IMG/VR virus record: IMGVR_UViG_3300042887_002440
Span: 1,899 to 65,898 of that record
From: a virus
Taxonomy: Duplodnaviria; Caudoviricetes
DNA length: 64,000 bases
Strand: one strand, 5' to 3'
The notes beneath the pieces are model-generated. The model did not search any database. It was not told where the DNA came from and saw nothing but the letters and a program-made list of their open reading frames with translations. This document shows, one piece after another, positions 1 to 64,000 of the stretch. Both the position numbers and the translations under genes were made by a program. Every line of letters starts with the position of its first letter. Positions within the stretch are counted from its first letter, which is position 1.

Positions 1-1871
1 CATTGCGCAATACCATATGACGTTCCACCATCTCCAGGTTTTGGTGCTGACTGTAATCCACTTTCTCCTATTAGATTGCCTATAATACCAGATGCTTGCG
101 CTTCAGACCAACCTGCTTCCAGAAAGAATTTCTTAGCATATATTACTCGTTCGTCAAATTCTTTTGTGCTAAGTCCGCCTTGTTTACTTTCTGATGATAA
201 TTTACCTTTTATTGGAGTTAAAGTTTTAGGCATTTGTTTAAAATCGCTTGTAGCTTCACTTGCGTTAGCTTCTTTTCCAAAAAACATGGATGCAGTAACT
301 CCGCCTGCAACAGCTATTGGGTATTTCCATTTTTTCGCAAAATCACCAGCTTTTCCTGCTGCTGACATTAAAGAATTAAGTATTCCACCACCTTCTTTTT
401 TTGAACTAGATGAATTATCATTATCGTCATCTCTTCCCCCACCACCAGAACTAAGTATAGAAGCAGATCCTCCTTCATTTTGTCTAGCAGATAAATTGGA
501 AGACATTAAATCTCTTGATGTATCTTGTTGACTTTGTGCTCGGACTAAAGCAGATACATTTCTTGCCATATCTTCCGTTATATTTCTAGTTGAAGATAAA
601 ACTTGATATATTTTATTCAATACTTCGAGAACTGTATTGCCAGCTAACCCACCTTCTGCAAAATGCCCTTCCCCAACAGTTCCTGAATCTCCTCCCGATG
701 GCATAGAACTTAACATTGCCTCTGACGAATTTCTTGATGGAAATAAAGAACCAACTCCTCCAACTAAACCTTTAATACCTTTAAATGGATTACTACCAGT
801 AGCAACACCTGCACCAACAAGACCAGCTCCAATTTTTTCTATTAAATTTGGACCTCTTTCTTTCCCTTCTCCGCCACTTCCAGTTTCTCCATCATTTGTA
901 CCTTCTTCTCCACCTTCTTTTTTCTCGCCATAAATTGCATCATTTAATATTTTTGTTGCGGGTTCTTGCAAATAATCAGGAACATTTTTATTAATTAAAT
1001 CAGTTCCCATTTCACTGGCTTTTCCTTGTAGGTAATCTTTGTTTTTATAGCCTAGATAACCCAATCCTCCGCCTAATGCAGTTAACCCTAATCCTGTTCC
1101 TAGAATAGATTTTGCAGCAAATTTTGTTGCACCCCATGTACCAGATAATATTGAACCAAAAATACCTTTGCTACCTGAAGAACTTTCTGTTGTTTCTCTT
1201 GGCATTCTATTGTTAAATGGGTTTCTGCTTTGATCAGCTCGTAATTCTTCCGCTTCTTGTGCAGCTCTTCTTTCTTGATTTACTGTTTGTCCAGCTCGCT
1301 CAGTATTTGTTGTAGTACCCTTTCCTATTTTATTTTTCCAATATCCGCCATCTGCTTGTGCTTTTTGTATAGCTTCTTGTTCTCTTTTAATTTTTTGTGC
1401 TGCTGAAAATTCGCTTTCGAATGCCTTTCCCATTGTGGGTTCTATTCTTTCAGCTACTCGAGAACCTTTTGATAATGATCCAAATATTTTAGATCCTGCA
1501 GAAAAAATACCTTTTGTTAATGCTCCACCTACATATAATTCTGCAGCATTTGCAGCAAGACCTCCCCATGCCCCAGCTGAACTTTTTAGTGATTCTTTAT
1601 AAACGTTTTGACCAGCAGTATAATCTCCATTTTCGTTCCCCAACATAGAAGCATCAACAAATTTCTGTGCATCTGCTGCATTAGAAATATATGATAATTG
1701 TTCTTTTTGGCTTGAAGTTAATGCATTAGATTTATTTTCTCTGGCTATAATAGCTTCACGATCTGCTCTATTTTGCATAACTTGAGTATAATCGTGTTTT
1801 ACCTGATTGGTTGCCATTTCAGGCAACCCTCGTACTTTATCCAAAAACGATGAATTTGAATTATCTGCCAT
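1..1871 (-). CDS. Tape-measure/baseplate-hub-like protein with a phage tail lysozyme (Phage_lysozyme2-like) domain; runs off the window start
   Basis: ATG at 1871 overlaps the upstream TAA. The same frame at the window edge reads AGWSEAQASGIIGNLIGESGLQSAPKPGDGGTSYGIAQ, a tail-lysozyme signature. Follows the gp26/gp51-like genes. Absent from the ORF track because no stop lies in the window; frame only spot-checked. Confidence 0.75.
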   Translation of the reverse strand, partial: MADNSNSSFLDKVRGLPEMATNQVKHDYTQVMQNRADREAIIARENKSNALTSSQKEQLSYISNAADAQKFVDASMLGNENGDYTAGQNVYKESLKSSAGAWGGLAANAAELYVGGALTKGIFSAGSKIFGSLSKGSRVAERIEPTMGKAFESEFSAAQKIKREQEAIQKAQADGGYWKNKIGKGTTTNTERAGQTVNQERRAAQEAEELRADQSRNPFNNRMPRETTESSSGSKGIFGSILSGTWGATKFAAKSILGTGLGLTALGGGLGYLGYKNKDYLQGKASEMGTDLINKNVPDYLQEPATKILNDAIYGEKKEGGEEGTNDGETGSGGEGKERGPNLIEKIGAGLVGAGVATGSNPFKGIKGLVGGVGSLFPSRNSSEAMLSSMPSGGDSGTVGEGHFAEGGLAGNTVLEVLNKIYQVLSSTRNITEDMARNVSALVRAQSQQDTSRDLMSSNLSARQNEGGSASILSSGGGGRDDDNDNSSSSKKEGGGILNSLMSAAGKAGDFAKKWKYPIAVAGGVTASMFFGKEANASEATSDFKQMPKTLTPIKGKLSSESKQGGLSTKEFDERVIYAKKFFLEAGWSEAQASGIIGNLIGESGLQSAPKPGDGGTSYGIAQ

Positions 1872-2014
1872 TAACTGTTCCTATTAGCTTCTTGTTGTTT
1901 ACGTTTTTCTTCTTTTTCTTTTAGATACTGTATTAACAACCCAATATAAATTTCCCTTTCCCAAGGGATCATACCTTCCAACTCATTCAAGCTATATCCA
2001 TGATGTTGCATCAT
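1871..2014 (-). CDS. gp51: gp51-like baseplate hub/tail assembly chaperone (short ORF; probably the C-terminal part of a frameshift product)
   Basis: Reads MMQHHGYSLNELEGMIPWEREIYIGLLIQYLKEKEEKRKQQEANRNS; typical T4-like MQHHxYSLxELExMxPWERxIY motif; directly downstream of gp26. Confidence 0.8.
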   Translation of the reverse strand: MMQHHGYSLNELEGMIPWEREIYIGLLIQYLKEKEEKRKQQEANRNS

Positions 2015-2061
2015 GGAAAAGTTTGTCTTATAATATGTTGAAAGGTTAACATTACCAAGAA

Positions 2062-2784
2062 TTAAATAAAAAAATCAAAAATATCCGTTACTGTAATAAC
2101 ATGATCAAACCCGCATTTGTTACATTTAATCTTTACGTTTTTAATAATTTTTGGTTCATTGTCAAAAAATTCTTCTATCTTTTTATATTTTTCTGGAGGC
2201 AATTGACCAATCCAGTCAACAATATTTTGTAATGGAACGTCATTTTGTCCATATGCAGAATTTTCATCATAAATATAATCAACATTTTTAGCTATAATTT
2301 CTAAAATATCTTGAGGAGTTGGTATTTTATCTCCTATTGTATCATGCGAAAAACGTTGGTACTTTAATTTTAATCCAACTTTATCTGTAACTTCTATTAA
2401 ATCAGATACATCACCTTTTATTACTTCTAAGTCGGTTAATAAATTTAAATCGTAATTCATTATATTATTACATGTACCATCATCAACTGAATTCTCGCAT
2501 CTAAACTTCATTTCAACAATTTCTGATTCAGATCTAGCTCTTAACATATAAAATAAATATTCAACATCAGTTAATGGTAGTTCACTAACATTTGTTGAAT
2601 CTAAAACGCAGTTTGTTAATAATTGTAGTATCGCGTCAATTAACGCATTTTTTTCATCTGATTCTTTCGCCATTGCTAAAAGTTTTTGCTCTTTTACACA
2701 GTATGGTCTGTATCTTACTTGTAAACCAGATATAGGTAATTTCACTGTATGGATTGGTGCTTCGATTTTTGGTAATAAACTCAT
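2062..2784 (-). CDS. gp26: Baseplate hub assembly chaperone gp26-like
   Basis: LPKI..P...LP.SG..V.YRP..VKEQK.L N-terminus, LRARS.SE, C-terminal CxxC and DFF end. Confidence 0.85.
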   Translation of the reverse strand: MSLLPKIEAPIHTVKLPISGLQVRYRPYCVKEQKLLAMAKESDEKNALIDAILQLLTNCVLDSTNVSELPLTDVEYLFYMLRARSESEIVEMKFRCENSVDDGTCNNIMNYDLNLLTDLEVIKGDVSDLIEVTDKVGLKLKYQRFSHDTIGDKIPTPQDILEIIAKNVDYIYDENSAYGQNDVPLQNIVDWIGQLPPEKYKKIEEFFDNEPKIIKNVKIKCNKCGFDHVITVTDIFDFFI

Positions 2785-2815
2785 ATTTTATAATCCTATT
2801 CTAAATAAATTTTGT

Positions 2816-3619
2816 TTAACCTCTAGATACTGAAAAATTGGATAAACCCATGCTAGGTGCTACTGATCCCAACATTGAGTAATTTCCGGATTTAATAGAT
2901 CCTTGGATTGTTTCTGCTGCGCCTGTTAAATTTTTTGTTGTTTCTAATAATTGTCCTAATGGTCCTTTTGCATAAGGTTTCATACCAATAACATATTTAA
3001 AATCGTATTGATATTCAGTATATGCAAATACAACATTTAATGATTGTGCTTGATTTTGTAAAGACCAAGAAAGAGGTATTTGATTAATTGATAATGGAAA
3101 TGCATCAAATAGCGTAACTTCTAATAATGGATCTCCTGATATTGCATAATGTGTAATTTTTATTGATGCTGCATATTCACTTTTATATTTTACATTATAT
3201 GTTGTTTCTAGGTTAATTTGTTTTACTGTTTCATCCCTTCCAGTAATAAATGCTATCCAAGATTGAAAAAACTTTCTAACCATTTCATCACCAGAACCTC
3301 TTGTATAAAATGCTAATTGGATATCATTATATCCAGTCATAACAGAAAACTTTTCATTAACACCATAAATTTTTTGTGATACTGTTGCAGTAGATTCTCC
3401 TGGAAGTTCCGCTGAATGACAAAGATAACTTAAAGATTTTGGATCATTTCCTGATGATGGAGCCACTCCAGTAAAAGGGACGTTAAAAACTTCTACTTTA
3501 AAATATGAAGATCTTCCTACATCATATTTTCGCAAATCTGATAAACCTTCTAACATGTTATTAGTTGTTTTTGGTGCAGAACCATTCATTAGTTCTGATA
3601 CACTATCCATTATTCCCAT
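2816..3619 (-). CDS. gp54: Baseplate tail-tube initiator gp54-like (tail-tube fold)
   Basis: CHSAELPG, FFQSW, LFDAFPLSI..I.LSW and VVFAY motifs shared with gp19-family proteins; position next to gp2. Confidence 0.7.
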   Translation of the reverse strand: MGIMDSVSELMNGSAPKTTNNMLEGLSDLRKYDVGRSSYFKVEVFNVPFTGVAPSSGNDPKSLSYLCHSAELPGESTATVSQKIYGVNEKFSVMTGYNDIQLAFYTRGSGDEMVRKFFQSWIAFITGRDETVKQINLETTYNVKYKSEYAASIKITHYAISGDPLLEVTLFDAFPLSINQIPLSWSLQNQAQSLNVVFAYTEYQYDFKYVIGMKPYAKGPLGQLLETTKNLTGAAETIQGSIKSGNYSMLGSVAPSMGLSNFSVSRG

Positions 3620-3629
3620 TTGTGTTCCC

Positions 3630-4265
3630 TTAAAGTGTCATATCTTGTGTAGCCATAGATTCTTTCCAAACTTGTTGTTTAGTTTTCTTAACAAAAGCTT
3701 CTATTGGAAGAGCAGCAGCATATGCCCAATCTTCTGGCGGGATTAATTTGATTTCTGACCTAATATTAGATTTTAAATATTGTTTAAAGCAAGGTTCAAA
3801 AAATGCAAACTCTTGAACTCCTTTTAAGTTATCATACTTAATATTTAACCTTTCTAATTTTCCATCTAAAAAAACCGATTTCTGCGTTAAATTACTTAAC
3901 AATATCAATCTTGGTTCAGGCGGCAAATAATGTAAATTTAATCCTGTAAACCCACCACGATGAATACCTGTTAATAATATTAAAGGAAATGTATCATAAT
4001 ATGGTAAAGTCTTTCTTCCTTTTGGATCATAATGAAATAGATACATCTTTCCAACTTCAAATTTTTCAGTTTTATATGTTCCAGGTCGTAATAAATCAGC
4101 TTTTTCTTGTTCTTTTTCAGTTTTTTCTTTTGCTGTTGGATTCGTTAACGATTTAATTGCATTTTTAAACCAATTTATTGCCTCAAATGCACTTTTTAAT
4201 AAAAATTTATGATGAAATTTAGAATCTAAAGGTTCAGCAGGTCCAGCCGGTTTATTTTTATCCAT
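3630..4265 (-). CDS. gp2: DNA end protector protein
   Basis: GKMYLFHYDPK..LPYYDTFPL and GLNLHYLPP..R motifs. Confidence 0.9.
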   Translation of the reverse strand: MDKNKPAGPAEPLDSKFHHKFLLKSAFEAINWFKNAIKSLTNPTAKEKTEKEQEKADLLRPGTYKTEKFEVGKMYLFHYDPKGRKTLPYYDTFPLILLTGIHRGGFTGLNLHYLPPEPRLILLSNLTQKSVFLDGKLERLNIKYDNLKGVQEFAFFEPCFKQYLKSNIRSEIKLIPPEDWAYAAALPIEAFVKKTKQQVWKESMATQDMTL

Positions 4266-4709
4266 TTATAATCCTAGGTCTTTTTCAGTAAGAATTTTAA
4301 ATTCCCACTTTCTGTCCATACAATATTCTCTTGCTGCTTTCCATTTAGCTTGATTTATTGCGTAAGTACACACTTCTGTTATATATTGTTTAGTAATTCG
4401 TTTTTTAATTTCAGGAGCATTTGCTTGATATTCTGGTTTTATTTCAAGCAAATATGTTTTTATTCTTCCATCAGCTCCTTTAACTTTAGCCCAAATATCC
4501 GGAAAATATCTATGTAATTTTTGGTCTACTGGGGATTTATATGGAATGACACATTCTTCCGATGCCCATTCCAACACTGATGGATTATCATCCATCCATT
4601 TAAAAACCCGCAATTCCCAGCTACTTCGATAAACAATATTGCTTGCGTTACCTTTATATTTGCTTGGGTTTTTAGGAGGGTAAATTCCTTGTTTATAGTT
4701 TCTAGCCAT
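4266..4709 (-). CDS. gp4: Head completion nuclease (TnsA-like PD-(D/E)xK fold)
   Basis: YKQG.Y.PKNPSKYKG, YRSSWE, W.SEE..IPY, RYFPD, EIKP and N.AKW.AA motifs. Confidence 0.92.
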   Translation of the reverse strand: MARNYKQGIYPPKNPSKYKGNASNIVYRSSWELRVFKWMDDNPSVLEWASEECVIPYKSPVDQKLHRYFPDIWAKVKGADGRIKTYLLEIKPEYQANAPEIKKRITKQYITEVCTYAINQAKWKAAREYCMDRKWEFKILTEKDLGL

Positions 4710-4716
4710 AATGAAA

Positions 4717-4741
4717 TATTTATAAATTATTAATATAAATA
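4717..4741. promoter_or_regulatory. Divergent pair of T4-type late promoters
   Basis: TATAAATA on the minus strand at 4717-4724 (toward gp4) and on the plus strand at 4734-4741 (toward gp48). Confidence 0.8.
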
Positions 4742-4776
4742 GTATTTAGTTAATTCCATTAAAAAGAAATAAAATT

Positions 4777-6198
4777 ATGGCAATAGATCCAAATTCACCG
4801 TTAAAAGATTTATATCAAAATAAAAATGATATGCCAGTCTTAATGTATCCCCATGATTTGGGTTCAGCAAGAAAAGGGCATTTTATAACATTTTCTGTGT
4901 TGATTCCAACAAAATCAACATATAAGATGCCGGCAACTGGTGTCTCGTCATCTGTAATTCCCCCTAGCGTTACTTCGCTAGTAAATGATGCGCAAACGTC
5001 ATTTAATTCTGCTGCAACAACTGCAACGCAAGCAGCAGCTGATGCCAGTTCAACTTTAGGGTCTATTACTTCTACGATAGGTGAAGTTGCAAGTGTAGCC
5101 AATCAAGCTCTTACCACAGCATCACAAGTTGTTGGAACGGCAACGTCCATTGCTGGGGCAGTTTCTAGTGCTGCATCTTCTGTATCTGCTGTTGGTTCGG
5201 CGACTACTGCTTTCGGTGCTGTTACCGGATCGATTAGTGCAATTAATTCAGTAACTTCAGCTGCATCAACTATTTCTAATATTCCTGGAGTTTCTAGCTT
5301 TTTAAATGATCCAATGCAAGCTGCCTCAAATGCTTTTGATTCAATTAAAAACTTCTTAAACGACCCTCTTAAATCTATAAGTGGTGGAGCACCAACCGGA
5401 GATCAAGCTCCAACAGATACAACTGGACCAAAGTTTTCTCCTGCTACAATGAAACCATCTGGATATATTAATCTTTATATGCCTGATACGGTATCAATGG
5501 CTCAACATGCATCATACGGCGATATCGGTATGACTGAGGCATTAGGTGCATTAGGTGGGTTCATGGAAGGAATGGATGAAGCTGGGCAATTTAAAGATGC
5601 AACGAATTCAATTTATGATAATTTCGATAAAAATGATATAATGGGTTCTACGTTAAGAACTTATAATAAATTCAAAACCGGAGAAATTGGAGCACCACCT
5701 CTTGCAATCGAAGGACTAGGAGCAGGAGCTGGCGCAGCAGGAATTGTTGCAAATGGCGGAGCTGTATCTAGATTTTTATTAAAAAAAGCAGGTTATGCAC
5801 TAAATCCACAATTTGAAGTTGTATTTACTCAAATGGATTTTAGAAAATTTCAATTTGATTTTACATTTACTCCAAAAAGTCCAGAAGAAGCACAAACAAT
5901 TAGGGATATAATAAAATTGTTTAGAGTACATTCTTCCCCATCAAATCCAAATGTTGAATCTGGTAGATATTTTAATACTCCATCAGTATTTAAAATAGAA
6001 TATATGCATTTAGAATCTCATAATGAAAATTTACATAATTTTGCTCCTTGTGTGTTAGAAACTGTTATTGTTGATTATGCTCCAGAAGTAGGTTGGGTTG
6101 CATTTAATGATGGTATGCCAGTTAAAACTCGTTTAACTTTGCAATTTAAAGAAACCGAAATTATAACCCAAGAAACAATTCTTTCAAAAGGATATTAA
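4777..6198 (+). CDS. gp48: Baseplate tail-tube cap gp48-like with an Ala/Ser/Thr-rich insertion
   Basis: L.YP.DL, I.LYMP, NP..EV.F....FRKFQFDFTF.PKS.EEA and GMPV...LTLQFKE motifs. Confidence 0.85.
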   Translation: MAIDPNSPLKDLYQNKNDMPVLMYPHDLGSARKGHFITFSVLIPTKSTYKMPATGVSSSVIPPSVTSLVNDAQTSFNSAATTATQAAADASSTLGSITSTIGEVASVANQALTTASQVVGTATSIAGAVSSAASSVSAVGSATTAFGAVTGSISAINSVTSAASTISNIPGVSSFLNDPMQAASNAFDSIKNFLNDPLKSISGGAPTGDQAPTDTTGPKFSPATMKPSGYINLYMPDTVSMAQHASYGDIGMTEALGALGGFMEGMDEAGQFKDATNSIYDNFDKNDIMGSTLRTYNKFKTGEIGAPPLAIEGLGAGAGAAGIVANGGAVSRFLLKKAGYALNPQFEVVFTQMDFRKFQFDFTFTPKSPEEAQTIRDIIKLFRVHSSPSNPNVESGRYFNTPSVFKIEYMHLESHNENLHNFAPCVLETVIVDYAPEVGWVAFNDGMPVKTRLTLQFKETEIITQETILSKGY

Positions 6199-6201
6199 TA
6201 T

Positions 6202-7209
6202 ATGGCATCATTCTTTTCGAAATATCCTAAATTTATTGTTAATAATAAATTAGTAACTGATTTAATTGCTAGATCAGTAATTAGAGATAAATATTCAGAT
6301 AAATTATCAATTTTTTATCCATATACTCTACAAGAAGGTGATACTCCAGAGATTATTGCATCAAAATATTATGGAGACCCAGAAAGACATTGGATAGTAA
6401 TGTTGGCTAATAATATTGTTAATCCTTTTTATGACTTTGCATTAGATTATCAAATATTTAACAAATATATTGAACAAAAATATAAAAATCAAGCGAATAG
6501 TTTAAATATTTGGGCTAATTCTAATTGGCGAGGCGATTGGAATGCCAACAACAATATTCTTTATTCAGATGTTGTTGTTTATAGTAATACTGCATATATT
6601 TGTAGACAAACACATACTCCAACAATATTTACCAAAGATTTAGCTAATAATTATTGGGAAAGAATTTATGAAGGTGTTTACTGGAAAGATTTATGGGAAA
6701 ATGATACCGAATATAATAAAGATGATGTTGTTAAAAATCAATACACAATTTATATTTCGCTACAAAATCATACATCAAATACAGCTAACGGTATAACTTA
6801 TTCTAACAGCGATTATTGGAAAACATATAATAATGCAATAGAATATGCTTCTATAACTCCATATGGATATAGAGCAATTATAACAACAACTGATCAAAAT
6901 AGTGGAACTTCTACTGATCAAAAATTTTACATAGATGATAATTCTTATGTTGGTAGATATACTAATTTAGATACCAATCCATTGAATGATATTTACACGG
7001 AAGTAGAAAATTCAAGCGCATTTAATTATGCTAATGAAATAAAATATGGACAAGATATTGTTGTTTCTACAACAAAAGAAAGAATATCAATTTTTCAGTA
7101 TGAACAAGAATTGAACGAAGATAAAAGAGAAATAAAATTAATTAGAAAAGAGTATGTTCCGCAATTAGAACAAGAATTTAAACTTTTGATGGAAACTTAT
7201 TATGGCTGA
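6202..7209 (+). CDS. gp53: Baseplate wedge gp53-like (LysM) with inserted Trp/Tyr-rich modules
   Basis: FFSKYP, GDTPEIIASKYYGDPERHWIVML.N and YE.ELNE.KR.IKL motifs. Confidence 0.88.
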   Translation: MASFFSKYPKFIVNNKLVTDLIARSVIRDKYSDKLSIFYPYTLQEGDTPEIIASKYYGDPERHWIVMLANNIVNPFYDFALDYQIFNKYIEQKYKNQANSLNIWANSNWRGDWNANNNILYSDVVVYSNTAYICRQTHTPTIFTKDLANNYWERIYEGVYWKDLWENDTEYNKDDVVKNQYTIYISLQNHTSNTANGITYSNSDYWKTYNNAIEYASITPYGYRAIITTTDQNSGTSTDQKFYIDDNSYVGRYTNLDTNPLNDIYTEVENSSAFNYANEIKYGQDIVVSTTKERISIFQYEQELNEDKREIKLIRKEYVPQLEQEFKLLMETYYG

Positions 7210-8557
7210 TGGTTTAGGTTATTCTCAGGATATAACAATAAATTCGTGCAGGATTGTTGGCGCAAGCGGAAATCCTATTGATATACGACATATTGTTGTT
7301 GAGATAAATTATTTCGAGGATATTTTTTCTAATTTTGTTAATGGGGCATTAGTTGTCAACGATTCTATTGGTTGTATACAAATGTTCGAGTTTCAAGGTC
7401 AAGAAGTATTATTTTTATCAATCGACAAACCTGGATTAGATAAACCTTTAGAAAAAGTTTGTAGAATTTATAAACACAGCGGAAGAACACAAACAAAAAC
7501 TTCTAATGAAAATTATATTTTACACTTTTGTTCCGAAGAAGCAATGCTAAGTGAACAATATAAAATTTCAAAAGCATATGCTAATGTGAAGATTTTAGAT
7601 ATTGTAAAAGATATAGTTATAAATCAATTAAAAGTAGATAAAAAATATTTTAAAAATTATGATGAAACAACTGGTGTTAAAAATATAGTTATACCAAATC
7701 TTAAACCTTTACAGGCTATAAATTGGCTAACTACATTTACTCAAGCAGATCAAGATAAAAATGCTGGAGCATTTTATTTGTTTTATGAAGATAAAGCAGG
7801 GTTTAATTTTAAATCAGTTTTAAATTTATATAAACAACCTATTTTTAGAAAATATCAATATGAAGAAAAAAATTTAAAATCTAATAAAAATGATTTGGTT
7901 GTTGATTTAGAAAAAGAATTCGTTAATGTTATTGCATTTGAACATGTTAATTCTTTTGATTCTATCACAGCAGTAAAAACTGGTGCAATGGCAAATAAAA
8001 CAATAACTATTGATCCATTACGATTAAAATTTGATGAAAAAAATTACGATTATAACAAATACATAAAAGATGTTCAATCTTTAGATAAACAAAATATACC
8101 AAATTCAGCAACAAATAGACTTGGTGATAAAATAAACGAAACGTTTGGTGCAATTAAATTTTGCGTTTCTACTTCTGGACAAAGCGAAAATAAATATATT
8201 AAAGACAAAGAAGTACATGTTAATGAATATAGACCAGAGGAAACTTCATCTATAAGGTCTGCTCAATTATCTCTTATGTGGTCAAATAGAATTAAAATAT
8301 TAGTTCCAGGAGATGTTGAATTAACTATTGGTAAAATTGTAGAATTTAACAAACCAGAAATTAGTTATAATAACCCAAATAGCAAAGAAAAAGTTGCGGA
8401 TCCGTTTTATTCAGGAAGATATCTTGTTACTGCGGTTAGACATACAATAACACAAGAGCATAAATTTACAACAGTATTAGAACTTTGTAAAGATTCATAT
8501 CCAAATAAATTTAGCAATTTTGATAATTCCGATTCTGGTTGGAAAGGCGTAAGATAA
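7202..8557 (+). CDS. Baseplate hub protein (gp27-like)
   Basis: Lies between gp53 and gp5; YFEDIFS..V.G, FYE...GFNFKS, VPGD..L.IG and SGRYLVTAVRH motifs. Confidence 0.7.
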   Translation: MADGLGYSQDITINSCRIVGASGNPIDIRHIVVEINYFEDIFSNFVNGALVVNDSIGCIQMFEFQGQEVLFLSIDKPGLDKPLEKVCRIYKHSGRTQTKTSNENYILHFCSEEAMLSEQYKISKAYANVKILDIVKDIVINQLKVDKKYFKNYDETTGVKNIVIPNLKPLQAINWLTTFTQADQDKNAGAFYLFYEDKAGFNFKSVLNLYKQPIFRKYQYEEKNLKSNKNDLVVDLEKEFVNVIAFEHVNSFDSITAVKTGAMANKTITIDPLRLKFDEKNYDYNKYIKDVQSLDKQNIPNSATNRLGDKINETFGAIKFCVSTSGQSENKYIKDKEVHVNEYRPEETSSIRSAQLSLMWSNRIKILVPGDVELTIGKIVEFNKPEISYNNPNSKEKVADPFYSGRYLVTAVRHTITQEHKFTTVLELCKDSYPNKFSNFDNSDSGWKGVR

Positions 8558-9522
8558 TGGGAAATAACAGTAGAGGAAACTTTATAGGGCACAGCGGTTT
8601 TGTTTGGTGGATTGGCGTTGTTGAGGACAGAATGGATCCTCTTAACTTAGGTCGCTGCAGAGTAAGAATCCAAGGATTACACTCAAAAGATAAAAATTCT
8701 ATTCCAACAAATACATTGCCATGGGCTCAACCTCTTTTTTCTATTAATGGATCTACATCAACGCCTTCTACGTTAAAAGAAGGTGATTTTGTTATGGGGT
8801 TTTTTATGGATGGAAATGGTACACAATTTCCAATCATAATGGGTATGTTTCATGGAATTCCAGAAGATAACCCAGATAGAGAAATTGGGTTTAACGACCC
8901 GAGAACAGATGTGCAATTAAAAGCTGCTCCAAGAAAACCAGCACTTATGCAGTATAATGAAGATGGTTCAGGAATGGTTCTTAGTGAATATCCATCAGCT
9001 AATACTTATCCAAATAGAATAAATCAGCCAACTACAAGTAGATTGGCTAGAAATGAAGATATTGCAAATACAGTTATTGGTATAAAAAATAGAACTTTAT
9101 ATACAGAACAAGGTCCAGATGGAGCAAATGTTTGGTCAGAACCAGCTTCTCCATATAATACAAAATATCCATACAATCAAGTTATAAGCACCGAATCAGG
9201 GCATTATTTTGAGCTTGACGATACGCCTGGATACGAACGAGTACATCTATACCATAGATCTGGAACGTTCGTAGAGACCCATCCAAATGGCTCTCAGGTG
9301 GAGAAGATAGTTAAAGATAAATATACTATTATTATGAAAGACGATAAGGTTTCTATTTTGGGTAGCTGTTCTTTGACTGTTCAAGGAAGTTCTACAGTTT
9401 ACATAGTTGGTGATAGTAATGTTACAGTTGATGGAGATTATAATATAACAGTCGGCGGTAATATGAATATTAATGTTGCTGGAACTTTAACCCAAAAAGG
9501 TAAAACTATCAATTTAAACTAA
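8557..9522 (+). CDS. gp5: Baseplate central spike gp5 (OB-fold plus beta-helix, no lysozyme domain)
   Basis: WWIGVVEDRMDPLNLGRCRVRI, LPWA, YPYN...TESGH.FE.DDTPG.ER motifs and C-terminal VxG repeats; start re-assigned to the ATG at 8557 (TAATG overlap). Confidence 0.92.
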   Translation: MGNNSRGNFIGHSGFVWWIGVVEDRMDPLNLGRCRVRIQGLHSKDKNSIPTNTLPWAQPLFSINGSTSTPSTLKEGDFVMGFFMDGNGTQFPIIMGMFHGIPEDNPDREIGFNDPRTDVQLKAAPRKPALMQYNEDGSGMVLSEYPSANTYPNRINQPTTSRLARNEDIANTVIGIKNRTLYTEQGPDGANVWSEPASPYNTKYPYNQVISTESGHYFELDDTPGYERVHLYHRSGTFVETHPNGSQVEKIVKDKYTIIMKDDKVSILGSCSLTVQGSSTVYIVGDSNVTVDGDYNITVGGNMNINVAGTLTQKGKTINLN

Positions 9523-9523
9523 T

Positions 9524-9922
9524 ATGGATAAAATAAAAAATTTTAGCGGATATACTGACTTAGATTTAACATTTGCTCCTCATCCAGCCAAAAAAGATTT
9601 AATGATTTCAACTGGAGAATTGGCTGTTGTACGAGCATTAAAAAATCTATTATTAACAAATTATTACGAAAAACCATTTCAACCAGAATACGGTTCAAAT
9701 ATTCGTAAATTATTATTTGAACCAATGAGCCCAATAACTTCGTCTGCATTGGCTAAAGAAGTAGAATATGTCATAAAAAACTTTGATCATAGAGTTTCTC
9801 TTAAGTCAGTTAATGTGACAGCTTTATATGACGATAATGTATATCAAGTTACAATATATTTTTATATTGAAAATTTGGTTGAACCATTTACAGCAGACTT
9901 TATCTTGTCTAGATTAAGATAA
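9524..9922 (+). CDS. gp25: Baseplate wedge/sheath initiator gp25
   Basis: YTDLDL.F, KNLLLTN.YEKPF.P.YGS.IR.LLFE motifs. Confidence 0.92.
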   Translation: MDKIKNFSGYTDLDLTFAPHPAKKDLMISTGELAVVRALKNLLLTNYYEKPFQPEYGSNIRKLLFEPMSPITSSALAKEVEYVIKNFDHRVSLKSVNVTALYDDNVYQVTIYFYIENLVEPFTADFILSRLR

Positions 9923-9956
9923 AATAAATATTATTAAAAGGATTTAGGGGATAATA

Positions 9957-11993
9957 ATGGCTAATGCCAATTCATCAATTAATATTGCAGAATTAGATTT
10001 TGATGCAATTAAAAATAATTTTAAAAATTACTTAAGAGGTCAAGATAAATTTTCAGATTTTGACTTTGAAAGTTCAGTTATTTCTACTGTATTAGATTTA
10101 TTATCTTATAATACTCATTATAATGCATATTATCTAAACATGGTTGCAAATGAAGCATTTTTAGATACAGCAGTAAAAAGAAGCTCAGTAGTTTCTCATG
10201 CAAAACTTTTAAATTATGTACCATCATCTAAAAGAGCATCAAAAGCTATTTTGGATATAAAATTTAATGGTACAACTGCACCAAATTTAACAATTCCGAA
10301 ATATACAAAATTCTATTCTCAAGCAATAGACAACGTAAATTACCCTTTTGTTACACTGGAATCAGTAACAGTAACAGCAACGGGTAATTATGCGCAATTT
10401 TACAGTATTCCTTTATATCAAGGACAACCAGTAAAATACACATATCAAGTTAATACAATGCAAAATCCATCTGGAATTTATTCTATTCCAGATGATAGTG
10501 TAGATACAACGACGTTGCAAGTATTGGTTTATGATAGTACACAATCTACAGTTTTTACTAAATTTGAGCTTGCTTCTAATCACCTGTTACTAAACGAACA
10601 ATCTCCCGTATATTTTATACAAGAAGGCTTAGATGGCAATTTTGAAATATATTTTGGTGATGGAATTTTAGGTAAAGCACTAAAAACTGGAAATGTTATT
10701 ACAGTTGAATATCTTGTTACTAATGGAATGGATCCTAATGGCGCATATAAATTCACGCTAATGGATAAAATAGGTAATTATAATGGCGTTGTTATTAACA
10801 ATGTTATTCCTGCTTTTGGTGGGCAAGAAAAAGAATCTATCCAGTCAATAAAATTTTCAGCTCCAAAGGCATATTCTTCTCAAAATAGAGCAGTAACTAA
10901 ATCCGATTATTTAGAGTTATTAAAAAGAGATAATTCTATAATTCCAATTCAGGCTGTTAATGTTTGGGGTGGAGAAGATGTAGATCCTCCTCAATATGGA
11001 AAAATGTTTATTTGCGTCAAACCCAATGGTGGATATACACTAACGGCATCACAAAAATATAGATTAATAAACGAATATATTAAACCATTTAGTATGATTA
11101 CGATTAATCCAGAAATTGTTGATGTAGATTATACGTTTATAAAAATAACTAATAATATACTTTTCGATAAAAATAAATCTATCTTTGATTCTGCTCAATT
11201 ATCGAGTTTGATAAAGTTAGGAGTTTTGGATTTTTGTAATAGAACATTAAATACATTCGACTCTGTATTTGTTTTACCAGATTTAATAACAACGGTGAAA
11301 TCTATTGATGCGTCAATAATAAGTTCGGAATCTAACATACAAATACAAAAGAAGTTTACTCCAATATTTAGAACTACTAATTCAAATACATTTAATTTTG
11401 AAACTACAATACAAAAAGGTTCTCTGGATAGCGATTACTTTGATTACGTTGATGAGTCTGGAATTATACACACATCATTAAAAATAGAAGAATCCCCAGT
11501 TGTATCTAATGTTATAGATTCAATACAAGTAATAAGTGGTGGTATGGGGTATGTTTCTACTCCATTAGTTTCAATTTATGGAGATGGAACTGGAGCATTA
11601 GCTACAGCAGAAGTTACTAATGGCGTAATTAAAAAAATTACTGTAGTTTCTCCTGGAAATAATTATACACAAGCAATTGCTGTTATTATTGGTGATGGAT
11701 CTGGAGCAATTGCTATTCCAGTTTTAACCGGAAATAAAGTTACATTACGAAGCTATTATTACGCAAATAATGTAAAAACTGTTGTGCAAGAAAATATTGG
11801 TGAAATAAATTATTCTGCTGGAACAGTGTATCTTACTAATTTTATTCCATACAATATAAATAATGTATTAGGGCAATTCTCTATAACTGTATCTCCTAAA
11901 TCCACTATATTTTCATCAACAAAAGATAAAATAATAACATTGGATATAATGGATGATTCGTCGATAATAACTAATATACAGACGAAAGCGTAA
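9957..11993 (+). CDS. gp6: Baseplate wedge subunit gp6
   Basis: LDFD.IK, DFDFE.S, LDLLSYNTHYNAYY.NM, YFGDG..G, QNRAVT..DY and WGGED motifs. Confidence 0.93.
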   Translation: MANANSSINIAELDFDAIKNNFKNYLRGQDKFSDFDFESSVISTVLDLLSYNTHYNAYYLNMVANEAFLDTAVKRSSVVSHAKLLNYVPSSKRASKAILDIKFNGTTAPNLTIPKYTKFYSQAIDNVNYPFVTLESVTVTATGNYAQFYSIPLYQGQPVKYTYQVNTMQNPSGIYSIPDDSVDTTTLQVLVYDSTQSTVFTKFELASNHLLLNEQSPVYFIQEGLDGNFEIYFGDGILGKALKTGNVITVEYLVTNGMDPNGAYKFTLMDKIGNYNGVVINNVIPAFGGQEKESIQSIKFSAPKAYSSQNRAVTKSDYLELLKRDNSIIPIQAVNVWGGEDVDPPQYGKMFICVKPNGGYTLTASQKYRLINEYIKPFSMITINPEIVDVDYTFIKITNNILFDKNKSIFDSAQLSSLIKLGVLDFCNRTLNTFDSVFVLPDLITTVKSIDASIISSESNIQIQKKFTPIFRTTNSNTFNFETTIQKGSLDSDYFDYVDESGIIHTSLKIEESPVVSNVIDSIQVISGGMGYVSTPLVSIYGDGTGALATAEVTNGVIKKITVVSPGNNYTQAIAVIIGDGSGAIAIPVLTGNKVTLRSYYYANNVKTVVQENIGEINYSAGTVYLTNFIPYNINNVLGQFSITVSPKSTIFSSTKDKIITLDIMDDSSIITNIQTKA

Positions 11994-14707
11994 TGTCAAT
12001 TAGATATTCTACAATTTTTGAACACAAACTTCCTGCTTTTATCAGGGACGACCCATCATACACAAGATTTATTCAATTTTTTGATGCATACTATGAGTGG
12101 TTTGACGACACTTATGATATTTATGGTTTAGGGGATAAATTAGATATAGATTCTGGATTTAATGAATTTTATGCATATTATGCGCAAGATTTTTTACCAA
12201 ATTTTCCAGATATTGATACTATTGCCACTGATAAAGTAAAATTAATAAAAATAGCAAAAGAATTATATAAATCCAAAGGTATTCCAGACTCATTTAAATT
12301 TTTATTCAAAGCATTATACAATTCTAATGTAGAAATACAAGAAACTAGTAAATTTATTTTAAGGGCAAGTGACGGTAAATGGATTGCACCGAAATCAATT
12401 AAAATAAAATCTACTGATCAAGTTTTTCTTAATATTGATAACTTTAAAGTATTAGGCGAAATTTCCAAATCTGTTGGTACAATAGAAAAAAGTGTTGTTC
12501 ATGGAAAATATATTCAGATTTACTTATCTAATATAAGAAGATTATTCTCATCTGGTGAACCAATTAGAATTTTAGATTATGATGATAAAGACGTATATTT
12601 TATAAATGGTAAATATGCACCATACGAAAAAACTCCACCAATTGGAGGCATACTTTTAACTTCAAAAATTATAGGATCTTTATCTAGTATTGATATAAAT
12701 CCGTCTAGAAGAGGAGCATATTATCGCACTGGAGATCCAGTTGTAATTACTGGCGGATTATCAAAATATATTACAGATCCAATTGGCGCAACTGCATATG
12801 TTTCTGAAGTAACAACAGGCAGAATAACAAATATATTAATTAATAATGGTGGATATGGATTTACTGTATCTCCAAATTCTATAATTGATGTTGTTAAATC
12901 TGATGGAGAAGTTGATCCAAATGCTAGCTGTATTGTTTCCTTTGTAGATGAAACAAAACCGGCAAATGTTGCTTATATTTCAAACGATTGTATTGAAGAA
13001 AATTTATTTACTGAATTAGATAGTGTTAATTATAATTTTTCTTTTCCTGCAGATATAGATACAAAATTAGAAGATTGCTTTTCATTTTTAACATACCCAA
13101 CATATCCAATCGTTGGCGTAACTGTAGTTAATGGCGGTGGTGGCTATGATGCTATACCATCTATACAATTTCATTCAACTTTCAAAGCAAATACAGTAAA
13201 TCAATATACAGAATTCTTAGAAGATTTAGGTATGTTAGCTCCAATACAAATAAATGATGGAGGACAAAATTATACTTTAGATGATACTATAACTGTTTCT
13301 GGTGGAGGAGGGTTTTATGCATTTGCTCAAATACATAGCGTTGACGAAGATGGAGCAATATCAAAAGTAGAGTATTATTATAACCCTAATATTCCATATG
13401 GTATCGGTGGCATGGGATATTCAAATGATAACCTACCTACAATAATCGTAAATTCTTTAACCGGATCTGGTGCAAATTTATCTGTTCCTGGTATTTTAAG
13501 TAGTGGCGTAAAATATTCCATGGAAACCGATAAAATTGGAGCAATAACTAAAATTACATTAAGCGAAAATGGAGAAGATTATATCTCTGCTCCAAACGTT
13601 TCCCTTAGAATGCAAGATATTGTTATTACTGGGCTAAATATTGATACAATAGAAAACTCAACCTCTCTTTTATATCAAGGAACTTTACAAAATCAAACAT
13701 TTTATGGCAATATCAGTTCAATAACTCCTATTTCATATAACGCAATAACAGACGTAGAACTATTTTCTATTAGAGTTTATGATTACAAAGGCGTTATTGA
13801 TCCAGTTTCGTCTATTAATGTTTACAGCACAATCACTGAAACATCAACTCATGAGCTGAGTTTAGATTCGACATATTCAACAGATCCATATACTAATGGT
13901 ATAAAAATGTATGGGGATGGAACTGCGTTGGCATCAGCTAAATTTTTAAATGGATTGATAGAAGATGCAGGAAGATATTTAAATACAGATGGACAACCAT
14001 CTGCTCATTCCGTTCTACAGAGTGATATATACAATTTATCTACATACATATTGTCAACAGAAAAAGATTATAGTGCGTATAAAGATGTAGTTAAAAACTT
14101 ATTACATCCTATTGGCACACAAATTATAACTAGAAATTTAATAAAATCAAATACTGAATTAAAATCAACGCCAAATACTGTGTTAAATGATGGTATTAAT
14201 AGAAGTAATGTTATGGCTGTGTTAAAATTAACAGATCCAACTAATTATAATTTCTCAAATACATTATCAATGCGATTTGAAAGTTTAGATGTTGAAATAA
14301 CTAATTTATTTGCTGTAAATGATAGAATAGCAATTTCTGAAAGTAATTTTTATGTGTATTCAACCATTTCTAACATTAATGAAACCAGTAATGAAATAAC
14401 ATTATCAGATTATATTCAATACAAATTTCCTAATGTGTACAATGGATATACTAGTTCAAACTCTATTGCTGTATTACTTAACAATTACAAAAGTAGTAGA
14501 TATGATATTTTATCTTTAGTTGGTATTGGGGATATAATAGATATGGGAACAAATATTGATAGTATAGTTACTGGAATTGATACAGATAACAATATACTGT
14601 ATTTTGCCAACGATTTAAATCAGAGCGGTTCTAGAGCAGTTACAGCAAATATTTCTGTAACTAAAGAATTGGTTTCTAATAACATTACAATTTTTAAAAC
14701 GGTGTAA
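11993..14707 (+). CDS. gp7: Baseplate wedge subunit gp7-like
   Basis: LP.FIR, F..AYYEW, YKSKG...SFKFLF..LY, RASDGKW and HPIG motifs; lies between gp6 and gp8. Confidence 0.75.
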   Translation: MSIRYSTIFEHKLPAFIRDDPSYTRFIQFFDAYYEWFDDTYDIYGLGDKLDIDSGFNEFYAYYAQDFLPNFPDIDTIATDKVKLIKIAKELYKSKGIPDSFKFLFKALYNSNVEIQETSKFILRASDGKWIAPKSIKIKSTDQVFLNIDNFKVLGEISKSVGTIEKSVVHGKYIQIYLSNIRRLFSSGEPIRILDYDDKDVYFINGKYAPYEKTPPIGGILLTSKIIGSLSSIDINPSRRGAYYRTGDPVVITGGLSKYITDPIGATAYVSEVTTGRITNILINNGGYGFTVSPNSIIDVVKSDGEVDPNASCIVSFVDETKPANVAYISNDCIEENLFTELDSVNYNFSFPADIDTKLEDCFSFLTYPTYPIVGVTVVNGGGGYDAIPSIQFHSTFKANTVNQYTEFLEDLGMLAPIQINDGGQNYTLDDTITVSGGGGFYAFAQIHSVDEDGAISKVEYYYNPNIPYGIGGMGYSNDNLPTIIVNSLTGSGANLSVPGILSSGVKYSMETDKIGAITKITLSENGEDYISAPNVSLRMQDIVITGLNIDTIENSTSLLYQGTLQNQTFYGNISSITPISYNAITDVELFSIRVYDYKGVIDPVSSINVYSTITETSTHELSLDSTYSTDPYTNGIKMYGDGTALASAKFLNGLIEDAGRYLNTDGQPSAHSVLQSDIYNLSTYILSTEKDYSAYKDVVKNLLHPIGTQIITRNLIKSNTELKSTPNTVLNDGINRSNVMAVLKLTDPTNYNFSNTLSMRFESLDVEITNLFAVNDRIAISESNFYVYSTISNINETSNEITLSDYIQYKFPNVYNGYTSSNSIAVLLNNYKSSRYDILSLVGIGDIIDMGTNIDSIVTGIDTDNNILYFANDLNQSGSRAVTANISVTKELVSNNITIFKTV

Positions 14708-14709
14708 AT

Positions 14710-16074
14710 ATGATTAATGGTTTAGTCCCGCATTCTGGGTACTCTGAAGAACTTTTAAAATACTACTATTCTCCAAACTTAGTATTAAAAAATAGTGGAG
14801 ACGAGTTCTTAAATTTATATTGCTTTATTGCAAAAATTGACCCATGGGATGATGAAAATAATCCCCCTGTTCCTGTGGACTCAGATTATTATTTAAAATC
14901 TATTACTAGAAATTTGGTGGCTCTAAAAAGAATAAACACTAACGATATTTGTCCAGTTATAAAAAGAATAGATTGGACATATGGGGTAATTTATAACCAA
15001 TATGCATCAAACGTAGCAGGAAATACCAATTATTATGTTAGAAATTCTTACGATCAAATATTTAAATGTTTATCTAATGGAACAACAGAAACATCAACAG
15101 CCGGATCGCAATCAATTAGACAACCAATAATTGATTTTACCACGAATTTTGTTAGTGATGTAATTGATACTGATGATGGATACAAATGGAAATATTTATA
15201 TACTATAGATCCTGGAGTCAAAGTAAAGTTTTTTGATGATAATTGGATGCCAATATCTATTACAACCCATAGAGAATCAATTTCAACAAGTAAGGTTGGA
15301 TTTGGCGAAGTTTCAGTAATTAACATATATAATGGCGGTGATGATTATACTGATGATATTGGAAAAAATACAACAACTACAATAAAAATTACTGGAGATG
15401 GCACAGGAGCTGCAGCAGCAGCCATTATTGACAATAATACAGCAATAAAAATTGTAATGGCAAATACTGGTTCTGGATATACTTATGCAACAGCAGAACT
15501 TATACCATCTTCCGGTTATGCTGGTAGTGGAGCAATATTAATTCCGGAAGTTTCTCCAATAGGCGGTCACGGTCACAACCTTATAGCTGAATTAGGTTGC
15601 AAAGCTGTTATGGTTACTGCTGAATTTAACGGGTCAGAAACTGGTGTATTACCAACAGATATTGATTATAGACAAATTGGTTTGATTGCTAATCCTGAAA
15701 TAGAACTTAATGGAAAAGCTATTTTCGCAAATTCTTCTATTTACAAAGCAACTCATGATGTAACAGTTTCTAATGGGTCTGGCATTTATGAACAAGACGA
15801 AATAGTATTCCAAGGAACTAGAGATAATCCGTCATATTCAGGTAAAGTTTTAAATTTTGATAGAGCAAATAATTTATTGTACCTTATAAATACTCAAGGA
15901 ACTATAAAGTTATTTGATGGAATATATGGTACACAAGCATCAAGAATTGCACTACAAGAAGTTATAGAACAAATTATACCATATTCCGGAAATATACTTT
16001 ATATCGAAAACAGAACAAAAGCACAAAGAAATCCTTCTGGGCTAGAACAATTTAGATTAACACTTAATTATTAG
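14710..16074 (+). CDS. gp8: Baseplate wedge subunit gp8
   Basis: PW.DE..PP.P, RIDW..G..Y, FKCLSN, DGYKWKYLYTI, P.GGHG and DYRQIGLI.NP motifs. Confidence 0.88.
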   Translation: MINGLVPHSGYSEELLKYYYSPNLVLKNSGDEFLNLYCFIAKIDPWDDENNPPVPVDSDYYLKSITRNLVALKRINTNDICPVIKRIDWTYGVIYNQYASNVAGNTNYYVRNSYDQIFKCLSNGTTETSTAGSQSIRQPIIDFTTNFVSDVIDTDDGYKWKYLYTIDPGVKVKFFDDNWMPISITTHRESISTSKVGFGEVSVINIYNGGDDYTDDIGKNTTTTIKITGDGTGAAAAAIIDNNTAIKIVMANTGSGYTYATAELIPSSGYAGSGAILIPEVSPIGGHGHNLIAELGCKAVMVTAEFNGSETGVLPTDIDYRQIGLIANPEIELNGKAIFANSSIYKATHDVTVSNGSGIYEQDEIVFQGTRDNPSYSGKVLNFDRANNLLYLINTQGTIKLFDGIYGTQASRIALQEVIEQIIPYSGNILYIENRTKAQRNPSGLEQFRLTLNY

Positions 16075-16086
16075 GTTTAAAAAAAG

Positions 16087-19000
16087 ATGCTAAATTTTAA
16101 TGTACATCCATACTATGATGATTTTAACGAAGATAAGAATTTTCACAGAATTTTATTTAAGCCTGGAGTAGCTGTCCAAGCAAGAGAGCTAACTCAAGCA
16201 CAAACTATTCTTCAAGATCAAATAGGAAAATTAGGAAAATTTGTTTTATCAGATGGTTCTAATGTCACAGGCGGAAAATATTCTATTGATACTAATGTCA
16301 GATCTTTAAATATCGCTAATGTAGGTACAATTGCAGATGATATTTTAAATTTTGATGGTATGGTAGTTGTTGGAGAGAATTCTCTTAGCGTGAGTTTAAT
16401 TGTTTCTGTTGATATTTTAAACTTTTATCTTGTTGTAAAACCAATAACTAATGCAGTAAGCAAATATCAATCAGGGGAAACTCTATTAATATTTTCAACA
16501 AAAGAATTGGCGTATGATTATTTAACTAATAATTTAATCCAACCAGATTATACTGCAACATTATTTACAGAGCCTACTCCATTTTCTGTTTCATTAAGCG
16601 GAACTAGATATTCAACAATATTAACTGGAGTTCCGGTTAGTGTTAAAGTTGGCGATACTTTATCTGCAAATTATAATACAGCAACTCAAACTGATTATAT
16701 CGTAACAGAAAAACTTGCGGATACCAATGGCTCTGTTATTGTTAATAGACAACTAACAGAAGATTATGTAAGTAAAACATTTACAGTATTACAATATGCA
16801 TCAAAAACAGTACAAGAAGTTAGCTTTTCTGAGGGTGTTTATTTTACAAACAACACGTTTGTAAAAGCATTGCCACAAAGTATAGTTCCGAATTCAGCAA
16901 CACAATACCCAAGTTGTGTAGTTGGATATGAAGTTGTCGAAACAATTTTAGATTATGTTGATGATCCATCATTATTAGATCCAGCACAAGGTTCATACAA
17001 CTATACAGCTCCTGGATCAGATAGATATAAAATTTATTTAAACTTAGTATCTAAACCATTAGTTTATGGGACAATAGAACAATCATCGTTAACTACAGCT
17101 AAATTTATTGAATTATTAAGATTAAAAAATGGCGTTATTGTTTCAGATAATACTAGTCCAGTTTTAGGCGGATTGCAAGAAATACTTGCAAAACAAATGT
17201 ATGATCACGCAGGTAATTTTATTATTTCTCCATTCACAATTTCATTTAATAATTCTGATTTTAGAAATAATGAAACTATGTTAAATTGTAGCGTTGCTGC
17301 AGGAAGAGCATACGTTTATGGATATCCATACAATGCAACATTCCCTACAAATTTAACAAATATTACTAAAGCAAGAGAAACTGCGTCAGAATCAAATGTT
17401 ATCACTAATACAAATTATGGTAATTTCATAAAAGTAAAAAGTCTATCTGGTGGATTACCGTATCCAAAATTAGGAACAAAGGTAGAATTTTTTGCAAATA
17501 CAAAAACTCAGATATCTGATGCAGGTAAATTAGGATTTGGTTACATAAGAAATATGGATTTTATTGATACAGATAACTACGGGTTATATTTGTACGATTC
17601 AAGCATTTCACAAAAAGAAATGTTAAAAATTAAATCTGTAAAAGCTGTTGGTGGTTTCCTAGCGAATACAATACTATCAACAACAGGAACAACTGAAGTT
17701 CAAGATACAAATTCAAATAAATTATTATTTAAATTAAAATATTCAAATCCAGCATCATTATCAAATGTATTGGTAACTTTAGATTCATTTGTTCAAGATT
17801 TACAAGTTACAACAAATAAAGCATATATTATAACAGATAGCCCAACTATTAATTTTGCTACTGGAACATCAACAGATTTATCTTTAGAATTAAAAAATCA
17901 AAATTATATTGTTGTTGCAAAAACTGCCGTTGATGGATATACAGTTGGTCAATATATTGATTTATCTCATGTTAAAATTAAAATTGAAGATATTACAACT
18001 GGATATAAAACAACTATTGAATTTTTAACTGGATATGAATATTCGGGTAAAATTGATGTAAAATATAGTTTATCGTATACAAACGCAACTAAAAAACAAA
18101 AAACATTAGTACAAAATAAAGTTGCACAAGTTACAGCAAAAACTGTTCCAACAAATATCGGTTATGCTGATGTTGTTAAATTTAAAGGTATATTTGCAGC
18201 TTCAACTCCGGTAACAAGCTTTTCTAGTTCTGCATGGAATTCTTCAACATCATATACGAAAGGAACTGTTGTACCATTTAGCGAAAAATTATATATAGCT
18301 GTTAGCGATAATACAGGTCAAGATCCATCAAGAGGATCGTCATATTGGAATCAATTGAATGATGTGACAAAACAATATAAAACTGATAATGGTCAACGCG
18401 AATATATGTATGATCATGCAACTATTACAGCACAAACTTCAAATTTTGCAAAAACTGTTTTTGTATTGTTTGATTATTTTACACATTCAGAAAATGGTCA
18501 ATATATTGCTTTTGATTCATATTCAATGGATTATAAAGATATTCCTGTCGTAAAAATCAATAATATTTCATATGAATTAAAAAATTATATTGATTTTAGA
18601 CCAAGAAAAAAAGATATTACTAATAATGTTATTACTGGAGAATTTAATTCATATAATATTCCATCTTCTATAACTAATTCTTCATTGAAATATAATATGA
18701 CTTATTATATGGGAAGAATTGATAAATTAATTTTATCTCATGATAGAAAATTACAGTGGTTGACTGGCAAATCTTCGTATAGAAATTATATTCCGCCACG
18801 AGATTTACCTGACGCAATGACTATTGCGACAATTCAATTTGATCCATTTACACCAGATCTAAAATCTATAAAAATAAACTACGAAAAACACCGTAGATAT
18901 ACTATGGATGATATTGGTGGATTAGAAGAACGCATTCAAAATGTTGAATATTATACTGCATTAACTATTGGCGAGAAATCTGCACTAAGCACTAATATCA

Positions 19001-22000
19001 TTGATCAGTATGGAACAAGATTAAAAAATGGATTTATTGTTGATTCGTTTACTAATTTTACTATTTGCGATATCCAGAATCGTAATAATACATTTTCTAT
19101 TGATTTAGATAAAAACGAAGCTACAGCTTCGTTTAAAGATAAAACATTCAATTTAACTACATCTGTATCTTCTTCTGGATTATTAGATCTTAGAAGAAAT
19201 AAATTAGTTGGGTTTACATACGAACAAGTTCCATTAGTAACACAAACAGCTGCAACTTCGTATATAAAAATAAATCAATTTAATGCAATATCTTATCTTG
19301 GTTCTATGGAATTAGACCCTCAAAAAGATATATACACTGATGTTGTTTCAACCGTAAACAAAATTGATGAAAATACTACAGCATTTATGAATGCTTCTGA
19401 AATTCCAGGAATATTATTAGATTCTACTGGATTGTTACGTCAAGAAACAAGTAAAATTTATTCAGTTACGGATAATTCTCAACCGGCAACTAAAGTAAAT
19501 ATTAATAACGATACATATACAATAACAGCATCAACAAAAAAACTTAGAGAAGATACTGCTGAAGTTGCATTAACTACAAACATACACCCAACAACTAGAT
19601 CTATTCATATAAATTTTTTAGCAAGTGGGTTGGCTCCATTAACTAAAATGTTTGTATATGTTAATGGACAAATGGTAAATGCGTATGTTACCCCACATGA
19701 AAATCCAAAAGGCGCAATCACTACTCTCAATATATTAGATAAAGGTGCTGGATATGGAGCATGTACTTCTCCAACATTAGTAATATCAAATGATACTTCT
19801 AACAACCCAGCTACATTTAAATTAACAACAGATAGCGGTTCTATTAAAACTGCATCCATAGTTAATTTTGGCTCTGATTATTCAACTATGAATACTATTA
19901 TTTCAAGTGTTTCTAGTTCAGTTGTACCTACAGCAAATGCAGATGTTCAAGTATCTACTGTTCCAGTACAAGGTTCGTATTTATATTCAAATAGATCTGG
20001 TATTTGCGGAGGAACCTTAGATTTACCCAATGGTTTGATATCATTTCAAAAGGGTGAATTAGTAATAGCAATAAGCGACACTCCTCATGGCGATTTACAA
20101 AATTCATTGGCATATGCTCATGCAACTTTTTATTCATCGACAAAATATGTGGAAAAAACTATATTTTCAATAAGAGAACCAGTAATATCAAAAGCTGTAG
20201 GAACAATTCAACCACCATTACCATCAAGTGGAAAACGTATTTGCGTTCCAGCAAGCTTGCAATATCTAATATATCATTATGGAAAAACATATGCATCTGA
20301 CGTGCAAAATGGAACCCTTAAAATTCCTGTATATTTAAGCGCTCTTCCAACAAGTGATGTTACAGTAAGATTTTTACCGAATGCTTCTGAAGATAAATCA
20401 CAAGCATCTGCAATAACATCATATTCACCAACAACATTAACTTTTACTGGGTCAAATTGGAATGCGCCACAAGAAGTTTCAATTGCATATAATCTGGGAA
20501 CAAGAAAAGAATATACCGATAGAAATAATGTAAAACAATACTTAGATAATAACTTACCTTCGTATGTTGAATTTTATTCAGAATCGGCTGATCCAGCATA
20601 CAATCATCCAGATACCGCATTACCGTTTAGATCTTGGTTATTACCAAGTCCCGTAATTGGTGTCAGCTCAGTGCATTTATCTCCATATAAAGTGTATGAC
20701 CCTAAAGCTGGACCTTCTGCTGCAACTAGTCCTTTTGTTGATATTACAACTATAGATCAAGCATTTCCTGTTGTTGGCGGAGAAGGATTTATAACAGTAA
20801 CATATGGCGGAGGAAATGATATTGGTTGGTGGAGTCAAACTGCTAATAATCCATATCCATTAACATTTAGTTTTACTACAGATAGTAGTCCTGCAAAAGT
20901 AGAAGCAATTAGATCAGAATATACAGATGTTGATTCTAATGTTGTAAAATCTGGTCCAATATTAATTGTAAATAAACCTGATCATCAAGTTTTATCTTTT
21001 AAATTTTATGTTAGAGGATTAGTAGAAGGAACGACAAATATAACTGTATCTACAATATCAGCATACGCTCCATGGAATGGTTTATCAAAAACTGTTTCTG
21101 TAACTGTAGGCGCAGCATTAACAACTGCAACCCCTGATATAGTTGTGCATAATAATGTTATTGCTTCTACCAAAGAAGGATTACAAGTTAGTGCTCCTAG
21201 AGTAACAAATTCAAAAGGTGGAACTAATATTATTGGCGTAACTCTAAGCACGCAACCGGCATCTGCTGTATCTATTAAAGCAAATTCATCTATTATCCTT
21301 AATGGAGGAAATATCTATAACGTATCCAATAATGGAGTTGAGTTAGTTAGCGGAAATACAATTTCGTTCTCTACTTCTGATTGGAACCAGATGAAATCAA
21401 TTGTTGTTACTGGAACAAACGACCCAACAAATTTTGATAAACAAAATACTATACCATACAACGTTTATTTAAAAGCTACATCTTCTGATGGAAACTATAA
21501 TAATAAAACTAAATCGGTAGAATTAACAAATATAGATTATATCGATATTGCGGGTGAAGTAAAAGTATCTTATGTTAGCAAAAATAACGCAAAATTAATA
21601 ACTTCTAAAGAAACTAAAGTAGTTACTTTACAATTTATATTAAGTAGAAAATTAAATTTTGGACAAGTAGTTAAAGTATTTGTCACATCAGGAAATACTA
21701 CAGAAGGAGGAAATGTTTTATTTGGTGGAAGTGTTGCCACATCAGTAACGCTAACATTTACATATGGAACTGAATTTATTCCTCAATTTGTACAAGTACA
21801 AGGGATAGATATTGAAGGTTCAACTGAAGGAGATATTAATTACAAAATAAATTACGAATCTCAAGAATGGAATACTGTTACTAATGCTAAATTAGTTCCT
21901 TCTGAATGGAATGGAACAGGTTCAATTGATGCAACAAATCATAAATATGGTACTCCAACTACTATTAAAGAAGTATATAATGATTTTTCAACAAGAACAG

Positions 22001-22956
22001 TAACTGCTGCTCCATTAATCGGACCAGGAAAAATAAGAGAAGTTTCAAGATGGGCTCCTGATTTTACAGTATCAAGTGCAACAATAAAAGTAGTTAAAAC
22101 AGGAAAAGCTGAAAACCCAAAAGCACAAATTATATCAGTAGATTCAGGTAGCTCAACAAGTCCTGGATCTATTAAACTACAAGTATCTGCAAATTTAACA
22201 TCAGCTTCATATGGTTCCGACACTAAAAGATATAAACAAGGAAATACAACAGTTAGAGTCGAATTAACTAGAGGATCAAATGCTGATTGCTTTTTCTCTA
22301 AACATACAGATATAACATATGAAACTAAACCAAAAGATGACCCAAATCACGGGGAAACGTATTATGGCACGATTCAATCTATAACAAAAGATAAAGCAAT
22401 TTTCGATATTTATTTGCACGGAGGGGCAGGTTCGTCAACAAAAAAAGTTCCTGTTATGTCTACTTATAACATAAAAGGGGTTTATTTAGATCCTACTCCA
22501 GGATTTAAAATTACTGATACTATTGAACAATATACAGAAGTTAGAACGTTTAGAACTGATAATTATGTCCAACAAGGCGAAGTATTAAAAACTACGGAAA
22601 TTTTAGACCAGAGTTTTGAGTATATTCCATCAAAAACGACTACTGATGATTTCCACAGAAAAGCTGTATATGATGCAGTACATATGGTTGTTAATGGAAA
22701 GTCCTATCCCGTTAGCCCATATCCAGATGATATAGAAAGTACATATACAAGTTATTCTCCAACGCAAGCTGATGTGACGAGAAAACAAGAATTACGAGAT
22801 TACTATACTAAACAAATAACAACAATAACTGAGTTTAAAAGCAAAATAGATACAAAAAATAGCAAAACTTCTCCAGATCCGTTATTAGCTGCTGCGAGTG
22901 CGTATCAACAAGATTTGATAAATTCGTTTCAAGCAAAAATAAATAGTATAGTATAA
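16087..22956 (+). CDS. Large virion structural protein, VrlC/DUF4815-like N-terminal part, with carbohydrate-binding and Ig-like inserts
   Basis: NFNV.PYYDDF...KNFHRILFKPG.AVQARELTQ.Q, APG.DRY, DFRP, RYTM.DIG.LE.RI.N.EYYT.L and KNGF.VD.F motifs. Confidence 0.8.
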   Translation: MLNFNVHPYYDDFNEDKNFHRILFKPGVAVQARELTQAQTILQDQIGKLGKFVLSDGSNVTGGKYSIDTNVRSLNIANVGTIADDILNFDGMVVVGENSLSVSLIVSVDILNFYLVVKPITNAVSKYQSGETLLIFSTKELAYDYLTNNLIQPDYTATLFTEPTPFSVSLSGTRYSTILTGVPVSVKVGDTLSANYNTATQTDYIVTEKLADTNGSVIVNRQLTEDYVSKTFTVLQYASKTVQEVSFSEGVYFTNNTFVKALPQSIVPNSATQYPSCVVGYEVVETILDYVDDPSLLDPAQGSYNYTAPGSDRYKIYLNLVSKPLVYGTIEQSSLTTAKFIELLRLKNGVIVSDNTSPVLGGLQEILAKQMYDHAGNFIISPFTISFNNSDFRNNETMLNCSVAAGRAYVYGYPYNATFPTNLTNITKARETASESNVITNTNYGNFIKVKSLSGGLPYPKLGTKVEFFANTKTQISDAGKLGFGYIRNMDFIDTDNYGLYLYDSSISQKEMLKIKSVKAVGGFLANTILSTTGTTEVQDTNSNKLLFKLKYSNPASLSNVLVTLDSFVQDLQVTTNKAYIITDSPTINFATGTSTDLSLELKNQNYIVVAKTAVDGYTVGQYIDLSHVKIKIEDITTGYKTTIEFLTGYEYSGKIDVKYSLSYTNATKKQKTLVQNKVAQVTAKTVPTNIGYADVVKFKGIFAASTPVTSFSSSAWNSSTSYTKGTVVPFSEKLYIAVSDNTGQDPSRGSSYWNQLNDVTKQYKTDNGQREYMYDHATITAQTSNFAKTVFVLFDYFTHSENGQYIAFDSYSMDYKDIPVVKINNISYELKNYIDFRPRKKDITNNVITGEFNSYNIPSSITNSSLKYNMTYYMGRIDKLILSHDRKLQWLTGKSSYRNYIPPRDLPDAMTIATIQFDPFTPDLKSIKINYEKHRRYTMDDIGGLEERIQNVEYYTALTIGEKSALSTNIIDQYGTRLKNGFIVDSFTNFTICDIQNRNNTFSIDLDKNEATASFKDKTFNLTTSVSSSGLLDLRRNKLVGFTYEQVPLVTQTAATSYIKINQFNAISYLGSMELDPQKDIYTDVVSTVNKIDENTTAFMNASEIPGILLDSTGLLRQETSKIYSVTDNSQPATKVNINNDTYTITASTKKLREDTAEVALTTNIHPTTRSIHINFLASGLAPLTKMFVYVNGQMVNAYVTPHENPKGAITTLNILDKGAGYGACTSPTLVISNDTSNNPATFKLTTDSGSIKTASIVNFGSDYSTMNTIISSVSSSVVPTANADVQVSTVPVQGSYLYSNRSGICGGTLDLPNGLISFQKGELVIAISDTPHGDLQNSLAYAHATFYSSTKYVEKTIFSIREPVISKAVGTIQPPLPSSGKRICVPASLQYLIYHYGKTYASDVQNGTLKIPVYLSALPTSDVTVRFLPNASEDKSQASAITSYSPTTLTFTGSNWNAPQEVSIAYNLGTRKEYTDRNNVKQYLDNNLPSYVEFYSESADPAYNHPDTALPFRSWLLPSPVIGVSSVHLSPYKVYDPKAGPSAATSPFVDITTIDQAFPVVGGEGFITVTYGGGNDIGWWSQTANNPYPLTFSFTTDSSPAKVEAIRSEYTDVDSNVVKSGPILIVNKPDHQVLSFKFYVRGLVEGTTNITVSTISAYAPWNGLSKTVSVTVGAALTTATPDIVVHNNVIASTKEGLQVSAPRVTNSKGGTNIIGVTLSTQPASAVSIKANSSIILNGGNIYNVSNNGVELVSGNTISFSTSDWNQMKSIVVTGTNDPTNFDKQNTIPYNVYLKATSSDGNYNNKTKSVELTNIDYIDIAGEVKVSYVSKNNAKLITSKETKVVTLQFILSRKLNFGQVVKVFVTSGNTTEGGNVLFGGSVATSVTLTFTYGTEFIPQFVQVQGIDIEGSTEGDINYKINYESQEWNTVTNAKLVPSEWNGTGSIDATNHKYGTPTTIKEVYNDFSTRTVTAAPLIGPGKIREVSRWAPDFTVSSATIKVVKTGKAENPKAQIISVDSGSSTSPGSIKLQVSANLTSASYGSDTKRYKQGNTTVRVELTRGSNADCFFSKHTDITYETKPKDDPNHGETYYGTIQSITKDKAIFDIYLHGGAGSSTKKVPVMSTYNIKGVYLDPTPGFKITDTIEQYTEVRTFRTDNYVQQGEVLKTTEILDQSFEYIPSKTTTDDFHRKAVYDAVHMVVNGKSYPVSPYPDDIESTYTSYSPTQADVTRKQELRDYYTKQITTITEFKSKIDTKNSKTSPDPLLAAASAYQQDLINSFQAKINSIV

Positions 22957-22980
22957 TACAAGGAATAAAAAGGTTTTCTT

Positions 22981-24522
22981 ATGACAAAAGATGAAATTAG
23001 AAGTAAAGTTCAATTAAAATTTACAAATTCAGAATATATAAAACGAAGAACGTTACCAGATGGTGCACCATCTGGTACGCCTAAATTTAGACCAGAAGAA
23101 GTTGAATATTGGACAACATTAATTAGTAATTCAAATTGGGATATGAGCACAGGTTCTACGTTATTTGATACTGAATTTGACAAAACCTATAGCATAGATC
23201 ATTCAAAATCTGCTCTAACAATACCGCAAAACAATTATATTGGACAGACATTTTATATACCGAAAAAGGGTAATGAATATGGTATCTATATATCTTCTAT
23301 TGCAGTGTTCACCGCTATTGAAGACGAATCGGCAACGCTTACTCTTGATATTAGACCATTAGTTAATGGTATTCCATCAGATGCGCTCCCATTAGGGTCA
23401 ACAACTGTACAACCATTACCCAATATATTAGTTACTGCTGCAGAAAGAAAAATTTGGGATCCAGCACCATTAACCAATCCTTCAGACCAATTGTCAAAAA
23501 GAGAGTTTGAATTTGAATATCCAGTATATTTGTCATCTGGAGGACCTGGTGCTGAAGGCGCGTATTATTGTTTTACATTAACAACAAATTCTAAAAATTA
23601 TGAAGTTTATATTAGCGAAAGCGGAAAACCTACTCTTGTATCAGGAAATATACTTTCTAATCCGTATTTGGGGGACTTTATTTATTCTAGTCAAGGAGAA
23701 TCTTGGGTTATTGACCCAACAAAAGATTTATGCTTTGAAATAAATAGAGCAGAATTTGCAGTTGGAACAGAATCAATAACATTTAATATACCAAAACAAG
23801 ATGTTGATTTTCCATATGACGAATTAAATTTAAACGTCACAACATCACAAATCAATGAAATTGCATATATTAGTAATTCAACAGCCAGCGTTAATAAATT
23901 TAACACTGATGTTATGACAACAATTCAAACTCCAATTAATTCTAGAGTAATATCCCCATACACATCATCATTAAACATTACTGACGGATTAACGTTTACG
24001 GTTGAGCTAACAAATACTAATTCAAAAGTAACTCCTACAATCGATACGCGTGCTGGTGTTACATTAACTAGAAATTATATTGATCCATATTCTACTGAAA
24101 TATCTGATGCAGAATTGTTGCCTCCATCAAAAAATGGTATAGAAGCTTTTGCCAAATATATGACCAGACCTGTTGTATTAAATGAAGGATTTGATGCTGA
24201 TGGTATTACAGTTTACGTTGATGTTAATAAACCAATTGGAACTGAAATTGAAATTTTCTATAGAATTTTAAACAGATATGATGCAAGCGTTGCATTTTCG
24301 GATTCTCGTTGGTATAGAATGACGAAAAAAACAACTGAAACTCCTGCACTTTTATCTGATGAATATGCGCAAGAAACATACGAAGATTTAAATATTGTAT
24401 ATTATTCGGGTGGAGCTGAATATAATACATTTAATCAACTTGCAATCAAAGTAGTATTCTATTCAGATAATTCAACAGTAATTCCTACTATTAAAAATCT
24501 AAGAGCTATCGCTACAGTATAA
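22981..24522 (+). CDS. Virion structural protein matching the C-terminal part of VrlC-like proteins
   Basis: GQTFY, F.F.YPVYL, SQ...W......DL.F...RA.F and terminal P.IKNLRAIA motifs. Confidence 0.7.
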   Translation: MTKDEIRSKVQLKFTNSEYIKRRTLPDGAPSGTPKFRPEEVEYWTTLISNSNWDMSTGSTLFDTEFDKTYSIDHSKSALTIPQNNYIGQTFYIPKKGNEYGIYISSIAVFTAIEDESATLTLDIRPLVNGIPSDALPLGSTTVQPLPNILVTAAERKIWDPAPLTNPSDQLSKREFEFEYPVYLSSGGPGAEGAYYCFTLTTNSKNYEVYISESGKPTLVSGNILSNPYLGDFIYSSQGESWVIDPTKDLCFEINRAEFAVGTESITFNIPKQDVDFPYDELNLNVTTSQINEIAYISNSTASVNKFNTDVMTTIQTPINSRVISPYTSSLNITDGLTFTVELTNTNSKVTPTIDTRAGVTLTRNYIDPYSTEISDAELLPPSKNGIEAFAKYMTRPVVLNEGFDADGITVYVDVNKPIGTEIEIFYRILNRYDASVAFSDSRWYRMTKKTTETPALLSDEYAQETYEDLNIVYYSGGAEYNTFNQLAIKVVFYSDNSTVIPTIKNLRAIATV

Positions 24523-24758
24523 TGGAAAAGTTAAAAATTGAAAATGTAGAAGGCTGGGTTAAAGATCCAGCCTCTAAAGCTATATTAAATACAGATTTAT
24601 CTTCTTTAGAACAGTATAAAATAAATAGAAGAAAAAATATGCTAATAAATAATATGGAAGAAGATCTAACTAATGTCAAAACTGAATTGGAAGAATTAAA
24701 AACAGACATTAAAGATATTAAAAATATTTTACTACAATTTATAAAACCTAATTTATAA
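24522..24758 (+). CDS. Small coiled-coil hypothetical protein
   Basis: 78 aa; VKDP.SKAILN.D then heptad repeat; translationally coupled to the upstream gene. Confidence 0.75.
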   Translation: MEKLKIENVEGWVKDPASKAILNTDLSSLEQYKINRRKNMLINNMEEDLTNVKTELEELKTDIKDIKNILLQFIKPNL

Positions 24759-24761
24759 ATA
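24754..24761 (+). promoter_or_regulatory. T4-type late promoter
   Basis: TATAAATA about 30 nt upstream of the fibre gene. Confidence 0.75.
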
Positions 24762-24793
24762 TAGGTAAAAAAATTATTTAAAGGGAATTACAA

Positions 24794-27700
24794 GTGGCCA
24801 TATCTCAGATTACATATTCTAATACATTTTCTCATTGGTTAGTTTCCACTAATCAACTAGTAACAGAAGTCAATACTTTAAAATATGGAGACTACGAAAA
24901 AGTTAGTGGAACACTATCTATTAATTCTCCTAATATTGGACTATATGTTGCTAATTCAGCATTATTTGCTGGTAACGTTACAATTAATGGCGCGGCAAAT
25001 AGAACAGTAGAAATTTCTCTACCAGTTAATATTTACAACACCGTTAACATTAGTTCTGCCGTGAGTATTAATGCTAACGGTGCAATAAAATCTAATACAA
25101 CAATTTCTTCTGTTAATACATTTTCAAGATATACTACAGTAAATAATCAACTTACTGTTGCAAATTCTACAATACTAACTGGAAATGTTAGTATTACAGG
25201 TAACACAATTTCAACAGGAAATTCTTCATTTATTGGAAATGTAGCAGTTTTCGGATTAACAAATATTACAGGTAATACAAATATCGCTGGTAATATACGT
25301 TTATCTGGAAATACAATTTCAACAGGTAATACAAATATATCTGGTAATACTTTAGTCACAGGAAATACTAAAGTAATAGGAAATACTATCATTATTGGTG
25401 ATACTATAGTAACAGGTAATTCTCAAGTATCTGGTAATACAATAGTAACAGGTAATACAAATATTGCTGGTAATACCAATGTATCAGGAAATACCATTAT
25501 TGTAGGGAATACAATAGTAAACGGAAATACTGGAATAAATGGAATTATTGCAATTTCAGGAGATACTGCAGTATCGGGAAATAATAGATTATCTGGAAAT
25601 ACAATTTCAACAGGAAATACAAATATTTCAGGAAATACAAATATTGCTGGTAATACTTTAGTATCAGGAAACACTATAATAATCGGAAGTACAGATATTT
25701 CTGGCTCCACTGACGTATCCGGAAATACAACCATATCTGGTAATACTGCAGTATCGGGAATAACTTTTGTATCAGGCAACACTTTTGTTACCGGCAACAC
25801 TTTTGTAGCAGGAAATACAAATATATCAGGAATAGCGTTTGTATCTGGTAACACTTTTGTTACTGGTAATACAAATATATCGGGAAATACTGTAGTATCA
25901 GGAATAGCGTTTGTATCTGGTAATACTTTTGTTACTGGCAACACTGTTGTTACTGGAAATACCTCTTTTTCCGGTAATACAAATATATCTGGGAATAATA
26001 ACATTTCTGGCACAACAGTTGCAACAGGAAATACCTTTATTTCTGGTAACACCCAATTATCCGGAAATACAATTTCAACAGGTAATACAAATATATCTGG
26101 GAATAATAACATTTCTGGCACAACAGTTGCAACAGGTAATACCTCTTTTTCTGGTAATACACAATTATCTGGTAATACGTTTATTTCTGGATATAATAGA
26201 TTATCTGGTAATACAGTTGCAACAGGAAATACAAATATTTCTGGCAATACTGCTGTAACAGGAAATACACAATTATCTGGTAATACAATAGTAACTGGAG
26301 TTACAAATTTATCTGGAACATTTGTCTTATCTGGTAACACAAATGTTTCTGGAAATGTTGTATTTTATAATACAATATATTCAAATCCAAGCGAAAAGGT
26401 TTCTATTAGCGCTAATGGATCTATTGTAAGTAATACAGTAATTTCTTCTTCGAATATATTTACAAGTTCTTTTCAAGCAAATTCTAACGTATTCATCAAT
26501 ACAACTAATGCATTAATTAAAAATTTAGATAACTCATATTATCCAATAATATCAACTAAAGATTTAAATGATGTAAATACTGCAATAAGAAGCGATCTTG
26601 CTAATACAAATGTGTCTCTTAATGCATTTTCAGGATTTGCAAATTCTACGTTCATATCGTATTCAAATAACAAAGAATCTTTAATTACTATTCCACAAGT
26701 AAGCGCTAATACATTAACAGTAAAAACTTTACAGGTTCTTGGCGGTATTACCAATTTCGGTTCTACAACATCAGACTCAAATGAATATTTGTTTCAAGCA
26801 AATACTGGTTCTACTGTATCTCCAGATACTAATATTATTGTAAATAGATCAGCAAATACTTTATATACTGGAGCTAATGCTGTACTTAGATGGTATAATG
26901 CAGGAAAAGAATGGCAAGTAAGAGATGTTGATAGCCCAACAACATTTTATAAAATTACCACAAAAAATGAATTAGATGGCGCGAATACATTTTTAAGTAA
27001 TCTGATTAATAATAAATTTACTAACCCAGTAACTTTTAGTAATTCAGCTTCTTTTGCCGGAGACGTTACGGTTGGCGGAAATTTAACAATTAATGGTACA
27101 ACGACTACAATAAATACCAATATTTTATCTGTTGATGATAAAAATATAACGTTGGCTGATGTTGCTAGCAAAAATATTACGCTTACTGTTTTATCTACTT
27201 CTAATGGAGTTATGACAACAACCAGTACTTCTGGGTTAATACCTGGAATGACTATTGGAAAAGATAGTGGTACGGGTAATCCTACACAAGGGGCATATAT
27301 AATTTCAGTTGATTCTGCAACACAAATTACTGCAAATGGTAACAATCTTACTGTAGGTTCATTTGCAGCTATTATTGGTGGTGTGACAGATGTTACTGCA
27401 AATGGTGGCGGAATAACAATTAAAGGTACTGTAGATAAAACTTTTAATTGGGCTAGTATTGCAGGTTTATCAGCATGGACTAGTTCTGAGAACTTGGCAT
27501 TAACAAATGGTAAGTTTGTTATATTTAATGGATCAACTTCAGGTAATACAGTAGTTCAATCAAATGCTTATGCAAATAATGCAGTATTAACGTTATCTAA
27601 CAACACAGGAACATTAATTTCTACAGGTGATAATTCTGTTATTACTTTTGCAATGATGTCAACAAAAACCGGAACTGGTAATACAGTATTTTCTAATAGC

Positions 27701-28678
27701 GCAAACATACTTTCTCCGAATTTTATTGCTCCTATTAGTATTGCTCCATTTACTGTCGTGTCGAATACAGTTGTAGCTAATCTTAATAGTGATCTATTAG
27801 ATGGACAACAAGGAACGTATTATATTAACTTAACTGGTAATGCACACGATAGAGCAAACACTGGAGTAACAGTTGCCACTGCTGCATTTACTCAAGCTAA
27901 TACTGGAGTAACAGTTTCTACTGCTGGATTTACTCAAGCTAATACTGGAACGACAATTGCTACATCTGCATTTACTCAAGCTAATACTGGAACGACAATT
28001 GCTACATCTGCATTTACTCAAGCTAATACTGGGGTATCAATTGCTACATCTGCGTTTACTCAAGCTAATACTGGAGTAACAATTGCTAATGCTGCATTTG
28101 TTCAAGCCAATACTGGAGTAACAATTGCTAATGCTGCATTTGTTCAAGCCAATACTGGAACGACAATTGCTACATCTGCGTTTACTCAAGCTAATACTGG
28201 AGTAACAATTGCTACATCTGCGTTTACTCAAGCTAATACTGGAGTAACAATTGCTACTGCAGCGTTTTCGAGAGCAAATACAGAAACCATCGGACAAGCA
28301 GCATTTGGAGTTGCTAACACTGGCGTTACAATAGGACAAGCAGCATTTGGAGTTGCTAACACTGGAGTAACTATAGGTCAAGCAGCATTTTCTAGAGCAA
28401 ATACCGAAACGATAGGTCAAGCTGCATTTGTTCAAGCTAACTCCGCATACAATCAAGCTAACTCCGCATACAATCAAGCTAATACTGCAAATAATATTGT
28501 AGCAGGAACTGCAAAACAAATTCCATACCAATTAGGACCAAGCGTAACTTCATTTATAAACGCGCCAAATGTACCTAGTTATTTGTATTATGATGGAACA
28601 AATTATTCTTGGGTTACAGCTTCAGATATTGTTAATGCTGGTGGTGGTAATGGTCAATATGAATACCCATTAATTTAA
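24794..28678 (+). CDS. Repeat-rich tail/neck fibre-like structural protein
   Basis: GTG start; N-terminal NTFSHW...TN fibre-attachment-like motif; xxxxGN hexapeptide array; GNLTINGTTTTINT..L.V.DKNI segment; 14-aa repeat array; sits just before gp13 (wac position). Confidence 0.75.
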   Translation: MAISQITYSNTFSHWLVSTNQLVTEVNTLKYGDYEKVSGTLSINSPNIGLYVANSALFAGNVTINGAANRTVEISLPVNIYNTVNISSAVSINANGAIKSNTTISSVNTFSRYTTVNNQLTVANSTILTGNVSITGNTISTGNSSFIGNVAVFGLTNITGNTNIAGNIRLSGNTISTGNTNISGNTLVTGNTKVIGNTIIIGDTIVTGNSQVSGNTIVTGNTNIAGNTNVSGNTIIVGNTIVNGNTGINGIIAISGDTAVSGNNRLSGNTISTGNTNISGNTNIAGNTLVSGNTIIIGSTDISGSTDVSGNTTISGNTAVSGITFVSGNTFVTGNTFVAGNTNISGIAFVSGNTFVTGNTNISGNTVVSGIAFVSGNTFVTGNTVVTGNTSFSGNTNISGNNNISGTTVATGNTFISGNTQLSGNTISTGNTNISGNNNISGTTVATGNTSFSGNTQLSGNTFISGYNRLSGNTVATGNTNISGNTAVTGNTQLSGNTIVTGVTNLSGTFVLSGNTNVSGNVVFYNTIYSNPSEKVSISANGSIVSNTVISSSNIFTSSFQANSNVFINTTNALIKNLDNSYYPIISTKDLNDVNTAIRSDLANTNVSLNAFSGFANSTFISYSNNKESLITIPQVSANTLTVKTLQVLGGITNFGSTTSDSNEYLFQANTGSTVSPDTNIIVNRSANTLYTGANAVLRWYNAGKEWQVRDVDSPTTFYKITTKNELDGANTFLSNLINNKFTNPVTFSNSASFAGDVTVGGNLTINGTTTTINTNILSVDDKNITLADVASKNITLTVLSTSNGVMTTTSTSGLIPGMTIGKDSGTGNPTQGAYIISVDSATQITANGNNLTVGSFAAIIGGVTDVTANGGGITIKGTVDKTFNWASIAGLSAWTSSENLALTNGKFVIFNGSTSGNTVVQSNAYANNAVLTLSNNTGTLISTGDNSVITFAMMSTKTGTGNTVFSNSANILSPNFIAPISIAPFTVVSNTVVANLNSDLLDGQQGTYYINLTGNAHDRANTGVTVATAAFTQANTGVTVSTAGFTQANTGTTIATSAFTQANTGTTIATSAFTQANTGVSIATSAFTQANTGVTIANAAFVQANTGVTIANAAFVQANTGTTIATSAFTQANTGVTIATSAFTQANTGVTIATAAFSRANTETIGQAAFGVANTGVTIGQAAFGVANTGVTIGQAAFSRANTETIGQAAFVQANSAYNQANSAYNQANTANNIVAGTAKQIPYQLGPSVTSFINAPNVPSYLYYDGTNYSWVTASDIVNAGGGNGQYEYPLI
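25180..26355 (+). repeat. Degenerate 18-nt coding repeat array (T-x-I/V-S/T-G-N)
   Basis: Dozens of TNISGN/TFVTGN/TIVTGN-like units in the translation. Confidence 0.9.
27854..28490 (+). repeat. 42-nt tandem coding repeats (ANTGVTIATSAFTQ, 14 aa)
   Basis: Near-identical units such as CAAGCTAATACTGGAACGACAATTGCTACATCTGCATTTACT, followed by shorter 7-aa ANSAYNQ units. Confidence 0.92.
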
Positions 28679-28691
28679 AGGAATTACTTAA

Positions 28692-29438
28692 ATGGCTCAA
28701 GTTACAACAAGAGATGAATTAAAAGATTATGCTCTAAGAAGATTAGGTGCTCCAGTAATAAAGATTAATGTTGATGATGACCAATTGGAAGATAGAATTG
28801 ATGATGCACTTCAATTCTATCAAGATTATCATTTTGATGCAACTGAATCTTTTTACTGGGTTCATACAATAACACAAGAAGATATTAATCAAAGATATTT
28901 TAAAATAGATCCAGGAATCTTAGGTATTACTAAGATTTTTCCATTAAATGATACTATTACAAAAAATAATATGTTTGATTTAAGGTATCAACTTCGTTTG
29001 CATGAATTATATGATTTTACATCAACATCATATACTAATTTTTCTATTACTATGCAACATCTACAAAACCTAAGCGAAATGTTTACTGGAGATGTTCCAA
29101 TTAGATTTCAAAGACATACACATAGATTATATCCGGATTGGGGATGGGGTTCATTACAAGCTCCATTAGGTATGACTGTTGTTGCTGAAGGTTATAAAGC
29201 AATTGATCCAGAAACATTTGAAAGTGTATATAATGACCGTTGGTTAAAAGAATATGTTACTTCTTTGTTTAAACGTCAATGGGGGGATAATATGAAAAAA
29301 TTTGGAGGTATTCAACTTCCAGGTGGGTTAACTCTTAATGGAAAAGAAACCTTTGATGAAGCTATGTCAGAAATACAAAGATTAGAAACAGAAATGGCAG
29401 ATAAGTATGAATTACCTCCTGCGTTTTTGGTTGGATAA
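28692..29438 (+). CDS. gp13: Neck protein gp13
   Basis: LKDYALRRLGAPVI.INV..DQ..DRI and KRQWG.N..KF.G.QLPGG..LNG motifs. Confidence 0.95.
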   Translation: MAQVTTRDELKDYALRRLGAPVIKINVDDDQLEDRIDDALQFYQDYHFDATESFYWVHTITQEDINQRYFKIDPGILGITKIFPLNDTITKNNMFDLRYQLRLHELYDFTSTSYTNFSITMQHLQNLSEMFTGDVPIRFQRHTHRLYPDWGWGSLQAPLGMTVVAEGYKAIDPETFESVYNDRWLKEYVTSLFKRQWGDNMKKFGGIQLPGGLTLNGKETFDEAMSEIQRLETEMADKYELPPAFLVG

Positions 29439-29443
29439 AATTT

Positions 29444-30310
29444 ATGCCTAGCAAATATTTTCAAAATTATGGTAAACCTGCAGTCGAGATTAATTTAATC
29501 GAGGATCTCTATAACGAGGCGATAAACATACAAGGCTTCAGTGGGTACTATATTCCAAATACCAACGTCCAAGGGCGAGATTTGATATATGGAGATGACC
29601 CTTTAAAGCATTTCGATGATGCTTATAAATTAGACATGTATTTAGTCAATACCATGGATTATGGTGATGAACAAGACTTCTTTTCTAAATTTGGATTAGA
29701 AGTAAGAAATCAAACCAAAATACAGTTCTCATTTAAAGAATTTATGAAGAGAACAAATAATCAGTTTGAAGTTCCAAAAGAAGGTAATTTAATTTTTATA
29801 CCTTTTATGAAAGATTCTGGGGAATTATTTGAAATTAAGTTTGTTAACACATCAAAAGATTTATACACTTTAGGAAGAATTAGACCATTTTATTATGAGT
29901 TATCTCTTGAACCATTCAAATATAACGATGAAAGCCTTGATACTGGTATTGAAGGTATTGATATGATTGAATTACTTGAAGCATCAAAATCAATTCTTGA
30001 CGTACAAGATGGAACTGGCGATTATATTGTTGGGGAAACTATATATCAAGGTGATGCAAATAATCATACTGCACACGCTGAAGTTGCTGCATGGGATAAA
30101 GCAAATTCAATATTAACTATAATGAATGTTAATGGATTATTCTCAAATACTTCTGCATTACATATAACAGGAGCAACTAGCAATTCAAATTATTCGTTAA
30201 CAGTTGTTGATAATAAAGTACGAGAATCACAATTCGATAATTTACCAATCTTTGATGAAGTATCTGGATTTATTGATACTTCTGATGGTTACGGTAGCCT
30301 AAGATATTAA
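29444..30310 (+). CDS. gp14: Neck protein gp14
   Basis: E.I...G...YYIP, FFSKFGLEV, PKEG.LI..P and F.YNDE..DTG motifs. Confidence 0.92.
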   Translation: MPSKYFQNYGKPAVEINLIEDLYNEAINIQGFSGYYIPNTNVQGRDLIYGDDPLKHFDDAYKLDMYLVNTMDYGDEQDFFSKFGLEVRNQTKIQFSFKEFMKRTNNQFEVPKEGNLIFIPFMKDSGELFEIKFVNTSKDLYTLGRIRPFYYELSLEPFKYNDESLDTGIEGIDMIELLEASKSILDVQDGTGDYIVGETIYQGDANNHTAHAEVAAWDKANSILTIMNVNGLFSNTSALHITGATSNSNYSLTVVDNKVRESQFDNLPIFDEVSGFIDTSDGYGSLRY

Positions 30311-30319
30311 AGGTAAAAT

Positions 30320-31276
30320 ATGAATTATAGATTACAATCAATAAGAAAAACTACAATTGCCTTTGCAAGCTTATTTAAAGATATTCCATTTATAAAATAT
30401 GACGCACAAGGTAATGAAGTTGAGAGAATTATCGTACCAATAATTTATGGCGATAAAGAAAAATATGTTAAAAGATTAGATATTGAACACGAAAAAGTAC
30501 AGATTACACTTCCTCGTATTGAATACGGTCTTACTAACATGGAATATGATGCTAGTAGAAAATTAAATAGTGCAAATAAATTAATGGGTTGCGCTGGAAC
30601 TGGAGATGTATATGTAAATTCTCCTATACCATATAATTTCAATTTGGAGTTAGTATTATATACAAGAAATATTGAAGATGCTAATCAAATAATGGAGTAT
30701 ATTTTATCGCATTTTACTCCAGATTACAATTTAAAAATTGTAATGGTTCCTGAAGCAGGAATAATAAAAAATGTACCAATAACTTTTAATGGTGAATCTG
30801 AAGAAGAAGATTCAACTGGTTCATACGATTCTCCAGTTAGGTCTGTTTTTAGAACATTAACATTTACTGCCAGAAGTTATATTTTTCAACCACCGCAAGA
30901 ATACAAACCTATTTTACAAGCAAATTCGTTTATATATATTCCAAGCGCTATTGCAAATTATCAACTTACAACTGGAAACGGAAATTTCACATTAGGAGAA
31001 AGCGTTTATCAAGGATACTCATATGATAGATCTACAGCAAGAGGTAGCGTTGTTGGTTGGAATGCAAATAATGAGATATTAACGCTTGAAAATGTTACTG
31101 GAAATTTTGTTGCTAATTCTATTATAACAAACTTAACTGGATCAGCTCAATATATTATAGGTGAATTACCTAATAATGGATTAGCATATGATACAGGTGT
31201 TACCCCATCACCAAATACATATCCTGTTGTTGGACCATATACAGTAAATCAAACTAACTTGGATTACACAGCTTAA
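30320..31276 (+). CDS. gp15: Tail terminator/sheath stabiliser gp15
   Basis: IRK....F..LF, VPI.YG.KEK, LPR, YD.SRK, PYN and QI.E.IL..F.P motifs. Confidence 0.92.
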   Translation: MNYRLQSIRKTTIAFASLFKDIPFIKYDAQGNEVERIIVPIIYGDKEKYVKRLDIEHEKVQITLPRIEYGLTNMEYDASRKLNSANKLMGCAGTGDVYVNSPIPYNFNLELVLYTRNIEDANQIMEYILSHFTPDYNLKIVMVPEAGIIKNVPITFNGESEEEDSTGSYDSPVRSVFRTLTFTARSYIFQPPQEYKPILQANSFIYIPSAIANYQLTTGNGNFTLGESVYQGYSYDRSTARGSVVGWNANNEILTLENVTGNFVANSIITNLTGSAQYIIGELPNNGLAYDTGVTPSPNTYPVVGPYTVNQTNLDYTA

Positions 31277-31278
31277 TT

Positions 31279-31716
31279 ATGACATCTAAATTTAATAAAA
31301 CAATGGAGGAAATATTTAATGTTCCTCCATTGGTGATTGAAGAAGAAACCGAATTCGCAGAATTTTTGCCCGCAGAACAATCAACTCATGATTTGTCTAC
31401 TTTACTAGATCACGATTTAAAAACTGATTATGAAAAAACTAGGGAAAGTATTGATTCGTTGATTGCAAAAGGAACTGAAGCTATTGATGATATGTTAGCA
31501 ATTGCACGACAATCAGAAAAAGCTAGAGATTTTGAAGTTGCTGGTAATATGATCAAAACTGTCGTTGACGCATCAAAAGAATTACTTGAAGTTCAAAAGA
31601 AAATGCGTGATATTACAGGAAAAAAAGAAAACGTTACCCAAAATATTAAGAATGCAGTTTTTGTTGGTTCAACTAAAGATTTGATTCGATCTATTAAAAA
31701 TGAGAATAATGAATGA
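31279..31716 (+). CDS. gp16: Terminase small subunit
   Basis: DYE..R, A..SE..R.FEV and NAVFVGST.DL motifs. Confidence 0.92.
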   Translation: MTSKFNKTMEEIFNVPPLVIEEETEFAEFLPAEQSTHDLSTLLDHDLKTDYEKTRESIDSLIAKGTEAIDDMLAIARQSEKARDFEVAGNMIKTVVDASKELLEVQKKMRDITGKKENVTQNIKNAVFVGSTKDLIRSIKNENNE

Positions 31717-33428
31717 TAGATTTTGAGGGTAGCAATAAATTATATTATAGGGATAATCCTAATCTAAGAAGAGCTGGTATTGAAAATTGGGAATACGAGC
31801 AGCATCAAAAAGATGAACTTAGAAAATGCATTAATGATCCAATATATTTTATTCGCAATTATGTAAAAATTATTAATCTTGATGAAGGTCTTGTGTATTT
31901 TGACATGCACGATTATCAAGAAGAAATGGTTCAAGCATTTCATGACAACAGATTTTCTATTGTAAGGATTGGTCGTCAGTCAGGTAAAACAACAACTTCT
32001 GTTGGGTATCTTTTATGGTTATCATTATTTACTGAAAATTATAATATTGCTATCACAGCAAATAAAAAATCATTAGCTGTTGAGATTCTGTCTAGATATC
32101 AATTAGCGTATGAAAATTTACCTATGTGGCTTCAACAAGGTATTGTCATATGGAATAAAGGTAGTATTGAACTAGAAAATGGTTCAAAGATGTTAGCAGC
32201 TTCTACTGCTGCCAGTTCCGTTCGTGGTGGATCATTTAATCTTGTATTTATGGACGAATTTGCTCACGTTCATAATAACTTAGCTGAAGAGTTTTTTACT
32301 TCAACATATCCTGTAATTTCATCCGGTAAAACAACAAAAATTATTATTGTATCTACTCCGCGTGGTATGAATTTATACTACAAAATGTGGATGGATGCGG
32401 TTAATAAAAAAAGTGATTATAAAGCTGTTGATATTCATTGGTCTAAAGTTCCAGGTCGTGATGAAAACTGGAAAGAAACTACGATTAGAAATACATCTGC
32501 TCGTCAGTTTAATCAAGAATTTGGTTGCGAATTTTTAGGTTCTACAAATACGCTAATAGATGGTTCCAAATTACAAACTCTTGTTGCAATAGATCCATTA
32601 GACACTGATGATGAAATATTTTCTGGAGTAACAATTCCAAATGAAATGGATATTTTTATTCCTCCAGTTAAAGAATCTTTTGATGATGAAACTAAAAAAC
32701 AAATAGATAAAGATCATATCTATGCTATGACTGTTGATGTTTCAGAGGGCAAAAATCTAGACTATGCTGCATTTTCTATTTTTGACGTATCAACGATTCC
32801 ATATACACAAGTAGCTACATATAGAAATAATCAATTGCATCCAATGTTATTCCCAGATATTATTAAAATGGCTGGAGAATATTACAATAATGCATATGTA
32901 TTAATTGAGGTAAATAATAACCCAACAGTTGCTGATACTCTATTTCAAGATTTAGAATACGAAAATGTATTAAAAGTTTATGCAGGAAACAAAAAAGCTC
33001 AACAAATAAGTGAGAATGGTAAAGCAACACAAAATGGCGTTAATATGAGCCCATTAGTAAAACGTGTTGGTTGTACTACATTAAAAACTTTAATTGAAAC
33101 TGATAAATTAAGAATTAATTCTAGTGAAACTATATATGAATTAACTCGTTTTATTGCAACAAATAATTCATTTGCAGCTGAAGAAGGAGCAAATGATGAT
33201 TTAGCAATGACTCTTGTTATTTTTGCTTGGTTATCAACTCAAAAATTATTTATAGAATTATCATCAACAGATATTCGTAAGCGTTTACAAATAGAAAATA
33301 ATTATGCAAAAGAAGATGATATTGATGTTCCTCCTATGCCACAATTTAGTAATACTTTAATGGACAAATATAATCTTGAAGATGGAGATTTATGGGAAGT
33401 AGTTGAACCTGCTGGTTTTTACTATTAA
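31713..33428 (+). CDS. gp17: Terminase large subunit
   Basis: Walker A RQSGKTT, Walker B FMDEFAH, STPRG, nuclease motifs VDVSEG...DY and DDL.M. Confidence 0.97.
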   Translation: MIDFEGSNKLYYRDNPNLRRAGIENWEYEQHQKDELRKCINDPIYFIRNYVKIINLDEGLVYFDMHDYQEEMVQAFHDNRFSIVRIGRQSGKTTTSVGYLLWLSLFTENYNIAITANKKSLAVEILSRYQLAYENLPMWLQQGIVIWNKGSIELENGSKMLAASTAASSVRGGSFNLVFMDEFAHVHNNLAEEFFTSTYPVISSGKTTKIIIVSTPRGMNLYYKMWMDAVNKKSDYKAVDIHWSKVPGRDENWKETTIRNTSARQFNQEFGCEFLGSTNTLIDGSKLQTLVAIDPLDTDDEIFSGVTIPNEMDIFIPPVKESFDDETKKQIDKDHIYAMTVDVSEGKNLDYAAFSIFDVSTIPYTQVATYRNNQLHPMLFPDIIKMAGEYYNNAYVLIEVNNNPTVADTLFQDLEYENVLKVYAGNKKAQQISENGKATQNGVNMSPLVKRVGCTTLKTLIETDKLRINSSETIYELTRFIATNNSFAAEEGANDDLAMTLVIFAWLSTQKLFIELSSTDIRKRLQIENNYAKEDDIDVPPMPQFSNTLMDKYNLEDGDLWEVVEPAGFYY

Positions 33429-33445
33429 TCATAAATGCTAGAAAT

Positions 33446-33453
33446 TATAAATA
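33446..33453 (+). promoter_or_regulatory. T4-type late promoter
   Basis: TATAAATA upstream of gp18. Confidence 0.8.
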
Positions 33454-33500
33454 CCTCTATGAAAACTGACTTTCTATTTTTATAACAAGGAGTACAATTT

Positions 33501-35633
33501 ATGGGGTTTCAATTATCACCAGGAGTAAATGTATCTGAAATTGATTTGACTAATGTCGTTCCAGGCGTTAGTTCATCGGTTGGAGCATTCGCTGGACAAT
33601 TCAGCTGGGGACCAGCAAATATCAGAACATTAGTAGATTCAGAAAATAAATTAGTATCTATTTTCGGTAAACCTAATAACGATAGCAACACATACACATC
33701 ATTTTTTTCTGCTGCTAATTTCTTGGCATATACCAATAACATTAGAGTTGTCAGAGCAATCAACGATACTACTACGTTTAATGCAACATCTATCTCTGAA
33801 TTGATAGATCTTGAAACAGTAGCTGCTGATGCAACTAGTGGTAACAATTATATTAGATTTAATACTGATATAGCAGATTATTTGGCAAGCGGAGACGAAT
33901 TTACAATATCTTACGGAGCAAATACATCTGTATTAGAAGTTGTCGAAATTTATAACGGCAATACAGCTCTTGTTGTTAATAATTTAATAGGAAATGCAAC
34001 TGCAGGTTCAATTACTTTACCAACATATGAAACTAATGTTAGTATTGCTAATGAAGAAGATTATGAGATTAATTTCTCACTTGGTCAACATCCTAAATTC
34101 GGTGCGTTTTATGGTCGTTATCCAGGAGATTTCGGTAATTCTTTAACAGTTTCAGTTTGTTCTTCTGAAAACGCATTTAGAAGAACTGGATTAACAGCAA
34201 ATACTACTTTACATAGTACAAGTGCAGTTTTAAATACTGGATTAGCTAATACATTCTTAAATGCAGGAGATAGTATTACCATTGATGGTTATACATATAC
34301 TGTAGGTAGCATTGGTTCAACTAATTTAGTTTCTACAAATATTACATTAACTACAGGCGCAGAAACTCAAAAAAATAACGCAACAGCTACAACAAAATGG
34401 GCATATGCGGACAATTTTGATAGCGCTCCATCTACATCATCAACAGTTGAATCAAAAGGTTCATCAAATGATGAATTACACGTTATTGTAATTGATACTG
34501 ATGGTAAATTTACAGGCGAAAGAGGAACTGTATTAGAAAAATTTGCACATCTATCTAAAGCAGATAATGCTACAACAGATGATGGTTCTCCAAATTATTA
34601 TGCAACTAGAATCTTTAATGAATCAAAATACATTTATGTTGCAAATCATGTATCAGGTTCTTCTAATTGGGGATTAGTTACAAATAACGGTCTTTCTTAT
34701 GACAAATTACCAAACTATTCTGTAAAATTATCAAATGGAACAGATGATTCTGCTCTTGATTCTGATTATATAACAGCATATAATTTATTCCAAAATGCAG
34801 ATGAATCTGATATTTCATTATTAATTACTGGTGATTGCAGTCAACGTCCTGGAACATTATCTCGCTGTTTAAGTATTGCTAATGAAAGAAAAGATTGCGT
34901 TGCATTCGTTTCTCCAAAAAGAGCAGACGCAGTATCAGCAGTTGATATTGATAAAATTATTGAATATAGAAATGGATTATCCCCATCAACTTCATATTCA
35001 GTATTTGATTCTGGTTGGAAATATCAATTTGATAAATATAACAATAAATATCGTTATGTTCCATTAAATGGTGATATTGCTGGTTTATGTGCAAGAACTG
35101 ATAATACCAGAGATCCATGGTGGTCGCCTGCAGGGTTTAATCGCGGTCAAATTCTAAACGCAATTAAAGTATCATATAATCCAACTAAAGCTCAAAGAGA
35201 CGAATTATATAAAAATGGTATTAATCCTGTATTAGCATTTCCAGGAGAAGGTATTATTCTTTATGGCGATAAAACTATGCAGAAAAAACCATCTGCATTC
35301 GATAGAATCAATGTTCGTAGATTGTTTATTGTTTTAGAAAAAGCTATTGCAATTGCAGCAAAATACTCTCTATTTGAATTCAACGATGCGTTCACAAGAG
35401 CACAATTCGTAGCTATGGTTGAACCATTCTTAAGAGATGTAAAAGGTCGTAGAGGGATTTATGACTTCAAAGTTATTTGCGACGAATCAAATAATACTCC
35501 TGAAGTTATTGATACCAATAGATTTATTGGTGATATTTATATCAAACCAGCTAGATCTATTAACTTCATCCAATTGAATTTCGTAGCAGTTCGTACTGGA
35601 GTTGACTTTACTGAAGTTGCTGGTAAATTTTAA
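33501..35633 (+). CDS. gp18: Tail sheath protein
   Basis: SPGV...EIDLT, F.WGP, W.SPAG.NRG, FDRINVRRLF and KPARSINFI.LNF motifs. Confidence 0.97.
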   Translation: MGFQLSPGVNVSEIDLTNVVPGVSSSVGAFAGQFSWGPANIRTLVDSENKLVSIFGKPNNDSNTYTSFFSAANFLAYTNNIRVVRAINDTTTFNATSISELIDLETVAADATSGNNYIRFNTDIADYLASGDEFTISYGANTSVLEVVEIYNGNTALVVNNLIGNATAGSITLPTYETNVSIANEEDYEINFSLGQHPKFGAFYGRYPGDFGNSLTVSVCSSENAFRRTGLTANTTLHSTSAVLNTGLANTFLNAGDSITIDGYTYTVGSIGSTNLVSTNITLTTGAETQKNNATATTKWAYADNFDSAPSTSSTVESKGSSNDELHVIVIDTDGKFTGERGTVLEKFAHLSKADNATTDDGSPNYYATRIFNESKYIYVANHVSGSSNWGLVTNNGLSYDKLPNYSVKLSNGTDDSALDSDYITAYNLFQNADESDISLLITGDCSQRPGTLSRCLSIANERKDCVAFVSPKRADAVSAVDIDKIIEYRNGLSPSTSYSVFDSGWKYQFDKYNNKYRYVPLNGDIAGLCARTDNTRDPWWSPAGFNRGQILNAIKVSYNPTKAQRDELYKNGINPVLAFPGEGIILYGDKTMQKKPSAFDRINVRRLFIVLEKAIAIAAKYSLFEFNDAFTRAQFVAMVEPFLRDVKGRRGIYDFKVICDESNNTPEVIDTNRFIGDIYIKPARSINFIQLNFVAVRTGVDFTEVAGKF

Positions 35634-35646
35634 GTAATATGATTTT

Positions 35647-35686
35647 TTGGCGGTAGAGGAAACTTTGCCGCCAACCCTTATAAATA
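35647..35686 (+). promoter_or_regulatory. GAAA-loop hairpin followed by the late promoter of gp19
   Basis: TTGGCGGTAGAG-GAAA-CTTTGCCGCCAA (35647-35674), then TATAAATA at 35679-35686. Confidence 0.75.
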
Positions 35687-35730
35687 ATTAAAAGAATATT
35701 ACACAATTTTAAAACAAGGAGTATCTGAAC

Positions 35731-36285
35731 ATGGCGTTCAATATAAATCAATTTAGATCTGAAATGGTAAAGGATGGGGCAAGACCTAATCTATTTTCAG
35801 TTTCAGTTACGTTTCCATTTTCAACTGGTGTGTCATCAAAATTAACATTTATGGCACATGCAACATCATTGCCTCCATCAATTGTTGGTGTTGCATCACA
35901 ATATTATTTCGGTCGTCAAGTAAAATTTCCTGGAGATAGACAATTTCCTGATTGGAGTATTACAGTTATTAATGACGAAGACTTTATCGTAAGAAATGCA
36001 TTTGAAGTTTGGTCTGATAAATTAAATAGCCATAGTTTAAATGTTCGTGCTACTGGAGCAATTAATTCTACAACTTATTCTGCTGACGCTACTGTCACAC
36101 AATACGGTAAAGATGGATCACAAATAAAAACATATAAATTTGTTGGACTATTCCCATCAACAATTGATCCAATTGGTCTTGATTGGGGTTCTAATGACAG
36201 AATTGAAGAATTTAATGTTACATTCTCATATCAATATTGGGAAGCATATGCTGGCGCAGCTGGCGCGACTCAAGTTACAACCTAA
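35731..36285 (+). CDS. gp19: Tail tube protein
   Basis: GARPNLF.V, GR.VK.PGDR.F.DW.ITV.NDEDF and IEEF.VTF.YQYW motifs. Confidence 0.97.
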   Translation: MAFNINQFRSEMVKDGARPNLFSVSVTFPFSTGVSSKLTFMAHATSLPPSIVGVASQYYFGRQVKFPGDRQFPDWSITVINDEDFIVRNAFEVWSDKLNSHSLNVRATGAINSTTYSADATVTQYGKDGSQIKTYKFVGLFPSTIDPIGLDWGSNDRIEEFNVTFSYQYWEAYAGAAGATQVTT

Positions 36286-36327
36286 TATATAGAATATACT
36301 ATTAAATAATTAAAAAGGTAATTTATT

Positions 36328-38007
36328 TTGGCTAAATTTTCATTATTCGGTTTTAAAATAGGGAAAGATACACCAGCACAGGAAGTGCTACCTTCTTTTT
36401 CAGCGCCAGTATTAGATGATGGTGCAGTAACTATTACTGCAGCAGCACATTATGGCACATCGATTGACCTAGATTCAAATTACAAAAACGATGTTGAGTT
36501 AATTACTAGATATCGCGAAATGGCTATGCAGCCAGAAATTGAAAGCGCAGTTGACGATATCGTCAATGAAGCAATTGTAAACGAAGAAGGGGTTATTGTA
36601 AAATTAAATTTAGATAACTTAAAAGTTACCCCAAAAATTAAAAAAGCTATTGAAGATGAATTTGATAATATCTTGACTCTTTTAAATTTTAAACAATTGG
36701 GTCAAGATATTTTTAGAAGATTTTATATCGATGGAAGAATGTATTACAATATCATTCTTGATAAAGAAAATACTTCTGGTGGTATTCAAGAGTTGCGTTA
36801 CACGGATCCACGTAAAATAACAAAAATTCGCGAAATTAAAAAAGTAAAAGACAAAACAACTGGATATGATATTGTTGCGGGTTATGTCGAATATTATATC
36901 TATTCAGATGTTATTTCAACAAAATCAAACCTAACAAATTCAGGATTAAGAATCGCTCCAGATTCAATGATTAGTGTTACATCTGGAATATTAGACGCAA
37001 AACGCTCAATAGTATTAAGTAATTTACACAAAGCAATTAAACCTCTTAACCAATTAAGAATGATTGAAGATGCTAGTGTAATTTATAAAGTATCAAGAGC
37101 GCCAGAAAGACGTATTTTTTATATTGATGTTGGTAATTTGCCTAAAATGAAGGCAGAACAATATCTTAAAGATATTATGACCAAATATAAAAATAAAGTT
37201 GTTTATGATGCATCTACTGGAGAAATCAGAGACGATAGAAGATTCCTTTCTATGATGGATGATTTTTGGCTTCCTAGACGTTCTGATAATAAATCAACAG
37301 AAATCACAACATTACCATCATCAGCTGCATTTGATGATATGTCAATGGTAGAATATTTTGAGAAGAAATTATATAAAGCTCTTGGAGTTCCATTCTCTAG
37401 ATTAGTACAACCAGATAGCGCATTTGATGTTGGAACTAATCAAGTAATTTCCAGAGATGAAATTAAATTTGATAAAGCAATTCAAAGGTTAAGAAATAAA
37501 TTTACTGATGTATTTGATCAAGCATTAAAAGTTCAGTGTCAATTAAAAGGTATTTGTTCTGACGAAGAATTTGATGTCTATAAACAAGATTTCAATTATG
37601 ATTTTGTTAGAGATAATAATTATGCTGAAATGAAAGATGCTGAACTATTGCAAAATAGATTAAATTTATTAGCGGTAGTTGATCCATATAAAGGTACATA
37701 TTATTCACAAGCTTGGATCCAGAAAAATATCTTGAAAATGGACGAAGATGAAATTGACCAAATGCAAAAAGAAATTGAGCAAGAAATTGCTAATAATTTG
37801 TATCCTGATCCAAAATTACTTAATGACCCAATGGCAGGTTTAGGTGGAGATGGCGGTTTCCCTAGCGGCGATCCTAACCTAGATTCAGATGGTGATGGAG
37901 TTCCAAATGATCAAGATGCAAATGATCAAGATCCATCTATAGGTCGTCCAACAACAAAACCAAATAAACAATCAGCTACTGATAAAAAGAATCCGTACTA
38001 TGACTAA
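36328..38007 (+). CDS. gp20: Portal protein
   Basis: TTG start; YR.MA..PE...AV.DIVNEA, HKAIKP.NQL.M.ED, RAPERR.FYIDVGN and DFWLPRR motifs. Confidence 0.97.
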   Translation: MAKFSLFGFKIGKDTPAQEVLPSFSAPVLDDGAVTITAAAHYGTSIDLDSNYKNDVELITRYREMAMQPEIESAVDDIVNEAIVNEEGVIVKLNLDNLKVTPKIKKAIEDEFDNILTLLNFKQLGQDIFRRFYIDGRMYYNIILDKENTSGGIQELRYTDPRKITKIREIKKVKDKTTGYDIVAGYVEYYIYSDVISTKSNLTNSGLRIAPDSMISVTSGILDAKRSIVLSNLHKAIKPLNQLRMIEDASVIYKVSRAPERRIFYIDVGNLPKMKAEQYLKDIMTKYKNKVVYDASTGEIRDDRRFLSMMDDFWLPRRSDNKSTEITTLPSSAAFDDMSMVEYFEKKLYKALGVPFSRLVQPDSAFDVGTNQVISRDEIKFDKAIQRLRNKFTDVFDQALKVQCQLKGICSDEEFDVYKQDFNYDFVRDNNYAEMKDAELLQNRLNLLAVVDPYKGTYYSQAWIQKNILKMDEDEIDQMQKEIEQEIANNLYPDPKLLNDPMAGLGGDGGFPSGDPNLDSDGDGVPNDQDANDQDPSIGRPTTKPNKQSATDKKNPYYD

Positions 38008-38434
38008 GACAATACATAGAGATTTACCGCAGGTATTAATCCTAAAAAGAACTTATATACAAAGATTTCCTAATGGACAGCAAGTTGCACTGTATCACTC
38101 AGAGCATTTAAATCAATATATTACTGTTCCATTGGATGGATCTAAATTTTCTAATACATCAGAATCTGTATTAGAAAAATTAACTCAAATATCAGAGAAT
38201 GATGATATTCAGTCTATTATATTTAATGATTTATCTGAATTAAATATAAATAAAGAATGCGCTGATGTAATTTTAAATTTTATTAGCAATAACGAAGAAT
38301 TAGCAGAACAATTACACGTTTCGGATAAAAGTTTCTTAGAAATTTTGGAACAGGCTGCTCAATTAGAATCAACAGATTTATCGGAAGAATCTGGTCAACA
38401 ACAGGAGTTAACAAACGATGAAATTGTTAAATGA
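38000..38434 (+). CDS. Hypothetical prohead core-position protein (gp67/68 locus)
   Basis: Between portal and prohead protease; overlaps both neighbours; acidic C-terminus. Confidence 0.6.
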   Translation: MTKTIHRDLPQVLILKRTYIQRFPNGQQVALYHSEHLNQYITVPLDGSKFSNTSESVLEKLTQISENDDIQSIIFNDLSELNINKECADVILNFISNNEELAEQLHVSDKSFLEILEQAAQLESTDLSEESGQQQELTNDEIVK

Positions 38435-39059
38435 GTTTACCGAAACAGAAGTTCTAGTAGAAGAAGCTAACGGTAAAAAGAACCATACTATTAAAGGATA
38501 TTTTATTCATTGCAACGAACAAAATAGAAATGGCAGAGTATATGTTAAAGAACATATGATGCCAGAAGTTGCAAGATATAAAAGAGATTATATAGATACT
38601 CGTAGATCTTTAGGTGAATTATCTCACCCAGAAGGTCCTCAAATTAACCCAGATAAAGTATCGCATCTTATCACTAAATTAGATTTTGATGATCACCGTT
38701 GTTTTGGAGAAGCTAAAGTTTTAGATACTCCTAATGGTAATATCGTAAAATCATTTATTGATGCTGGAGTTAATTTCGGGGTTTCTACCAGAGGATTGGG
38801 GTCTATTAAAGAATCAAATGGAATTAAATATGTCCAACCAGATTTTCGTTTAGTAACAGTTGATATTGTATTAGATCCATCAGGTAAAGATTGTTATGTT
38901 GAAGGTTTAATGGAAGGAAAAGAATGGATGTTTGTTGAAGGAAAAGGTTGGGTTGAACAATATCTAGAAGAATCAAGAGATACTTTAAGAAAACTATCAG
39001 CAAAAGAAGTTGAACCAATGGCTCTTAAAATCTTCGAAAACTTTTTAAGAAAACTTTAA
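38418..39059 (+). CDS. gp21: Prohead protease
   Basis: NRNGRVY, LGEL.HP, GVSTRGLGS and D.V.DPS motifs. Confidence 0.96.
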   Translation: MKLLNEFTETEVLVEEANGKKNHTIKGYFIHCNEQNRNGRVYVKEHMMPEVARYKRDYIDTRRSLGELSHPEGPQINPDKVSHLITKLDFDDHRCFGEAKVLDTPNGNIVKSFIDAGVNFGVSTRGLGSIKESNGIKYVQPDFRLVTVDIVLDPSGKDCYVEGLMEGKEWMFVEGKGWVEQYLEESRDTLRKLSAKEVEPMALKIFENFLRKL

Positions 39060-39075
39060 TACAAAAATTAATTTA

Positions 39076-39083
39076 TATAAATA
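39076..39083 (+). promoter_or_regulatory. T4-type late promoter
   Basis: TATAAATA upstream of gp22. Confidence 0.8.
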
Positions 39084-39111
39084 ATTATTATAAAAATCTA
39101 ATAGGAGATAT

Positions 39112-40191
39112 TTGATGTCACAAAAAAATTTAAATCTTTCTGAAGCTGCAATGGATATCCTAAACGGCAACAGAAAAGACAAAGATACAAAACAAGATTC
39201 ATTTGGTCAAGGTCAAAAATTGCATGACACAGCTAATAAAACCACAGCATGCGATACAGGAAATGCAGATTGGGAAAAACCATATGTTGAAGCTCCAACA
39301 GCAACTCCTCCAGGACAAACACCACCAGTTGGACAAGAACCTGCTAAACATTTACCACCACAACCAGCTGACACTGTTTCAAAAGCTAACACAAAAGTAA
39401 ATCTTCATCCTAAAAAAGGTGTTAATGAAGAAGGCGAACCAGATGACGAAGAAGATGAAGTAAATGAAGATATCGCAGCATTAATGGCTGGCGAAAACTT
39501 ATCAGAAAGTTTCAAACGTAAAGCATCTGCTATCTTTGAAGCTGCAGTAAAATCAAAAGTTGGAGAATTAGCTGAAGAATTAGAAGCACATTATGTTGCT
39601 CAATTCGAAGAAGCTTATGAAGATATGAAAGAAGATTTTACTAATAAAGTTGATGAATATCTAGATTACGTTACTGAATCTTGGATGGAAGAAAATAAAT
39701 TAGCAGTTGAATCAGGTTTAAGAACTGAAATTGCAGAAGGCTTTATTGAGTCTTTAAAAACCGTATTCGAAGAACACTATATCGATATTCCTGAAGAAAA
39801 ATTCGATGTAGTAGAAGAATTAGCTTCTAAAGTAGAGGCATTAGAAAAACAAGTTAATGAAGAAATGTCTAAAAACATTGACTTGAAACAAAAATTGTCA
39901 GAACAAAAGAAAGTTGAAGCTCTTCACGCAGTATGTGAAGGATTAACATTATCTCAAGCTGAAAAAATTAAAACTATTGCAGAGAGCGTAGAATTTGTAA
40001 GCGAAAATGATTTTGTTACACAAATGGAAGATATTAAAGAATCTTATTTCTCAGCATCTACCGTTAAACCAGCTTCTATTGAATCTTTAAATGACGTTAT
40101 TGACTTAAATGAAGAAGTAAAACCAGCAAAAAGAGTTGATCCAACAATAGCTGCTTATGCTTCACGTATTTCACAAACAATTTTAAAATAA
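39112..40191 (+). CDS. gp22: Prohead core scaffold protein
   Basis: LSE.FK.KA..IFEAAV and VD.YLDYV...WMEEN..A motifs; acidic coiled coil; start may be the ATG at 39115. Confidence 0.93.
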   Translation: MMSQKNLNLSEAAMDILNGNRKDKDTKQDSFGQGQKLHDTANKTTACDTGNADWEKPYVEAPTATPPGQTPPVGQEPAKHLPPQPADTVSKANTKVNLHPKKGVNEEGEPDDEEDEVNEDIAALMAGENLSESFKRKASAIFEAAVKSKVGELAEELEAHYVAQFEEAYEDMKEDFTNKVDEYLDYVTESWMEENKLAVESGLRTEIAEGFIESLKTVFEEHYIDIPEEKFDVVEELASKVEALEKQVNEEMSKNIDLKQKLSEQKKVEALHAVCEGLTLSQAEKIKTIAESVEFVSENDFVTQMEDIKESYFSASTVKPASIESLNDVIDLNEEVKPAKRVDPTIAAYASRISQTILK

Positions 40192-40218
40192 AAATAAAAA
40201 TTTAAGGAGTTTATCTAA

Positions 40219-41562
40219 ATGGCTTTATTAAACGAAGAATTGCAAAATAAATGGAGTCCAGTTCTGGATCATCCAGAATTAGCAAAAATTACTGATCCAT
40301 ACAAAAAAGCAGTTACTGCAATTGTATTGGAAAATCAACAAGCAGCGATGGATTCAGATCGCGAAACATTGATGGAAGGAACACCAACTAATACAACTGG
40401 CGGTATTTCTAACTTCGATCCAATCTTAATCAGTTTAGTACGTCGTGCTTTACCTAATTTGATTGCATATGACGTAGCTGGCGTTCAACCAATGACTGGT
40501 CCTACTGGTTTGATCTTTGCTCTACGTTCACGTTATGGTGCACAAGGTTCAGCTCAAAGCAATGGCAGCACTTCTGGTGGCGGAACAGAAGCATTCTACA
40601 ACGAAGCTAATACTATCTTCTCTGGTATTATTGGCACAGGCGGTTCTGTTTCTACAGGTCAATCTAATACTGCTGTTGGTACATCAGGTCCAAATGCTAA
40701 TTCAGTATTTGATTCTGGACAAGGTATGACAACTGCTGCTGGTGAAGTATTAGGCGACGGTAATGGTACTGTATTCGGCGAAATGTCAATTTCAATCGAA
40801 AAAGTTACTGTTTCTGCAAAAACTCGTGCATTGAAAGCTGAATACAGCTTAGAAATGGCACAAGATTTGAAAGCAATTCATGGTTTAGATGCTGAAACTG
40901 AATTATCAAACGTTTTATCTACAGAAATTCTTGCTGAGATGAACCGTGAAGTAATTCGTACAATCTATACAGTTGCTAAAGCTGGTGCTCAATTCGGTAC
41001 AGTTACTGCTGGTGTATTCGACTTAGATACAGACTCAAATGGTCGTTGGTCAGTTGAAAGATTTAAAGGTTTGATTTATCATATCGAAAGAGAAGCTAAT
41101 CAAATCGCAAAAACAACACGTAGAGGAAAAGGTAACATCTTAATTGTTTCTTCTGACGTTGCTTCTGCTCTAGCAATGGCTGGCGTATTACAATATACTC
41201 CTGCTTTATCTGCTGATTTACAAGTTGACGATACTGGTAATACATTTGCTGGTTTGTTACACGGTCGTATCAAAGTTTATATCGATCCTTATTTCGGTGG
41301 TTCATATCAAAACGTTGAATTATGTACAGTTGGTTATAAAGGTACAAGTCCTTATGACTCTGGTTTATTCTACTGTCCATATGTTCCTTTACAAATGGTT
41401 CGTGCAGTTGATCCAGGTACTTTCCAACCAAAAATTGGCTTCAAAACTCGTTATGGTTTAGTTGCAAACCCATTTGCTGAAGGTTTAACTCAAGGCTTGG
41501 GTGCTATTACTCCACGTAGCAACAACTATTACAGAATTTTTGCAGTGAAAAATCTTATGTAA
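40219..41562 (+). CDS. gp23: Major capsid protein
   Basis: KW.PVL, GVQPMTGPTGLIFA, KTRALKAEY..E.AQDLKA.HGLDAE.EL and FQPKIGFKTRYG motifs. Confidence 0.98.
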   Translation: MALLNEELQNKWSPVLDHPELAKITDPYKKAVTAIVLENQQAAMDSDRETLMEGTPTNTTGGISNFDPILISLVRRALPNLIAYDVAGVQPMTGPTGLIFALRSRYGAQGSAQSNGSTSGGGTEAFYNEANTIFSGIIGTGGSVSTGQSNTAVGTSGPNANSVFDSGQGMTTAAGEVLGDGNGTVFGEMSISIEKVTVSAKTRALKAEYSLEMAQDLKAIHGLDAETELSNVLSTEILAEMNREVIRTIYTVAKAGAQFGTVTAGVFDLDTDSNGRWSVERFKGLIYHIEREANQIAKTTRRGKGNILIVSSDVASALAMAGVLQYTPALSADLQVDDTGNTFAGLLHGRIKVYIDPYFGGSYQNVELCTVGYKGTSPYDSGLFYCPYVPLQMVRAVDPGTFQPKIGFKTRYGLVANPFAEGLTQGLGAITPRSNNYYRIFAVKNLM

Positions 41563-41587
41563 TTTAGTTGTGTTTCAAGGATGAAAC

Positions 41588-41612
41588 AAAAAGGGAGCTT
41601 CGGCTCCCTTTT
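41588..41612. terminator. Bidirectional intrinsic terminator with cUUCGg loop
   Basis: AAAAAGGGAGC-TTCG-GCTCCCTTTT between convergent gp23 and the modification operon. Confidence 0.92.
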
Positions 41613-41621
41613 CTATTGTAT

Positions 41622-42164
41622 TTAAAATAAGAAAGAATTAATTTTATCTAAAATTATTTTTTGATCATCAAGAGTATTATTAGAATATGATTCTATAATG
41701 AATAAAAAATCCATATTAGTTTGAATATTTGATATTTTTGATTTTCTACCTTTTAAAAATGTTTCAGATTGATCTGAACCCCTATCAGAATAACGTTCAG
41801 TTAATAATTTCTCATCTGCTGTCAATACAATGATTTTAAATTCTGTATCTGGTAGAGAAGATAAAAAATTAAAGAATTTTGAATTTGTTAATCTATCCCC
41901 CTCAAATATAATATTTGAATTACAGTTTGAAATAAAGTCTACTGCAGCAGGTTGAACTGCCATACTCATTCTATCTGTACCAGCAAATATTTCTCCTTCT
42001 TCATACTTTCCCAAAATATGACAATCGTATTTTTCATTATATAAAGTAGGAACTAATTTAACTGGTTCTTTAGCAATCCAATCTTTTTGCTCATCAATAA
42101 TTTTCTTAAACAAAGTAGTTTTACCAACTCCTGGTCTACCGATTACAGCTAATATTTTTCTCAT
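41622..42164 (-). CDS. P-loop nucleotide kinase-like protein (DNA-modification associated)
   Basis: Walker A GRPGVGKTT, AGTDRMSM, IFEGDRL and R...RGS.Q lid; last gene of the operon. Confidence 0.75.
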   Translation of the reverse strand: MRKILAVIGRPGVGKTTLFKKIIDEQKDWIAKEPVKLVPTLYNEKYDCHILGKYEEGEIFAGTDRMSMAVQPAAVDFISNCNSNIIFEGDRLTNSKFFNFLSSLPDTEFKIIVLTADEKLLTERYSDRGSDQSETFLKGRKSKISNIQTNMDFLFIIESYSNNTLDDQKIILDKINSFLF

Positions 42165-42173
42165 AACAATTCC

Positions 42174-43193
42174 TTAAAAAAACGCATCAATACCTATTAA
42201 TTGTACTTCTTCATCACTAAACATCCATTCAAGATATTCTAGTTTTCCAGTATTAATGAAATTACTAAATTTAAATTTATCTATACCTGTTCTTTTATCT
42301 AAATTTGATGTTAAATATTCGCTTCTTGCTTGCCATAGAACATTCCAATCAATACCGATCCAACCATCATTTTCAGCTAAAAGTATTTCTTCTGCTTGCC
42401 TATCTAAATAATATCCAAGATACCTTCCTCGTTTTTCTCTAAAAATTTTCTTAAATGAACATAAACAAGTTTCCATAGTAAAAAAATCTAAATTGTAGTT
42501 TAATTCAGGAAATCTATGTGACATTTCTTGTAAAATGCTAATAGCTTCTTGTTCTAAGTAATCATATTGTTCTTTTGTTAATTTCGTATCACATTCAGAA
42601 TCTCTACCTAAAGCTAGCAATAAACCATTTCTATGGGATCTAGAACCACTATAATCATTTAACATTAAAGAAGTAGGTTCAATTTTAATATTAGCTGTTG
42701 ATTTTAAATGCTGTAAATAAAACCAAGTAGAATATCTTCCAAATTTATAAAATTTAGAATTTACAATTTCCCATAAATTTTTAAAATTTTCTTTTTCATT
42801 TTGCCCATAAAAAGATTCTATAGCCTGTTTTTGGGTTGAATTAGAAACAAATTCTTTATAAGAATTAAACATTACAGGTAAATGCCCTTTATTCCATTTT
42901 GTATCAGTTTGATATCTCAATTTTAAATAATTTTCAGTATTCCAATTATTTAATCTATCATAAGTTACTAACTCAAAATCAGGAAACTCATTTAATAATA
43001 CCCAAGATGTAGGTAATTGATATGTATTGCTATATAACCAACAAAACCATATTTTTTGTTCTGAATTATGTTCAAACCTTTTATTTAAATAATTAGTTAA
43101 CCATACAGCTGGATCACAATCATTATATTTTAAAGACCAAGCGTACCAACGAATAAATGCTTCTCTTCTATTTTGTTTTATTCTATAATCCAT
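42174..43193 (-). CDS. Amino acid:DNA transferase-like protein (aGPT-Pplase2 family, HhH-glycosylase-like fold)
   Basis: DCDP, W..WLY..TY, FGRYSTWFYLQHL and ETCLCSFKK...GRY.GYY motifs recognised from thymidine-hypermodifying phages. Confidence 0.72.
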   Translation of the reverse strand: MDYRIKQNRREAFIRWYAWSLKYNDCDPAVWLTNYLNKRFEHNSEQKIWFCWLYSNTYQLPTSWVLLNEFPDFELVTYDRLNNWNTENYLKLRYQTDTKWNKGHLPVMFNSYKEFVSNSTQKQAIESFYGQNEKENFKNLWEIVNSKFYKFGRYSTWFYLQHLKSTANIKIEPTSLMLNDYSGSRSHRNGLLLALGRDSECDTKLTKEQYDYLEQEAISILQEMSHRFPELNYNLDFFTMETCLCSFKKIFREKRGRYLGYYLDRQAEEILLAENDGWIGIDWNVLWQARSEYLTSNLDKRTGIDKFKFSNFINTGKLEYLEWMFSDEEVQLIGIDAFF

Positions 43194-43633
43194 GGATTAG
43201 TCGCGCCATCATTAATGTAAATTGTTAAAGCATTAACTAACATATCAATAACTTTCTTATGTAGTTCGTTATCTTTTGCGAAATTTGGATCTGGTATTTT
43301 TTCCTCACCAATCAAACTACTAATTCTAATAGATTTCTTTGAAGCATCAACTCCAAATTTAGAAAATAGCCGCTTTTCATTACTATCGTCCATATAAAAA
43401 ATAACATCAGCCCAATCAACCAACTCTTTTGATATTGGTGTTGATCTAATTCCATCAGTAGGGAATCCTTTTTCAGTTAGAGCCAATCGCATTTTTTTAG
43501 CAGTTATTTCTCCGCCATTAGTATCTTTTAAAGCCGCAGATTTAATTTCCCAATCTGGTTTAAATTTTTGTAAAATTATTTCACCAGCAGCACTTCTGTT
43601 AATATTACCATGACAAACGAATAAAATTTTCAT
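43178..43633 (-). CDS. Low-molecular-weight phosphatase (LMW-PTP/ArsC fold)
   Basis: N-terminal ILFVCHGNINRS (CX5R P-loop), WAD.I..MD and IPDP general-acid motif. Confidence 0.88.
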   Translation of the reverse strand: MKILFVCHGNINRSAAGEIILQKFKPDWEIKSAALKDTNGGEITAKKMRLALTEKGFPTDGIRSTPISKELVDWADVIFYMDDSNEKRLFSKFGVDASKKSIRISSLIGEEKIPDPNFAKDNELHKKVIDMLVNALTIYINDGATNPWIIE

Positions 43634-44598
43634 ATTCCACTTTCCTGTAATTCCAACATAATAGGATATACATCTTTTGCTGTTATAGTTCCTATTGCAT
43701 CAATATCTATTCTCTTTCTTAACGCAGAAAGTCTATTTGATATTTCAGTCTTAGTATTTGTATCAAAATTAGTCCACTGATATATTTGTTCAGCTTCAAA
43801 ATTATATGGTTGAAATTTAGGAAAAGACCAATCTTGTTCCATATAAAATTCTCTAGGGGAAATATCATCTAAATTCAATGCTGCATTTAAAAATTGTTGA
43901 CACCAACGAATACAAGATTCCATTTCTACCATATCTAACGTTCCAGGAAAATGTCTAAATTCTATGGTATTAGTTTCTTCCCACATTTGTCTCAAGTTAA
44001 TTCCAGCTCTAGGGGAAAAATACCACATTCTACCTTTTTCTGTTAATGGAGCATGTTCCTCGTAAAATTCTTGAGTAGTTTTTGCTGCTAGCATTGCATC
44101 AACTCTATTTTTCGGTAATTTATATTGATGAGATTTATGACGACGTTTCATTCGTTTCAAAGCCCATGTATATTCCAATGCAGGCATTGTTGATTTATTT
44201 GGTACAGGTATAGTTTCAACTATATCAAATGCTTGTTGTTGGTATCGTTCAATATATTTTAATAATTTTTTACAATCTTCTAAATTATCTTTTAGACCTG
44301 GAACTCTTACATGAATATGTAAATTACTTCTATAATTAACGTTTGGTGCGGGAGATAATGCTAAGTTAATTAATTTAATATGTTCTATTTGATCTTCTAT
44401 ACTATAAGTTGGTTTTGTATTAATTTCTCCACCAAATGAGTATAATTTGCCATGAGGATCGTTTCCAATTCCAGTTGAACTAACGCATGTATTATCTTTA
44501 TCATTCCAAGCAGCACCATCTGGCAATTCACAAAATCTATATGAATCACCATATTCCAATTCAACTCCATAACTCCATGCATCTACATCATAATTCAT
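43630..44598 (-). CDS. Amidoligase (glutamine-synthetase-like COOH-NH2 ligase)
   Basis: YGVELEY, GGEINT, LHIHV and TIEFRHFPGT motifs. Confidence 0.8.
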   Translation of the reverse strand: MNYDVDAWSYGVELEYGDSYRFCELPDGAAWNDKDNTCVSSTGIGNDPHGKLYSFGGEINTKPTYSIEDQIEHIKLINLALSPAPNVNYRSNLHIHVRVPGLKDNLEDCKKLLKYIERYQQQAFDIVETIPVPNKSTMPALEYTWALKRMKRRHKSHQYKLPKNRVDAMLAAKTTQEFYEEHAPLTEKGRMWYFSPRAGINLRQMWEETNTIEFRHFPGTLDMVEMESCIRWCQQFLNAALNLDDISPREFYMEQDWSFPKFQPYNFEAEQIYQWTNFDTNTKTEISNRLSALRKRIDIDAIGTITAKDVYPIMLELQESGI

Positions 44599-44637
44599 AC
44601 ATAAATCCTCTTAGATATTTTTGTTTTACTAATATTT

Positions 44638-45324
44638 TCATAAATGTTGAAAGTCTTTACTATTTTCAATAATTTCTTCTTTAAAAACTTTGTTTAAATT
44701 ATTATCATATGTTACATATGTATTTAATGCAACTTCTATTGGTTTTTCTTTAATACCTGCTCTTTTTGGTATATTTTCAGTTGAAGTTATTATAACAGAA
44801 TTATTTAAAGAAGTAACGTATATTGGTCGTTTACCATTTCTAAAAACTTGTAATGTTTTATTTGCTGATAGAGTACAAACAGCCAACGAACTATCTTTCC
44901 ACTTAATTAATGGAGAAATATTCTCTTCTATTGTATGTAATAACAATTCAGAGTCATTTTTTGTCGAGCAATCATATCCGTATAATTCTTTCCACTTTTC
45001 TGGCAATTCTTGTGTGATTACTCCATTATGCACTACGGATATATTTTTATTAGAAATAGGCTGATTATATTCCAAATCACTTGTGCTATATCTACAATGA
45101 CCAATAAGATAAAGATTTCCATCTTCGTTTATATAATCTAAAAAATTAAATTCAAATTTATTTGCTGGTACTGGAAATGATATAGTATGAACAATATTAT
45201 CTTTTACATACGATAACCCAGTAGCATGCAACCCTCTAATACTAGATTCTAAAAATATTTTATGTATCAAATCAAAATCTAAATTAGAGGGGTTTTGCAT
45301 TAAAACCCCTATAACTGCACACAT
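44638..45324 (-). CDS. Class II (Ntn) glutamine amidotransferase, stand-alone domain
   Basis: Cys2 nucleophile (MCAVIG), RGLHATG, GHCRYST, NQP, HNGVI and DSE motifs. Confidence 0.88.
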   Translation of the reverse strand: MCAVIGVLMQNPSNLDFDLIHKIFLESSIRGLHATGLSYVKDNIVHTISFPVPANKFEFNFLDYINEDGNLYLIGHCRYSTSDLEYNQPISNKNISVVHNGVITQELPEKWKELYGYDCSTKNDSELLLHTIEENISPLIKWKDSSLAVCTLSANKTLQVFRNGKRPIYVTSLNNSVIITSTENIPKRAGIKEKPIEVALNTYVTYDNNLNKVFKEEIIENSKDFQHL

Positions 45325-46706
45325 TAAAAAAAGTTCTCCAAAGTGTTACCAAATTGCGTATCGTATAAATCTTTATGATAGGTTTGTAACCATTCTTTAC
45401 CATTGGGTTGCTTTAAAAGATAATCTACCCATTCTTGCGATTCCCACAATCCAGGAGTAATACCATTCCAACGATATCTTTGATCTGGGTGATCGGGATT
45501 TAATCTACGACTATCAATAAATTCTCTACGAGTATTTTCATAATCATAAGAACCTAGCGTTAACATACCTTCATGGAAGAAAGCAATCATACTAATTCTT
45601 TCTGCATCAGGATCTTTTAATACTAATTCAGTATTTCCATGTAATCCAGCTTGATTATTTACCAATAACAAGTCAGTTGGTCTAACATTAACAGCATAAC
45701 CTATTTCTGGAAATACCAAATAACAGCCTTCATATTGGTCATTATTAGACATAACACAAAGATTAGCAAATCCATCTTCCATATTAGCAGGATCGTAATG
45801 ACCAGCAGTACGGAAATTTTTATTTACAGTAATTGTTGTAAATGGAGTTTCCGGAACAACAAATCTATGATCAATTGATTCTGCAGCTCGTTTTTGATTA
45901 CCGTAACGCCATGGTAACATATCTTCAAATCCTTTAGCTAAAGATTTTAAGAATGGATACGACTTAGCAAACTTTTCTGCGTTATCTCTGGTGTATGTAG
46001 TTGGTCTACCATAAGGAATTCTAGGATATCTATCATACCAACCAGCAATACCAGAATTAACAACATTAGCATAAGTCGTTTTACTAATAAATTTATCTAA
46101 AATACGTTGAGCTTCAGATTTTGCTTCATCAATAGTTAATGTACATAATTTATCAATAAAATCATTAAATACAAATTGTTCAGTTTTAATTTTTTCGCTT
46201 AACCAAACAACTCCACGACTATCATCACATTTTAAATTTTTATATTTTGCTCTAATTGCATCAACATCAACTTTAGGATTATATTCGCCAAATACTGAGG
46301 TTGAGTTTTTATGAGCAAAAAATTCTAATAAATCAAATTGTTCATCAGTAACCCATTCTCTTCCTGCACAAGTAGCAGTTCTTGGTCCACCAGCCATACC
46401 GCGATTTTGAGTTTCAACTGCTGCATCTCGTAAACCAGCATAAGCCGCTGCTGCTTCTTCTTTATTAAAGAAGTTTTTACGAAACTTAAACACGATATTT
46501 TTTTCTGATAAACCTTTTGCGCAACCAGAGCAATTTAAATCATTATCGCAATTTTCCTCTGCAGTAAAATCAGAGCAATCTGGGGGAAGATATAAATCCA
46601 TATCTTCTTCTACTAATATTTTATAATGACTTTCATTAAGCCATTTACCAACCAAATCAGGTCTTGGAGTTACCTCTTCCGGTCTTAAAACAACAACTTG
46701 TACCAT
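45324..46706 (-). CDS. TET/JBP-family 2-oxoglutarate/Fe(II) dioxygenase
   Basis: PFTTITVNKNFRTAGHYD (HxD), G.YLVFPE, DLLL, LHGNT (distal His) and RIS...F (2OG-binding Arg). Confidence 0.82.
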   Translation of the reverse strand: MVQVVVLRPEEVTPRPDLVGKWLNESHYKILVEEDMDLYLPPDCSDFTAEENCDNDLNCSGCAKGLSEKNIVFKFRKNFFNKEEAAAAYAGLRDAAVETQNRGMAGGPRTATCAGREWVTDEQFDLLEFFAHKNSTSVFGEYNPKVDVDAIRAKYKNLKCDDSRGVVWLSEKIKTEQFVFNDFIDKLCTLTIDEAKSEAQRILDKFISKTTYANVVNSGIAGWYDRYPRIPYGRPTTYTRDNAEKFAKSYPFLKSLAKGFEDMLPWRYGNQKRAAESIDHRFVVPETPFTTITVNKNFRTAGHYDPANMEDGFANLCVMSNNDQYEGCYLVFPEIGYAVNVRPTDLLLVNNQAGLHGNTELVLKDPDAERISMIAFFHEGMLTLGSYDYENTRREFIDSRRLNPDHPDQRYRWNGITPGLWESQEWVDYLLKQPNGKEWLQTYHKDLYDTQFGNTLENFF

Positions 46707-46734
46707 CTATATCTCCTATTGTAAGTTCACATAT

Positions 46735-46763
46735 ATTATAATATATAAATTAAAAAAAGTAAA
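46735..46763 (-). promoter_or_regulatory. Sigma70-type (early) promoter of the modification operon
   Basis: Minus strand TTTACT-N17-TATAAT; AGGAGA ribosome-binding site before the ATG at 46706. Confidence 0.7.
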
Positions 46764-46785
46764 GTATTTTTTGTATTTAGAATTT

Positions 46786-46793
46786 TATAAATA
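46786..46793 (+). promoter_or_regulatory. T4-type late promoter
   Basis: TATAAATA upstream of gp3. Confidence 0.78.
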
Positions 46794-46820
46794 TAAGTAA
46801 ATAAATTATAAGGATTTTTT

Positions 46821-47357
46821 ATGGCTCTTAACGATACAAATATCTGTAATACGGATTTATTACAGTCATCAAAATTTATTTTCTTGATACCCAGATTAAC
46901 AGAAGTACAATTTTTTTGTCAAGCTGCTAACCTTCCAGGAGTTAATTCACAAAGCACTGTGCAGGTAAATCCATTTAGAGATGCTGCTGTTCCTGGGGAT
47001 AAAATGGAATATGAAGATTTAGAAGTAGAGTTTCTTGTTGATGAGGAATTGAGATCTTGGGCATCAATTTATTATTGGATTAAAGGATATACGCAAGCTG
47101 AAGCATTTGAAGATTATCAAAATTTAGATAAACTCTCTAAATTCTCACAGTACGAATATATAAACACTCCACAATACGCCGATGCTCTATTAACAACTCT
47201 AAGCGCAAATGATAAACCTAAAGTAAGAATACATTTTATAGATTTGTTTCCTGTATATTTGTCAGCTATTCCTTTTGATGTTAGAGTTAGCTCAGAAAAA
47301 ACTATGACAGCAACCGCAACATTTAGATTTAAACGTTATGAAATAGCTTTAGTTTAA
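46821..47357 (+). CDS. gp3: Tail tube terminator gp3-like
   Basis: FFCQ.ANLPG, PGDK.EY..L...FLVDE....W and F.DLFP..LS motifs; immediately before uvsY as in T4-like phages. Confidence 0.82.
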   Translation: MALNDTNICNTDLLQSSKFIFLIPRLTEVQFFCQAANLPGVNSQSTVQVNPFRDAAVPGDKMEYEDLEVEFLVDEELRSWASIYYWIKGYTQAEAFEDYQNLDKLSKFSQYEYINTPQYADALLTTLSANDKPKVRIHFIDLFPVYLSAIPFDVRVSSEKTMTATATFRFKRYEIALV

Positions 47358-47398
47358 CACCCTATATATTTTTGTAATGTTTATTTTGAGAATTTAAA

Positions 47399-47839
47399 AT
47401 GATAAAACTTGATACAATTATAGAATATTGGAAAAATGACAGTCAAATTGACGAATCTAAACCGCACCAAGAATTGGTAAACACTCCTCTTTTGCACGCA
47501 AAATATGTAGAGATTCTTTCTCAGCATAGGCTTGCTGCACAAAAATCAAAATTTGATCACGCAAAAATGAAAAAAATTCGTAGAGAGTATTATCTAGGGA
47601 ATCTAGCAAAAGAAACTTTAGATGAATACGGATGGGAACAGTTTGACTTAAAAATTGGAACCAAAGGTAATATTGATACTTATCTTGAAGCGGATGACTA
47701 TTTAATAAAAATTTTAGAAAAGAAAGCTTACTATGAGGAATGCGTGTTTATTTGTGAAGCAATTCTCAAAGAAATTAATAACAGAACTTGGCAATTAAGA
47801 GAGTACATGACATATGCTAGATTTTTAGCTGGAAATTAA
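47399..47839 (+). CDS. uvsY: Recombination mediator UvsY
   Basis: W..DS.ID, P.LHAKY, EYY.G and I..R.WQ motifs. Confidence 0.9.
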   Translation: MIKLDTIIEYWKNDSQIDESKPHQELVNTPLLHAKYVEILSQHRLAAQKSKFDHAKMKKIRREYYLGNLAKETLDEYGWEQFDLKIGTKGNIDTYLEADDYLIKILEKKAYYEECVFICEAILKEINNRTWQLREYMTYARFLAGN

Positions 47840-47840
47840 A

Positions 47841-49346
47841 ATGATAATTGAAATTGAAAAACATAATGAAACTTATGCTATCCTTAAATGCGATAAAGGG
47901 ATTGCACAAGAATTAAGCGACTACTTTTCATTTTTTGCTACTGGATATAAATTTATGCCCAGTTATAAATCTAGGCTCTGGGATGGAAAAGTAAGATTGG
48001 CAAAAATTTTACCTAATGGAGATATGGAGTTTTTCGTTGGTCTAATACCCCAGCTAGAGGCGTTTACAAAAGATCGCGGCTATACCATTAGTTATAATTA
48101 TAAGGACAACTATGACCCCGTTACGGACGTAGAATTGCATAAATTTATTACTTCATTAAATATTCATTCTAATGGCAAGAAAATTGAGGTAAGAGATTAT
48201 CAATTTAAAGGTGTATTAGATTTTTTAAATGAAAAACGATTAATGCTTCTTTCTCCAACAAGTTCAGGAAAAAGTTGTATATTGTATATTATTGTTAGGT
48301 TTTTACTAGCACACAATAGAAAGAAAGGTTTATTGTTAGTTCCTAATACTTCTTTATGTCACCAGCTTACATCAGATTTTGCAGATTACTCCAGTCATAA
48401 TGGATGGGACGTAAATAAACATATCCATATGATATTTGCAGGTCAAGATAAAAATGCTGAAAAACAGTTATATATTAGCACTTGGCAATCTTTATTTAAT
48501 CATAAAAGTAGAACATATTTCGATCAGTTTGATTTTGTTTTGTGTGATGAAGCTCATTTAGCATCAGCGAATAGTTTAACTGGAATAGTTCAAAAATGTG
48601 TTAATGCCGATTACAGAGTTGGTGTTACTGGAACTTTAAATGGACAAAAAATTCATTCATTACAGTTAGAAAGTTTATTCGGTCAAGTTAGAAGAGTGAT
48701 AACAACAAAAGAATTAATGGATAAAAAACAAGTAACAAAATTAAATATTAAGTGTATTGTATTAAAATATCCAGAGGAAATTTGTAAATTATCTAAAGGT
48801 TTAAAATACCAACAAGAATTAGAATATTTAATTGCTAATACTGGTAGAAATAAGTTTATTAAAAATTTATCATTATCATTAAAGGGAAATACATTATTGT
48901 TATATCAATATGTTGAAAAACATGGAGATGTGTTATATGATTTAATTTCAAATTCAAAACATGCTGTTAATAAAAAGATATATTATATACACGGAAATAT
49001 AAAAGCAGAAGAACGAGAAGAAATTAGAAAAGCAATGGAAACCGAACATAATGTCATTTTAATAGGTTCTGTTGGAACGGTATCAACTGGTACTAATATT
49101 AAAAACCTACATAATATTATATTTGCTAGTCCTTCTAAATCTAGAATTCGAAACCTTCAGGCTATTGGTCGTGTTTTAAGATTAAATGAAAACAAAGATG
49201 AAGCAATATTATATGACCTTGCTGATGATTTACGGTATAAGAAACATCAAAACTATACTTTAACACATTTCCAAGAAAGAATCAAAATATATGATTCTGA
49301 AAAATTTGATTACAAAATTATTAAAGTGGATATGGAAACATTATGA
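47841..49346 (+). CDS. uvsW: SF2 DNA helicase UvsW
   Basis: RDYQ, SPTSSGKS, DEAH, G.TGT and LQAIGRVLR motifs. Confidence 0.96.
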   Translation: MIIEIEKHNETYAILKCDKGIAQELSDYFSFFATGYKFMPSYKSRLWDGKVRLAKILPNGDMEFFVGLIPQLEAFTKDRGYTISYNYKDNYDPVTDVELHKFITSLNIHSNGKKIEVRDYQFKGVLDFLNEKRLMLLSPTSSGKSCILYIIVRFLLAHNRKKGLLLVPNTSLCHQLTSDFADYSSHNGWDVNKHIHMIFAGQDKNAEKQLYISTWQSLFNHKSRTYFDQFDFVLCDEAHLASANSLTGIVQKCVNADYRVGVTGTLNGQKIHSLQLESLFGQVRRVITTKELMDKKQVTKLNIKCIVLKYPEEICKLSKGLKYQQELEYLIANTGRNKFIKNLSLSLKGNTLLLYQYVEKHGDVLYDLISNSKHAVNKKIYYIHGNIKAEEREEIRKAMETEHNVILIGSVGTVSTGTNIKNLHNIIFASPSKSRIRNLQAIGRVLRLNENKDEAILYDLADDLRYKKHQNYTLTHFQERIKIYDSEKFDYKIIKVDMETL

Positions 49347-49720
49347 CAGAAAAATTTGAAGTAAAAATTGTTAGATTAAAAACAGGCGAAGATTTAATTG
49401 GGTTTTATTATAACGATAAAGAAAATAATACAGTAATATTAAAATACCCGAAAACATTTTATCCAACAATAGATGTTGAAAATGAAGTCGAAGAAATTAT
49501 TATGGTAGATTGGATGCCACCAGAAGCATTTCCGGTTCAAGAAGCACCTATTCCACAAGATCATATTTTATTCATTTCTTATCCAACTATCGAGTTTGGA
49601 TACAGATACCTTGATTTTGTTTTAGATTATCTGGATCCAGAATCTGTATTAGCTAAACAAATTAAAGAAACTATAAATGCCGAATTAGAAGTTCCATCAG
49701 AAGGATTAACAATTCATTAA
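49343..49720 (+). CDS. Conserved hypothetical protein (Sm-like N-terminus)
   Basis: KIVRLKTGEDLIG and W.P motifs; usual slot between uvsW and gp55. Confidence 0.65.
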   Translation: MTEKFEVKIVRLKTGEDLIGFYYNDKENNTVILKYPKTFYPTIDVENEVEEIIMVDWMPPEAFPVQEAPIPQDHILFISYPTIEFGYRYLDFVLDYLDPESVLAKQIKETINAELEVPSEGLTIH

Positions 49721-49839
49721 TTTAATCCTCTTCGAGGATCTGCTTCGCAGAAATCTTATTTTTTATTAATGTTAAGGAACGAAGCGTCAGCGAAGTTCCT
49801 AACAACCGATTAAGTATAATATAAACTAAAATTTTGATT

Positions 49840-49895
49840 AAGTCAAGAACTATTTTGTAATTTGTTAATTTTTAACGACAAATAGTTCTTGACTT
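49840..49895. repeat. Perfect 16-bp inverted repeat
   Basis: AAGTCAAGAACTATTT (49840-49855) and AAATAGTTCTTGACTT (49880-49895). Confidence 0.92.
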
Positions 49896-49933
49896 GTTTT
49901 TAGTGCTTGTTGAAAATGTTGTAAAAATAGTTG

Positions 49934-49962
49934 TTGACTTTTTTAAATTTTTATGCTATAAT
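49934..49962 (+). promoter_or_regulatory. Sigma70-type promoter of gp55
   Basis: TTGACT-N17-TATAAT with an extended -10 TG. Confidence 0.85.
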
Positions 49963-49985
49963 CATGTATAGAATATAATAATGAG

Positions 49986-50651
49986 GTGGATATGAAAGAA
50001 TTAAAATTTGATTTTGAAGAAGATTTTGTTATAGAAGAAAATTTTGATATTTTAAGCGAAGAACCGGAAGATATACCTGTTGTTACTAAAGTTAAACGCA
50101 AAAAAGTTACACGAGAATATATAAATAATGCAGATTTTTGTGCAGCTTTAGAGAAATATAAAGCTGATTGCGTTTTAGCGAAAGAAGAAGGCAGAATTAA
50201 ACCTAGAATTCCGAATTATATCGGCGAATGCTTTGTTAAATTATCAGAGGGATTAGCTCGTAGACCTAATTTTTTTGGTTATTCATATAAAGACGAAATG
50301 ATTGCTGATGGAATTGAAAATTGTTTAATGTATTTTGAAAATTTTGATTCGGAAAAAACGAAAAACCCATTTGCTTATTTTACTCAAATTCTTTGGTGGT
50401 GTTTTGTTCGTAGGATCCAAAAAGAAAAAAAACAACAGTATATAAAATATAAAGCAACAGAAAATTTCGGTATTCTTGATGAAGCTGAGTTATTGGAACT
50501 TGGCGAAGGTCAAATTAAACAAATTGAAGTTTATGATAATATGTATGATTTTATTCAAAAATTTGAAGATACTGAATTTAAAAAAGCTGTTAAAATTCCT
50601 GTAGCAAAAAAGAAAAAAGCCAAAGGAATTGAAACATTTTTAGAGGACTAA
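49986..50651 (+). CDS. gp55: Late transcription sigma factor
   Basis: YINN.DF, YIGECF.K....L..RPNF..YSY.DEMI.DGIENC and NPFAYFTQI...F.RRIQ.EK motifs. Confidence 0.96.
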   Translation: MDMKELKFDFEEDFVIEENFDILSEEPEDIPVVTKVKRKKVTREYINNADFCAALEKYKADCVLAKEEGRIKPRIPNYIGECFVKLSEGLARRPNFFGYSYKDEMIADGIENCLMYFENFDSEKTKNPFAYFTQILWWCFVRRIQKEKKQQYIKYKATENFGILDEAELLELGEGQIKQIEVYDNMYDFIQKFEDTEFKKAVKIPVAKKKKAKGIETFLED

Positions 50652-51379
50652 TATGGAAATTCAGGAAAATACCTTTTCGCTTTTGCTTTATCGTATTCTT
50701 TCTTGGTTTCAATAATACAAATAAATTTTTTACGTTTAATATTTTTTGTTACTCGATCTTTATTTTCTTTTCTGTATGCTTTTCTAGGGTTTGTTTCTTG
50801 TTTTCGTTTAGTATTAAATGTTAGCCCTGTATACCATCCATTAGGTATTTCGTTTTTATGTTTTACTGTAGAATTTAATATGCCATTAGTAATTCTAATT
50901 TTATTGGACATTGGATTATTTTTACCTGATACGTTTGCGTGATTTTTTGATATCTTTTCTTTACTATCTTTTGTTCGGGGTTTATTATAATTTGGGTGTT
51001 TTTCTTTCGAAACATCTCTACCGAAAAACCCATTTGGCGCGGCGTATGCCATGTTAACAAATAATGGATTTTTAACAACATTAAAAATTTTTTGAATTTG
51101 TAATTCTTTGTGCGTTGCTTCTGGTCTTGTATCATGATAAGAAATTATTTGAATGGAAAATAAATGAGGGTTTTCTTTTAATTCGGATTCCCAAATATTT
51201 TTGTAGAATTTTGATTTTACAGATCCCATATAACCAGATTTGATACTATTGATTGCAGATGAACCGATGTAATTTGATGGGATTATATTTGAATTATTTT
51301 TTGGTGGTAACTTATCGCCTGAGTATGTAATATGATAAACGCAGTATTTTTGTTCAGTATAAGTATTTGTGCTGAACAT
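50648..51379 (-). mobile_element. Free-standing GIY-YIG (Seg-like) homing endonuclease gene with NUMOD-like repeats, antisense to neighbours
   Basis: YCVYHITY...NYIGSS...GYMGS, E...Q; HPNYNK and GKNNPM repeats; AGGAGA RBS supports the ATG at 51379. Confidence 0.78.
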
Positions 51380-51450
51380 AGTTGTCTCCTTAGATAACAC
51401 GGTTAATGTTTAGTGCTACTGGATATGGGGATATCGCGAGTAGCTTTTTT
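51371..51450 (+). ncRNA. Putative structured antisense sRNA over the endonuclease start (copy 1)
   Basis: TATAAGTA 5 nt upstream; two hairpins; U-tract; same architecture as 62156-62232. Confidence 0.5.
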
Positions 51451-51477
51451 ATTATTTATTATTTTTTGGATTTTGTT

Positions 51478-52542
51478 ATGAGTAAAATAGCTTTTCTTGG
51501 TGATTGTCATTTCGGTGCAAGAGGTGACAGTATGTATTTTCATAAATTTTTTCAAAAATTTTATGATGATGTATTTTTTCCTTATCTTATACAAAATAAT
51601 ATAAGCACTGTTATTCAACTAGGGGATTTATTTGATAGAAGAAAATATACGAATCATATAACGTTATTTGAAGCTAATAATTATTTCTTTTCTAAATTCG
51701 ATGCATTTGATATTAAATTAATAACATTACTGGGAAACCACGATTTAGCGTACAAAGAATCATTAAGCATTAGTAGTTCTGGGTTATTTTTAAAGCAATT
51801 TAAAAATGTAACTGTTGTTCAAGAACCAACAAGACTACTTAATGGAATTTCTATTATTCCTTGGATTTGTAAAGAAAACTATCAAGAATGTTTAGATTTT
51901 ATTAAAACGGATACATCAAGCGTTTGCGTCGGTCATTTTGAAATTCAAGGTTTTAAAATGTACCAGAGCAGTATTTTGTCCGAGCATGGATTGTCTGCTA
52001 AAATGTTTTCAAATTATGAAACAGTATTATCTGGGCATTATCATCATGCATCTAAACGAGGAAATATTGAATACATAGGTACTCCTTATGAAATGACATG
52101 GCAAGATTTTGGTGACCCAAAAGGTTTTCGCGTTTTTGATTTGGAAACCAGAGAATTAGATACTGTAAAAAATCCAAACTCAATATTTTATAAAATGGAA
52201 TATGATGATTCTGGTAGCGGCGATGTTACTACATCAAGTTATCTTGATACAAAATTTTTATCTGAGGTTATAGGTAAATATGTCAAAATACAAGTAAAAG
52301 CAAAAACTAACCCATATCTATTTGATTTATTTGTTGATAGAGTTTATGCCAATAATCCTATAGATGTTTCTATTACTGAAGATGTTGTTGATTTAGAAAT
52401 TGAAGAAGATGTTGATGAAACTGATGATACATTAACAATTACTTACAAATATATTGATAGTATAAATCAACAAGAATTAGATAAAAATAAATTGAAGACT
52501 ATGATGTCTAATCTATATACTGAAGCTATGGCGGTTGAATAA
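51478..52542 (+). CDS. gp47: Recombination nuclease subunit (Mre11/SbcD-like)
   Basis: GDCHFG, LGDLFD.R, GNHD, GHFE and SGHYH motifs; start re-assigned to MSKIAFLGD at 51478. Confidence 0.95.
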   Translation: MSKIAFLGDCHFGARGDSMYFHKFFQKFYDDVFFPYLIQNNISTVIQLGDLFDRRKYTNHITLFEANNYFFSKFDAFDIKLITLLGNHDLAYKESLSISSSGLFLKQFKNVTVVQEPTRLLNGISIIPWICKENYQECLDFIKTDTSSVCVGHFEIQGFKMYQSSILSEHGLSAKMFSNYETVLSGHYHHASKRGNIEYIGTPYEMTWQDFGDPKGFRVFDLETRELDTVKNPNSIFYKMEYDDSGSGDVTTSSYLDTKFLSEVIGKYVKIQVKAKTNPYLFDLFVDRVYANNPIDVSITEDVVDLEIEEDVDETDDTLTITYKYIDSINQQELDKNKLKTMMSNLYTEAMAVE

Positions 52543-54263
52543 TGGTAATTTTTGAAGTAATCCGGTTTAAAAACTTTCTGTCCTATGGAAATAATTTTAC
52601 TGAAATATTATTAAATACAGATAGAACTACTTTATCTACTGGTATTAATGGGCAAGGTAAATCAACATTTATTGATGCAATTACTTTTGCTCTTTATGGA
52701 AAACCTTTTAGAAAAATTAACAAAAGTGGTTTAATAAATTCAATTAATAAATCTGAACTTGTAACTGAAATTGAATTTTCTATTGGACCAAATAAATATA
52801 AAATTATTCGTGGTATTAAACCAAATATTTTTGAAGTTTATTGTAATGGGGATTTAGTTCGTCAAGATGCAAAAGTAAAAGATTATCAAGAACAACTTGA
52901 GCGTTATATACTTAAAATGAGTTATAAATCTTTTACTCAAGTTGTTATTCTTGGTTCAGCTAGATATACTCCTTTTATGCAGTTATCAGCTGGAGATAGA
53001 CGTTCTGTTATTGAAGATTTGCTTGATATTCAAATTTTTTCCAATATGAACTCTATTGTTAAAGATAAAGTTTCTGAAATTAAAGAAACTGTTCAGGATT
53101 GTAAATTTAACATTGAGTTATTCAAAGATAAAATTGAATTACAAAAACAAAATATTAAACGTAACAATCAAGTTTCTGATGAATTAATCTTAAGAAAAAA
53201 AGAATTAATAGCAAATACTTTTGTTGAAGTTGAAGATTTACAGAAAACTATTTCTGAATTATTATCTGAAAATGAAGAGTTAGGTCAAGAAATTTCTGAT
53301 TTGGAAATTGTTGAAAAAAAGAAAAATAAATTATTATTAATTGAAGGTAAACTGCGTAATAATATATCTAAAGTTGAAAAAGATAATACATTTTATCATT
53401 CGAATGATAATTGCCCAACATGTAAACAATCAATTGATTCTGTATTTAAACAAGAAATTATTGAAAAAAATAACGATAAATTAATTGAACTTGTTGATGG
53501 TGAAACTAAATTATCTGAAGAATTAAAAGTTGTAACTGATCGATTAGTTGCTATATCAAAGATAAATGCTAAAATATTAAAAAATTCAACTATTTTATCT
53601 GAAAAAAATTCTAATGTAGTTTCTGCTCAGAAATATATAAAATTAGTTTCTAATGAAATTGACCAATTAAAAGATTCAACAAATACTGCTGATAATGGTT
53701 CTGATAAATTGCAAGAATTAATTGAATCATTAGATGTTTATGTAGAAAAATATGAAGAATATATAACTGAGAAGAGTTATTATGATTTTATTTCTGTTAT
53801 GTTAAAAGATGGCGGAATTAAAACTCGTATAATTAAACAGTATCTTCCTATTTTAAACAAATATATAAATCAGTATTTGTCTCAATTGGATTTCTTTGTT
53901 AATTTTAATATTAATGAAAATTTTGAAGAAGTAATTAAATCCCGTCATAGAGATGAATTTACATATGCTAATTTCTCCGAGGGTGAAAAAACTAGATTGG
54001 ATTTAGCTATTTTATTTTCTTTTAGACAATTAGCTAGATTAAAAAATTCAGTTAATACCAATTTATTAATTTTAGATGAAATTATGGATGGTAGTTTAGA
54101 TACTGGTGGTACTGATGTTTTTATGAATTTATTATCGTCAGTAGATAAAAATACAAATATATTTGTGATTAGTCATAAATCCGATCAAGTATCAGATAAA
54201 TTTGATACTGTACTAAAATTTGAAAAGATTAAGAATTTCTCTAAAATGAAGGTTGTGCAATGA
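52542..54263 (+). CDS. gp46: Recombination ATPase subunit (Rad50/SbcC-like)
   Basis: G.NGQGKST, CPTC zinc hook, FSEGEK signature, LILDE and ISH motifs. Confidence 0.96.
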   Translation: MVIFEVIRFKNFLSYGNNFTEILLNTDRTTLSTGINGQGKSTFIDAITFALYGKPFRKINKSGLINSINKSELVTEIEFSIGPNKYKIIRGIKPNIFEVYCNGDLVRQDAKVKDYQEQLERYILKMSYKSFTQVVILGSARYTPFMQLSAGDRRSVIEDLLDIQIFSNMNSIVKDKVSEIKETVQDCKFNIELFKDKIELQKQNIKRNNQVSDELILRKKELIANTFVEVEDLQKTISELLSENEELGQEISDLEIVEKKKNKLLLIEGKLRNNISKVEKDNTFYHSNDNCPTCKQSIDSVFKQEIIEKNNDKLIELVDGETKLSEELKVVTDRLVAISKINAKILKNSTILSEKNSNVVSAQKYIKLVSNEIDQLKDSTNTADNGSDKLQELIESLDVYVEKYEEYITEKSYYDFISVMLKDGGIKTRIIKQYLPILNKYINQYLSQLDFFVNFNINENFEEVIKSRHRDEFTYANFSEGEKTRLDLAILFSFRQLARLKNSVNTNLLILDEIMDGSLDTGGTDVFMNLLSSVDKNTNIFVISHKSDQVSDKFDTVLKFEKIKNFSKMKVVQ

Positions 54264-54853
54264 ATAATGAATTAATATATAATACTGCTGATATAGTTTC
54301 TCAGGCTGCAGCAGTGCCTGAACCTCAATTTCTTGGTTATGAATTATGCGATCAAAACGATTCCATTCTTACTACAAAATTAAAAAATTTTGATTTTACT
54401 GATACTTCTTTAAATCCAAGCGAAATTGCTTCTAGATTAATTGCTACCTGTAAATTACATAAAGTATATGGAATTGCTGCAAATCAATGCGGATTAGATC
54501 ATAATGTACTAGTTGCAGGAGCAGAAGATAATTATGTTGCATTTTTTAACCCTATTGTTATTGAATCGCATGGCGAAATTTTATTAGAAGAATCTGATTT
54601 GAGTAATATGGGTTTATTAATGGCAGTTAAACGCCCTACTACAGTTATTGTTTCATATCAAGATTTCGAAGGAAATGGAAAAATGACTAGGTTCGATGGT
54701 TTAACCTCAAGAATTATCCAACAAGGAATAGATAGATTAAATGGAATTGATTTTAAAACTAAAGTTTCTAAATTTGTCCTGGAACGAGCCGAAACTGCAT
54801 TAAATAAAAAAATTAAGAAATTTGTACGAAGCCAAATGATTATTAAAAAGTGA
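54260..54853 (+). CDS. Peptide deformylase-like protein with degenerate metal site
   Basis: GIAANQCG and FFNP.I retained; EGCLS replaced by ESDLS; HExDH replaced by QGIDR. Confidence 0.8.
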   Translation: MNNELIYNTADIVSQAAAVPEPQFLGYELCDQNDSILTTKLKNFDFTDTSLNPSEIASRLIATCKLHKVYGIAANQCGLDHNVLVAGAEDNYVAFFNPIVIESHGEILLEESDLSNMGLLMAVKRPTTVIVSYQDFEGNGKMTRFDGLTSRIIQQGIDRLNGIDFKTKVSKFVLERAETALNKKIKKFVRSQMIIKK

Positions 54854-54854
54854 G

Positions 54855-55169
54855 GTGAAAATGGCAAAAAATAAATGCCAACCGTGTATAACTATTTCTA
54901 CTATTTGGAAATTAGCGAAAATACATTTTAAACATTTTATGGAGGATGTTCGGGCATTTAATATCGTTCAGGAATATTCTTGTAAAATTTATTATGACGA
55001 GAATATTTGTAAAACTGCTTTAATTTCATCTAGAGAAGCTGAAATGATTAAAAAGGTACGAGAAACTGCTGCATCTAAATATAATTCTACTATCACCGAA
55101 CAGATATTCGCAATACCAGAAGATGTGCAAAATAAAATTAATGAACAACTTATAGAAGAGACTACTTAA
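54855..55169 (+). CDS. Hypothetical protein
   Basis: ORF fills the gap in the operon; no recognisable motif. Confidence 0.55.
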   Translation: MKMAKNKCQPCITISTIWKLAKIHFKHFMEDVRAFNIVQEYSCKIYYDENICKTALISSREAEMIKKVRETAASKYNSTITEQIFAIPEDVQNKINEQLIEETT

Positions 55170-55172
55170 ATT

Positions 55173-55967
55173 ATGGAAATTCAATTATCAAAAGAAAACT
55201 TAGAAGGTAAAAAATTATTTATTGCTACTCCAATGTATGGAGGTAGTTGTCTTGGTGCATATATGAAAGCTTGTTTGGATTTACAAGCAGTTGCAATTCA
55301 ATATGGCATTGAAATTAAATTTTCGTTTTTATTTAATGAAAGTTTGATTCAGAGAGCAAGAAATTATTTAGTTGATGAATTTTTACGTTCTGATTGCACG
55401 CATATGATGTTTATTGATGCGGATATTGGTTTTAATCCATTGGATGTTATTGCTATGTTAGTATTAGATAAAGATATTATCGGTGCGCCATATCCAAAGA
55501 AAACAATTAAATGGGAAAATATTAAAAAAGCTATTATCAAAAATCCGAATATTTCTACTACTGAATTAGAAAGATTAGGCGGCGATATTGTATTTAATCC
55601 TGTTGCGGGAACTAAGCAGTTTAATGTTACTGAACCTCTACAAGTTCTTGAAATCGGAACTGGTATGATGATGATTCGTAAAGACGTTTTAGGTAAATTT
55701 AAAGAAGCATTTCCTCAATACGAATATACGCCTGATCATGTTGGTACACAACATTTTGGTGGTGATCGAAAAATTCATTCATATTTTAATGTTGAAATTG
55801 ATGAAGAATCTAATCGTGTATTGAGCGAAGATTATCATTTCTGTCAACAATGTAGAAAGATTGGAATTGAAGTTTGGATGGCGCCATGGGTTAATTGCGT
55901 TCATGTTGGTAGTTATCAATTTCAAGGTAATTTACCTGCTGTAGCTAATTATCTCGGCGAATTGTAA
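55173..55967 (+). CDS. GT-A fold glycosyltransferase-like protein
   Basis: IATPMYGG, ESLIQRARN, FIDADI (DxD), GTGMM.I and LSEDY.FC motifs. Confidence 0.8.
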   Translation: MEIQLSKENLEGKKLFIATPMYGGSCLGAYMKACLDLQAVAIQYGIEIKFSFLFNESLIQRARNYLVDEFLRSDCTHMMFIDADIGFNPLDVIAMLVLDKDIIGAPYPKKTIKWENIKKAIIKNPNISTTELERLGGDIVFNPVAGTKQFNVTEPLQVLEIGTGMMMIRKDVLGKFKEAFPQYEYTPDHVGTQHFGGDRKIHSYFNVEIDEESNRVLSEDYHFCQQCRKIGIEVWMAPWVNCVHVGSYQFQGNLPAVANYLGEL

Positions 55968-55985
55968 AATAATTTAAAAAAATGC

Positions 55986-56023
55986 TTGACTTTATAGAGG
56001 TGTTAATATATAATACCTCTATA
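55986..56023 (+). promoter_or_regulatory. Sigma70-type promoter of the tRNA cluster, overlapped by an inverted repeat
   Basis: TTGACT (55986)-N17-TATAAT (56009); TATAGAGGTGTTA/TAATACCTCTATA arms. A late TATAAATA also lies at 56087-56094. Confidence 0.8.
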
Positions 56024-56115
56024 GTAAAAAAATAAAAATAATTTTAAAAAAGTTGTAAAATTTGACTAAATAGAATAAAGTATTTTTATAAATAGATACT
56101 TTACTAAGAATATTT

Positions 56116-56190
56116 GCCTCTTTAGTATAATGGCTATTACAGTTGACTTGTAATCTTCAGATCTCAGTTCGATTCTGGGAAGAGGCTCCA
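56116..56190 (+). tRNA. tRNA-Thr(UGU)
   Basis: GCCTCTT/AAGAGGC acceptor stem, TTCGA T-loop, CCA end; anticodon stem has two U-U mismatches. Confidence 0.82.
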
Positions 56191-56198
56191 AATTATTA

Positions 56199-56275
56199 CT
56201 CCCATTAGCTCAGTCTGGTAGAGCGATCCGTTTGGGGCGGATAGGTCGGCAGTTCGAATCTGTCATGGGAGACCA
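56199..56275 (+). tRNA. tRNA-Pro(UGG)
   Basis: CTCCCAT/ATGGGAG acceptor stem, ATCCG-TTTGGGG-CGGAT anticodon arm, CCA. Confidence 0.93.
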
Positions 56276-56282
56276 AATATTA

Positions 56283-56358
56283 TGCGAGGTATGTCAGCGG
56301 TAGACGGCTAGGCTCATAACCTAGAGGACGTTGGTTCGATTCCAACCCTTCGCATCCA
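56283..56358 (+). tRNA. tRNA-Met(CAU)
   Basis: CTAGG-CTCATAA-CCTAG anticodon arm, GTTGG-TTCGATT-CCAAC T-arm, CCA; one extra nucleotide at the acceptor stem. Confidence 0.85.
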
Positions 56359-56382
56359 AATTTGTTTAGTGAGAATTATATT

Positions 56383-56994
56383 ATGATTATAGGTTTACTT
56401 GGGTTTATTGGTTCCGGTAAAGGAACTGCTGGTGATATTTTAGTAGAAAATGATTTTACTGCTTTATCTTTTGCTGGTTCATTAAAAGATGCTGTATCTT
56501 CTATTTTTGGTTGGGATAGAGCCTTATTAGAAGGAGATACTGAAGAATCACGAGTTTTTCGTGAAACTGTTGATGATTTTTGGTCAGTTAAATTTGGTAA
56601 ATCTATAACGCCTAGATATATTTTACAATATTTTGGTACAGAAGTTTGCAGAAATAATTTGCTTGATAGTATTTGGGTTGATTCTCTAGAAAGAAAAATT
56701 AAACAGTATGATAACGTAGTTATTACTGATGTTAGATTTAAAAATGAAATTAGTTTTTTAAGGTCTATTGGAGCTAAATTTATACATATTGATAGAAAAG
56801 AAACTAGACCTGAATGGTATGGATTTCTTGACTCGGTAGATAGACCTGTATTTGTGGCTTATGCTGAAGCTAGAGATATTCATAAATCTGAATATGAATG
56901 GTATAGTAATCCTCATATTGATTATATAATTCAAAATGATGGAACTCTACAAGAATTAGAGTTAAAGATATTAGATGTAATTGTAAATGATTAA
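56383..56994 (+). CDS. gp1: Deoxynucleoside monophosphate kinase
   Basis: IIGLLGFIGSGKGT, FA..LKD, TPR.ILQ.FGTEV.R and ITDVRF.NE motifs; start at MIIG. Confidence 0.92.
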   Translation: MIIGLLGFIGSGKGTAGDILVENDFTALSFAGSLKDAVSSIFGWDRALLEGDTEESRVFRETVDDFWSVKFGKSITPRYILQYFGTEVCRNNLLDSIWVDSLERKIKQYDNVVITDVRFKNEISFLRSIGAKFIHIDRKETRPEWYGFLDSVDRPVFVAYAEARDIHKSEYEWYSNPHIDYIIQNDGTLQELELKILDVIVND

Positions 56995-57002
56995 AAGATA
57001 AA

Positions 57003-57079
57003 TCCCAGATGGGCGCAAGGTGTGCCAGCTGACTGTTAATCAGTTTATCAGGTAGGTTCGATTCCTACTCTGGGAGCCA
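57003..57079 (+). tRNA. tRNA-Asn(GUU)
   Basis: TCCCAGA/TCTGGGA acceptor stem, GCTGA-CTGTTAA-TCAGT anticodon arm, CCA. Confidence 0.9.
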
Positions 57080-57096
57080 AATAAGACCCATTAGGT

Positions 57097-57170
57097 GTGA
57101 CTATGACGGAATTGGTAGACGTCCTCGATTGTGATTCGAGATTTTGTGGGTTCAAGTCCCACTAGTCACC
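57097..57170 (+). tRNA. tRNA-His(GUG) lacking encoded G-1 and CCA
   Basis: GTGACTA/TAGTCAC acceptor stem, CTCGA-TTGTGAT-TCGAG anticodon arm, C73; followed by CCT. Confidence 0.82.
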
Positions 57171-57248
57171 CCTAATGGGTTTAAAAAATAAATATGTAAT
57201 AGAAGTCAACTATTGGCTTTATTCAAATTTATATAAAGGAATATATTA

Positions 57249-58292
57249 ATGTTAAGATTTAAAACGTTTATTAATGAACAACAAGCTGCTGAACATGTTG
57301 GATATACTGCTGATTTATATTTGCACCCAACAGAAAAGCCTATTGTTTATATTTATAAAAAAGGCGTTCCTCTTGATGAAGCAGCTAAAGATTGGTCATT
57401 GCCTACTGTAACATCAACAGACCCTAATGATCCAACTAAAACTGGAAGAATTAGAGAATTAACAAAAGATAAAATAAAATTACCATCTGATCATCATTTA
57501 AAAGCATTTTCTGAATTTAAACCTACGAATTTGAATGATCATGAAAAAACTATGGAAGAATTCCATAAACACTTAGCCGCTCATGGGTTATATTCTGCTA
57601 CAGATAAACATCCTATGCATAAAACTCCTCATATGCAAAAGTTTGAAGATGGAGTACATGATATTTTAGGTGGTGGAAAGCATGAACGTTGGCATACTGA
57701 TTCTACTGGAGCATTAGGTTCTCCTGGATCAGCTGCTGCTAGAGATGCTGCTGTATATTCTAGTAGTCATGCCTCTACTCATGTAGGCAAAATTACTGGA
57801 TATGATGATAAAAAGAAACCAATAGTTGAACCTCTAAAGCCTGGAACTAAACCTGGAACTGTTCATATTTTTGATGATTATGGCGAAAAAATTCCTGGAA
57901 CTAATCAAGGAGATAGCCAACATAAAGCTCCATCTAGGGAAGAACGAGGCGATAGACATTTTATCAGAGCTTCAGATATTAGAGCAATACCAGAAAAAGG
58001 TATTCCTAAAAAAGGTGGAAGTCATTATGATCATAATACACCAGAAGGTATTGCTGACTATATTAAAGATAAAACGCCATCAAATGAAAAAAATAATATG
58101 CACAATAAATTGCGTGTAAAAATTGGAAAATGGATATCAGATAATCCTAATCCAGCAGAAGGATCTGTTAATCATAAAAAGCGACAAAATTTATTAGCGC
58201 ATATAAATAGCGAAACTAATAGGTCACATTATAATCATGATGGTTGGGTAGAAAAACATATGAAAAATGTTGATTCTAAGGCTAAAACTTAA
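57249..58292 (+). CDS. His/Lys-rich hypothetical protein, probable internal head protein
   Basis: N-terminus MLRFKTFINE resembles T4 capsid-targeting sequences; AATAAATA late-like box upstream. Confidence 0.6.
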   Translation: MLRFKTFINEQQAAEHVGYTADLYLHPTEKPIVYIYKKGVPLDEAAKDWSLPTVTSTDPNDPTKTGRIRELTKDKIKLPSDHHLKAFSEFKPTNLNDHEKTMEEFHKHLAAHGLYSATDKHPMHKTPHMQKFEDGVHDILGGGKHERWHTDSTGALGSPGSAAARDAAVYSSSHASTHVGKITGYDDKKKPIVEPLKPGTKPGTVHIFDDYGEKIPGTNQGDSQHKAPSREERGDRHFIRASDIRAIPEKGIPKKGGSHYDHNTPEGIADYIKDKTPSNEKNNMHNKLRVKIGKWISDNPNPAEGSVNHKKRQNLLAHINSETNRSHYNHDGWVEKHMKNVDSKAKT

Positions 58293-58299
58293 AAAATAA

Positions 58300-58389
58300 G
58301 GAAGAGTGGCTGAGTGGTTTAAGGCAGCGGTCTTGAAAACCGTCGAGGGTTAGTCCCCTCCTAGAGTTCGAATCTCTACTCTTCCGCCA
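58300..58389 (+). tRNA. tRNA-Ser(UGA)
   Basis: GGAAGAG/CTCTTCC acceptor stem, long variable arm, GCGGT-CTTGAAA-ACCGT anticodon arm, CCA. Confidence 0.95.
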
Positions 58390-58396
58390 AATAAAT

Positions 58397-58471
58397 GTCG
58401 CTATCGTCTATCGGTTAGGACACAAGATTTTCATTCTTGTAAGCGGGGTTCGACTCCCCGTAGCGACGCCA
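58397..58471 (+). tRNA. tRNA-Glu(UUC)
   Basis: GTCGCTA/TAGCGAC acceptor stem, CAAGA-TTTTCAT-TCTTG anticodon arm, CCA. Confidence 0.93.
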
Positions 58472-58524
58472 ATATAGTATCAAAAATTGAACCTTTATAA
58501 ATAAAAATAAAAGGGTTCGATTGT

Positions 58525-58971
58525 ATGAAAATATGTCCAAAATGTTTTATTAAACATGATAAAAATGGAAAATACTGTTCTAGAACTTGCGCTAACAGTA
58601 GAACTTGGTCAGAAGAAGATAAACATAAAAAACGGTTAACCGTATTAAAAACTTTAGGTATGGAATATATCCCTAAAACCGCTAAAGCCGAAAAATGTTA
58701 TCCTAATGAAACGGTTTTTGTTGAACATTCAAGTTATTCTAGGCGTAGTTTAAAAAAGAGAATAATTGAACAAAATTTGCTTAATCATTGCTGTCAAGAA
58801 TGTGGGTTGAAACATGAATGGAATGGGAAACCAATAGTTTTGCAATTAGATCATATTAATGGTATTAATAATGATCATAGAATAGAAAATCTGCGTTTTC
58901 TTTGTCCTAATTGTCATACGCAACAAGATACTTATGCAGCAAAAAATATAAAAAAAAATAAAATTGGGTAG
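58525..58971 (+). mobile_element. Free-standing HNH endonuclease gene in the tRNA cluster
   Basis: CxxC, LQLDHING...DHRIENLRFLCPNCH; N-terminal CPKC...YCSRTC zinc finger. Confidence 0.9.
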
Positions 58972-59042
58972 GTAGTTTAATTGGATAAAACGCGTGCCTC
59001 CAAAACACAAAGATGAGAGTTCGAATCTTTCCCTGCCCGCCA
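58966..59042 (+). tRNA. tRNA-Trp(CCA)
   Basis: GGGTAGG/CCTGCCC acceptor stem, CTCCAAA loop, CCA; anticodon stem has two C-A mismatches; overlaps the HNH stop codon. Confidence 0.82.
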
Positions 59043-59064
59043 AATAATTTAATACGAGGAAGTT

Positions 59065-59247
59065 ATGAAAACTTTATTTTTAGTTAGTTTATGTTTATTA
59101 TCAACAGGATGTGCGAGTTCTGGTGATTTAGCTAAGTTACAAGAGGATCATGCTGCTTTAACTGCAAAGGTTGATTCTTTAACTAATTCAAATAAACAGT
59201 GCGATAAAAAATTAGATAATTTCTTCAAAAAAGTTCAGAAAAAATAG
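59065..59247 (+). CDS. Small Lpp/OprI-like outer-membrane lipoprotein
   Basis: Signal peptide with lipobox LSTG-C, heptad coiled coil, C-terminal Lys; GAGGA RBS. Confidence 0.75.
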   Translation: MKTLFLVSLCLLSTGCASSGDLAKLQEDHAALTAKVDSLTNSNKQCDKKLDNFFKKVQKK

Positions 59248-59250
59248 TTC

Positions 59251-59279
59251 TTGACTAATACATAGTTACGTTATATAAT
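59251..59279 (+). promoter_or_regulatory. Sigma70-type promoter
   Basis: TTGACT-N17-TATAAT upstream of a tRNA. Confidence 0.85.
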
Positions 59280-59292
59280 AGTAATGTAATTT

Positions 59293-59368
59293 GCCCCTTT
59301 AGCTCAATGGTTAGAGCGTCCGACTCATAATCGGTTGGTTCTAGGTTCGAATCCTAGGAGGGGCACCA
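59293..59368 (+). tRNA. tRNA(CAU), probably Ile2 (lysidine type)
   Basis: GCCCCTT/GAGGGGC acceptor stem, CCGA-CTCATAA-TCGG anticodon arm, A73, CCA; body resembles bacterial tRNA-Ile2. Confidence 0.85.
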
Positions 59369-59376
59369 AATATTCA

Positions 59377-60075
59377 TTATGTGAATAATATTGATTCAAT
59401 TAAGTGTAATTTTAATTTGGAAATATATTCTTTATGCGATATTCTTATGGTTTGAATATTATAGTGTTTGAGAATTAATGCATCTCGTTGTAAATCATAT
59501 TCTTTGGTTTGTTCATGTTGAGATCCATCTAATTCTATTAGTAGGTTTAATCCTGGAAAATAAAAATCTCCGTAATATAATTTAGTAGGACATCTAAATG
59601 TTTTATTTTTTATAAAATTTGTATAATTGTTTTTTAATAGCCAATTTTCAAATGATTTTTCTAAATATGAAGGTGAACTTCTATTTCTATTTTCGTTGGG
59701 ATTCCAACCATTATCTATTCTATTTCTTACATGGTTGGATAGTAATATAGATTTACATTTAGTTGAACACGTTTTACCTGTTCCTGTGTGATATTTTTTG
59801 CATATTATACATAGTTTTATTTTTGTATATGGATAATAATTCTTTGGTTTTGTTCCTTTTTCTGGTCCACTTTTGAATTTTGAATAATCTTTATTTCTAT
59901 TTCCATATTTTGCAGAACATGATGATGAGCAAAATTTGTTTTTGTTAAAAATTGGGTTATTACACTCAATACAATATGATTTAATAACGTGTTTTTGTAG
60001 GTGTTGTTTTAATGATTGTGATGTTATTTCTTGTTTACAAATAATACAAGAACATCTAATATTAAATTTAGACAT
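59377..60075 (-). mobile_element. Free-standing DUF559/Vsr-like endonuclease with zinc-ribbon repeats, antisense in the tRNA cluster
   Basis: S.LE..F, YYGDFYF, LIELDGSQH and D..RD motifs; several CxxC/CSxxC repeats; late TATAAATA on the minus strand at 60164-60171. Confidence 0.82.
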
Positions 60076-60182
60076 TATAGTTATTCCTGCGTACTAGTTT
60101 TAGGGACAGCCCAGTTACCTGCAATTGCGGTTGATAATACTCTTAATATTATCTAACCTAATTTATTTATACAATATTTAAT

Positions 60183-60257
60183 GCAAGTAAAGTGTTGATG
60201 GTTACACGTTCGGCTTCCACCCGAAAATATGGAGATCGTGACTCCATACTTGCTCCA
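60183..60257 (+). tRNA. tRNA-Gly(UCC), non-canonical T-loop
   Basis: GCAAGTA/TACTTGC acceptor stem, TTCGG-CTTCCAC-CCGAA anticodon arm, T-loop ATCGTGA, U73, CCA. Confidence 0.8.
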
Positions 60258-60270
60258 ATTTAAAAATTAC

Positions 60271-60299
60271 TTGACTTTTTAGTTTAGTCGAGTTATAAT
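60271..60299 (+). promoter_or_regulatory. Sigma70-type promoter of gp45
   Basis: TTGACT-N17-TATAAT. Confidence 0.85.
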
Positions 60300-60338
60300 A
60301 TATTTAAAATGATTCTTAACGATGAGGTGATATAAAAT

Positions 60339-61019
60339 ATGAAAATTTCCCAAGAAACAACTGCTATTCTAAAAAACTTTGCTCATATTAACCAAGGTAT
60401 TTACTTTAGAAAGGGTAATGTAGTTTCAACTATGAGTCCAGGTAAAAATATTTTATCTGCGGCTACTATCTCTGATACAATTCCTCAAGACTTTGGTATT
60501 TACGATTTAAATAATTTCTTATCAGTTGCTTCTTTATTTAAAGAAGGTCCAGAATTAGAGTTTGATGATAAACACGTAATTATTAAAGGTCGTGGTGGAC
60601 GTAGTAAGATTAAATATCGTATTGCCGATCAATCAATGATTGTTGTTGCTCCAGATAAACGCCCTAATTTACCAGCAGTTGATGTTAAATTTACGTTTTC
60701 TAAAGAAGATTTTGAATGGGTAATAAAAACCGCAACTGTGCTTGGTGCAACGCACGTTGCTGTTGAGTCTGATGGAACTACTGTATCTTTAATTACATTT
60801 GATGAGGCAAATGATTCAAGCCATGTTAATTCATTAGAATTAGCTGATGTTAATCCAGAAGGTAAAAGCTTTAAATTAGTTTTTAAAACTGAAAATTTAA
60901 AAGTTATTCCTGATACATATTCAGTAGAAATTAGTAATAAAGGTTTGTCTGCTTGGACATCAGTCACAGCTGAAATTAAATATTGGATTACTCTTGAAAT
61001 GAGTTCTGTGTACGGATAA
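60339..61019 (+). CDS. gp45: Sliding clamp
   Basis: MKIS.ET..ILKNFA.IN.GI, FGIYDL..FL and YWI.LE motifs. Confidence 0.95.
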   Translation: MKISQETTAILKNFAHINQGIYFRKGNVVSTMSPGKNILSAATISDTIPQDFGIYDLNNFLSVASLFKEGPELEFDDKHVIIKGRGGRSKIKYRIADQSMIVVAPDKRPNLPAVDVKFTFSKEDFEWVIKTATVLGATHVAVESDGTTVSLITFDEANDSSHVNSLELADVNPEGKSFKLVFKTENLKVIPDTYSVEISNKGLSAWTSVTAEIKYWITLEMSSVYG

Positions 61020-61022
61020 TAA

Positions 61023-61226
61023 ATGAGCGATTTTAATAATAAAATGTTAGATAGTTGGAATTCTTATATTCCCTCTACTGCGTATAAAATGAAACAAGTA
61101 TTTTTATTTACTTTATTAGATTCTTATATGACGACATGTTTATATAATGAGCAATTTAATTCAGACGAAAATATAACTGATGAAGAATTTATATATGGCA
61201 TTAAATCAATTTTGACGGAGGAATAA
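61023..61226 (+). CDS. Hypothetical protein
   Basis: 67-aa ORF filling the gap between gp45 and the next gene. Confidence 0.55.
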   Translation: MSDFNNKMLDSWNSYIPSTAYKMKQVFLFTLLDSYMTTCLYNEQFNSDENITDEEFIYGIKSILTEE

Positions 61227-61230
61227 TATT

Positions 61231-61515
61231 ATGACTGAAAATTTAGAAACAGTATTTGGTACACTTGATGATAAACAATTAAAAATTCTTACTGATGGGT
61301 TGAAAGAAATTTCAGTTCACTTCTCTCGTATTGAACGAGAGAAAGAAGCAGTAAAGGATATTGTTGATGCTGTTAAGGATCAAATCGAGTTACCGAAAAA
61401 AATTATTAATCGTTTAGCTAAAACATATCATAAACAAAATTTTGCTGAACAGAATACTGAAGATAAAGAATTTGCTAAACTTTATGTAAGTATTGTATCT
61501 GGTCATTCTGAGTAA
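61231..61515 (+). CDS. dsbA: dsDNA-binding protein DsbA-like
   Basis: KEIS....RI..EKE..KDI and KIINRLAKTYHKQNF pattern resembling T4 DsbA. Confidence 0.65.
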   Translation: MTENLETVFGTLDDKQLKILTDGLKEISVHFSRIEREKEAVKDIVDAVKDQIELPKKIINRLAKTYHKQNFAEQNTEDKEFAKLYVSIVSGHSE

Positions 61516-61527
61516 TTATTGATTTTT

Positions 61528-61551
61528 GGGCGGCTTCGGTCGCCCTTTTTT
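61528..61551 (+). terminator. Intrinsic terminator with cUUCGg loop
   Basis: GGGCGGC-TTCG-GTCGCCC followed by TTTTTT. Confidence 0.9.
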
Positions 61552-61552
61552 A

Positions 61553-62164
61553 TTATTTTCTTTTAGTTCTTTCTCTTAATCTATAAAACGTTGGGTATTT
61601 TGGGTTGTCTAATCTTTTTCTAATATTAATTCCAGGAAAATGTTTTTGCGCTTCTCCTACTGATGGATAATCTATACCTTCACAATTTACTGGGCAATTA
61701 TTTGCTTTAATCATTTTTTGTTTTGCTTCTTTGAGGAAATTTGCTGTATCTGGTCTAGATCTACCAAACATAGGGTTTTTTTCTCCTAATATATCTCGAG
61801 TTATCATCCCTTGTTTGTAATTTTCAGATTTAGAAGTATCTCCTCCAGATAACCCATCTTCTGGACGCATATTTGCCCAATTTTTGGATTCTACTATATT
61901 TAAAATATCTGATAACAGTAAAGAAACTCTTACTAATGTATCGATATCGTAAAATAGTTTTACCCAAGTTGTATTTATTGAATTGCCGTGTTTTTTTAGA
62001 TGATTTTTCCAGCGAGTTCCAGAACCTTTGTATTTATTTGGATCTCTAGTTGTTTTACCTAGATATTTTAATCCAGTAATAGAATGTTGCTTGATATACA
62101 AATATGTTGGTTTAAAATTTGAACGCTGTTGTTCAGTGATGGTATAAGTATTATTGCTGGACAT
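61553..62164 (-). mobile_element. Free-standing GIY-YIG (Seg-like) homing endonuclease gene, antisense to neighbours
   Basis: TYLYIKQHSITGLKYLGKT..DP.KYKGSG..W..HLKKHG, WAN and GEKNPMFG motifs; AGGAGA RBS supports the ATG at 62164. Confidence 0.85.
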
Positions 62165-62232
62165 TACAGTCTCCTGATTGTGCGTTAAATGTTTAGAACT
62201 AGTGGGAGTTGGCGCTCCGCGACTAGTTTTAT
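62156..62232 (+). ncRNA. Putative structured antisense sRNA over the endonuclease start (copy 2)
   Basis: TATAAGTA 5 nt upstream; two hairpins with compensatory changes relative to copy 1; U-tract. Confidence 0.5.
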
Positions 62233-62263
62233 TTATTATTATTTTTATTTTGGAGTTTATATT

Positions 62264-63205
62264 ATGATACGTGAGCATATGTTATGGTGCGAAAAATACA
62301 GACCAGAAAAAATTGCCGATTGTATTCTTCCTGAATCAATCAAATCAACATTTCAAGAATTTGTCACTCAAAACAAAATACCTCATTTATTAATTGCAGG
62401 TTCAGCTGGAGTTGGTAAAACAACAATTGCAAAAGCATTGTGTAAAGAAGTTGAATGCGACTATATAGTAATTAATGGTTCTGACGAAAATGGTATTGAT
62501 GTTCTTCGTGGTAAAATTAAAAATTATGCTTCATCCGTTAGTTTATCTGGTGGACGTAAAGTAATTATTATTGATGAAGCAGATTATTTAAATGCTAATT
62601 CATTACAACCAGCTCTTCGTAATGCAATTGAAGAGTTTTCTCGTAACTGTTCATTTATTTTTACTTGTAACTATAAAAACCGTATTATTGAACCATTACA
62701 TTCAAGATGTTCTGTTATTGACGTAAAAATTACAAAAGAAGATAAACAAAAGCTAATGGCTCAATTTTTTAAACGAGTTTGCTGGGTTTTGGATGAAGAG
62801 AAAGTTGAATATAACAAAGAAGTTGTGGCTCAGGTTATTGCGAAATATTATCCAGATAATCGTAGAGTATTAAACGAACTTCAGCGTTATGCAATGGGTG
62901 GAGTTATTGACGTTGGTTTATTATCAGTAGTTTCTGATGTAAATTTAACACCATTAATTAAAGGATTGAAAGAAAAATCATTTGCTGATGTTAGAAAATG
63001 GGTTGTTGATAACTTAGATAATGATAGTCAAACAATTTATCGTAAAATGTATGATACAATGTATGATATTTTGAAACCCAATTCAATTCCACAGTTAGTA
63101 TTATTAATTGGTCGTTACCAATATCAAACAGCTTTTGTTATTGATCATGAGATTAATTTGATGGCATTTTTTACTGAATGTATGGTTGATTTAGAATTCA
63201 AATAG
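62264..63205 (+). CDS. gp44: Clamp loader large subunit
   Basis: W.EKYRP, GSAGVGKTT, IIDEAD and LHSRC motifs; start re-assigned to 62264 (GGAG RBS). Confidence 0.96.
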   Translation: MIREHMLWCEKYRPEKIADCILPESIKSTFQEFVTQNKIPHLLIAGSAGVGKTTIAKALCKEVECDYIVINGSDENGIDVLRGKIKNYASSVSLSGGRKVIIIDEADYLNANSLQPALRNAIEEFSRNCSFIFTCNYKNRIIEPLHSRCSVIDVKITKEDKQKLMAQFFKRVCWVLDEEKVEYNKEVVAQVIAKYYPDNRRVLNELQRYAMGGVIDVGLLSVVSDVNLTPLIKGLKEKSFADVRKWVVDNLDNDSQTIYRKMYDTMYDILKPNSIPQLVLLIGRYQYQTAFVIDHEINLMAFFTECMVDLEFK

Positions 63206-63212
63206 GTGACTT

Positions 63213-63596
63213 ATGGATCTGTTTAAAGAAGTTTTACCATCGTTACTTCAAACTAAAAAATCTATTATCACATCTGATAATGAAAAGGAATACGAACCTT
63301 ATATTGTAAATAGAGCATTAAGTCAGCATAATGATTGTTTATTATATGTTAATGAAATGAATCGTTATTCTGGTTTAGATAAAAAAATGCAATATGACTA
63401 TTATATAAATACTTTTGTAGCCAAAAAAAGACCGTTTCAGAAATGGTATAAAGCAAGCGAATCAAAAGATATTCAGGTAATTAAGGAGTATTTCGGTTAT
63501 TCATCAGAAAAAGCCAAAGATGCATTAAGAATTCTTACTCCTGAACAAATTAATAAAATTAAGGAAGTTGTTGATAAAACAGGAGTTATAAAATGA
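63213..63596 (+). CDS. gp62: Clamp loader small subunit
   Basis: Y.PYIVNRALS, NEMN and IKEYFGYS.EKA..AL.IL motifs. Confidence 0.93.
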   Translation: MDLFKEVLPSLLQTKKSIITSDNEKEYEPYIVNRALSQHNDCLLYVNEMNRYSGLDKKMQYDYYINTFVAKKRPFQKWYKASESKDIQVIKEYFGYSSEKAKDALRILTPEQINKIKEVVDKTGVIK

Positions 63597-63994
63597 GTGA
63601 CATTTTTAATGGGTATGGAGTTGAGGTCTTTATTGATGAAAATAATTTTTTAAAAATTAAAGAAACATTATCTAGAATTGGCGTTCTTTCAAAGAAAGAT
63701 AAAACTTTATATCAATCATGCCATATTTTACATAAACAAGGAAGATATGTTATTATTCATTTTAAAGAATTGTTTGGTTTAGATAATAAATCTCATGAAA
63801 TTAGCGAAAATGATATTGCTAGAAGAAATACTATTGTAAATCTTTTAAAAGACTGGGAACTATTAGAAATTCGTCATGAAAATGAATGTAAATCTCCATT
63901 AGTTCCTATTAGCCAAATTAAAATTTTATCTTATAAAGAAAAAGACGAATATAATTTGGTTAGTAAATATAATATCGGAAAGGTTAAAAAATAA
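63593..63994 (+). CDS. regA: Translational repressor RegA
   Basis: FLKIKETLSRIGV, LYQSCHILHKQGRY.I.HFKELF.LD and RRNTI motifs. Confidence 0.97.
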   Translation: MSDIFNGYGVEVFIDENNFLKIKETLSRIGVLSKKDKTLYQSCHILHKQGRYVIIHFKELFGLDNKSHEISENDIARRNTIVNLLKDWELLEIRHENECKSPLVPISQIKILSYKEKDEYNLVSKYNIGKVKK

Positions 63995-64000
63995 TTATGG

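Follow-up and report, generated by a model that had tools for sequence, protein, structure and literature searches.

A candidate cassette for post-replicative thymidine hypermodification in an uncultured T4-like aquatic phage

Gene content and conservation of the cassette

The window, a stretch of 64,000 nucleotides from IMG/VR virus record IMGVR_UViG_3300042887_002440 (positions 1,899 to 65,898), is a fragment of a T4-like phage genome whose source record is about 37% complete. Six genes (Table 1) are inserted in reversed orientation between gp23 (Pfam Gp23, 2.5e-141) and a tail-tube-like gene in the gp3 position, which is followed by UvsY and UvsW. From the kinase to the TET gene, the ORF coordinates give, at the five junctions, a gap of 9 nt, overlaps of 16 and 4 nt, a gap of 39 nt, and finally an overlap of 1 nt, exactly the run of packed or overlapping minus-strand genes that the initial annotation had described. 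All six family assignments that it had expected reach the curated Pfam cut-offs. The closing terminator is also real: the terminator scan found a hairpin of 10 pairs (5 of them G-C) with a loop of 4, common to the kinase gene and the convergent gp23. A sigma70-type promoter had been proposed to drive all six genes, and a TTTACT-17-TATAAT site does exist upstream of TET, but it is not distinguishable from background, with 31 promoter-like sites found in this AT-rich region compared to 35.7 ± 6.2 in shuffles. Since such matches are no commoner than in shuffled sequence, control by one promoter is unproven.

Table 1. Features of the cassette and its borders (window coordinates; bit scores are given against the Pfam cut-off)
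Feature	Position	Strand	Basis	PHROG match
Bidirectional terminator, G+C-rich hairpin flanked by A/T runs	41589-41612	.	Terminator scan	
Cassette, six genes	41622-46706	-	ORF list and Pfam	
P-loop kinase, 180 aa, homologue of 5-hmdU DNA kinase (5-HMUDK)	41622-42164	-	AAA_18 (6e-7; 30.4 vs 29.4) and Ploopntkinase3 (2.8e-6; 27.5 vs 27), both just above cut-off	phrog_800, 4.4e-14
AADT (aGPT-Pplase2-type) DNA transferase, 339 aa	42174-43193	-	ADDT (1.2e-19; 71.4 vs 26.2)	phrog_3271, 1.2e-54
Low-molecular-weight (LMW) phosphatase, 151 aa	43178-43633	-	LMWPc (1.3e-16; 61.5 vs 23.2)	
Amidoligase_2/glutamine-synthetase-like carboxylate-amine ligase, 322 aa, long subtype	43630-44598	-	Amidoligase_2 (9.7e-5; 22.8 vs 22), barely above cut-off	phrog_2443, 5.9e-8
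Stand-alone class-II (Ntn) glutamine amidotransferase (GATase), 228 aa	44638-45324	-	GATase_6 (1.7e-11; 44.7 vs 27)	
TET/JBP-type 5-methylpyrimidine dioxygenase, 460 aa, long form without ParB	45324-46706	-	Tet_JBP (3.2e-23; 82.2 vs 34.9)	phrog_24024, 2.1e-134
Promoter-like TTTACT-17-TATAAT upstream of TET	46735-46763	-	10/12 matches	

Viral contigs contain 337 relatives. Thirty-six relatives that span the cluster were chosen for the presence of TET, AADT, and kinase; GATase was not a criterion. In all 36 (31 distinct TET sequences), TET, GATase, AADT, and kinase occur together and synteny is kept. The catalytic motifs had been called intact, and indeed the catalytic residues of these four enzymes are invariant over 24 to 32 relatives.

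Thymine as the likely substrate of the dioxygenase

In the TET protein, residues H303, D305, H356, and R370 are invariant (32 sequences). Its AF2 model has a pLDDT of 80, and in VIA the match to human TET2 reaches a Z of 19.2 (264 residues aligned, rmsd 3.9), compared to a Z of 12 to 14 for AlkB types. The core is 39% identical to the ParB-associated HTVC112P gp18 (hhalign E 1.4e-53), and a search for ParB_N in the source record (~37% complete) found none. According to O'Toole et al. (2026; PMC13229309), conversion of T to 5hmU was shown for clade C1/C2 enzymes of the ParB-associated type, and some ParB-less clade C1 enzymes had no activity on T or 5mC. Closer inspection of the three complete (DTR) relatives revealed ThyX in all three, a ThyA-family gene (dUMP hydroxymethylase type) in none, and a C5-MTase in none, although the C5-MTase search does find the methylase of phage Melnitz as a positive control. 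Thymine is therefore likely to be the TET substrate. The phage in the window may encode a hydroxymethylase, a C5-MTase, or ParB elsewhere, since the record covers only part of its genome. Homology and context favor the proposal that TET/JBP makes the hydroxymethyl handle after replication.

Alternatively, a phage or host methylase could produce 5mC, which TET would oxidize to 5hmC for the kinase and the transferase. The clade A/B phage TETs are 5mC dioxygenases (Burke 2021), the cultured phage Melnitz combines a C5-MTase and a TET with a 427-aa protein and a kinase 33% identical to that of the window, and the incompleteness of the record speaks for this route as well. However, we regard it as quite improbable: none of the complete relatives has the methylase, the TET core is nearest to an enzyme of a type with demonstrated T-dioxygenase activity, 5-PmdU is the base on which AADT chemistry has been established, and a C5-MT accompanies only 6% of the 5mYOX pathways.

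With thymine as the substrate, TET would hydroxylate the base in finished DNA to give 5-hmdU, as suggested by its family, its context, and the published assays of its relatives. The kinase, whose Walker A motif (G9-T16) is intact and invariant in relatives, did not match the HMUDK families of Pfam but Ploopntkinase3 instead. Nevertheless, a profile of 31 relatives aligned with the proven 5-HMUDK gp54 of Pseudomonas phage M6 (hhalign 94%, E 1.4e-7, 123 columns), and the alignment takes in the GKYxxGxxxAGxDR motif. This homology supports the earlier proposal that the kinase activates the hydroxymethyl group, and the predicted product is 5-PmdU.

A predicted two-subunit amidotransferase

The gene assigned to the substitution step matches the ADDT family and carries the essential Cys and Glu, consistent with the role given to it in the initial annotation. 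Its mean column identity is 85% over 24 relatives, E241...C245 is found in 22 of 22 AADTs, and C245 is also present in Cr30, the ViI-like Ag3 protein, and M6 gp51. In class-II (Ntn) GATases such as PurF, GlmS, and AsnB, an N-terminal Cys straight after Met is the nucleophile. The GATase of the window likewise begins with MC, and C2, R78, N100, G101, and D124 are invariant in relatives; we take C2 to be the nucleophile and N100-G101 to be the active-site loop. A sequence search for a solved relative found none.

Which enzyme does the GATase serve? The initial annotation had assigned the GATase/amidoligase pair to building or amidating the appended group. Accordingly, AADT could transfer a free amino acid, the amidoligase could activate its carboxylate with ATP, and the GATase could supply ammonia to give a carboxamide, removing the negative charge. 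This reading is modeled on M6, PaMx11, and ViI: every characterized AADT works with an amino acid or with putrescine rather than with ammonia, and the carboxylate is removed afterwards in every known pathway. Furthermore, the GATase gene in the window adjoins the amidoligase gene and not AADT, GATase-amidoligase neighborhoods recur in tf/PaP3-like phages, and glutamine-synthetase-like enzymes use ammonia. However, the GATase persists without an amidoligase in 15 of the 36 relatives. All nine long AADT homologues (604 to 671 aa) consist of an N-terminal GATase beginning with MCG and a C-terminal ADDT domain, with halves homologous to the separate genes of the window (5e-54 for AADT and 3e-24 for GATase), whereas none of the three long amidoligase homologues has a GATase domain; the amidoligase is tied to the phosphatase instead.

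The complex model points in the same direction. The GATase-AADT pair scored 0.94 and the best of three controls 0.00; among solved complexes, 116 of 157 attain that mark, as do 2 of 215 mismatched pairs, counts that hold only roughly because our own alignments were fed into the model. Contacts were at least 97% consistent between runs, with a partner pLDDT of at least 92. The GATase face buried on AADT, which includes residues 1, 28-33, and 101-102, lies beside the N100-G101 loop and the presumed nucleophile. All 18 GATase-coupled AADTs have the interface motifs R39-[YFW]-E41 and (N/Q)EFP(D/E)(F/Y)E, and none of the 4 uncoupled AADTs does. Against the coupling, the AADT tree, which has long branches, does not resolve the coupled enzymes as one clade (3 label changes, minimum 2).

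Partnership of the GATase with AADT rather than with the amidoligase is thus the best-supported reading of the fusions, the amidoligase-free loci, and the predicted interface, and transfer of a free amino acid is rather unlikely. Glutamine-derived ammonia therefore probably takes the place of the phosphate, giving 5-aminomethyl-dU. In the proposed reaction of this two-subunit, glutamine-dependent amidotransferase, Cys245 of AADT would attack C6, the phosphate would depart, and ammonia freed from glutamine by Cys2 of the GATase would reach the exocyclic methylene. As in the PurF/GlmS/AsnB type, the glutaminase is N-terminal to the acceptor in the fused forms, and its active-site face is buried on the acceptor in our model. 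In contrast to that type, the acceptor has the DNA-base-flipping AADT fold, the electrophile would be a base in polymeric DNA, and glutaminase and acceptor are separate polypeptides in the window.

Pseudomonas phage PaMx11 makes 5-acetylaminomethyl-dU with gp49 (kinase), gp46 (glycine:DNA transferase), gp47 (FAD lyase), and gp48 (acetyltransferase). Shared with the window are the kinase, an AADT with a catalytic Cys (Cys247 in gp46), and a 5-aminomethyl-dU intermediate that is later N-acylated (predicted for the window). PaMx11 obtains 5-hmdU from a dUMP hydroxymethylase and its amine from glycine by FAD-dependent cleavage, whereas the window has TET and a predicted glutaminase that would deliver the amine directly; tailoring is by a GNAT in PaMx11 and presumably by the amidoligase-phosphatase unit in the window. 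Another locus (L095) carries the GATase-AADT fusion together with a 5-hmdU kinase, a GNAT, and a ThyA-family gene, and its Pfam matches include no FAD enzyme; by analogy, it reads as the 5-AcNmdU logic of PaMx11 minus the glycine/FAD detour.

A putative tailoring unit, polymerase-like tails, and known systems

The AF2 model of the amidoligase (pLDDT 81) has its best Foldseek matches in the γ-GCL domain of GshF (2.7e-4), glutamine synthetases, GshA, YbdK, and PafA. In the phosphatase, C8-x5-R14 and D115-P are intact and invariant in relatives, and both motifs align with its best PDB matches, the arginine phosphatase YwlE (6.4e-9) and LMW-PTPs. Of the 12 loci with the long amidoligase, 11 also carry the phosphatase, which none of the 68 others has. 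LMWPc forms fusions with the amidoligase and/or TAGT in loci L097 and L098; amidoligase and phosphatase are fused in L097 and neighbors in L098 and in phage Simon. From the natural fusion and this co-occurrence, the two appear to form a second coupled unit. In Simon, they lie inside a 5-hmdU cluster in which GATase and AADT are not detectable; therefore, the pair does not need 5-aminomethyl-dU. As a tentative fourth step, this tailoring unit would most likely ligate a carboxylate onto the new amine at the expense of ATP, and the phosphatase might then remove phosphate, its target being a phosphorylated acyl group or leftover 5-PmdU.

The C-termini of TET and AADT read TLENFF and GIDAFF, respectively, and resemble the DNA polymerase tail of relatives (SSLEDFFG in gp43), whose TET and AADT tails read SLE[SGDE]FF and GLE[NA]F. 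T4-type polymerase tails bind the sliding clamp; therefore, TET and AADT may dock there as well. Such a tail is absent from the amidoligase, phosphatase, and GATase. Together with the usual targets of LMW phosphatases, which are proteins, and the lack of detectable activity of ParB-less clade C1 TETs in earlier assays, this absence could mean that the TET is inactive or that the cassette acts on nucleotides, RNA, or protein. We consider this very improbable in view of the invariant catalytic residues, the conserved synteny, the many relatives in viral contigs, and the tails of TET and AADT themselves.

In sum, the phage most likely oxidizes thymine in finished DNA and builds a nitrogen-bearing side chain on it. 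The complete model, in which a T4-like aquatic myovirus hypermodifies thymidine after replication by all the steps proposed, including the GATase-AADT pair, we hold with somewhat better than even confidence. The modified base likely shields phage DNA from host nucleases.

The initial annotation mentioned predictions for individual domains, but the combination of TET_JBP, kinase, AADT, and GATase/amidoligase has itself been published as a prediction, by Lee et al. (2021; PMC8989533) and by O'Toole et al. (2026; PMC13229309). Its statement that no base made by this combination has been characterized agrees with the accessible parts of both papers. The nearest metavirome clusters found there (sequences 22-25 in Fig. 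2 of Lee et al. in NAR; clade C1 accompanied by GATase, P-loop kinase, and AADT in O'Toole et al. in PNAS) also come from IMG/VR viral contigs and follow the same predicted logic, with TET_JBP/5mYOX replacing the dUMP hydroxymethylase. In contrast to them, the window has a long TET that lacks ParB, no GNAT, an inverted position between gp23 and gp3, and an LMW phosphatase, a word that has 0 occurrences in the accessible text of O'Toole et al. and does not denote a cluster gene anywhere in that of Lee et al.

Salmonella phage ViI (5-NeOmdU) and Pseudomonas phage M6 (5-NedU) are related through AADT (about 28% identity to ViI-like proteins over 93% of the length) and, for M6, through the kinase homologue gp54. 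They rely on PLP and radical-SAM enzymes, take serine or glycine, work with pre-replicative 5-hmdU, and are without TET, GATase, amidoligase, and phosphatase, all four of which the window has. The tf/LUZ24/PaP3-like Pseudomonas phages share an Ntn-GATase homologue (25 to 28% identity) beside Amidoligase_2 genes; it is 531 aa long, including a C-terminal domain of its own, compared to 228 aa in the window, and these phages carry ATP-grasp and AIG2-like genes but not TET, AADT, or kinase. Among the relatives, GNAT acyltransferases are found instead of the amidoligase-phosphatase unit.

Proposed coupling of the glutaminase to the DNA transferase

The ORF at 42174-43193 is an AADT (aGPT-Pplase2-type DNA transferase), as the initial annotation had proposed: the Pfam ADDT profile matches it with an E value of 1.2e-19 (71.4 bits against a cut-off of 26.2), and the essential Cys and Glu are in place. 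They form a motif, E241-x3-C245, that aligns with E-T-V-L-C of M6 gp51 and is found in 22 of 22 aligned AADTs; an essential Cys with a nearby Glu is the AADT hallmark defined in the part of Lee 2021 (PMC8989533) available to us. Catalytic Cys247 of PaMx11 gp46, whose structure is solved (8Z2M/8Z2N), corresponds to the AADT Cys of the window. The aGPT-Pplases were reportedly defined by Iyer et al. in 2013. Despite the solved structure of PaMx11 gp46, a search of solved structures with the AADT profile gave one chance match (E = 0.61), and the same search with the GATase profile gave none. The GATase matches GATase_6 (E = 1.7e-11; 44.7 bits, cut-off 27) and begins with MCAVIG, in which C2, directly after Met, is invariant.

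TET-initiated GATase clusters are abundant: scanning viral contigs with the AADT gave 337 relatives, and the 80 highest-ranking ones were retained. In 36 of these 80 loci (31 distinct TET sequences, several loci being near-copies) the full interval from TET to kinase is spanned; the selection required TET, AADT and kinase, and not the GATase. Of the other cassette genes, the GATase is present in all 36 loci, and the combination of window-type amidoligase and phosphatase is found in 4.

An N-terminal glutaminase followed by an acceptor domain is the layout of class-II amidotransferases. Nine longer AADT homologues (604-671 aa) all start with MCG and combine an N-terminal GATase with a C-terminal ADDT domain, both halves being homologous to the separate genes of the window. 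Furthermore, modelling the window AADT and GATase families as a complex gave scores of 0.94, 0.94 and 0.93, with 0.00 for the best control; of 157 solved complexes, 116 come up to this mark, as do 2 of 215 mismatched pairs, rough counts for which own alignments were used. The runs agreed in at least 97% of contacts, the partner pLDDT was at least 92, and on the GATase, residues 1, 28-33 and 101-102 are part of the modelled buried surface. The interface motifs of the AADT are shared by 18 of 18 GATase-coupled AADTs and by 0 of 4 uncoupled ones. The fusions and the complex model argue for the AADT as the dedicated acceptor partner of the GATase. The initial annotation had paired the GATase with the amidoligase, to build or amidate the appended group; the AADT is the better supported partner, given the nine fusions, the complex score and the 15 of 36 relatives that have a GATase and no amidoligase. 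Against the pairing with the AADT, however, the window GATase gene adjoins the amidoligase gene, distant GATase homologues lie beside amidoligases in tf/PaP3-like phages, and the GATase-coupled AADTs do not form a single clean clade in an AADT tree of 22 rows, in which the long branches of M6 gp51, Ag3 and L097 (a metagenome contig) make placements unsafe.

The glutaminase coupling seen in the fusions and the complex model suggests ammonia, instead of a free amino acid, as the co-substrate of the AADT. In our model, to which we give somewhat less than an even chance, Ntn-GATase and AADT would be the subunits of a two-subunit glutamine-dependent DNA amidotransferase, the first with a base in polymeric DNA as acceptor, converting 5-phosphomethyl-dU (5-PmdU) directly to 5-aminomethyl-dU; the amidoligase-phosphatase unit, which is fused in nature, would then build a so-far unseen N-acylated aminomethyl-dU, and TET and AADT would be held on the sliding clamp by polymerase-like tails. 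The role of the GATase thus becomes a concrete hypothesis, in which glutamine supplies the nitrogen via an AADT-docked glutaminase, and, if true, the route to aminomethyl-dU in DNA would be shorter than the glycine/FAD route of PaMx11. Locus L095 contains a fusion together with a 5-hmdU kinase, a GNAT, an HMUDK helical domain and a ThyA-family protein, and no FAD enzyme is among its Pfam matches; in locus L094, a GNAT-like gene follows the GATase-AADT fusion.

Modular cluster middle and the amidoligase-phosphatase unit

Between the conserved genes, the relatives carry exchangeable modules and additional proteins (see the table). The 431-aa accessory protein F8 is absent from the window and has no Pfam match; PHROG gives weak matches to ParB-like partition proteins (1.8e-5 and 2.4e-4).

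Features of the window and of related loci (positions in the window unless a locus is named; occurrence among the 36 loci spanning TET to kinase)
Feature	Position (strand)	Occurrence	Remark
Terminator hairpin, G+C-rich	41589-41612		common to the ends of gp23 and the cassette
P-loop kinase	41622-42164 (-)
AADT	42174-43193 (-)		C-terminal tail at 42174-42197
LMW phosphatase	43178-43633 (-)
Amidoligase	43630-44598 (-)
GATase	44638-45324 (-)
TET	45324-46706 (-)		C-terminal tail at 45324-45347
Middle module: short amidoligase + GNAT		17/36
Middle module: GNAT-like protein alone		15/36
Middle module: long amidoligase + LMW phosphatase		4/36	window type
Second 2OG oxygenase		7/36	extra gene
147-aa protein		22/36	extra gene, AADT-kinase interval
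431-aa accessory protein F8	e.g. L011:5994-7295	10/36	extra gene, GNAT-AADT interval
498-aa radical-SAM protein	e.g. L014:11017-12513	3/36	extra gene between AADT and kinase; B12-binding-like N-terminus
Cargo of T4-like contig L096	L096:2152-9194		TET (45% identical), 238-aa ORF, GT1-like glycosyltransferase-like protein, 27%-identical AADT
Cluster of cultured Methylophilales phage Melnitz	L087:2511-6591		HhaI-like C5-methylase, 328-aa TET, 427-aa unannotated protein, kinase 33% identical to that of the window
Metagenome contig L097	L097:9-2543 and 8099-12769		UDG-fused family-A DNA polymerase, topoisomerase genes, GATase, AADT, triple fusion, P-loop protein
147-aa ORF	4266-4709 (-)		TnsA-like endonuclease N-terminal domain, PF08722, 3.6e-23; amid baseplate genes
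2289-aa ORF	16087-22956 (+)		three DUF4815 stretches (1e-52); baseplate/tail-fibre region
HNH endonuclease ORF	58525-58971 (+)		among replication genes
DUF559 (Vsr-like) ORF	59377-60075 (-)		among replication genes

The assignment of the amidoligase to its family and fold is weak but coherent: the Amidoligase_2 match (E = 9.7e-5) has 22.8 bits against a cut-off of 22, with 29.4 for the relative in L061, and the best Foldseek match of an AF2 model (pLDDT 81) is the gamma-glutamylcysteine ligase domain of GshF (2.7e-4), followed by glutamine synthetases, GshA, YbdK and PafA. The phosphatase matches LMWPc (E = 1.3e-16; 61.5 bits, cut-off 23.2), its C8-H-G-N-I-N-R14-S (CX5R) and D115-P align with YwlE, and among solved proteins it is closest to YwlE and LMW-PTPs. 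Matches to the amidoligase with at least 50% identity are found in 12 of the best 80 loci, and the phosphatase is present in 11 of these 12 (not in L031) and in 0 of the other 68. P0010, a longer homologue that is 50% identical to the amidoligase, joins amidoligase, LMWPc and TAGT in a triple fusion; it was recovered from metagenome contigs and not from viral contigs, and within L097, from a phage with a UDG-fused family-A polymerase, it comes after the GATase and AADT genes. The gene order of L098 (53% identity) is amidoligase, LMWPc-TAGT, kinase. In phage Simon, the amidoligase-phosphatase pair has an HMUDK helical-domain gene, Nmad5, a ThyA-family gene and an HD nucleotidase as neighbours, and neither GATase nor AADT is detectable in that cluster. 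Because of the linkage in 11 of 12 loci, the fusion in L097, the adjacent genes in L098 and the context in phage Simon, we regard the pair as a unit of thymidine hypermodification clusters. As our favoured reading, the amidoligase might ligate a carboxylate onto the aminomethyl group, and the phosphatase might have a phosphorylated acyl group or remaining 5-PmdU as its substrate; our confidence in both steps is low. The available texts of Lee 2021 (PMC8989533) and O'Toole 2026 (PMC13229309) contain no discussion of an amidoligase-LMW phosphatase unit. For phage Simon, the 456-aa protein whose gene lies upstream of that of the amidoligase was considered as an AADT and rejected by hhalign (E = 0.45).

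TET enzyme, kinase and the substrate base

Every family predicted for the six ORFs was matched at or above its curated Pfam cut-off. For the TET, the Tet_JBP match (E = 3.2e-23) has 82.2 bits against a cut-off of 34.9, and 32 sequences share H303, D305, H356 and R370 without exception; we take the first three to be the Fe(II) triad (HxD...H) and R370 to be the 2-oxoglutarate-binding Arg. An AF2 model of the enzyme (pLDDT 80) resembles human TET2 (Z = 19.2 over 264 residues, rmsd 3.9; VIA) and NgTET1 (Z = 17.9), with lower values for AlkB-type enzymes (Z = 12-14; VIA). The protein atlas gave weak Tet_JBP clusters only (0.79). The core is 39% identical to HTVC112P gp18 over 283 columns (E = 1.4e-53), a 302-aa TET preceded by a ParB-like gene. 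Compared with this protein, which served as the reference instead of 5mYOX176, the window TET has in addition a Cys-rich loop (residues ~42-66), an insertion of ~95 residues (~115-210) and a C-terminal extension, with ~67 residues beyond the aligned region. The loop, with four Cys in the window, is present in some orthologues and missing in others, and may be a metal site.

Residues 1-235 of the TET have no Pfam match. A ParB fused to the N terminus was considered and ruled out, since the TET2 fold alignment begins at residue 1. ParB_N was found neither in the 65.9-kb record, a fragment of ~37% completeness, nor in three complete relatives, and the one ParB-like signal in the cluster is the weak PHROG match of F8 in 10 of 36 relatives. 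Within this fragment, the window TET thus has no co-localised ParB homologue, the feature by which 5mYOX enzymes (TET/JBP dioxygenases) are counted as ParB-dependent in the available part of O'Toole 2026 (PMC13229309). In that part of O'Toole 2026 (PMC13229309), T-to-5hmU conversion is shown for ParB-dependent as well as ParB-independent phage enzymes, the ParB-associated clade has a consistent link to GATases, P-loop kinases and AADTs, and some ParB-less members of this clade were earlier without activity.

T rather than 5mC is the predicted substrate of the TET, as judged from context. The three complete relatives are genomes with terminal repeats, and none of them has a ThyA-family gene or a C5-methyltransferase, although the methylase search detects the HhaI-like gene of phage Melnitz; ThyX is present in all three. 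The Melnitz cluster, by its gene content, is a putative cytosine version of the pathway. Of other cultured phages, Caulobacter phage Cr30 has a TET, an AADT and a kinase, and phage Simon has its amidoligase and phosphatase within a 5-hmdU cluster.

The kinase matches AAA_18 (6e-7) and Ploopntkinase3 (2.8e-6); the HMUDK families PF18748 and PF18723 are not among its matches listed (the best 25 of 26 at E up to 0.1). Compared with M6 gp54, a proven 5-hmdU DNA kinase, its profile gives an hhalign probability of 94% (E = 1.4e-7) over 123 columns, with homology beyond Walker A.

In the three complete relatives (L116-L118), the family-B polymerases end with SSLEDFFG, the TETs with SLE[SGDE]FF, the AADTs with GLE[NA]F and the GNATs alike. 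In the window, the TET ends with TLENFF, the AADT with GIDAFF and a gp55-like protein with GIETFLED; GATase, amidoligase and phosphatase have no such tail. Tails of this kind bind the gp45 clamp in T4/RB69. The tails of TET and AADT suggest docking of both enzymes on the sliding clamp.

Published context and genome setting

Phages guard their DNA against restriction and other nucleases by thymidine hypermodifications, and the enzymes serve as tools for labelling and for sequencing of modified bases. This kind of cassette is already in print, as TET-linked clusters in the accessible part of Lee 2021 (PMC8989533), with the link repeated in that of O'Toole 2026 (PMC13229309). The former describes contigs in which TET_JBP replaces the dUMP hydroxymethylase beside 5-HMUDK and AADT, and also describes amidoligase and glutaminotransferase domains without an assigned function (Lee 2021, PMC8989533). 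No product of TET-initiated GATase clusters is reported in the literature covered, which agrees with the earlier statement that no base has been characterised for this gene combination. Likewise, the texts searched (figures, supplements and Iyer et al. 2013 being outside the scope) contained no paper that connects AADT chemistry with glutamine or with a GATase fusion; neither "ammonia" nor "amidotransferase" occurs in the text of PMC11472151, and "glutamine" is absent from the two papers that use the name 5-NmdU. What goes beyond the texts covered is a proposed, testable glutamine mechanism and the amidoligase-phosphatase pair as a second coupled unit.

Pfam and PHROG identify the window as a T4-like core block (baseplate genes, gp18, gp19, portal, prohead protease, scaffold and gp23); 3' of the cassette site follow a tail-tube-like gene in the gp3 position, UvsY, UvsW, gp47/46-like genes, gp45, gp44/62 and RegA. 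The source is a viral record of IMG/VR, 65,898 bp long and without end repeats (estimated completeness 37%), with a G+C content of ~30%; the capsid proteins of Methylophilales phage Melnitz, Stenotrophomonas phage DLP_6, cyanophage S-SKS1 and Pelagibacter phage HTVC008M share 60-62% identity with the one encoded here. The six minus-strand ORFs, whose coordinates were reproduced exactly, are inserted between gp23 and the gp3-like gene, both on the plus strand, with junctions that overlap by 1, 4 and 16 nt or leave gaps of 9 and 39 nt. One promoter and one terminator had been proposed for them. The terminator was recovered as a hairpin; a promoter-like match is present upstream of the TET, but it is one of 31 such sites in a sequence for which shuffles predict 35.7, and does not rise above background.

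In the relatives, the cluster sits after UvsX and the gp41 helicase, also in L061, which has a window-type cluster, and in 0 of 80 loci is gp23 or a gp3-like gene within reach of it. Given the relatives' cluster at that position and other cargo at the gp3-adjacent site of L096, we conclude that the cassette has moved and that, judging by gene order, its gp23/gp3 junction is a recurrent landing site. The L096 cargo adjoins gp3/uvsY/uvsW, which is the junction of the window with a different cargo. Elsewhere in the window, the HNH and DUF559 ORFs are probably homing-type mobile genes.

Follow-up and report, generated by a model that had tools for sequence, protein, structure and literature searches.

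A covarying two-hairpin cassette opposite the starts of homing-endonuclease genes in uncultured T4-like phages, a candidate antisense governor

A cassette of about 100 nt lies at the start of each of two reverse-oriented nuclease genes in the phage DNA analysed here, and it recurs in at least 120 distinct copies on uncultured T4-like contigs of IMG/VR (at most seven per contig). Its anatomy is conserved, its two hairpins covary, the balance of wobble pairs supports selection on the strand opposite the nuclease, and it is linked to nuclease starts. The reading we favour, with a probability of roughly 0.55, is that the cassette is a portable module in which two convergent late promoters would yield a 65-85-nt cis-antisense RNA that damps translation of the nuclease, in the manner of IS10 RNA-OUT. 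We infer that the boxes fire, where the RNA begins and ends, and that it represses the nuclease.

The window (the whole stretch analysed) is 64,000 nt long, positions 1,899-65,898 of record IMGVR_UViG_3300042887_002440 (Duplodnaviria; Caudoviricetes). The original prediction, made from these letters, had described one plus-strand layout common to both genes with four features: a box resembling the late promoter inside the first codons, a hairpin P1 exactly 5 nt later with an anti-Shine-Dalgarno at its apex, a hairpin P2 with a G/GCG internal loop, and a U-tract doubling as the complement of a convergent late-like box. All four are present where it placed them in both copies (Table 1), and the box complementary to the U-tract is AATAAATA on the minus strand each time. 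A third reversed nuclease-like open reading frame in the window (59377-60075) is without a cassette.

Table 1. Positions of the nuclease genes and cassette features in the window; RNAs and promoters are predicted or putative.
Feature	Position	Strand	Remarks
Copy 1 homing-endonuclease-like gene	50648..51379	-	243 aa, protein P0003; start codon 51379-51377; phrog_10820 4e-33, phrog_314 1e-14
Copy 1 box TATAAGTA	51358..51365	+	one mismatch to NATAAATA; inside nuclease codons 5-8
Copy 1 spacer TTTGT		+	followed by G at 51371, predicted RNA start
Copy 1 predicted antisense RNA, ~82 nt	51371..51452	+	start G, P1, P2, U-rich tail
Copy 1 hairpin P1	51372..51413	+	5' arm complements nuclease start codon and codons 2-3
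Copy 1 anti-Shine-Dalgarno CTCCTT	51386-51391	+	P1 loop region; complements nuclease AAGGAG
Copy 1 hairpin P2	51415..51444	+	GCTACT-G-GATAT-GGGG-ATATC-GCG-AGTAGC
Copy 1 tail		+	T6, then TATTTATT at 51453-51460
Copy 1 putative nuclease late promoter AATAAATA	51453..51460	-	8 nt from P2; complement within U-rich tail
Copy 2 GIY-YIG-type homing-endonuclease gene	61553..62164	-	203 aa, protein P0004; start codon 62164-62162; fold match and tblastn
Copy 2 box TATAAGTA	62143..62150	+	inside nuclease codons 5-8
Copy 2 spacer TTATT		+	followed by G at 62156, predicted RNA start
Copy 2 predicted antisense RNA, ~81 nt	62156..62236	+	predicted ends
Copy 2 hairpin P1	62157..62196	+	anti-Shine-Dalgarno CTCCT at 62171-62175
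Copy 2 hairpin P2	62198..62227	+	ACTAGT-G-GGAG-TTGGCG-CTCC-GCG-ACTAGT
Copy 2 putative nuclease late promoter AATAAATA	62230..62237	-	2 nt from P2

Aligned within the record, the two copies agree at 72% of 114 nt (E 1e-9), although the nuclease proteins are only 22% identical. As plus-strand RNA, copy 1 folds at -23.7 kcal/mol (z -2.9) and copy 2 at -26.0 kcal/mol (z -3.6, 200 shuffles in each case), and their reverse complements fold more weakly, at -15.4 and -15.3 kcal/mol. The computed plus-strand folds of both copies are the hairpins that the original prediction had drawn; P2 of copy 1, for example, has a 6-bp outer stem, a G opposite GCG, a 5-bp inner stem and a GGGG loop. The ends given for the predicted plus-strand RNAs follow, by inference, from the box spacing and the tail.

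A covariance model, R1, built from 11 cassette copies, detects 36 distinct copies, with seven, six and four in single contigs. A separate pattern scan, anchored on P2 and constraining only TTAG, RGG, CCGYG and TATTTAT, returns at least 120 stretches. Among the matches listed there are 80 loci, 79 of which carry a full-length R1 match, giving 84 distinct copies among the matches listed. Figures given below in pairs, out of 36 and out of 84, refer to the R1 set and to this listed pattern-scan set; alignments A3, A4 and A7 were made by fitting copies to R1. Seven of the 30 loci from a first pattern scan (L026, L036, L038, L039, L042, L044 and L046) were discarded as chance-like, having neither P2 nor an R1 match, and one more (L049) has only a partial R1 match, at E 0.19. 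R1 has no match on contigs G002, G012 and G013. Nor does it find the cassette in seven cultured phages (T4, Aeromonas phage 25, S-PM2, DLP_6, S-SKS1, DSL-LC03 and S-SRM01), where the best matches, at E 0.022-0.64, were judged to be chance; nothing in T4 or Aeromonas phage 25 is better than E 0.64, the S-PM2 match (20.5 bits, E 0.022) overlaps a tRNA-Pro gene, and the better S-SRM01 match has no reversed nuclease adjoining it. BLAST of two nuclease-plus-cassette regions and one cassette against 50,697 phage records gives no cassette match; its output consists of short matches to the nuclease body (three records), nothing, or chance matches of 23-31 nt. The original prediction had allowed that a known RNA family might account for the element, and the cassette proves to lie outside Rfam: the two window copies and the cassettes of six further loci match no Rfam 15 family at E <=1.

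Base pairing is conserved across the family and covaries. Paired cells make up 96.8% of the total in the 36 copies and 96.6% in the 84 listed copies, against 32-49% for slid partners; pairs changed on both sides number 18 of 27 and 24 of 27, and none of 500 shuffles reaches the observed pairing or covariation. Even a plain MAFFT alignment of 11 copies has covariation in 14 of the 27 pairs. Kinship among the copies means that cell counts and binomial P values exaggerate how many independent events there were. The covariation that the original prediction looked to homologues for is there, and recurrence with covariation in at least 120 distinct copies places the layout beyond chance. Loops and outer stems vary freely in sequence. 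P2 keeps an invariant core (a U-A pair, two bulged G, a G-Y pair and two G-C pairs), and P1 carries CUCCU in or beside its loop and, in long and short forms alike, encloses exactly the Shine-Dalgarno and start codon of the nuclease. Other motifs considered by eye were dropped: a MotA-type middle promoter in GCTGRA, for want of a fitting -10; an RNase III site, the helices being too short; a kink-turn or T-loop in P2, which has variable loops and no tandem G.A; RegB cleavage at GGAG, which is not conserved; and a Chi-like GCTGG.

Because a G.U pair on one strand is an A.C mismatch on the other, the family also records which RNA folds. Cells that pair only on the plus strand outnumber those that pair only on the minus strand by 123 to 6 in the 36 copies and by 213 to 23 in the 84 listed, an asymmetry that supports selection of the element on the plus strand and bears out the observation that P1 relies on G-U pairs that form there only. 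The two P1 helices together hold 0 and 1 A.C cells, and the P2 core (10 pairs) has 9 and 30 G.U cells and no A.C cell in either set. P1 is stabler on the plus strand in 36/36 copies (-7.9 vs -2.7 kcal/mol) and in 77/84 (-5.9 vs -2.5 kcal/mol), and its near-invariant G.U pairs are A.C mismatches in the mRNA. P2 is nearly equal on the two strands (plus -10.6, minus -9.6 kcal/mol in the 36 copies; plus -10.1, minus -9.4 in the 84 listed), so that P2 may serve the mRNA as well. It could then be asked whether the element works in the nuclease mRNA only, with the plus-strand signals as by-products: P2', as a 5'-terminal hairpin, would protect the late message from 5'-end-dependent decay or bind a regulator, with nothing more needed around the Shine-Dalgarno than an open stretch. 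The near-equal stability of P2 fits this, as does a perfect minus-strand NATAAATA lying 1-8 nt from P2 in 28/36 copies (32/36 have one within 45 nt), which would let the mRNA begin at the hairpin. It is nevertheless an unlikely explanation, since it leaves P1 unaccounted for: P1 has compensatory changes in 8/15 and 13/15 pairs and yet has A.C mismatches and a fold of only about -2.5 kcal/mol on the mRNA strand. The wobble pairs of the P2 core and the codon bias that spells NATAAATA on the other strand (see below) are left equally unexplained.

Read along the antisense strand, the family layout is a NATAAATA-like box, about 5 nt, a G, P1, P2 and a U-rich tail. A late promoter of the T4 type, dependent on gp55, is an 8-nt box (TATAAATA or NATAAATA) placed about 6 nt ahead of the transcription start of late genes. 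NATAAATA is reported as the late promoter of T4-like cyanophages (PMC2984593). In the window, where called genes cover 90%, 17 of its 46 occurrences are not fully inside called genes and several stand 22-48 nt upstream of gene starts; TATAAATA is in no excess (21 vs 21 in shuffles). Both window cassettes have the one-mismatch putative promoter box TATAAGTA, which is not enriched in the window (4 matches vs 6.6 expected). Across the family the plus-strand box is a perfect NATAAATA in 22/36 and 56/84 listed copies and imperfect in 14/36 and 28/84; in 61 of the 84, 5 nt separate it from the conserved G. It lies within nuclease codons 2-8, facing outward, and occurs in all three reading frames (31, 3 and 2 of 36). 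Codon choice was examined at 83 I-Y sites encoded at this box. The codon before ends in T at 82 of the 83 (background 0.34), and 14 amino acids are represented among these codons; isoleucine is ATT at 70/83 (background 0.39) and tyrosine TAT at 80/83 (background 0.75). This choice among synonymous codons shows that the plus-strand box is selected as DNA, and both putative promoter boxes are shown to be under selection at that level.

A second way to explain a promoter-like box pointing out of the nuclease is that the plus-strand structure acts in cis, in transcripts of the neighbouring host genes, and that any antisense effect on the nuclease is incidental. As an insulator, leaky terminator, processing site or 5' stabiliser, the P1-P2 leader would lessen the polar harm done by the insertion and would give the downstream gene late transcription; its RNA would come from read-through or from the plus-strand box, most nucleases lying against the flow of their neighbours. 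Both neighbours are indeed antiparallel to the nuclease in 24/36 and 38/84 listed copies, and the downstream gene often starts 3-70 nt from the cassette. At the occupied L040 site a palindromic ATATTTATAAATAT has come in with the insertion, as has a new Shine-Dalgarno for the downstream gene, and T4 nucleases are described as embedding promoters for neighbouring genes (PMC2988022). We rate this as somewhat unlikely. In 20 of the 120 copies compiled, both neighbours run with the nuclease, which leaves no gene on the plus strand that the element could serve. Box and P1 are nevertheless conserved there no worse than in other copies (a perfect box in 15 of the 20, P1 stabler on the plus strand in all 20), and by synonymous-codon choice the promoter-like box is selected as DNA in this setting too. 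Moreover, the distance to the downstream start ranges from 3 to more than 300 nt, and a role in cis leaves unexplained why P1 should enclose exactly the nuclease Shine-Dalgarno and start codon in both its forms.

An intrinsic terminator is a G+C-rich hairpin directly followed by a U-tract. All 36 copies have at least five T within 8 nt, beginning 0-2 nt from the P2 stem; many have 2-4 other bases ahead of the U-tract, which A residues break, and a terminator consensus scan of the window lists neither cassette. As far as its letters tell, the tail is a poor U-tract for intrinsic termination in many copies. The T-richness of the tail is also demanded by the complement of the minus-strand promoter. 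In the window the genes resembling gp47 and gp44 begin 33-36 nt beyond P2, and no sigma-70-like promoter lies between, so that efficient termination at that point would be costly.

The targets are open reading frames of nuclease size (about 140-350 aa), and 108 of the 120 copies compiled open an ORF of at least 60 aa with a Shine-Dalgarno-like site. The original prediction had called both window genes GIY-YIG endonucleases. The label has good support at 61553-62164, in a gene whose N-terminal domain is modelled at pLDDT 81-96 and has the I-TevI catalytic domain as its best PDB fold (1mk0, TM 0.66; 1ln0, 0.64; TM normalised to the target, with a Foldseek E of only 0.53), and whose tblastn matches are annotated GIY-YIG; a profile of this 203-aa family matches nothing among PDB sequences. 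For the gene at 50648-51379 the label rests on motifs and relatives: P0003 has a weak NUMOD3 match in Pfam, below cut-off, and a poor structure model (pLDDT 47), and among 10 cassette-linked proteins aligned with it SegE_GIY-YIG matches four and GIY-YIG one. Profile-profile comparison of the two nuclease groups gives a 49% probability, over 28 columns only. Cassette-linked nucleases as a whole span phrog_10820, 655, 12434 and 12324 together with Pfam GIY-YIG and SegE_GIY-YIG. Relatives of the 203-aa nuclease without a cassette occur at five loci (L014, L015, L018, L019 and L020), so the cassette is not obligatory. Comparison across copies thus agrees with the proposal that a structured plus-strand element travels with these nucleases.

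These associations bear on two further suggestions. One, raised in the original prediction, is that the nuclease protein binds the RNA as its cofactor or guide, and the invariant P2 core does resemble a protein-binding site. It can be given hardly any credence, as the same cassette is joined to unrelated nuclease families (by PHROG and Pfam) and the 203-aa nuclease has relatives without it. To our knowledge, homing endonucleases of these families are protein-guided. The other is a signal at the level of DNA, in which single-stranded or cruciform hairpins would act in recombination, replication priming or spread of the cassette. The cassette does sit at one end of the inserted segment and is common to unrelated nuclease genes, and G.T, as the least destabilising DNA mismatch, could give a strand asymmetry in single-stranded DNA as well. 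Such a mobility signal has no positive support and we regard it as very unlikely: the two flanking boxes, and the way in which the ribosome-binding site is exactly enclosed, suggest control of expression; the sequence of loops and outer stems is free to vary; and nothing known of free-standing homing endonucleases (PMC2988022) calls for a hairpin in the donor.

On the antisense reading, free-standing homing-endonuclease genes in one clade of uncultured T4-like phages would carry the cassette as a portable module that regulates them. In it, two late promoters of the T4 type (NATAAATA) would converge from about 65-95 bp apart. From the minus-strand promoter the nuclease mRNA would start at the base of P2 or a few nt from it; from the plus-strand promoter, in the first nuclease codons, a short RNA would start at the conserved G of GCUG and be antisense to the translation initiation region. 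Its P1 would present the anti-Shine-Dalgarno CUCCU in or beside the loop, and it would probably end in the U-rich tail after P2, giving a long form of ~80 nt (as in the window) and a short form of ~65-70 nt. Pairing with the Shine-Dalgarno and AUG of the mRNA, whose target region would itself be kept unstructured, would lower translation and expose the duplex to RNase, and convergent transcription may add interference. The outcome would be a selfish nuclease held at a low, late level, as RNA-OUT holds the IS10 transposase. The original prediction had likened the arrangement to a type I antitoxin. Type I toxins are small toxic peptides (usually <60 aa) whose stable mRNA is checked by a labile antisense RNA. 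The cassette does not belong with them: its targets are nucleases of 140-350 aa, and nothing points to post-segregational killing.

More tentatively, the antisense governor may be a general control of free-standing homing endonucleases in a large uncultured T4-like clade, with small RNAs that cross-repress in trans, in proportion to copy number, over the whole nuclease load of a genome, and with the bulged-G core of P2 docking an RNA-binding protein of phage or host. In genomes with 4-7 copies the P1 loop and stem are common to the copies, so that each small RNA would also reach the mRNAs of the others. Among the selfish genes of large lytic phages, free-standing homing endonucleases are the most common. 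Their control so far, as reviewed in PMC2988022, is by mRNA hairpins, promoter choice and autorepression. If true, the present reading would be a second solution, in which an antisense module complete in itself passes from one nuclease family to another, and it would account for the late, low expression of nucleases that lie against the run of the genes around them. The phage-encoded regulatory RNAs, a short list so far, would gain a large and strongly covarying family of at least 120 distinct copies that Rfam 15 does not have. The layout is a compact natural case of overlapping information on two strands: first codons, promoter and RNA helix share the same bases, and the asymmetry of G.U and A.C lets only one of two complementary RNAs fold.

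In IS10/Tn10, an outward promoter just inside the 5' end of the transposase gene is convergent with the gene's own promoter. Its product, RNA-OUT, is a short stable stem-loop whose loop pairs with the unstructured 5' end of RNA-IN, including the ribosome binding site. The cassette resembles this, as seen in sequence only, in its outward convergent putative promoter (a box in codons 2-8), its antisense stem-loop (P1, with CUCCU) and its complement to the ribosome-binding site, features that would be expected of an antisense repressor; here too the effect would grow with copy number. It departs from IS10 in its target, a homing endonuclease of a lytic phage instead of a transposase; in having T4-type late boxes as both putative promoters; and in an overlap of about 65-90 nt that takes in a second hairpin, P2, whose bulged core is conserved. 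Neither by sequence nor through Rfam are the two related. FinP, which acts on traJ in F-like plasmids, is a two-hairpin antisense RNA of ~80 nt whose first hairpin complements the target ribosome binding site. Its second hairpin is followed by a U-rich 3' tail, and it is usually helped by a dedicated RNA-binding protein. The predicted cassette RNA shares the two hairpins, the length of ~80 nt and the U-rich tail, and the P2 core could be a comparable binding site. In the FinP/traJ pair, however, the traJ leader forms mirror-image hairpins, whereas the mRNA-side P1 of the cassette is destabilised by A.C mismatches.

Among phages, PMC10690425 catalogues 8,495 structured-RNA candidates lying between genes in IMG/VR, some of them pairs on opposing strands. 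It drew on the sequence collection used here, and its evidence was likewise covariation, in intergenic hairpins. Its main text names no motif linked to homing endonucleases; its candidate lists and models are in the supplements, so P2 may already be there, numbered and without a function. CfrI of cyanophage S-PM2, as presented in reviews (PMC2984593, PMC12197685), is likewise an antisense RNA opposite a homing-endonuclease gene in a T4-like phage; unlike the cassette, it is about 225 nt long, tied to psbA and known from a single locus. The T4 genes for I-TevI, I-TevII, I-TevIII and segB and the mobE gene of Aeh1 are described as having ribosome-binding-site hairpins and embedded late promoters (PMC2988022, PMC3014915). 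The likeness to the cassette, as proposed here, is late-only, low-level nuclease expression through RNA structure at the initiation region and a late promoter (TATAAATA in those genes). A sequestering hairpin of the T4 type, which pairs the Shine-Dalgarno and holds the late promoter in its 5' half, was rejected for the cassette, given the weak average fold of the mRNA-strand P1, its near-invariant A.C mismatches, and a minus-strand promoter that lies upstream of P2 and not within P1. In those accounts the T4 and Aeh1 hairpins form on the mRNA strand and hide the ribosome binding site in early transcripts, in genes that run with their neighbours (in T4, segD is given as the only reversed one in PMC2988022). 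In the cassette, by contrast, the structure is on the opposite strand, the site on the mRNA is open, and most of the genes are antiparallel to their neighbours.

The element at the start of homing-endonuclease genes, on their antisense strand, is real, widespread and strongly covarying, and is predicted most likely to be a regulatory cis-antisense RNA driven by a late promoter of its own. The original prediction described a late-like box, two hairpins (P1 and P2) and a convergent box in each of two window cassettes, and all of these features were found in both copies. Over 114 nt the cassettes match each other at 72%, far above the match of the gene bodies; the nuclease-like proteins P0003 (copy 1) and P0004 (copy 2) share only 22% identity. 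The plus-strand RNA, antisense to the nuclease, folds into the proposed P1 and P2 in copy 1 (-23.7 kcal/mol, z -2.9) and copy 2 (-26.0 kcal/mol, z -3.6), and the reverse complements reach just -15.4 and -15.3 kcal/mol, nearly all from P2. Neither window copy has a match in Rfam 15 at E of 1 or below.

A gapped pattern derived from the two window copies and run on IMG/VR returned 30 stretches, with about ten distinct cassette variants and seven loci that look like chance matches. A covariance model of the cassette had also been proposed; the one built here (R1, from 11 distinct copies aligned with MAFFT) brought out many further copies with covarying pairs, including some missed by the first pattern, such as a short form with CAT (the start-codon complement) directly before GCUG and just one 7-8-bp hairpin as its P1. 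On whole records R1 found seven copies in one 99-kb contig, six in a 60-kb contig, four in a 126-kb contig, one or two in each of seven others and none in three, a set of 36 distinct copies. A second scan constrained TTAG, RGG, CCGYG and TATTTAT only, leaving P1 and the upstream region free, and matched at least 120 IMG/VR stretches; among the matches listed, 79 of 80 loci carry a full-length R1 match, giving at least 84 distinct copies. Pooling both sets yields at least 120 distinct cassette copies. R1 produced no credible match in seven cultured T4-like phages (T4, Aeromonas phage 25, S-PM2, DLP_6, S-SKS1, DSL-LC03 and S-SRM01), and BLAST of the cassette against 50,697 phage records found no cassette.

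Read 5' to 3' on the plus strand, the cassette comprises a NATAAATA-like box, a spacer of 4-8 nt (5 nt in 61 of 84 copies), a G conserved in 80 of 84 copies, P1, one base, P2, 1-8 nt and UAUUUAU. P1 starts with the pairs C-G, U-A and G.U, ends at YUAG, and has CUCCU(U) within or adjoining its loop. P2 begins with a 6-bp outer stem, free in sequence, whose last pair is U-A; in its inner part two single bulged G residues on the 3' strand flank one G-Y pair, followed by G-C, G-C, two or three more pairs and a variable loop. The core from the U-A pair to the second G-C is invariant in all copies. It exceeds the needs of a plain hairpin or terminator, and may be a protein-binding site or tertiary motif. 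On the minus strand UAUUUAU corresponds to NATAAATA. In 32 of 36 copies a perfect minus-strand NATAAATA is found no more than 45 nt from P2, and in 28 the distance is 1-8 nt, so that the nuclease mRNA would begin at the base of P2 or just inside it. At 108 of 120 copies a minus-strand ORF of 60 aa or longer opens behind a Shine-Dalgarno-like site. At one locus (L058, = L021) an intact cassette scoring 49.7 bits sits beside a decayed nuclease gene, of which a 67-aa ORF remains; the roughly 1.1 kb behind it holds no further ORF as long as 80 aa.

The pattern of base changes indicates that the cassette structure is under selection. In the 11-row MAFFT alignment, the sole structure-blind one, RNAalifold shows compensatory changes in 14 of 27 pairs. 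In the two alignments fitted to the model, whose rows are related, standard pairs fill 96.8% of cells over 20 distinct rows and 96.6% over 84, against 32-49% when the 3' partner is slid by 1-3 columns as a control; both-sided changes occur in 18 and 24 of the 27 pairs, respectively, and 0 of 500 column shuffles matched any observed measure. The pattern behind the second set left P1 and the six outer-stem pairs of P2 free, and even so the central pairs show spectra such as GC 30, CG 15, AU 9 and UA 4.

What is a G.U pair on one strand becomes A.C, a mismatch, on its complement. Ratios of G.U to A.C in the sets of 36 and 84 are 65:0 and 134:0 at the base of P1, 33:0 and 14:1 at its top, and 25:6 and 65:22 over all pairs of P2, with many G.U cells in near-invariant columns and thus few independent events behind the counts. 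The A.C cells in P2 are confined to two apical pairs. Its ten core pairs are paired in 360/360 and 840/840 cells (9 and 30 G.U, no A.C), and the internal-loop G meets the Y of GYG as G-C 59 times, G.U 17, A-U 8 and A.C 0. P1 alone folds at -7.9 kcal/mol on the plus versus -2.7 on the minus strand in the set of 36 (plus more stable in 36/36), and at -5.9 versus -2.5 in the set of 84 (77/84); the strands of P2 are nearly alike (-10.6 versus -9.6, plus favored in 27/36; -10.1 versus -9.4, 52/84). The asymmetry and the fold energies therefore point to P1 as a plus-strand structure, with the nuclease initiation region held open. Both RNAs could make use of P2.

Codon usage and frame both show that the plus-strand box, which overlaps the first nuclease codons and mostly spells Ile-Tyr, is selected as DNA. 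Four lines speak against identity of this Ile-Tyr with the GIY motif: reading frames, leader, codon choice and late-promoter identity. The box occurs in all three reading frames (31/36, 3/36 and 2/36). The cassette imposes N-terminal leaders (long form, MSSxx(I/T)Y; short form, MxIY) that are common to nucleases of unrelated families; the long-form Ile/Thr-Tyr belongs to a leader that lies ahead of the real GIY-like strand and recurs across different PHROG families. Compensatory P1 changes alter codon 2 from Ser to Thr, Phe or Pro. At 83 I-Y sites, set against the background of the same ORFs by a binomial P that ignores relatedness among copies, the preceding codon ends in T in 82 (14 different amino acids; background 0.34, P = 5e-37), Ile is ATT in 70 (background 0.39, ATA being commoner overall; P = 3e-17) and Tyr is TAT in 80 (background 0.75; P = 2e-7). 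According to PMC2984593, T4-like cyanophages use the 8-mer NATAAATA as their late promoter. In the window, 17 of 46 NATAAATA copies are not fully within called genes (which make up 90% of it), and several lie 22-48 nt upstream of genes. Both window cassettes have TATAAGTA, a putative late-promoter-like box and a one-mismatch variant common to related copies of the same lineage. T4 late promoters usually place the box at -13 to -6; with the 5-nt spacer, this geometry puts the predicted start at the conserved G, which precedes P1 by one base.

The window covers most of a 65.9-kb IMG/VR virus record, and its source is a distant T4-like phage, with most structural and replication genes on the plus strand. 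The third reversed nuclease-like ORF has no P1/P2 cassette; not all reversed nucleases of this phage use the module. Four plus-strand sigma-70-type boxes are probably phage early promoters, and the UUCG terminator upstream leaves the gp44-like gene without an evident early promoter of its own. A tRNA cluster lies between the gp46-like gene and a 226-aa ORF that is probably the sliding clamp.

Coordinates of features in the window and, where a locus is named, in other IMG/VR loci
Feature	Position	Strand	Remarks
Cassette, copies 1 and 2	51358-51460; 62143-62237	plus	
Predicted folded RNA, copies 1 and 2	51371-51455; 62156-62238	plus	
P2 core	51420-51439; 62203-62222	plus	
N-terminal leaders	51359-51379; 62144-62164		
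P0003, nuclease-like, 243 aa	50648-51379	minus	Flanked by 221-aa gene and gp47-like gene, both plus
P0004, nuclease-like, 203 aa	61553-62164	minus	Flanked by strong terminator and plus-strand gp44-like gene
UUCG-loop terminator, strong	61528-61545	plus	GGGCGGCTTCGGTCGCCC then T6; abuts 3' end of P0004 gene
Nuclease-like ORF, 232 aa	59377-60075	minus	DUF559 at 7e-7; homing-endonuclease PHROGs
TATAAATA box	60164-60171	minus	89 nt upstream of 232-aa ORF
Clamp-loader gene	62264-63205		57-59% identity to Stenotrophomonas phage DLP_6 and T4-like cyanophage counterparts
Near-consensus sigma-70-type promoters	49934-49962; 55986-56014; 59251-59279; 60271-60299	plus	TTGACT-N17-TATAAT, 11/12 matches
Nine clustered tRNA genes	56116-59366		Rfam tRNA, 44-68 bits; small ORFs interspersed
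226-aa ORF	60339-61019		Candidate sliding clamp
Empty site	63593 (63560-63600)		gp62-like and next gene overlap in ATGA
Same site, occupied, L040 (= L061)	10059-10812		213-aa nuclease and short cassette
Site upstream of gp44-like gene	61553-62264		Holds P0004
Cassette at decayed gene, L058 (= L021)	1501-1596		

The site that is empty in the window is occupied in locus L040, and the whole cassette therefore lies within the inserted DNA; beyond P2 this insertion also brings in the palindrome ATATTTATAAATAT, which reads as a late box on either strand, and gives the gene downstream a new Shine-Dalgarno. At the site ahead of the gp44-like gene, where the window has P0004, loci L025 and L030 have a P0003 relative, so a single site is taken by different nucleases that share the cassette. 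P0004 relatives occur at five loci without a cassette. Cassette-linked nucleases span several families, and the cassette is thus a module shuffled among nuclease genes.

In the proposed mechanism, two convergent late promoters would flank P1 and P2. From the minus strand would come the nuclease mRNA, possibly led by P2' as a protective 5' hairpin, and from the plus strand a 65-85-nt RNA comprising P1 with an anti-Shine-Dalgarno at its apex, P2 and a U-rich tail. This antisense RNA would pair with the open mRNA initiation region, blocking ribosome binding and offering RNase a substrate, and colliding polymerases could strengthen the repression. In many copies the tail that follows P2 makes a mediocre terminator, and the opposite-strand promoter already accounts for its T-richness. 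In the window, efficient termination would deprive the gp47-like and gp44-like genes of transcription, neither of which has its own promoter after the cassette. The plus-strand RNA may then read on past P2, its antisense segment being the leader of a longer late transcript. However, the box and P1 are kept in the 20 of 120 copies whose neighbours both run parallel to the nuclease (both are antiparallel in 62; the rest are mixed or unknown): the box is perfect in 15 of these 20 versus 40 of the 62, and the plus strand gives the more stable P1 in 20/20. Their persistence where no neighbour could supply plus-strand RNA or benefit from a plus-strand promoter is the chief reason to prefer a self-driven antisense RNA to a host-transcript leader. 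The invariant bulged-G core of P2 stands outside every reading, including the proposed antisense one.

The RNA was originally likened to a type I antitoxin; membership of the type I toxin-antitoxin class is ruled out by target size. In IS10 RNA-OUT and FinP, an antisense RNA pairs with the initiation region of its target and blocks ribosomes, as proposed here for the cassette RNA. Literature searches turned up no antisense or two-hairpin module described for the starts of homing-endonuclease genes; the nearest item, described in reviews, is CfrI of S-PM2. P2 or P1 may be listed anonymously among the 8,495 candidate structured RNAs of an IMG/VR catalogue (PMC10690425). For T4 homing endonucleases, two papers (PMC2988022, PMC3014915) describe an mRNA hairpin that hides the ribosome binding site, with a late promoter inside the hairpin. 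That hairpin is on the mRNA, whereas P1 of the cassette is on the opposite strand.
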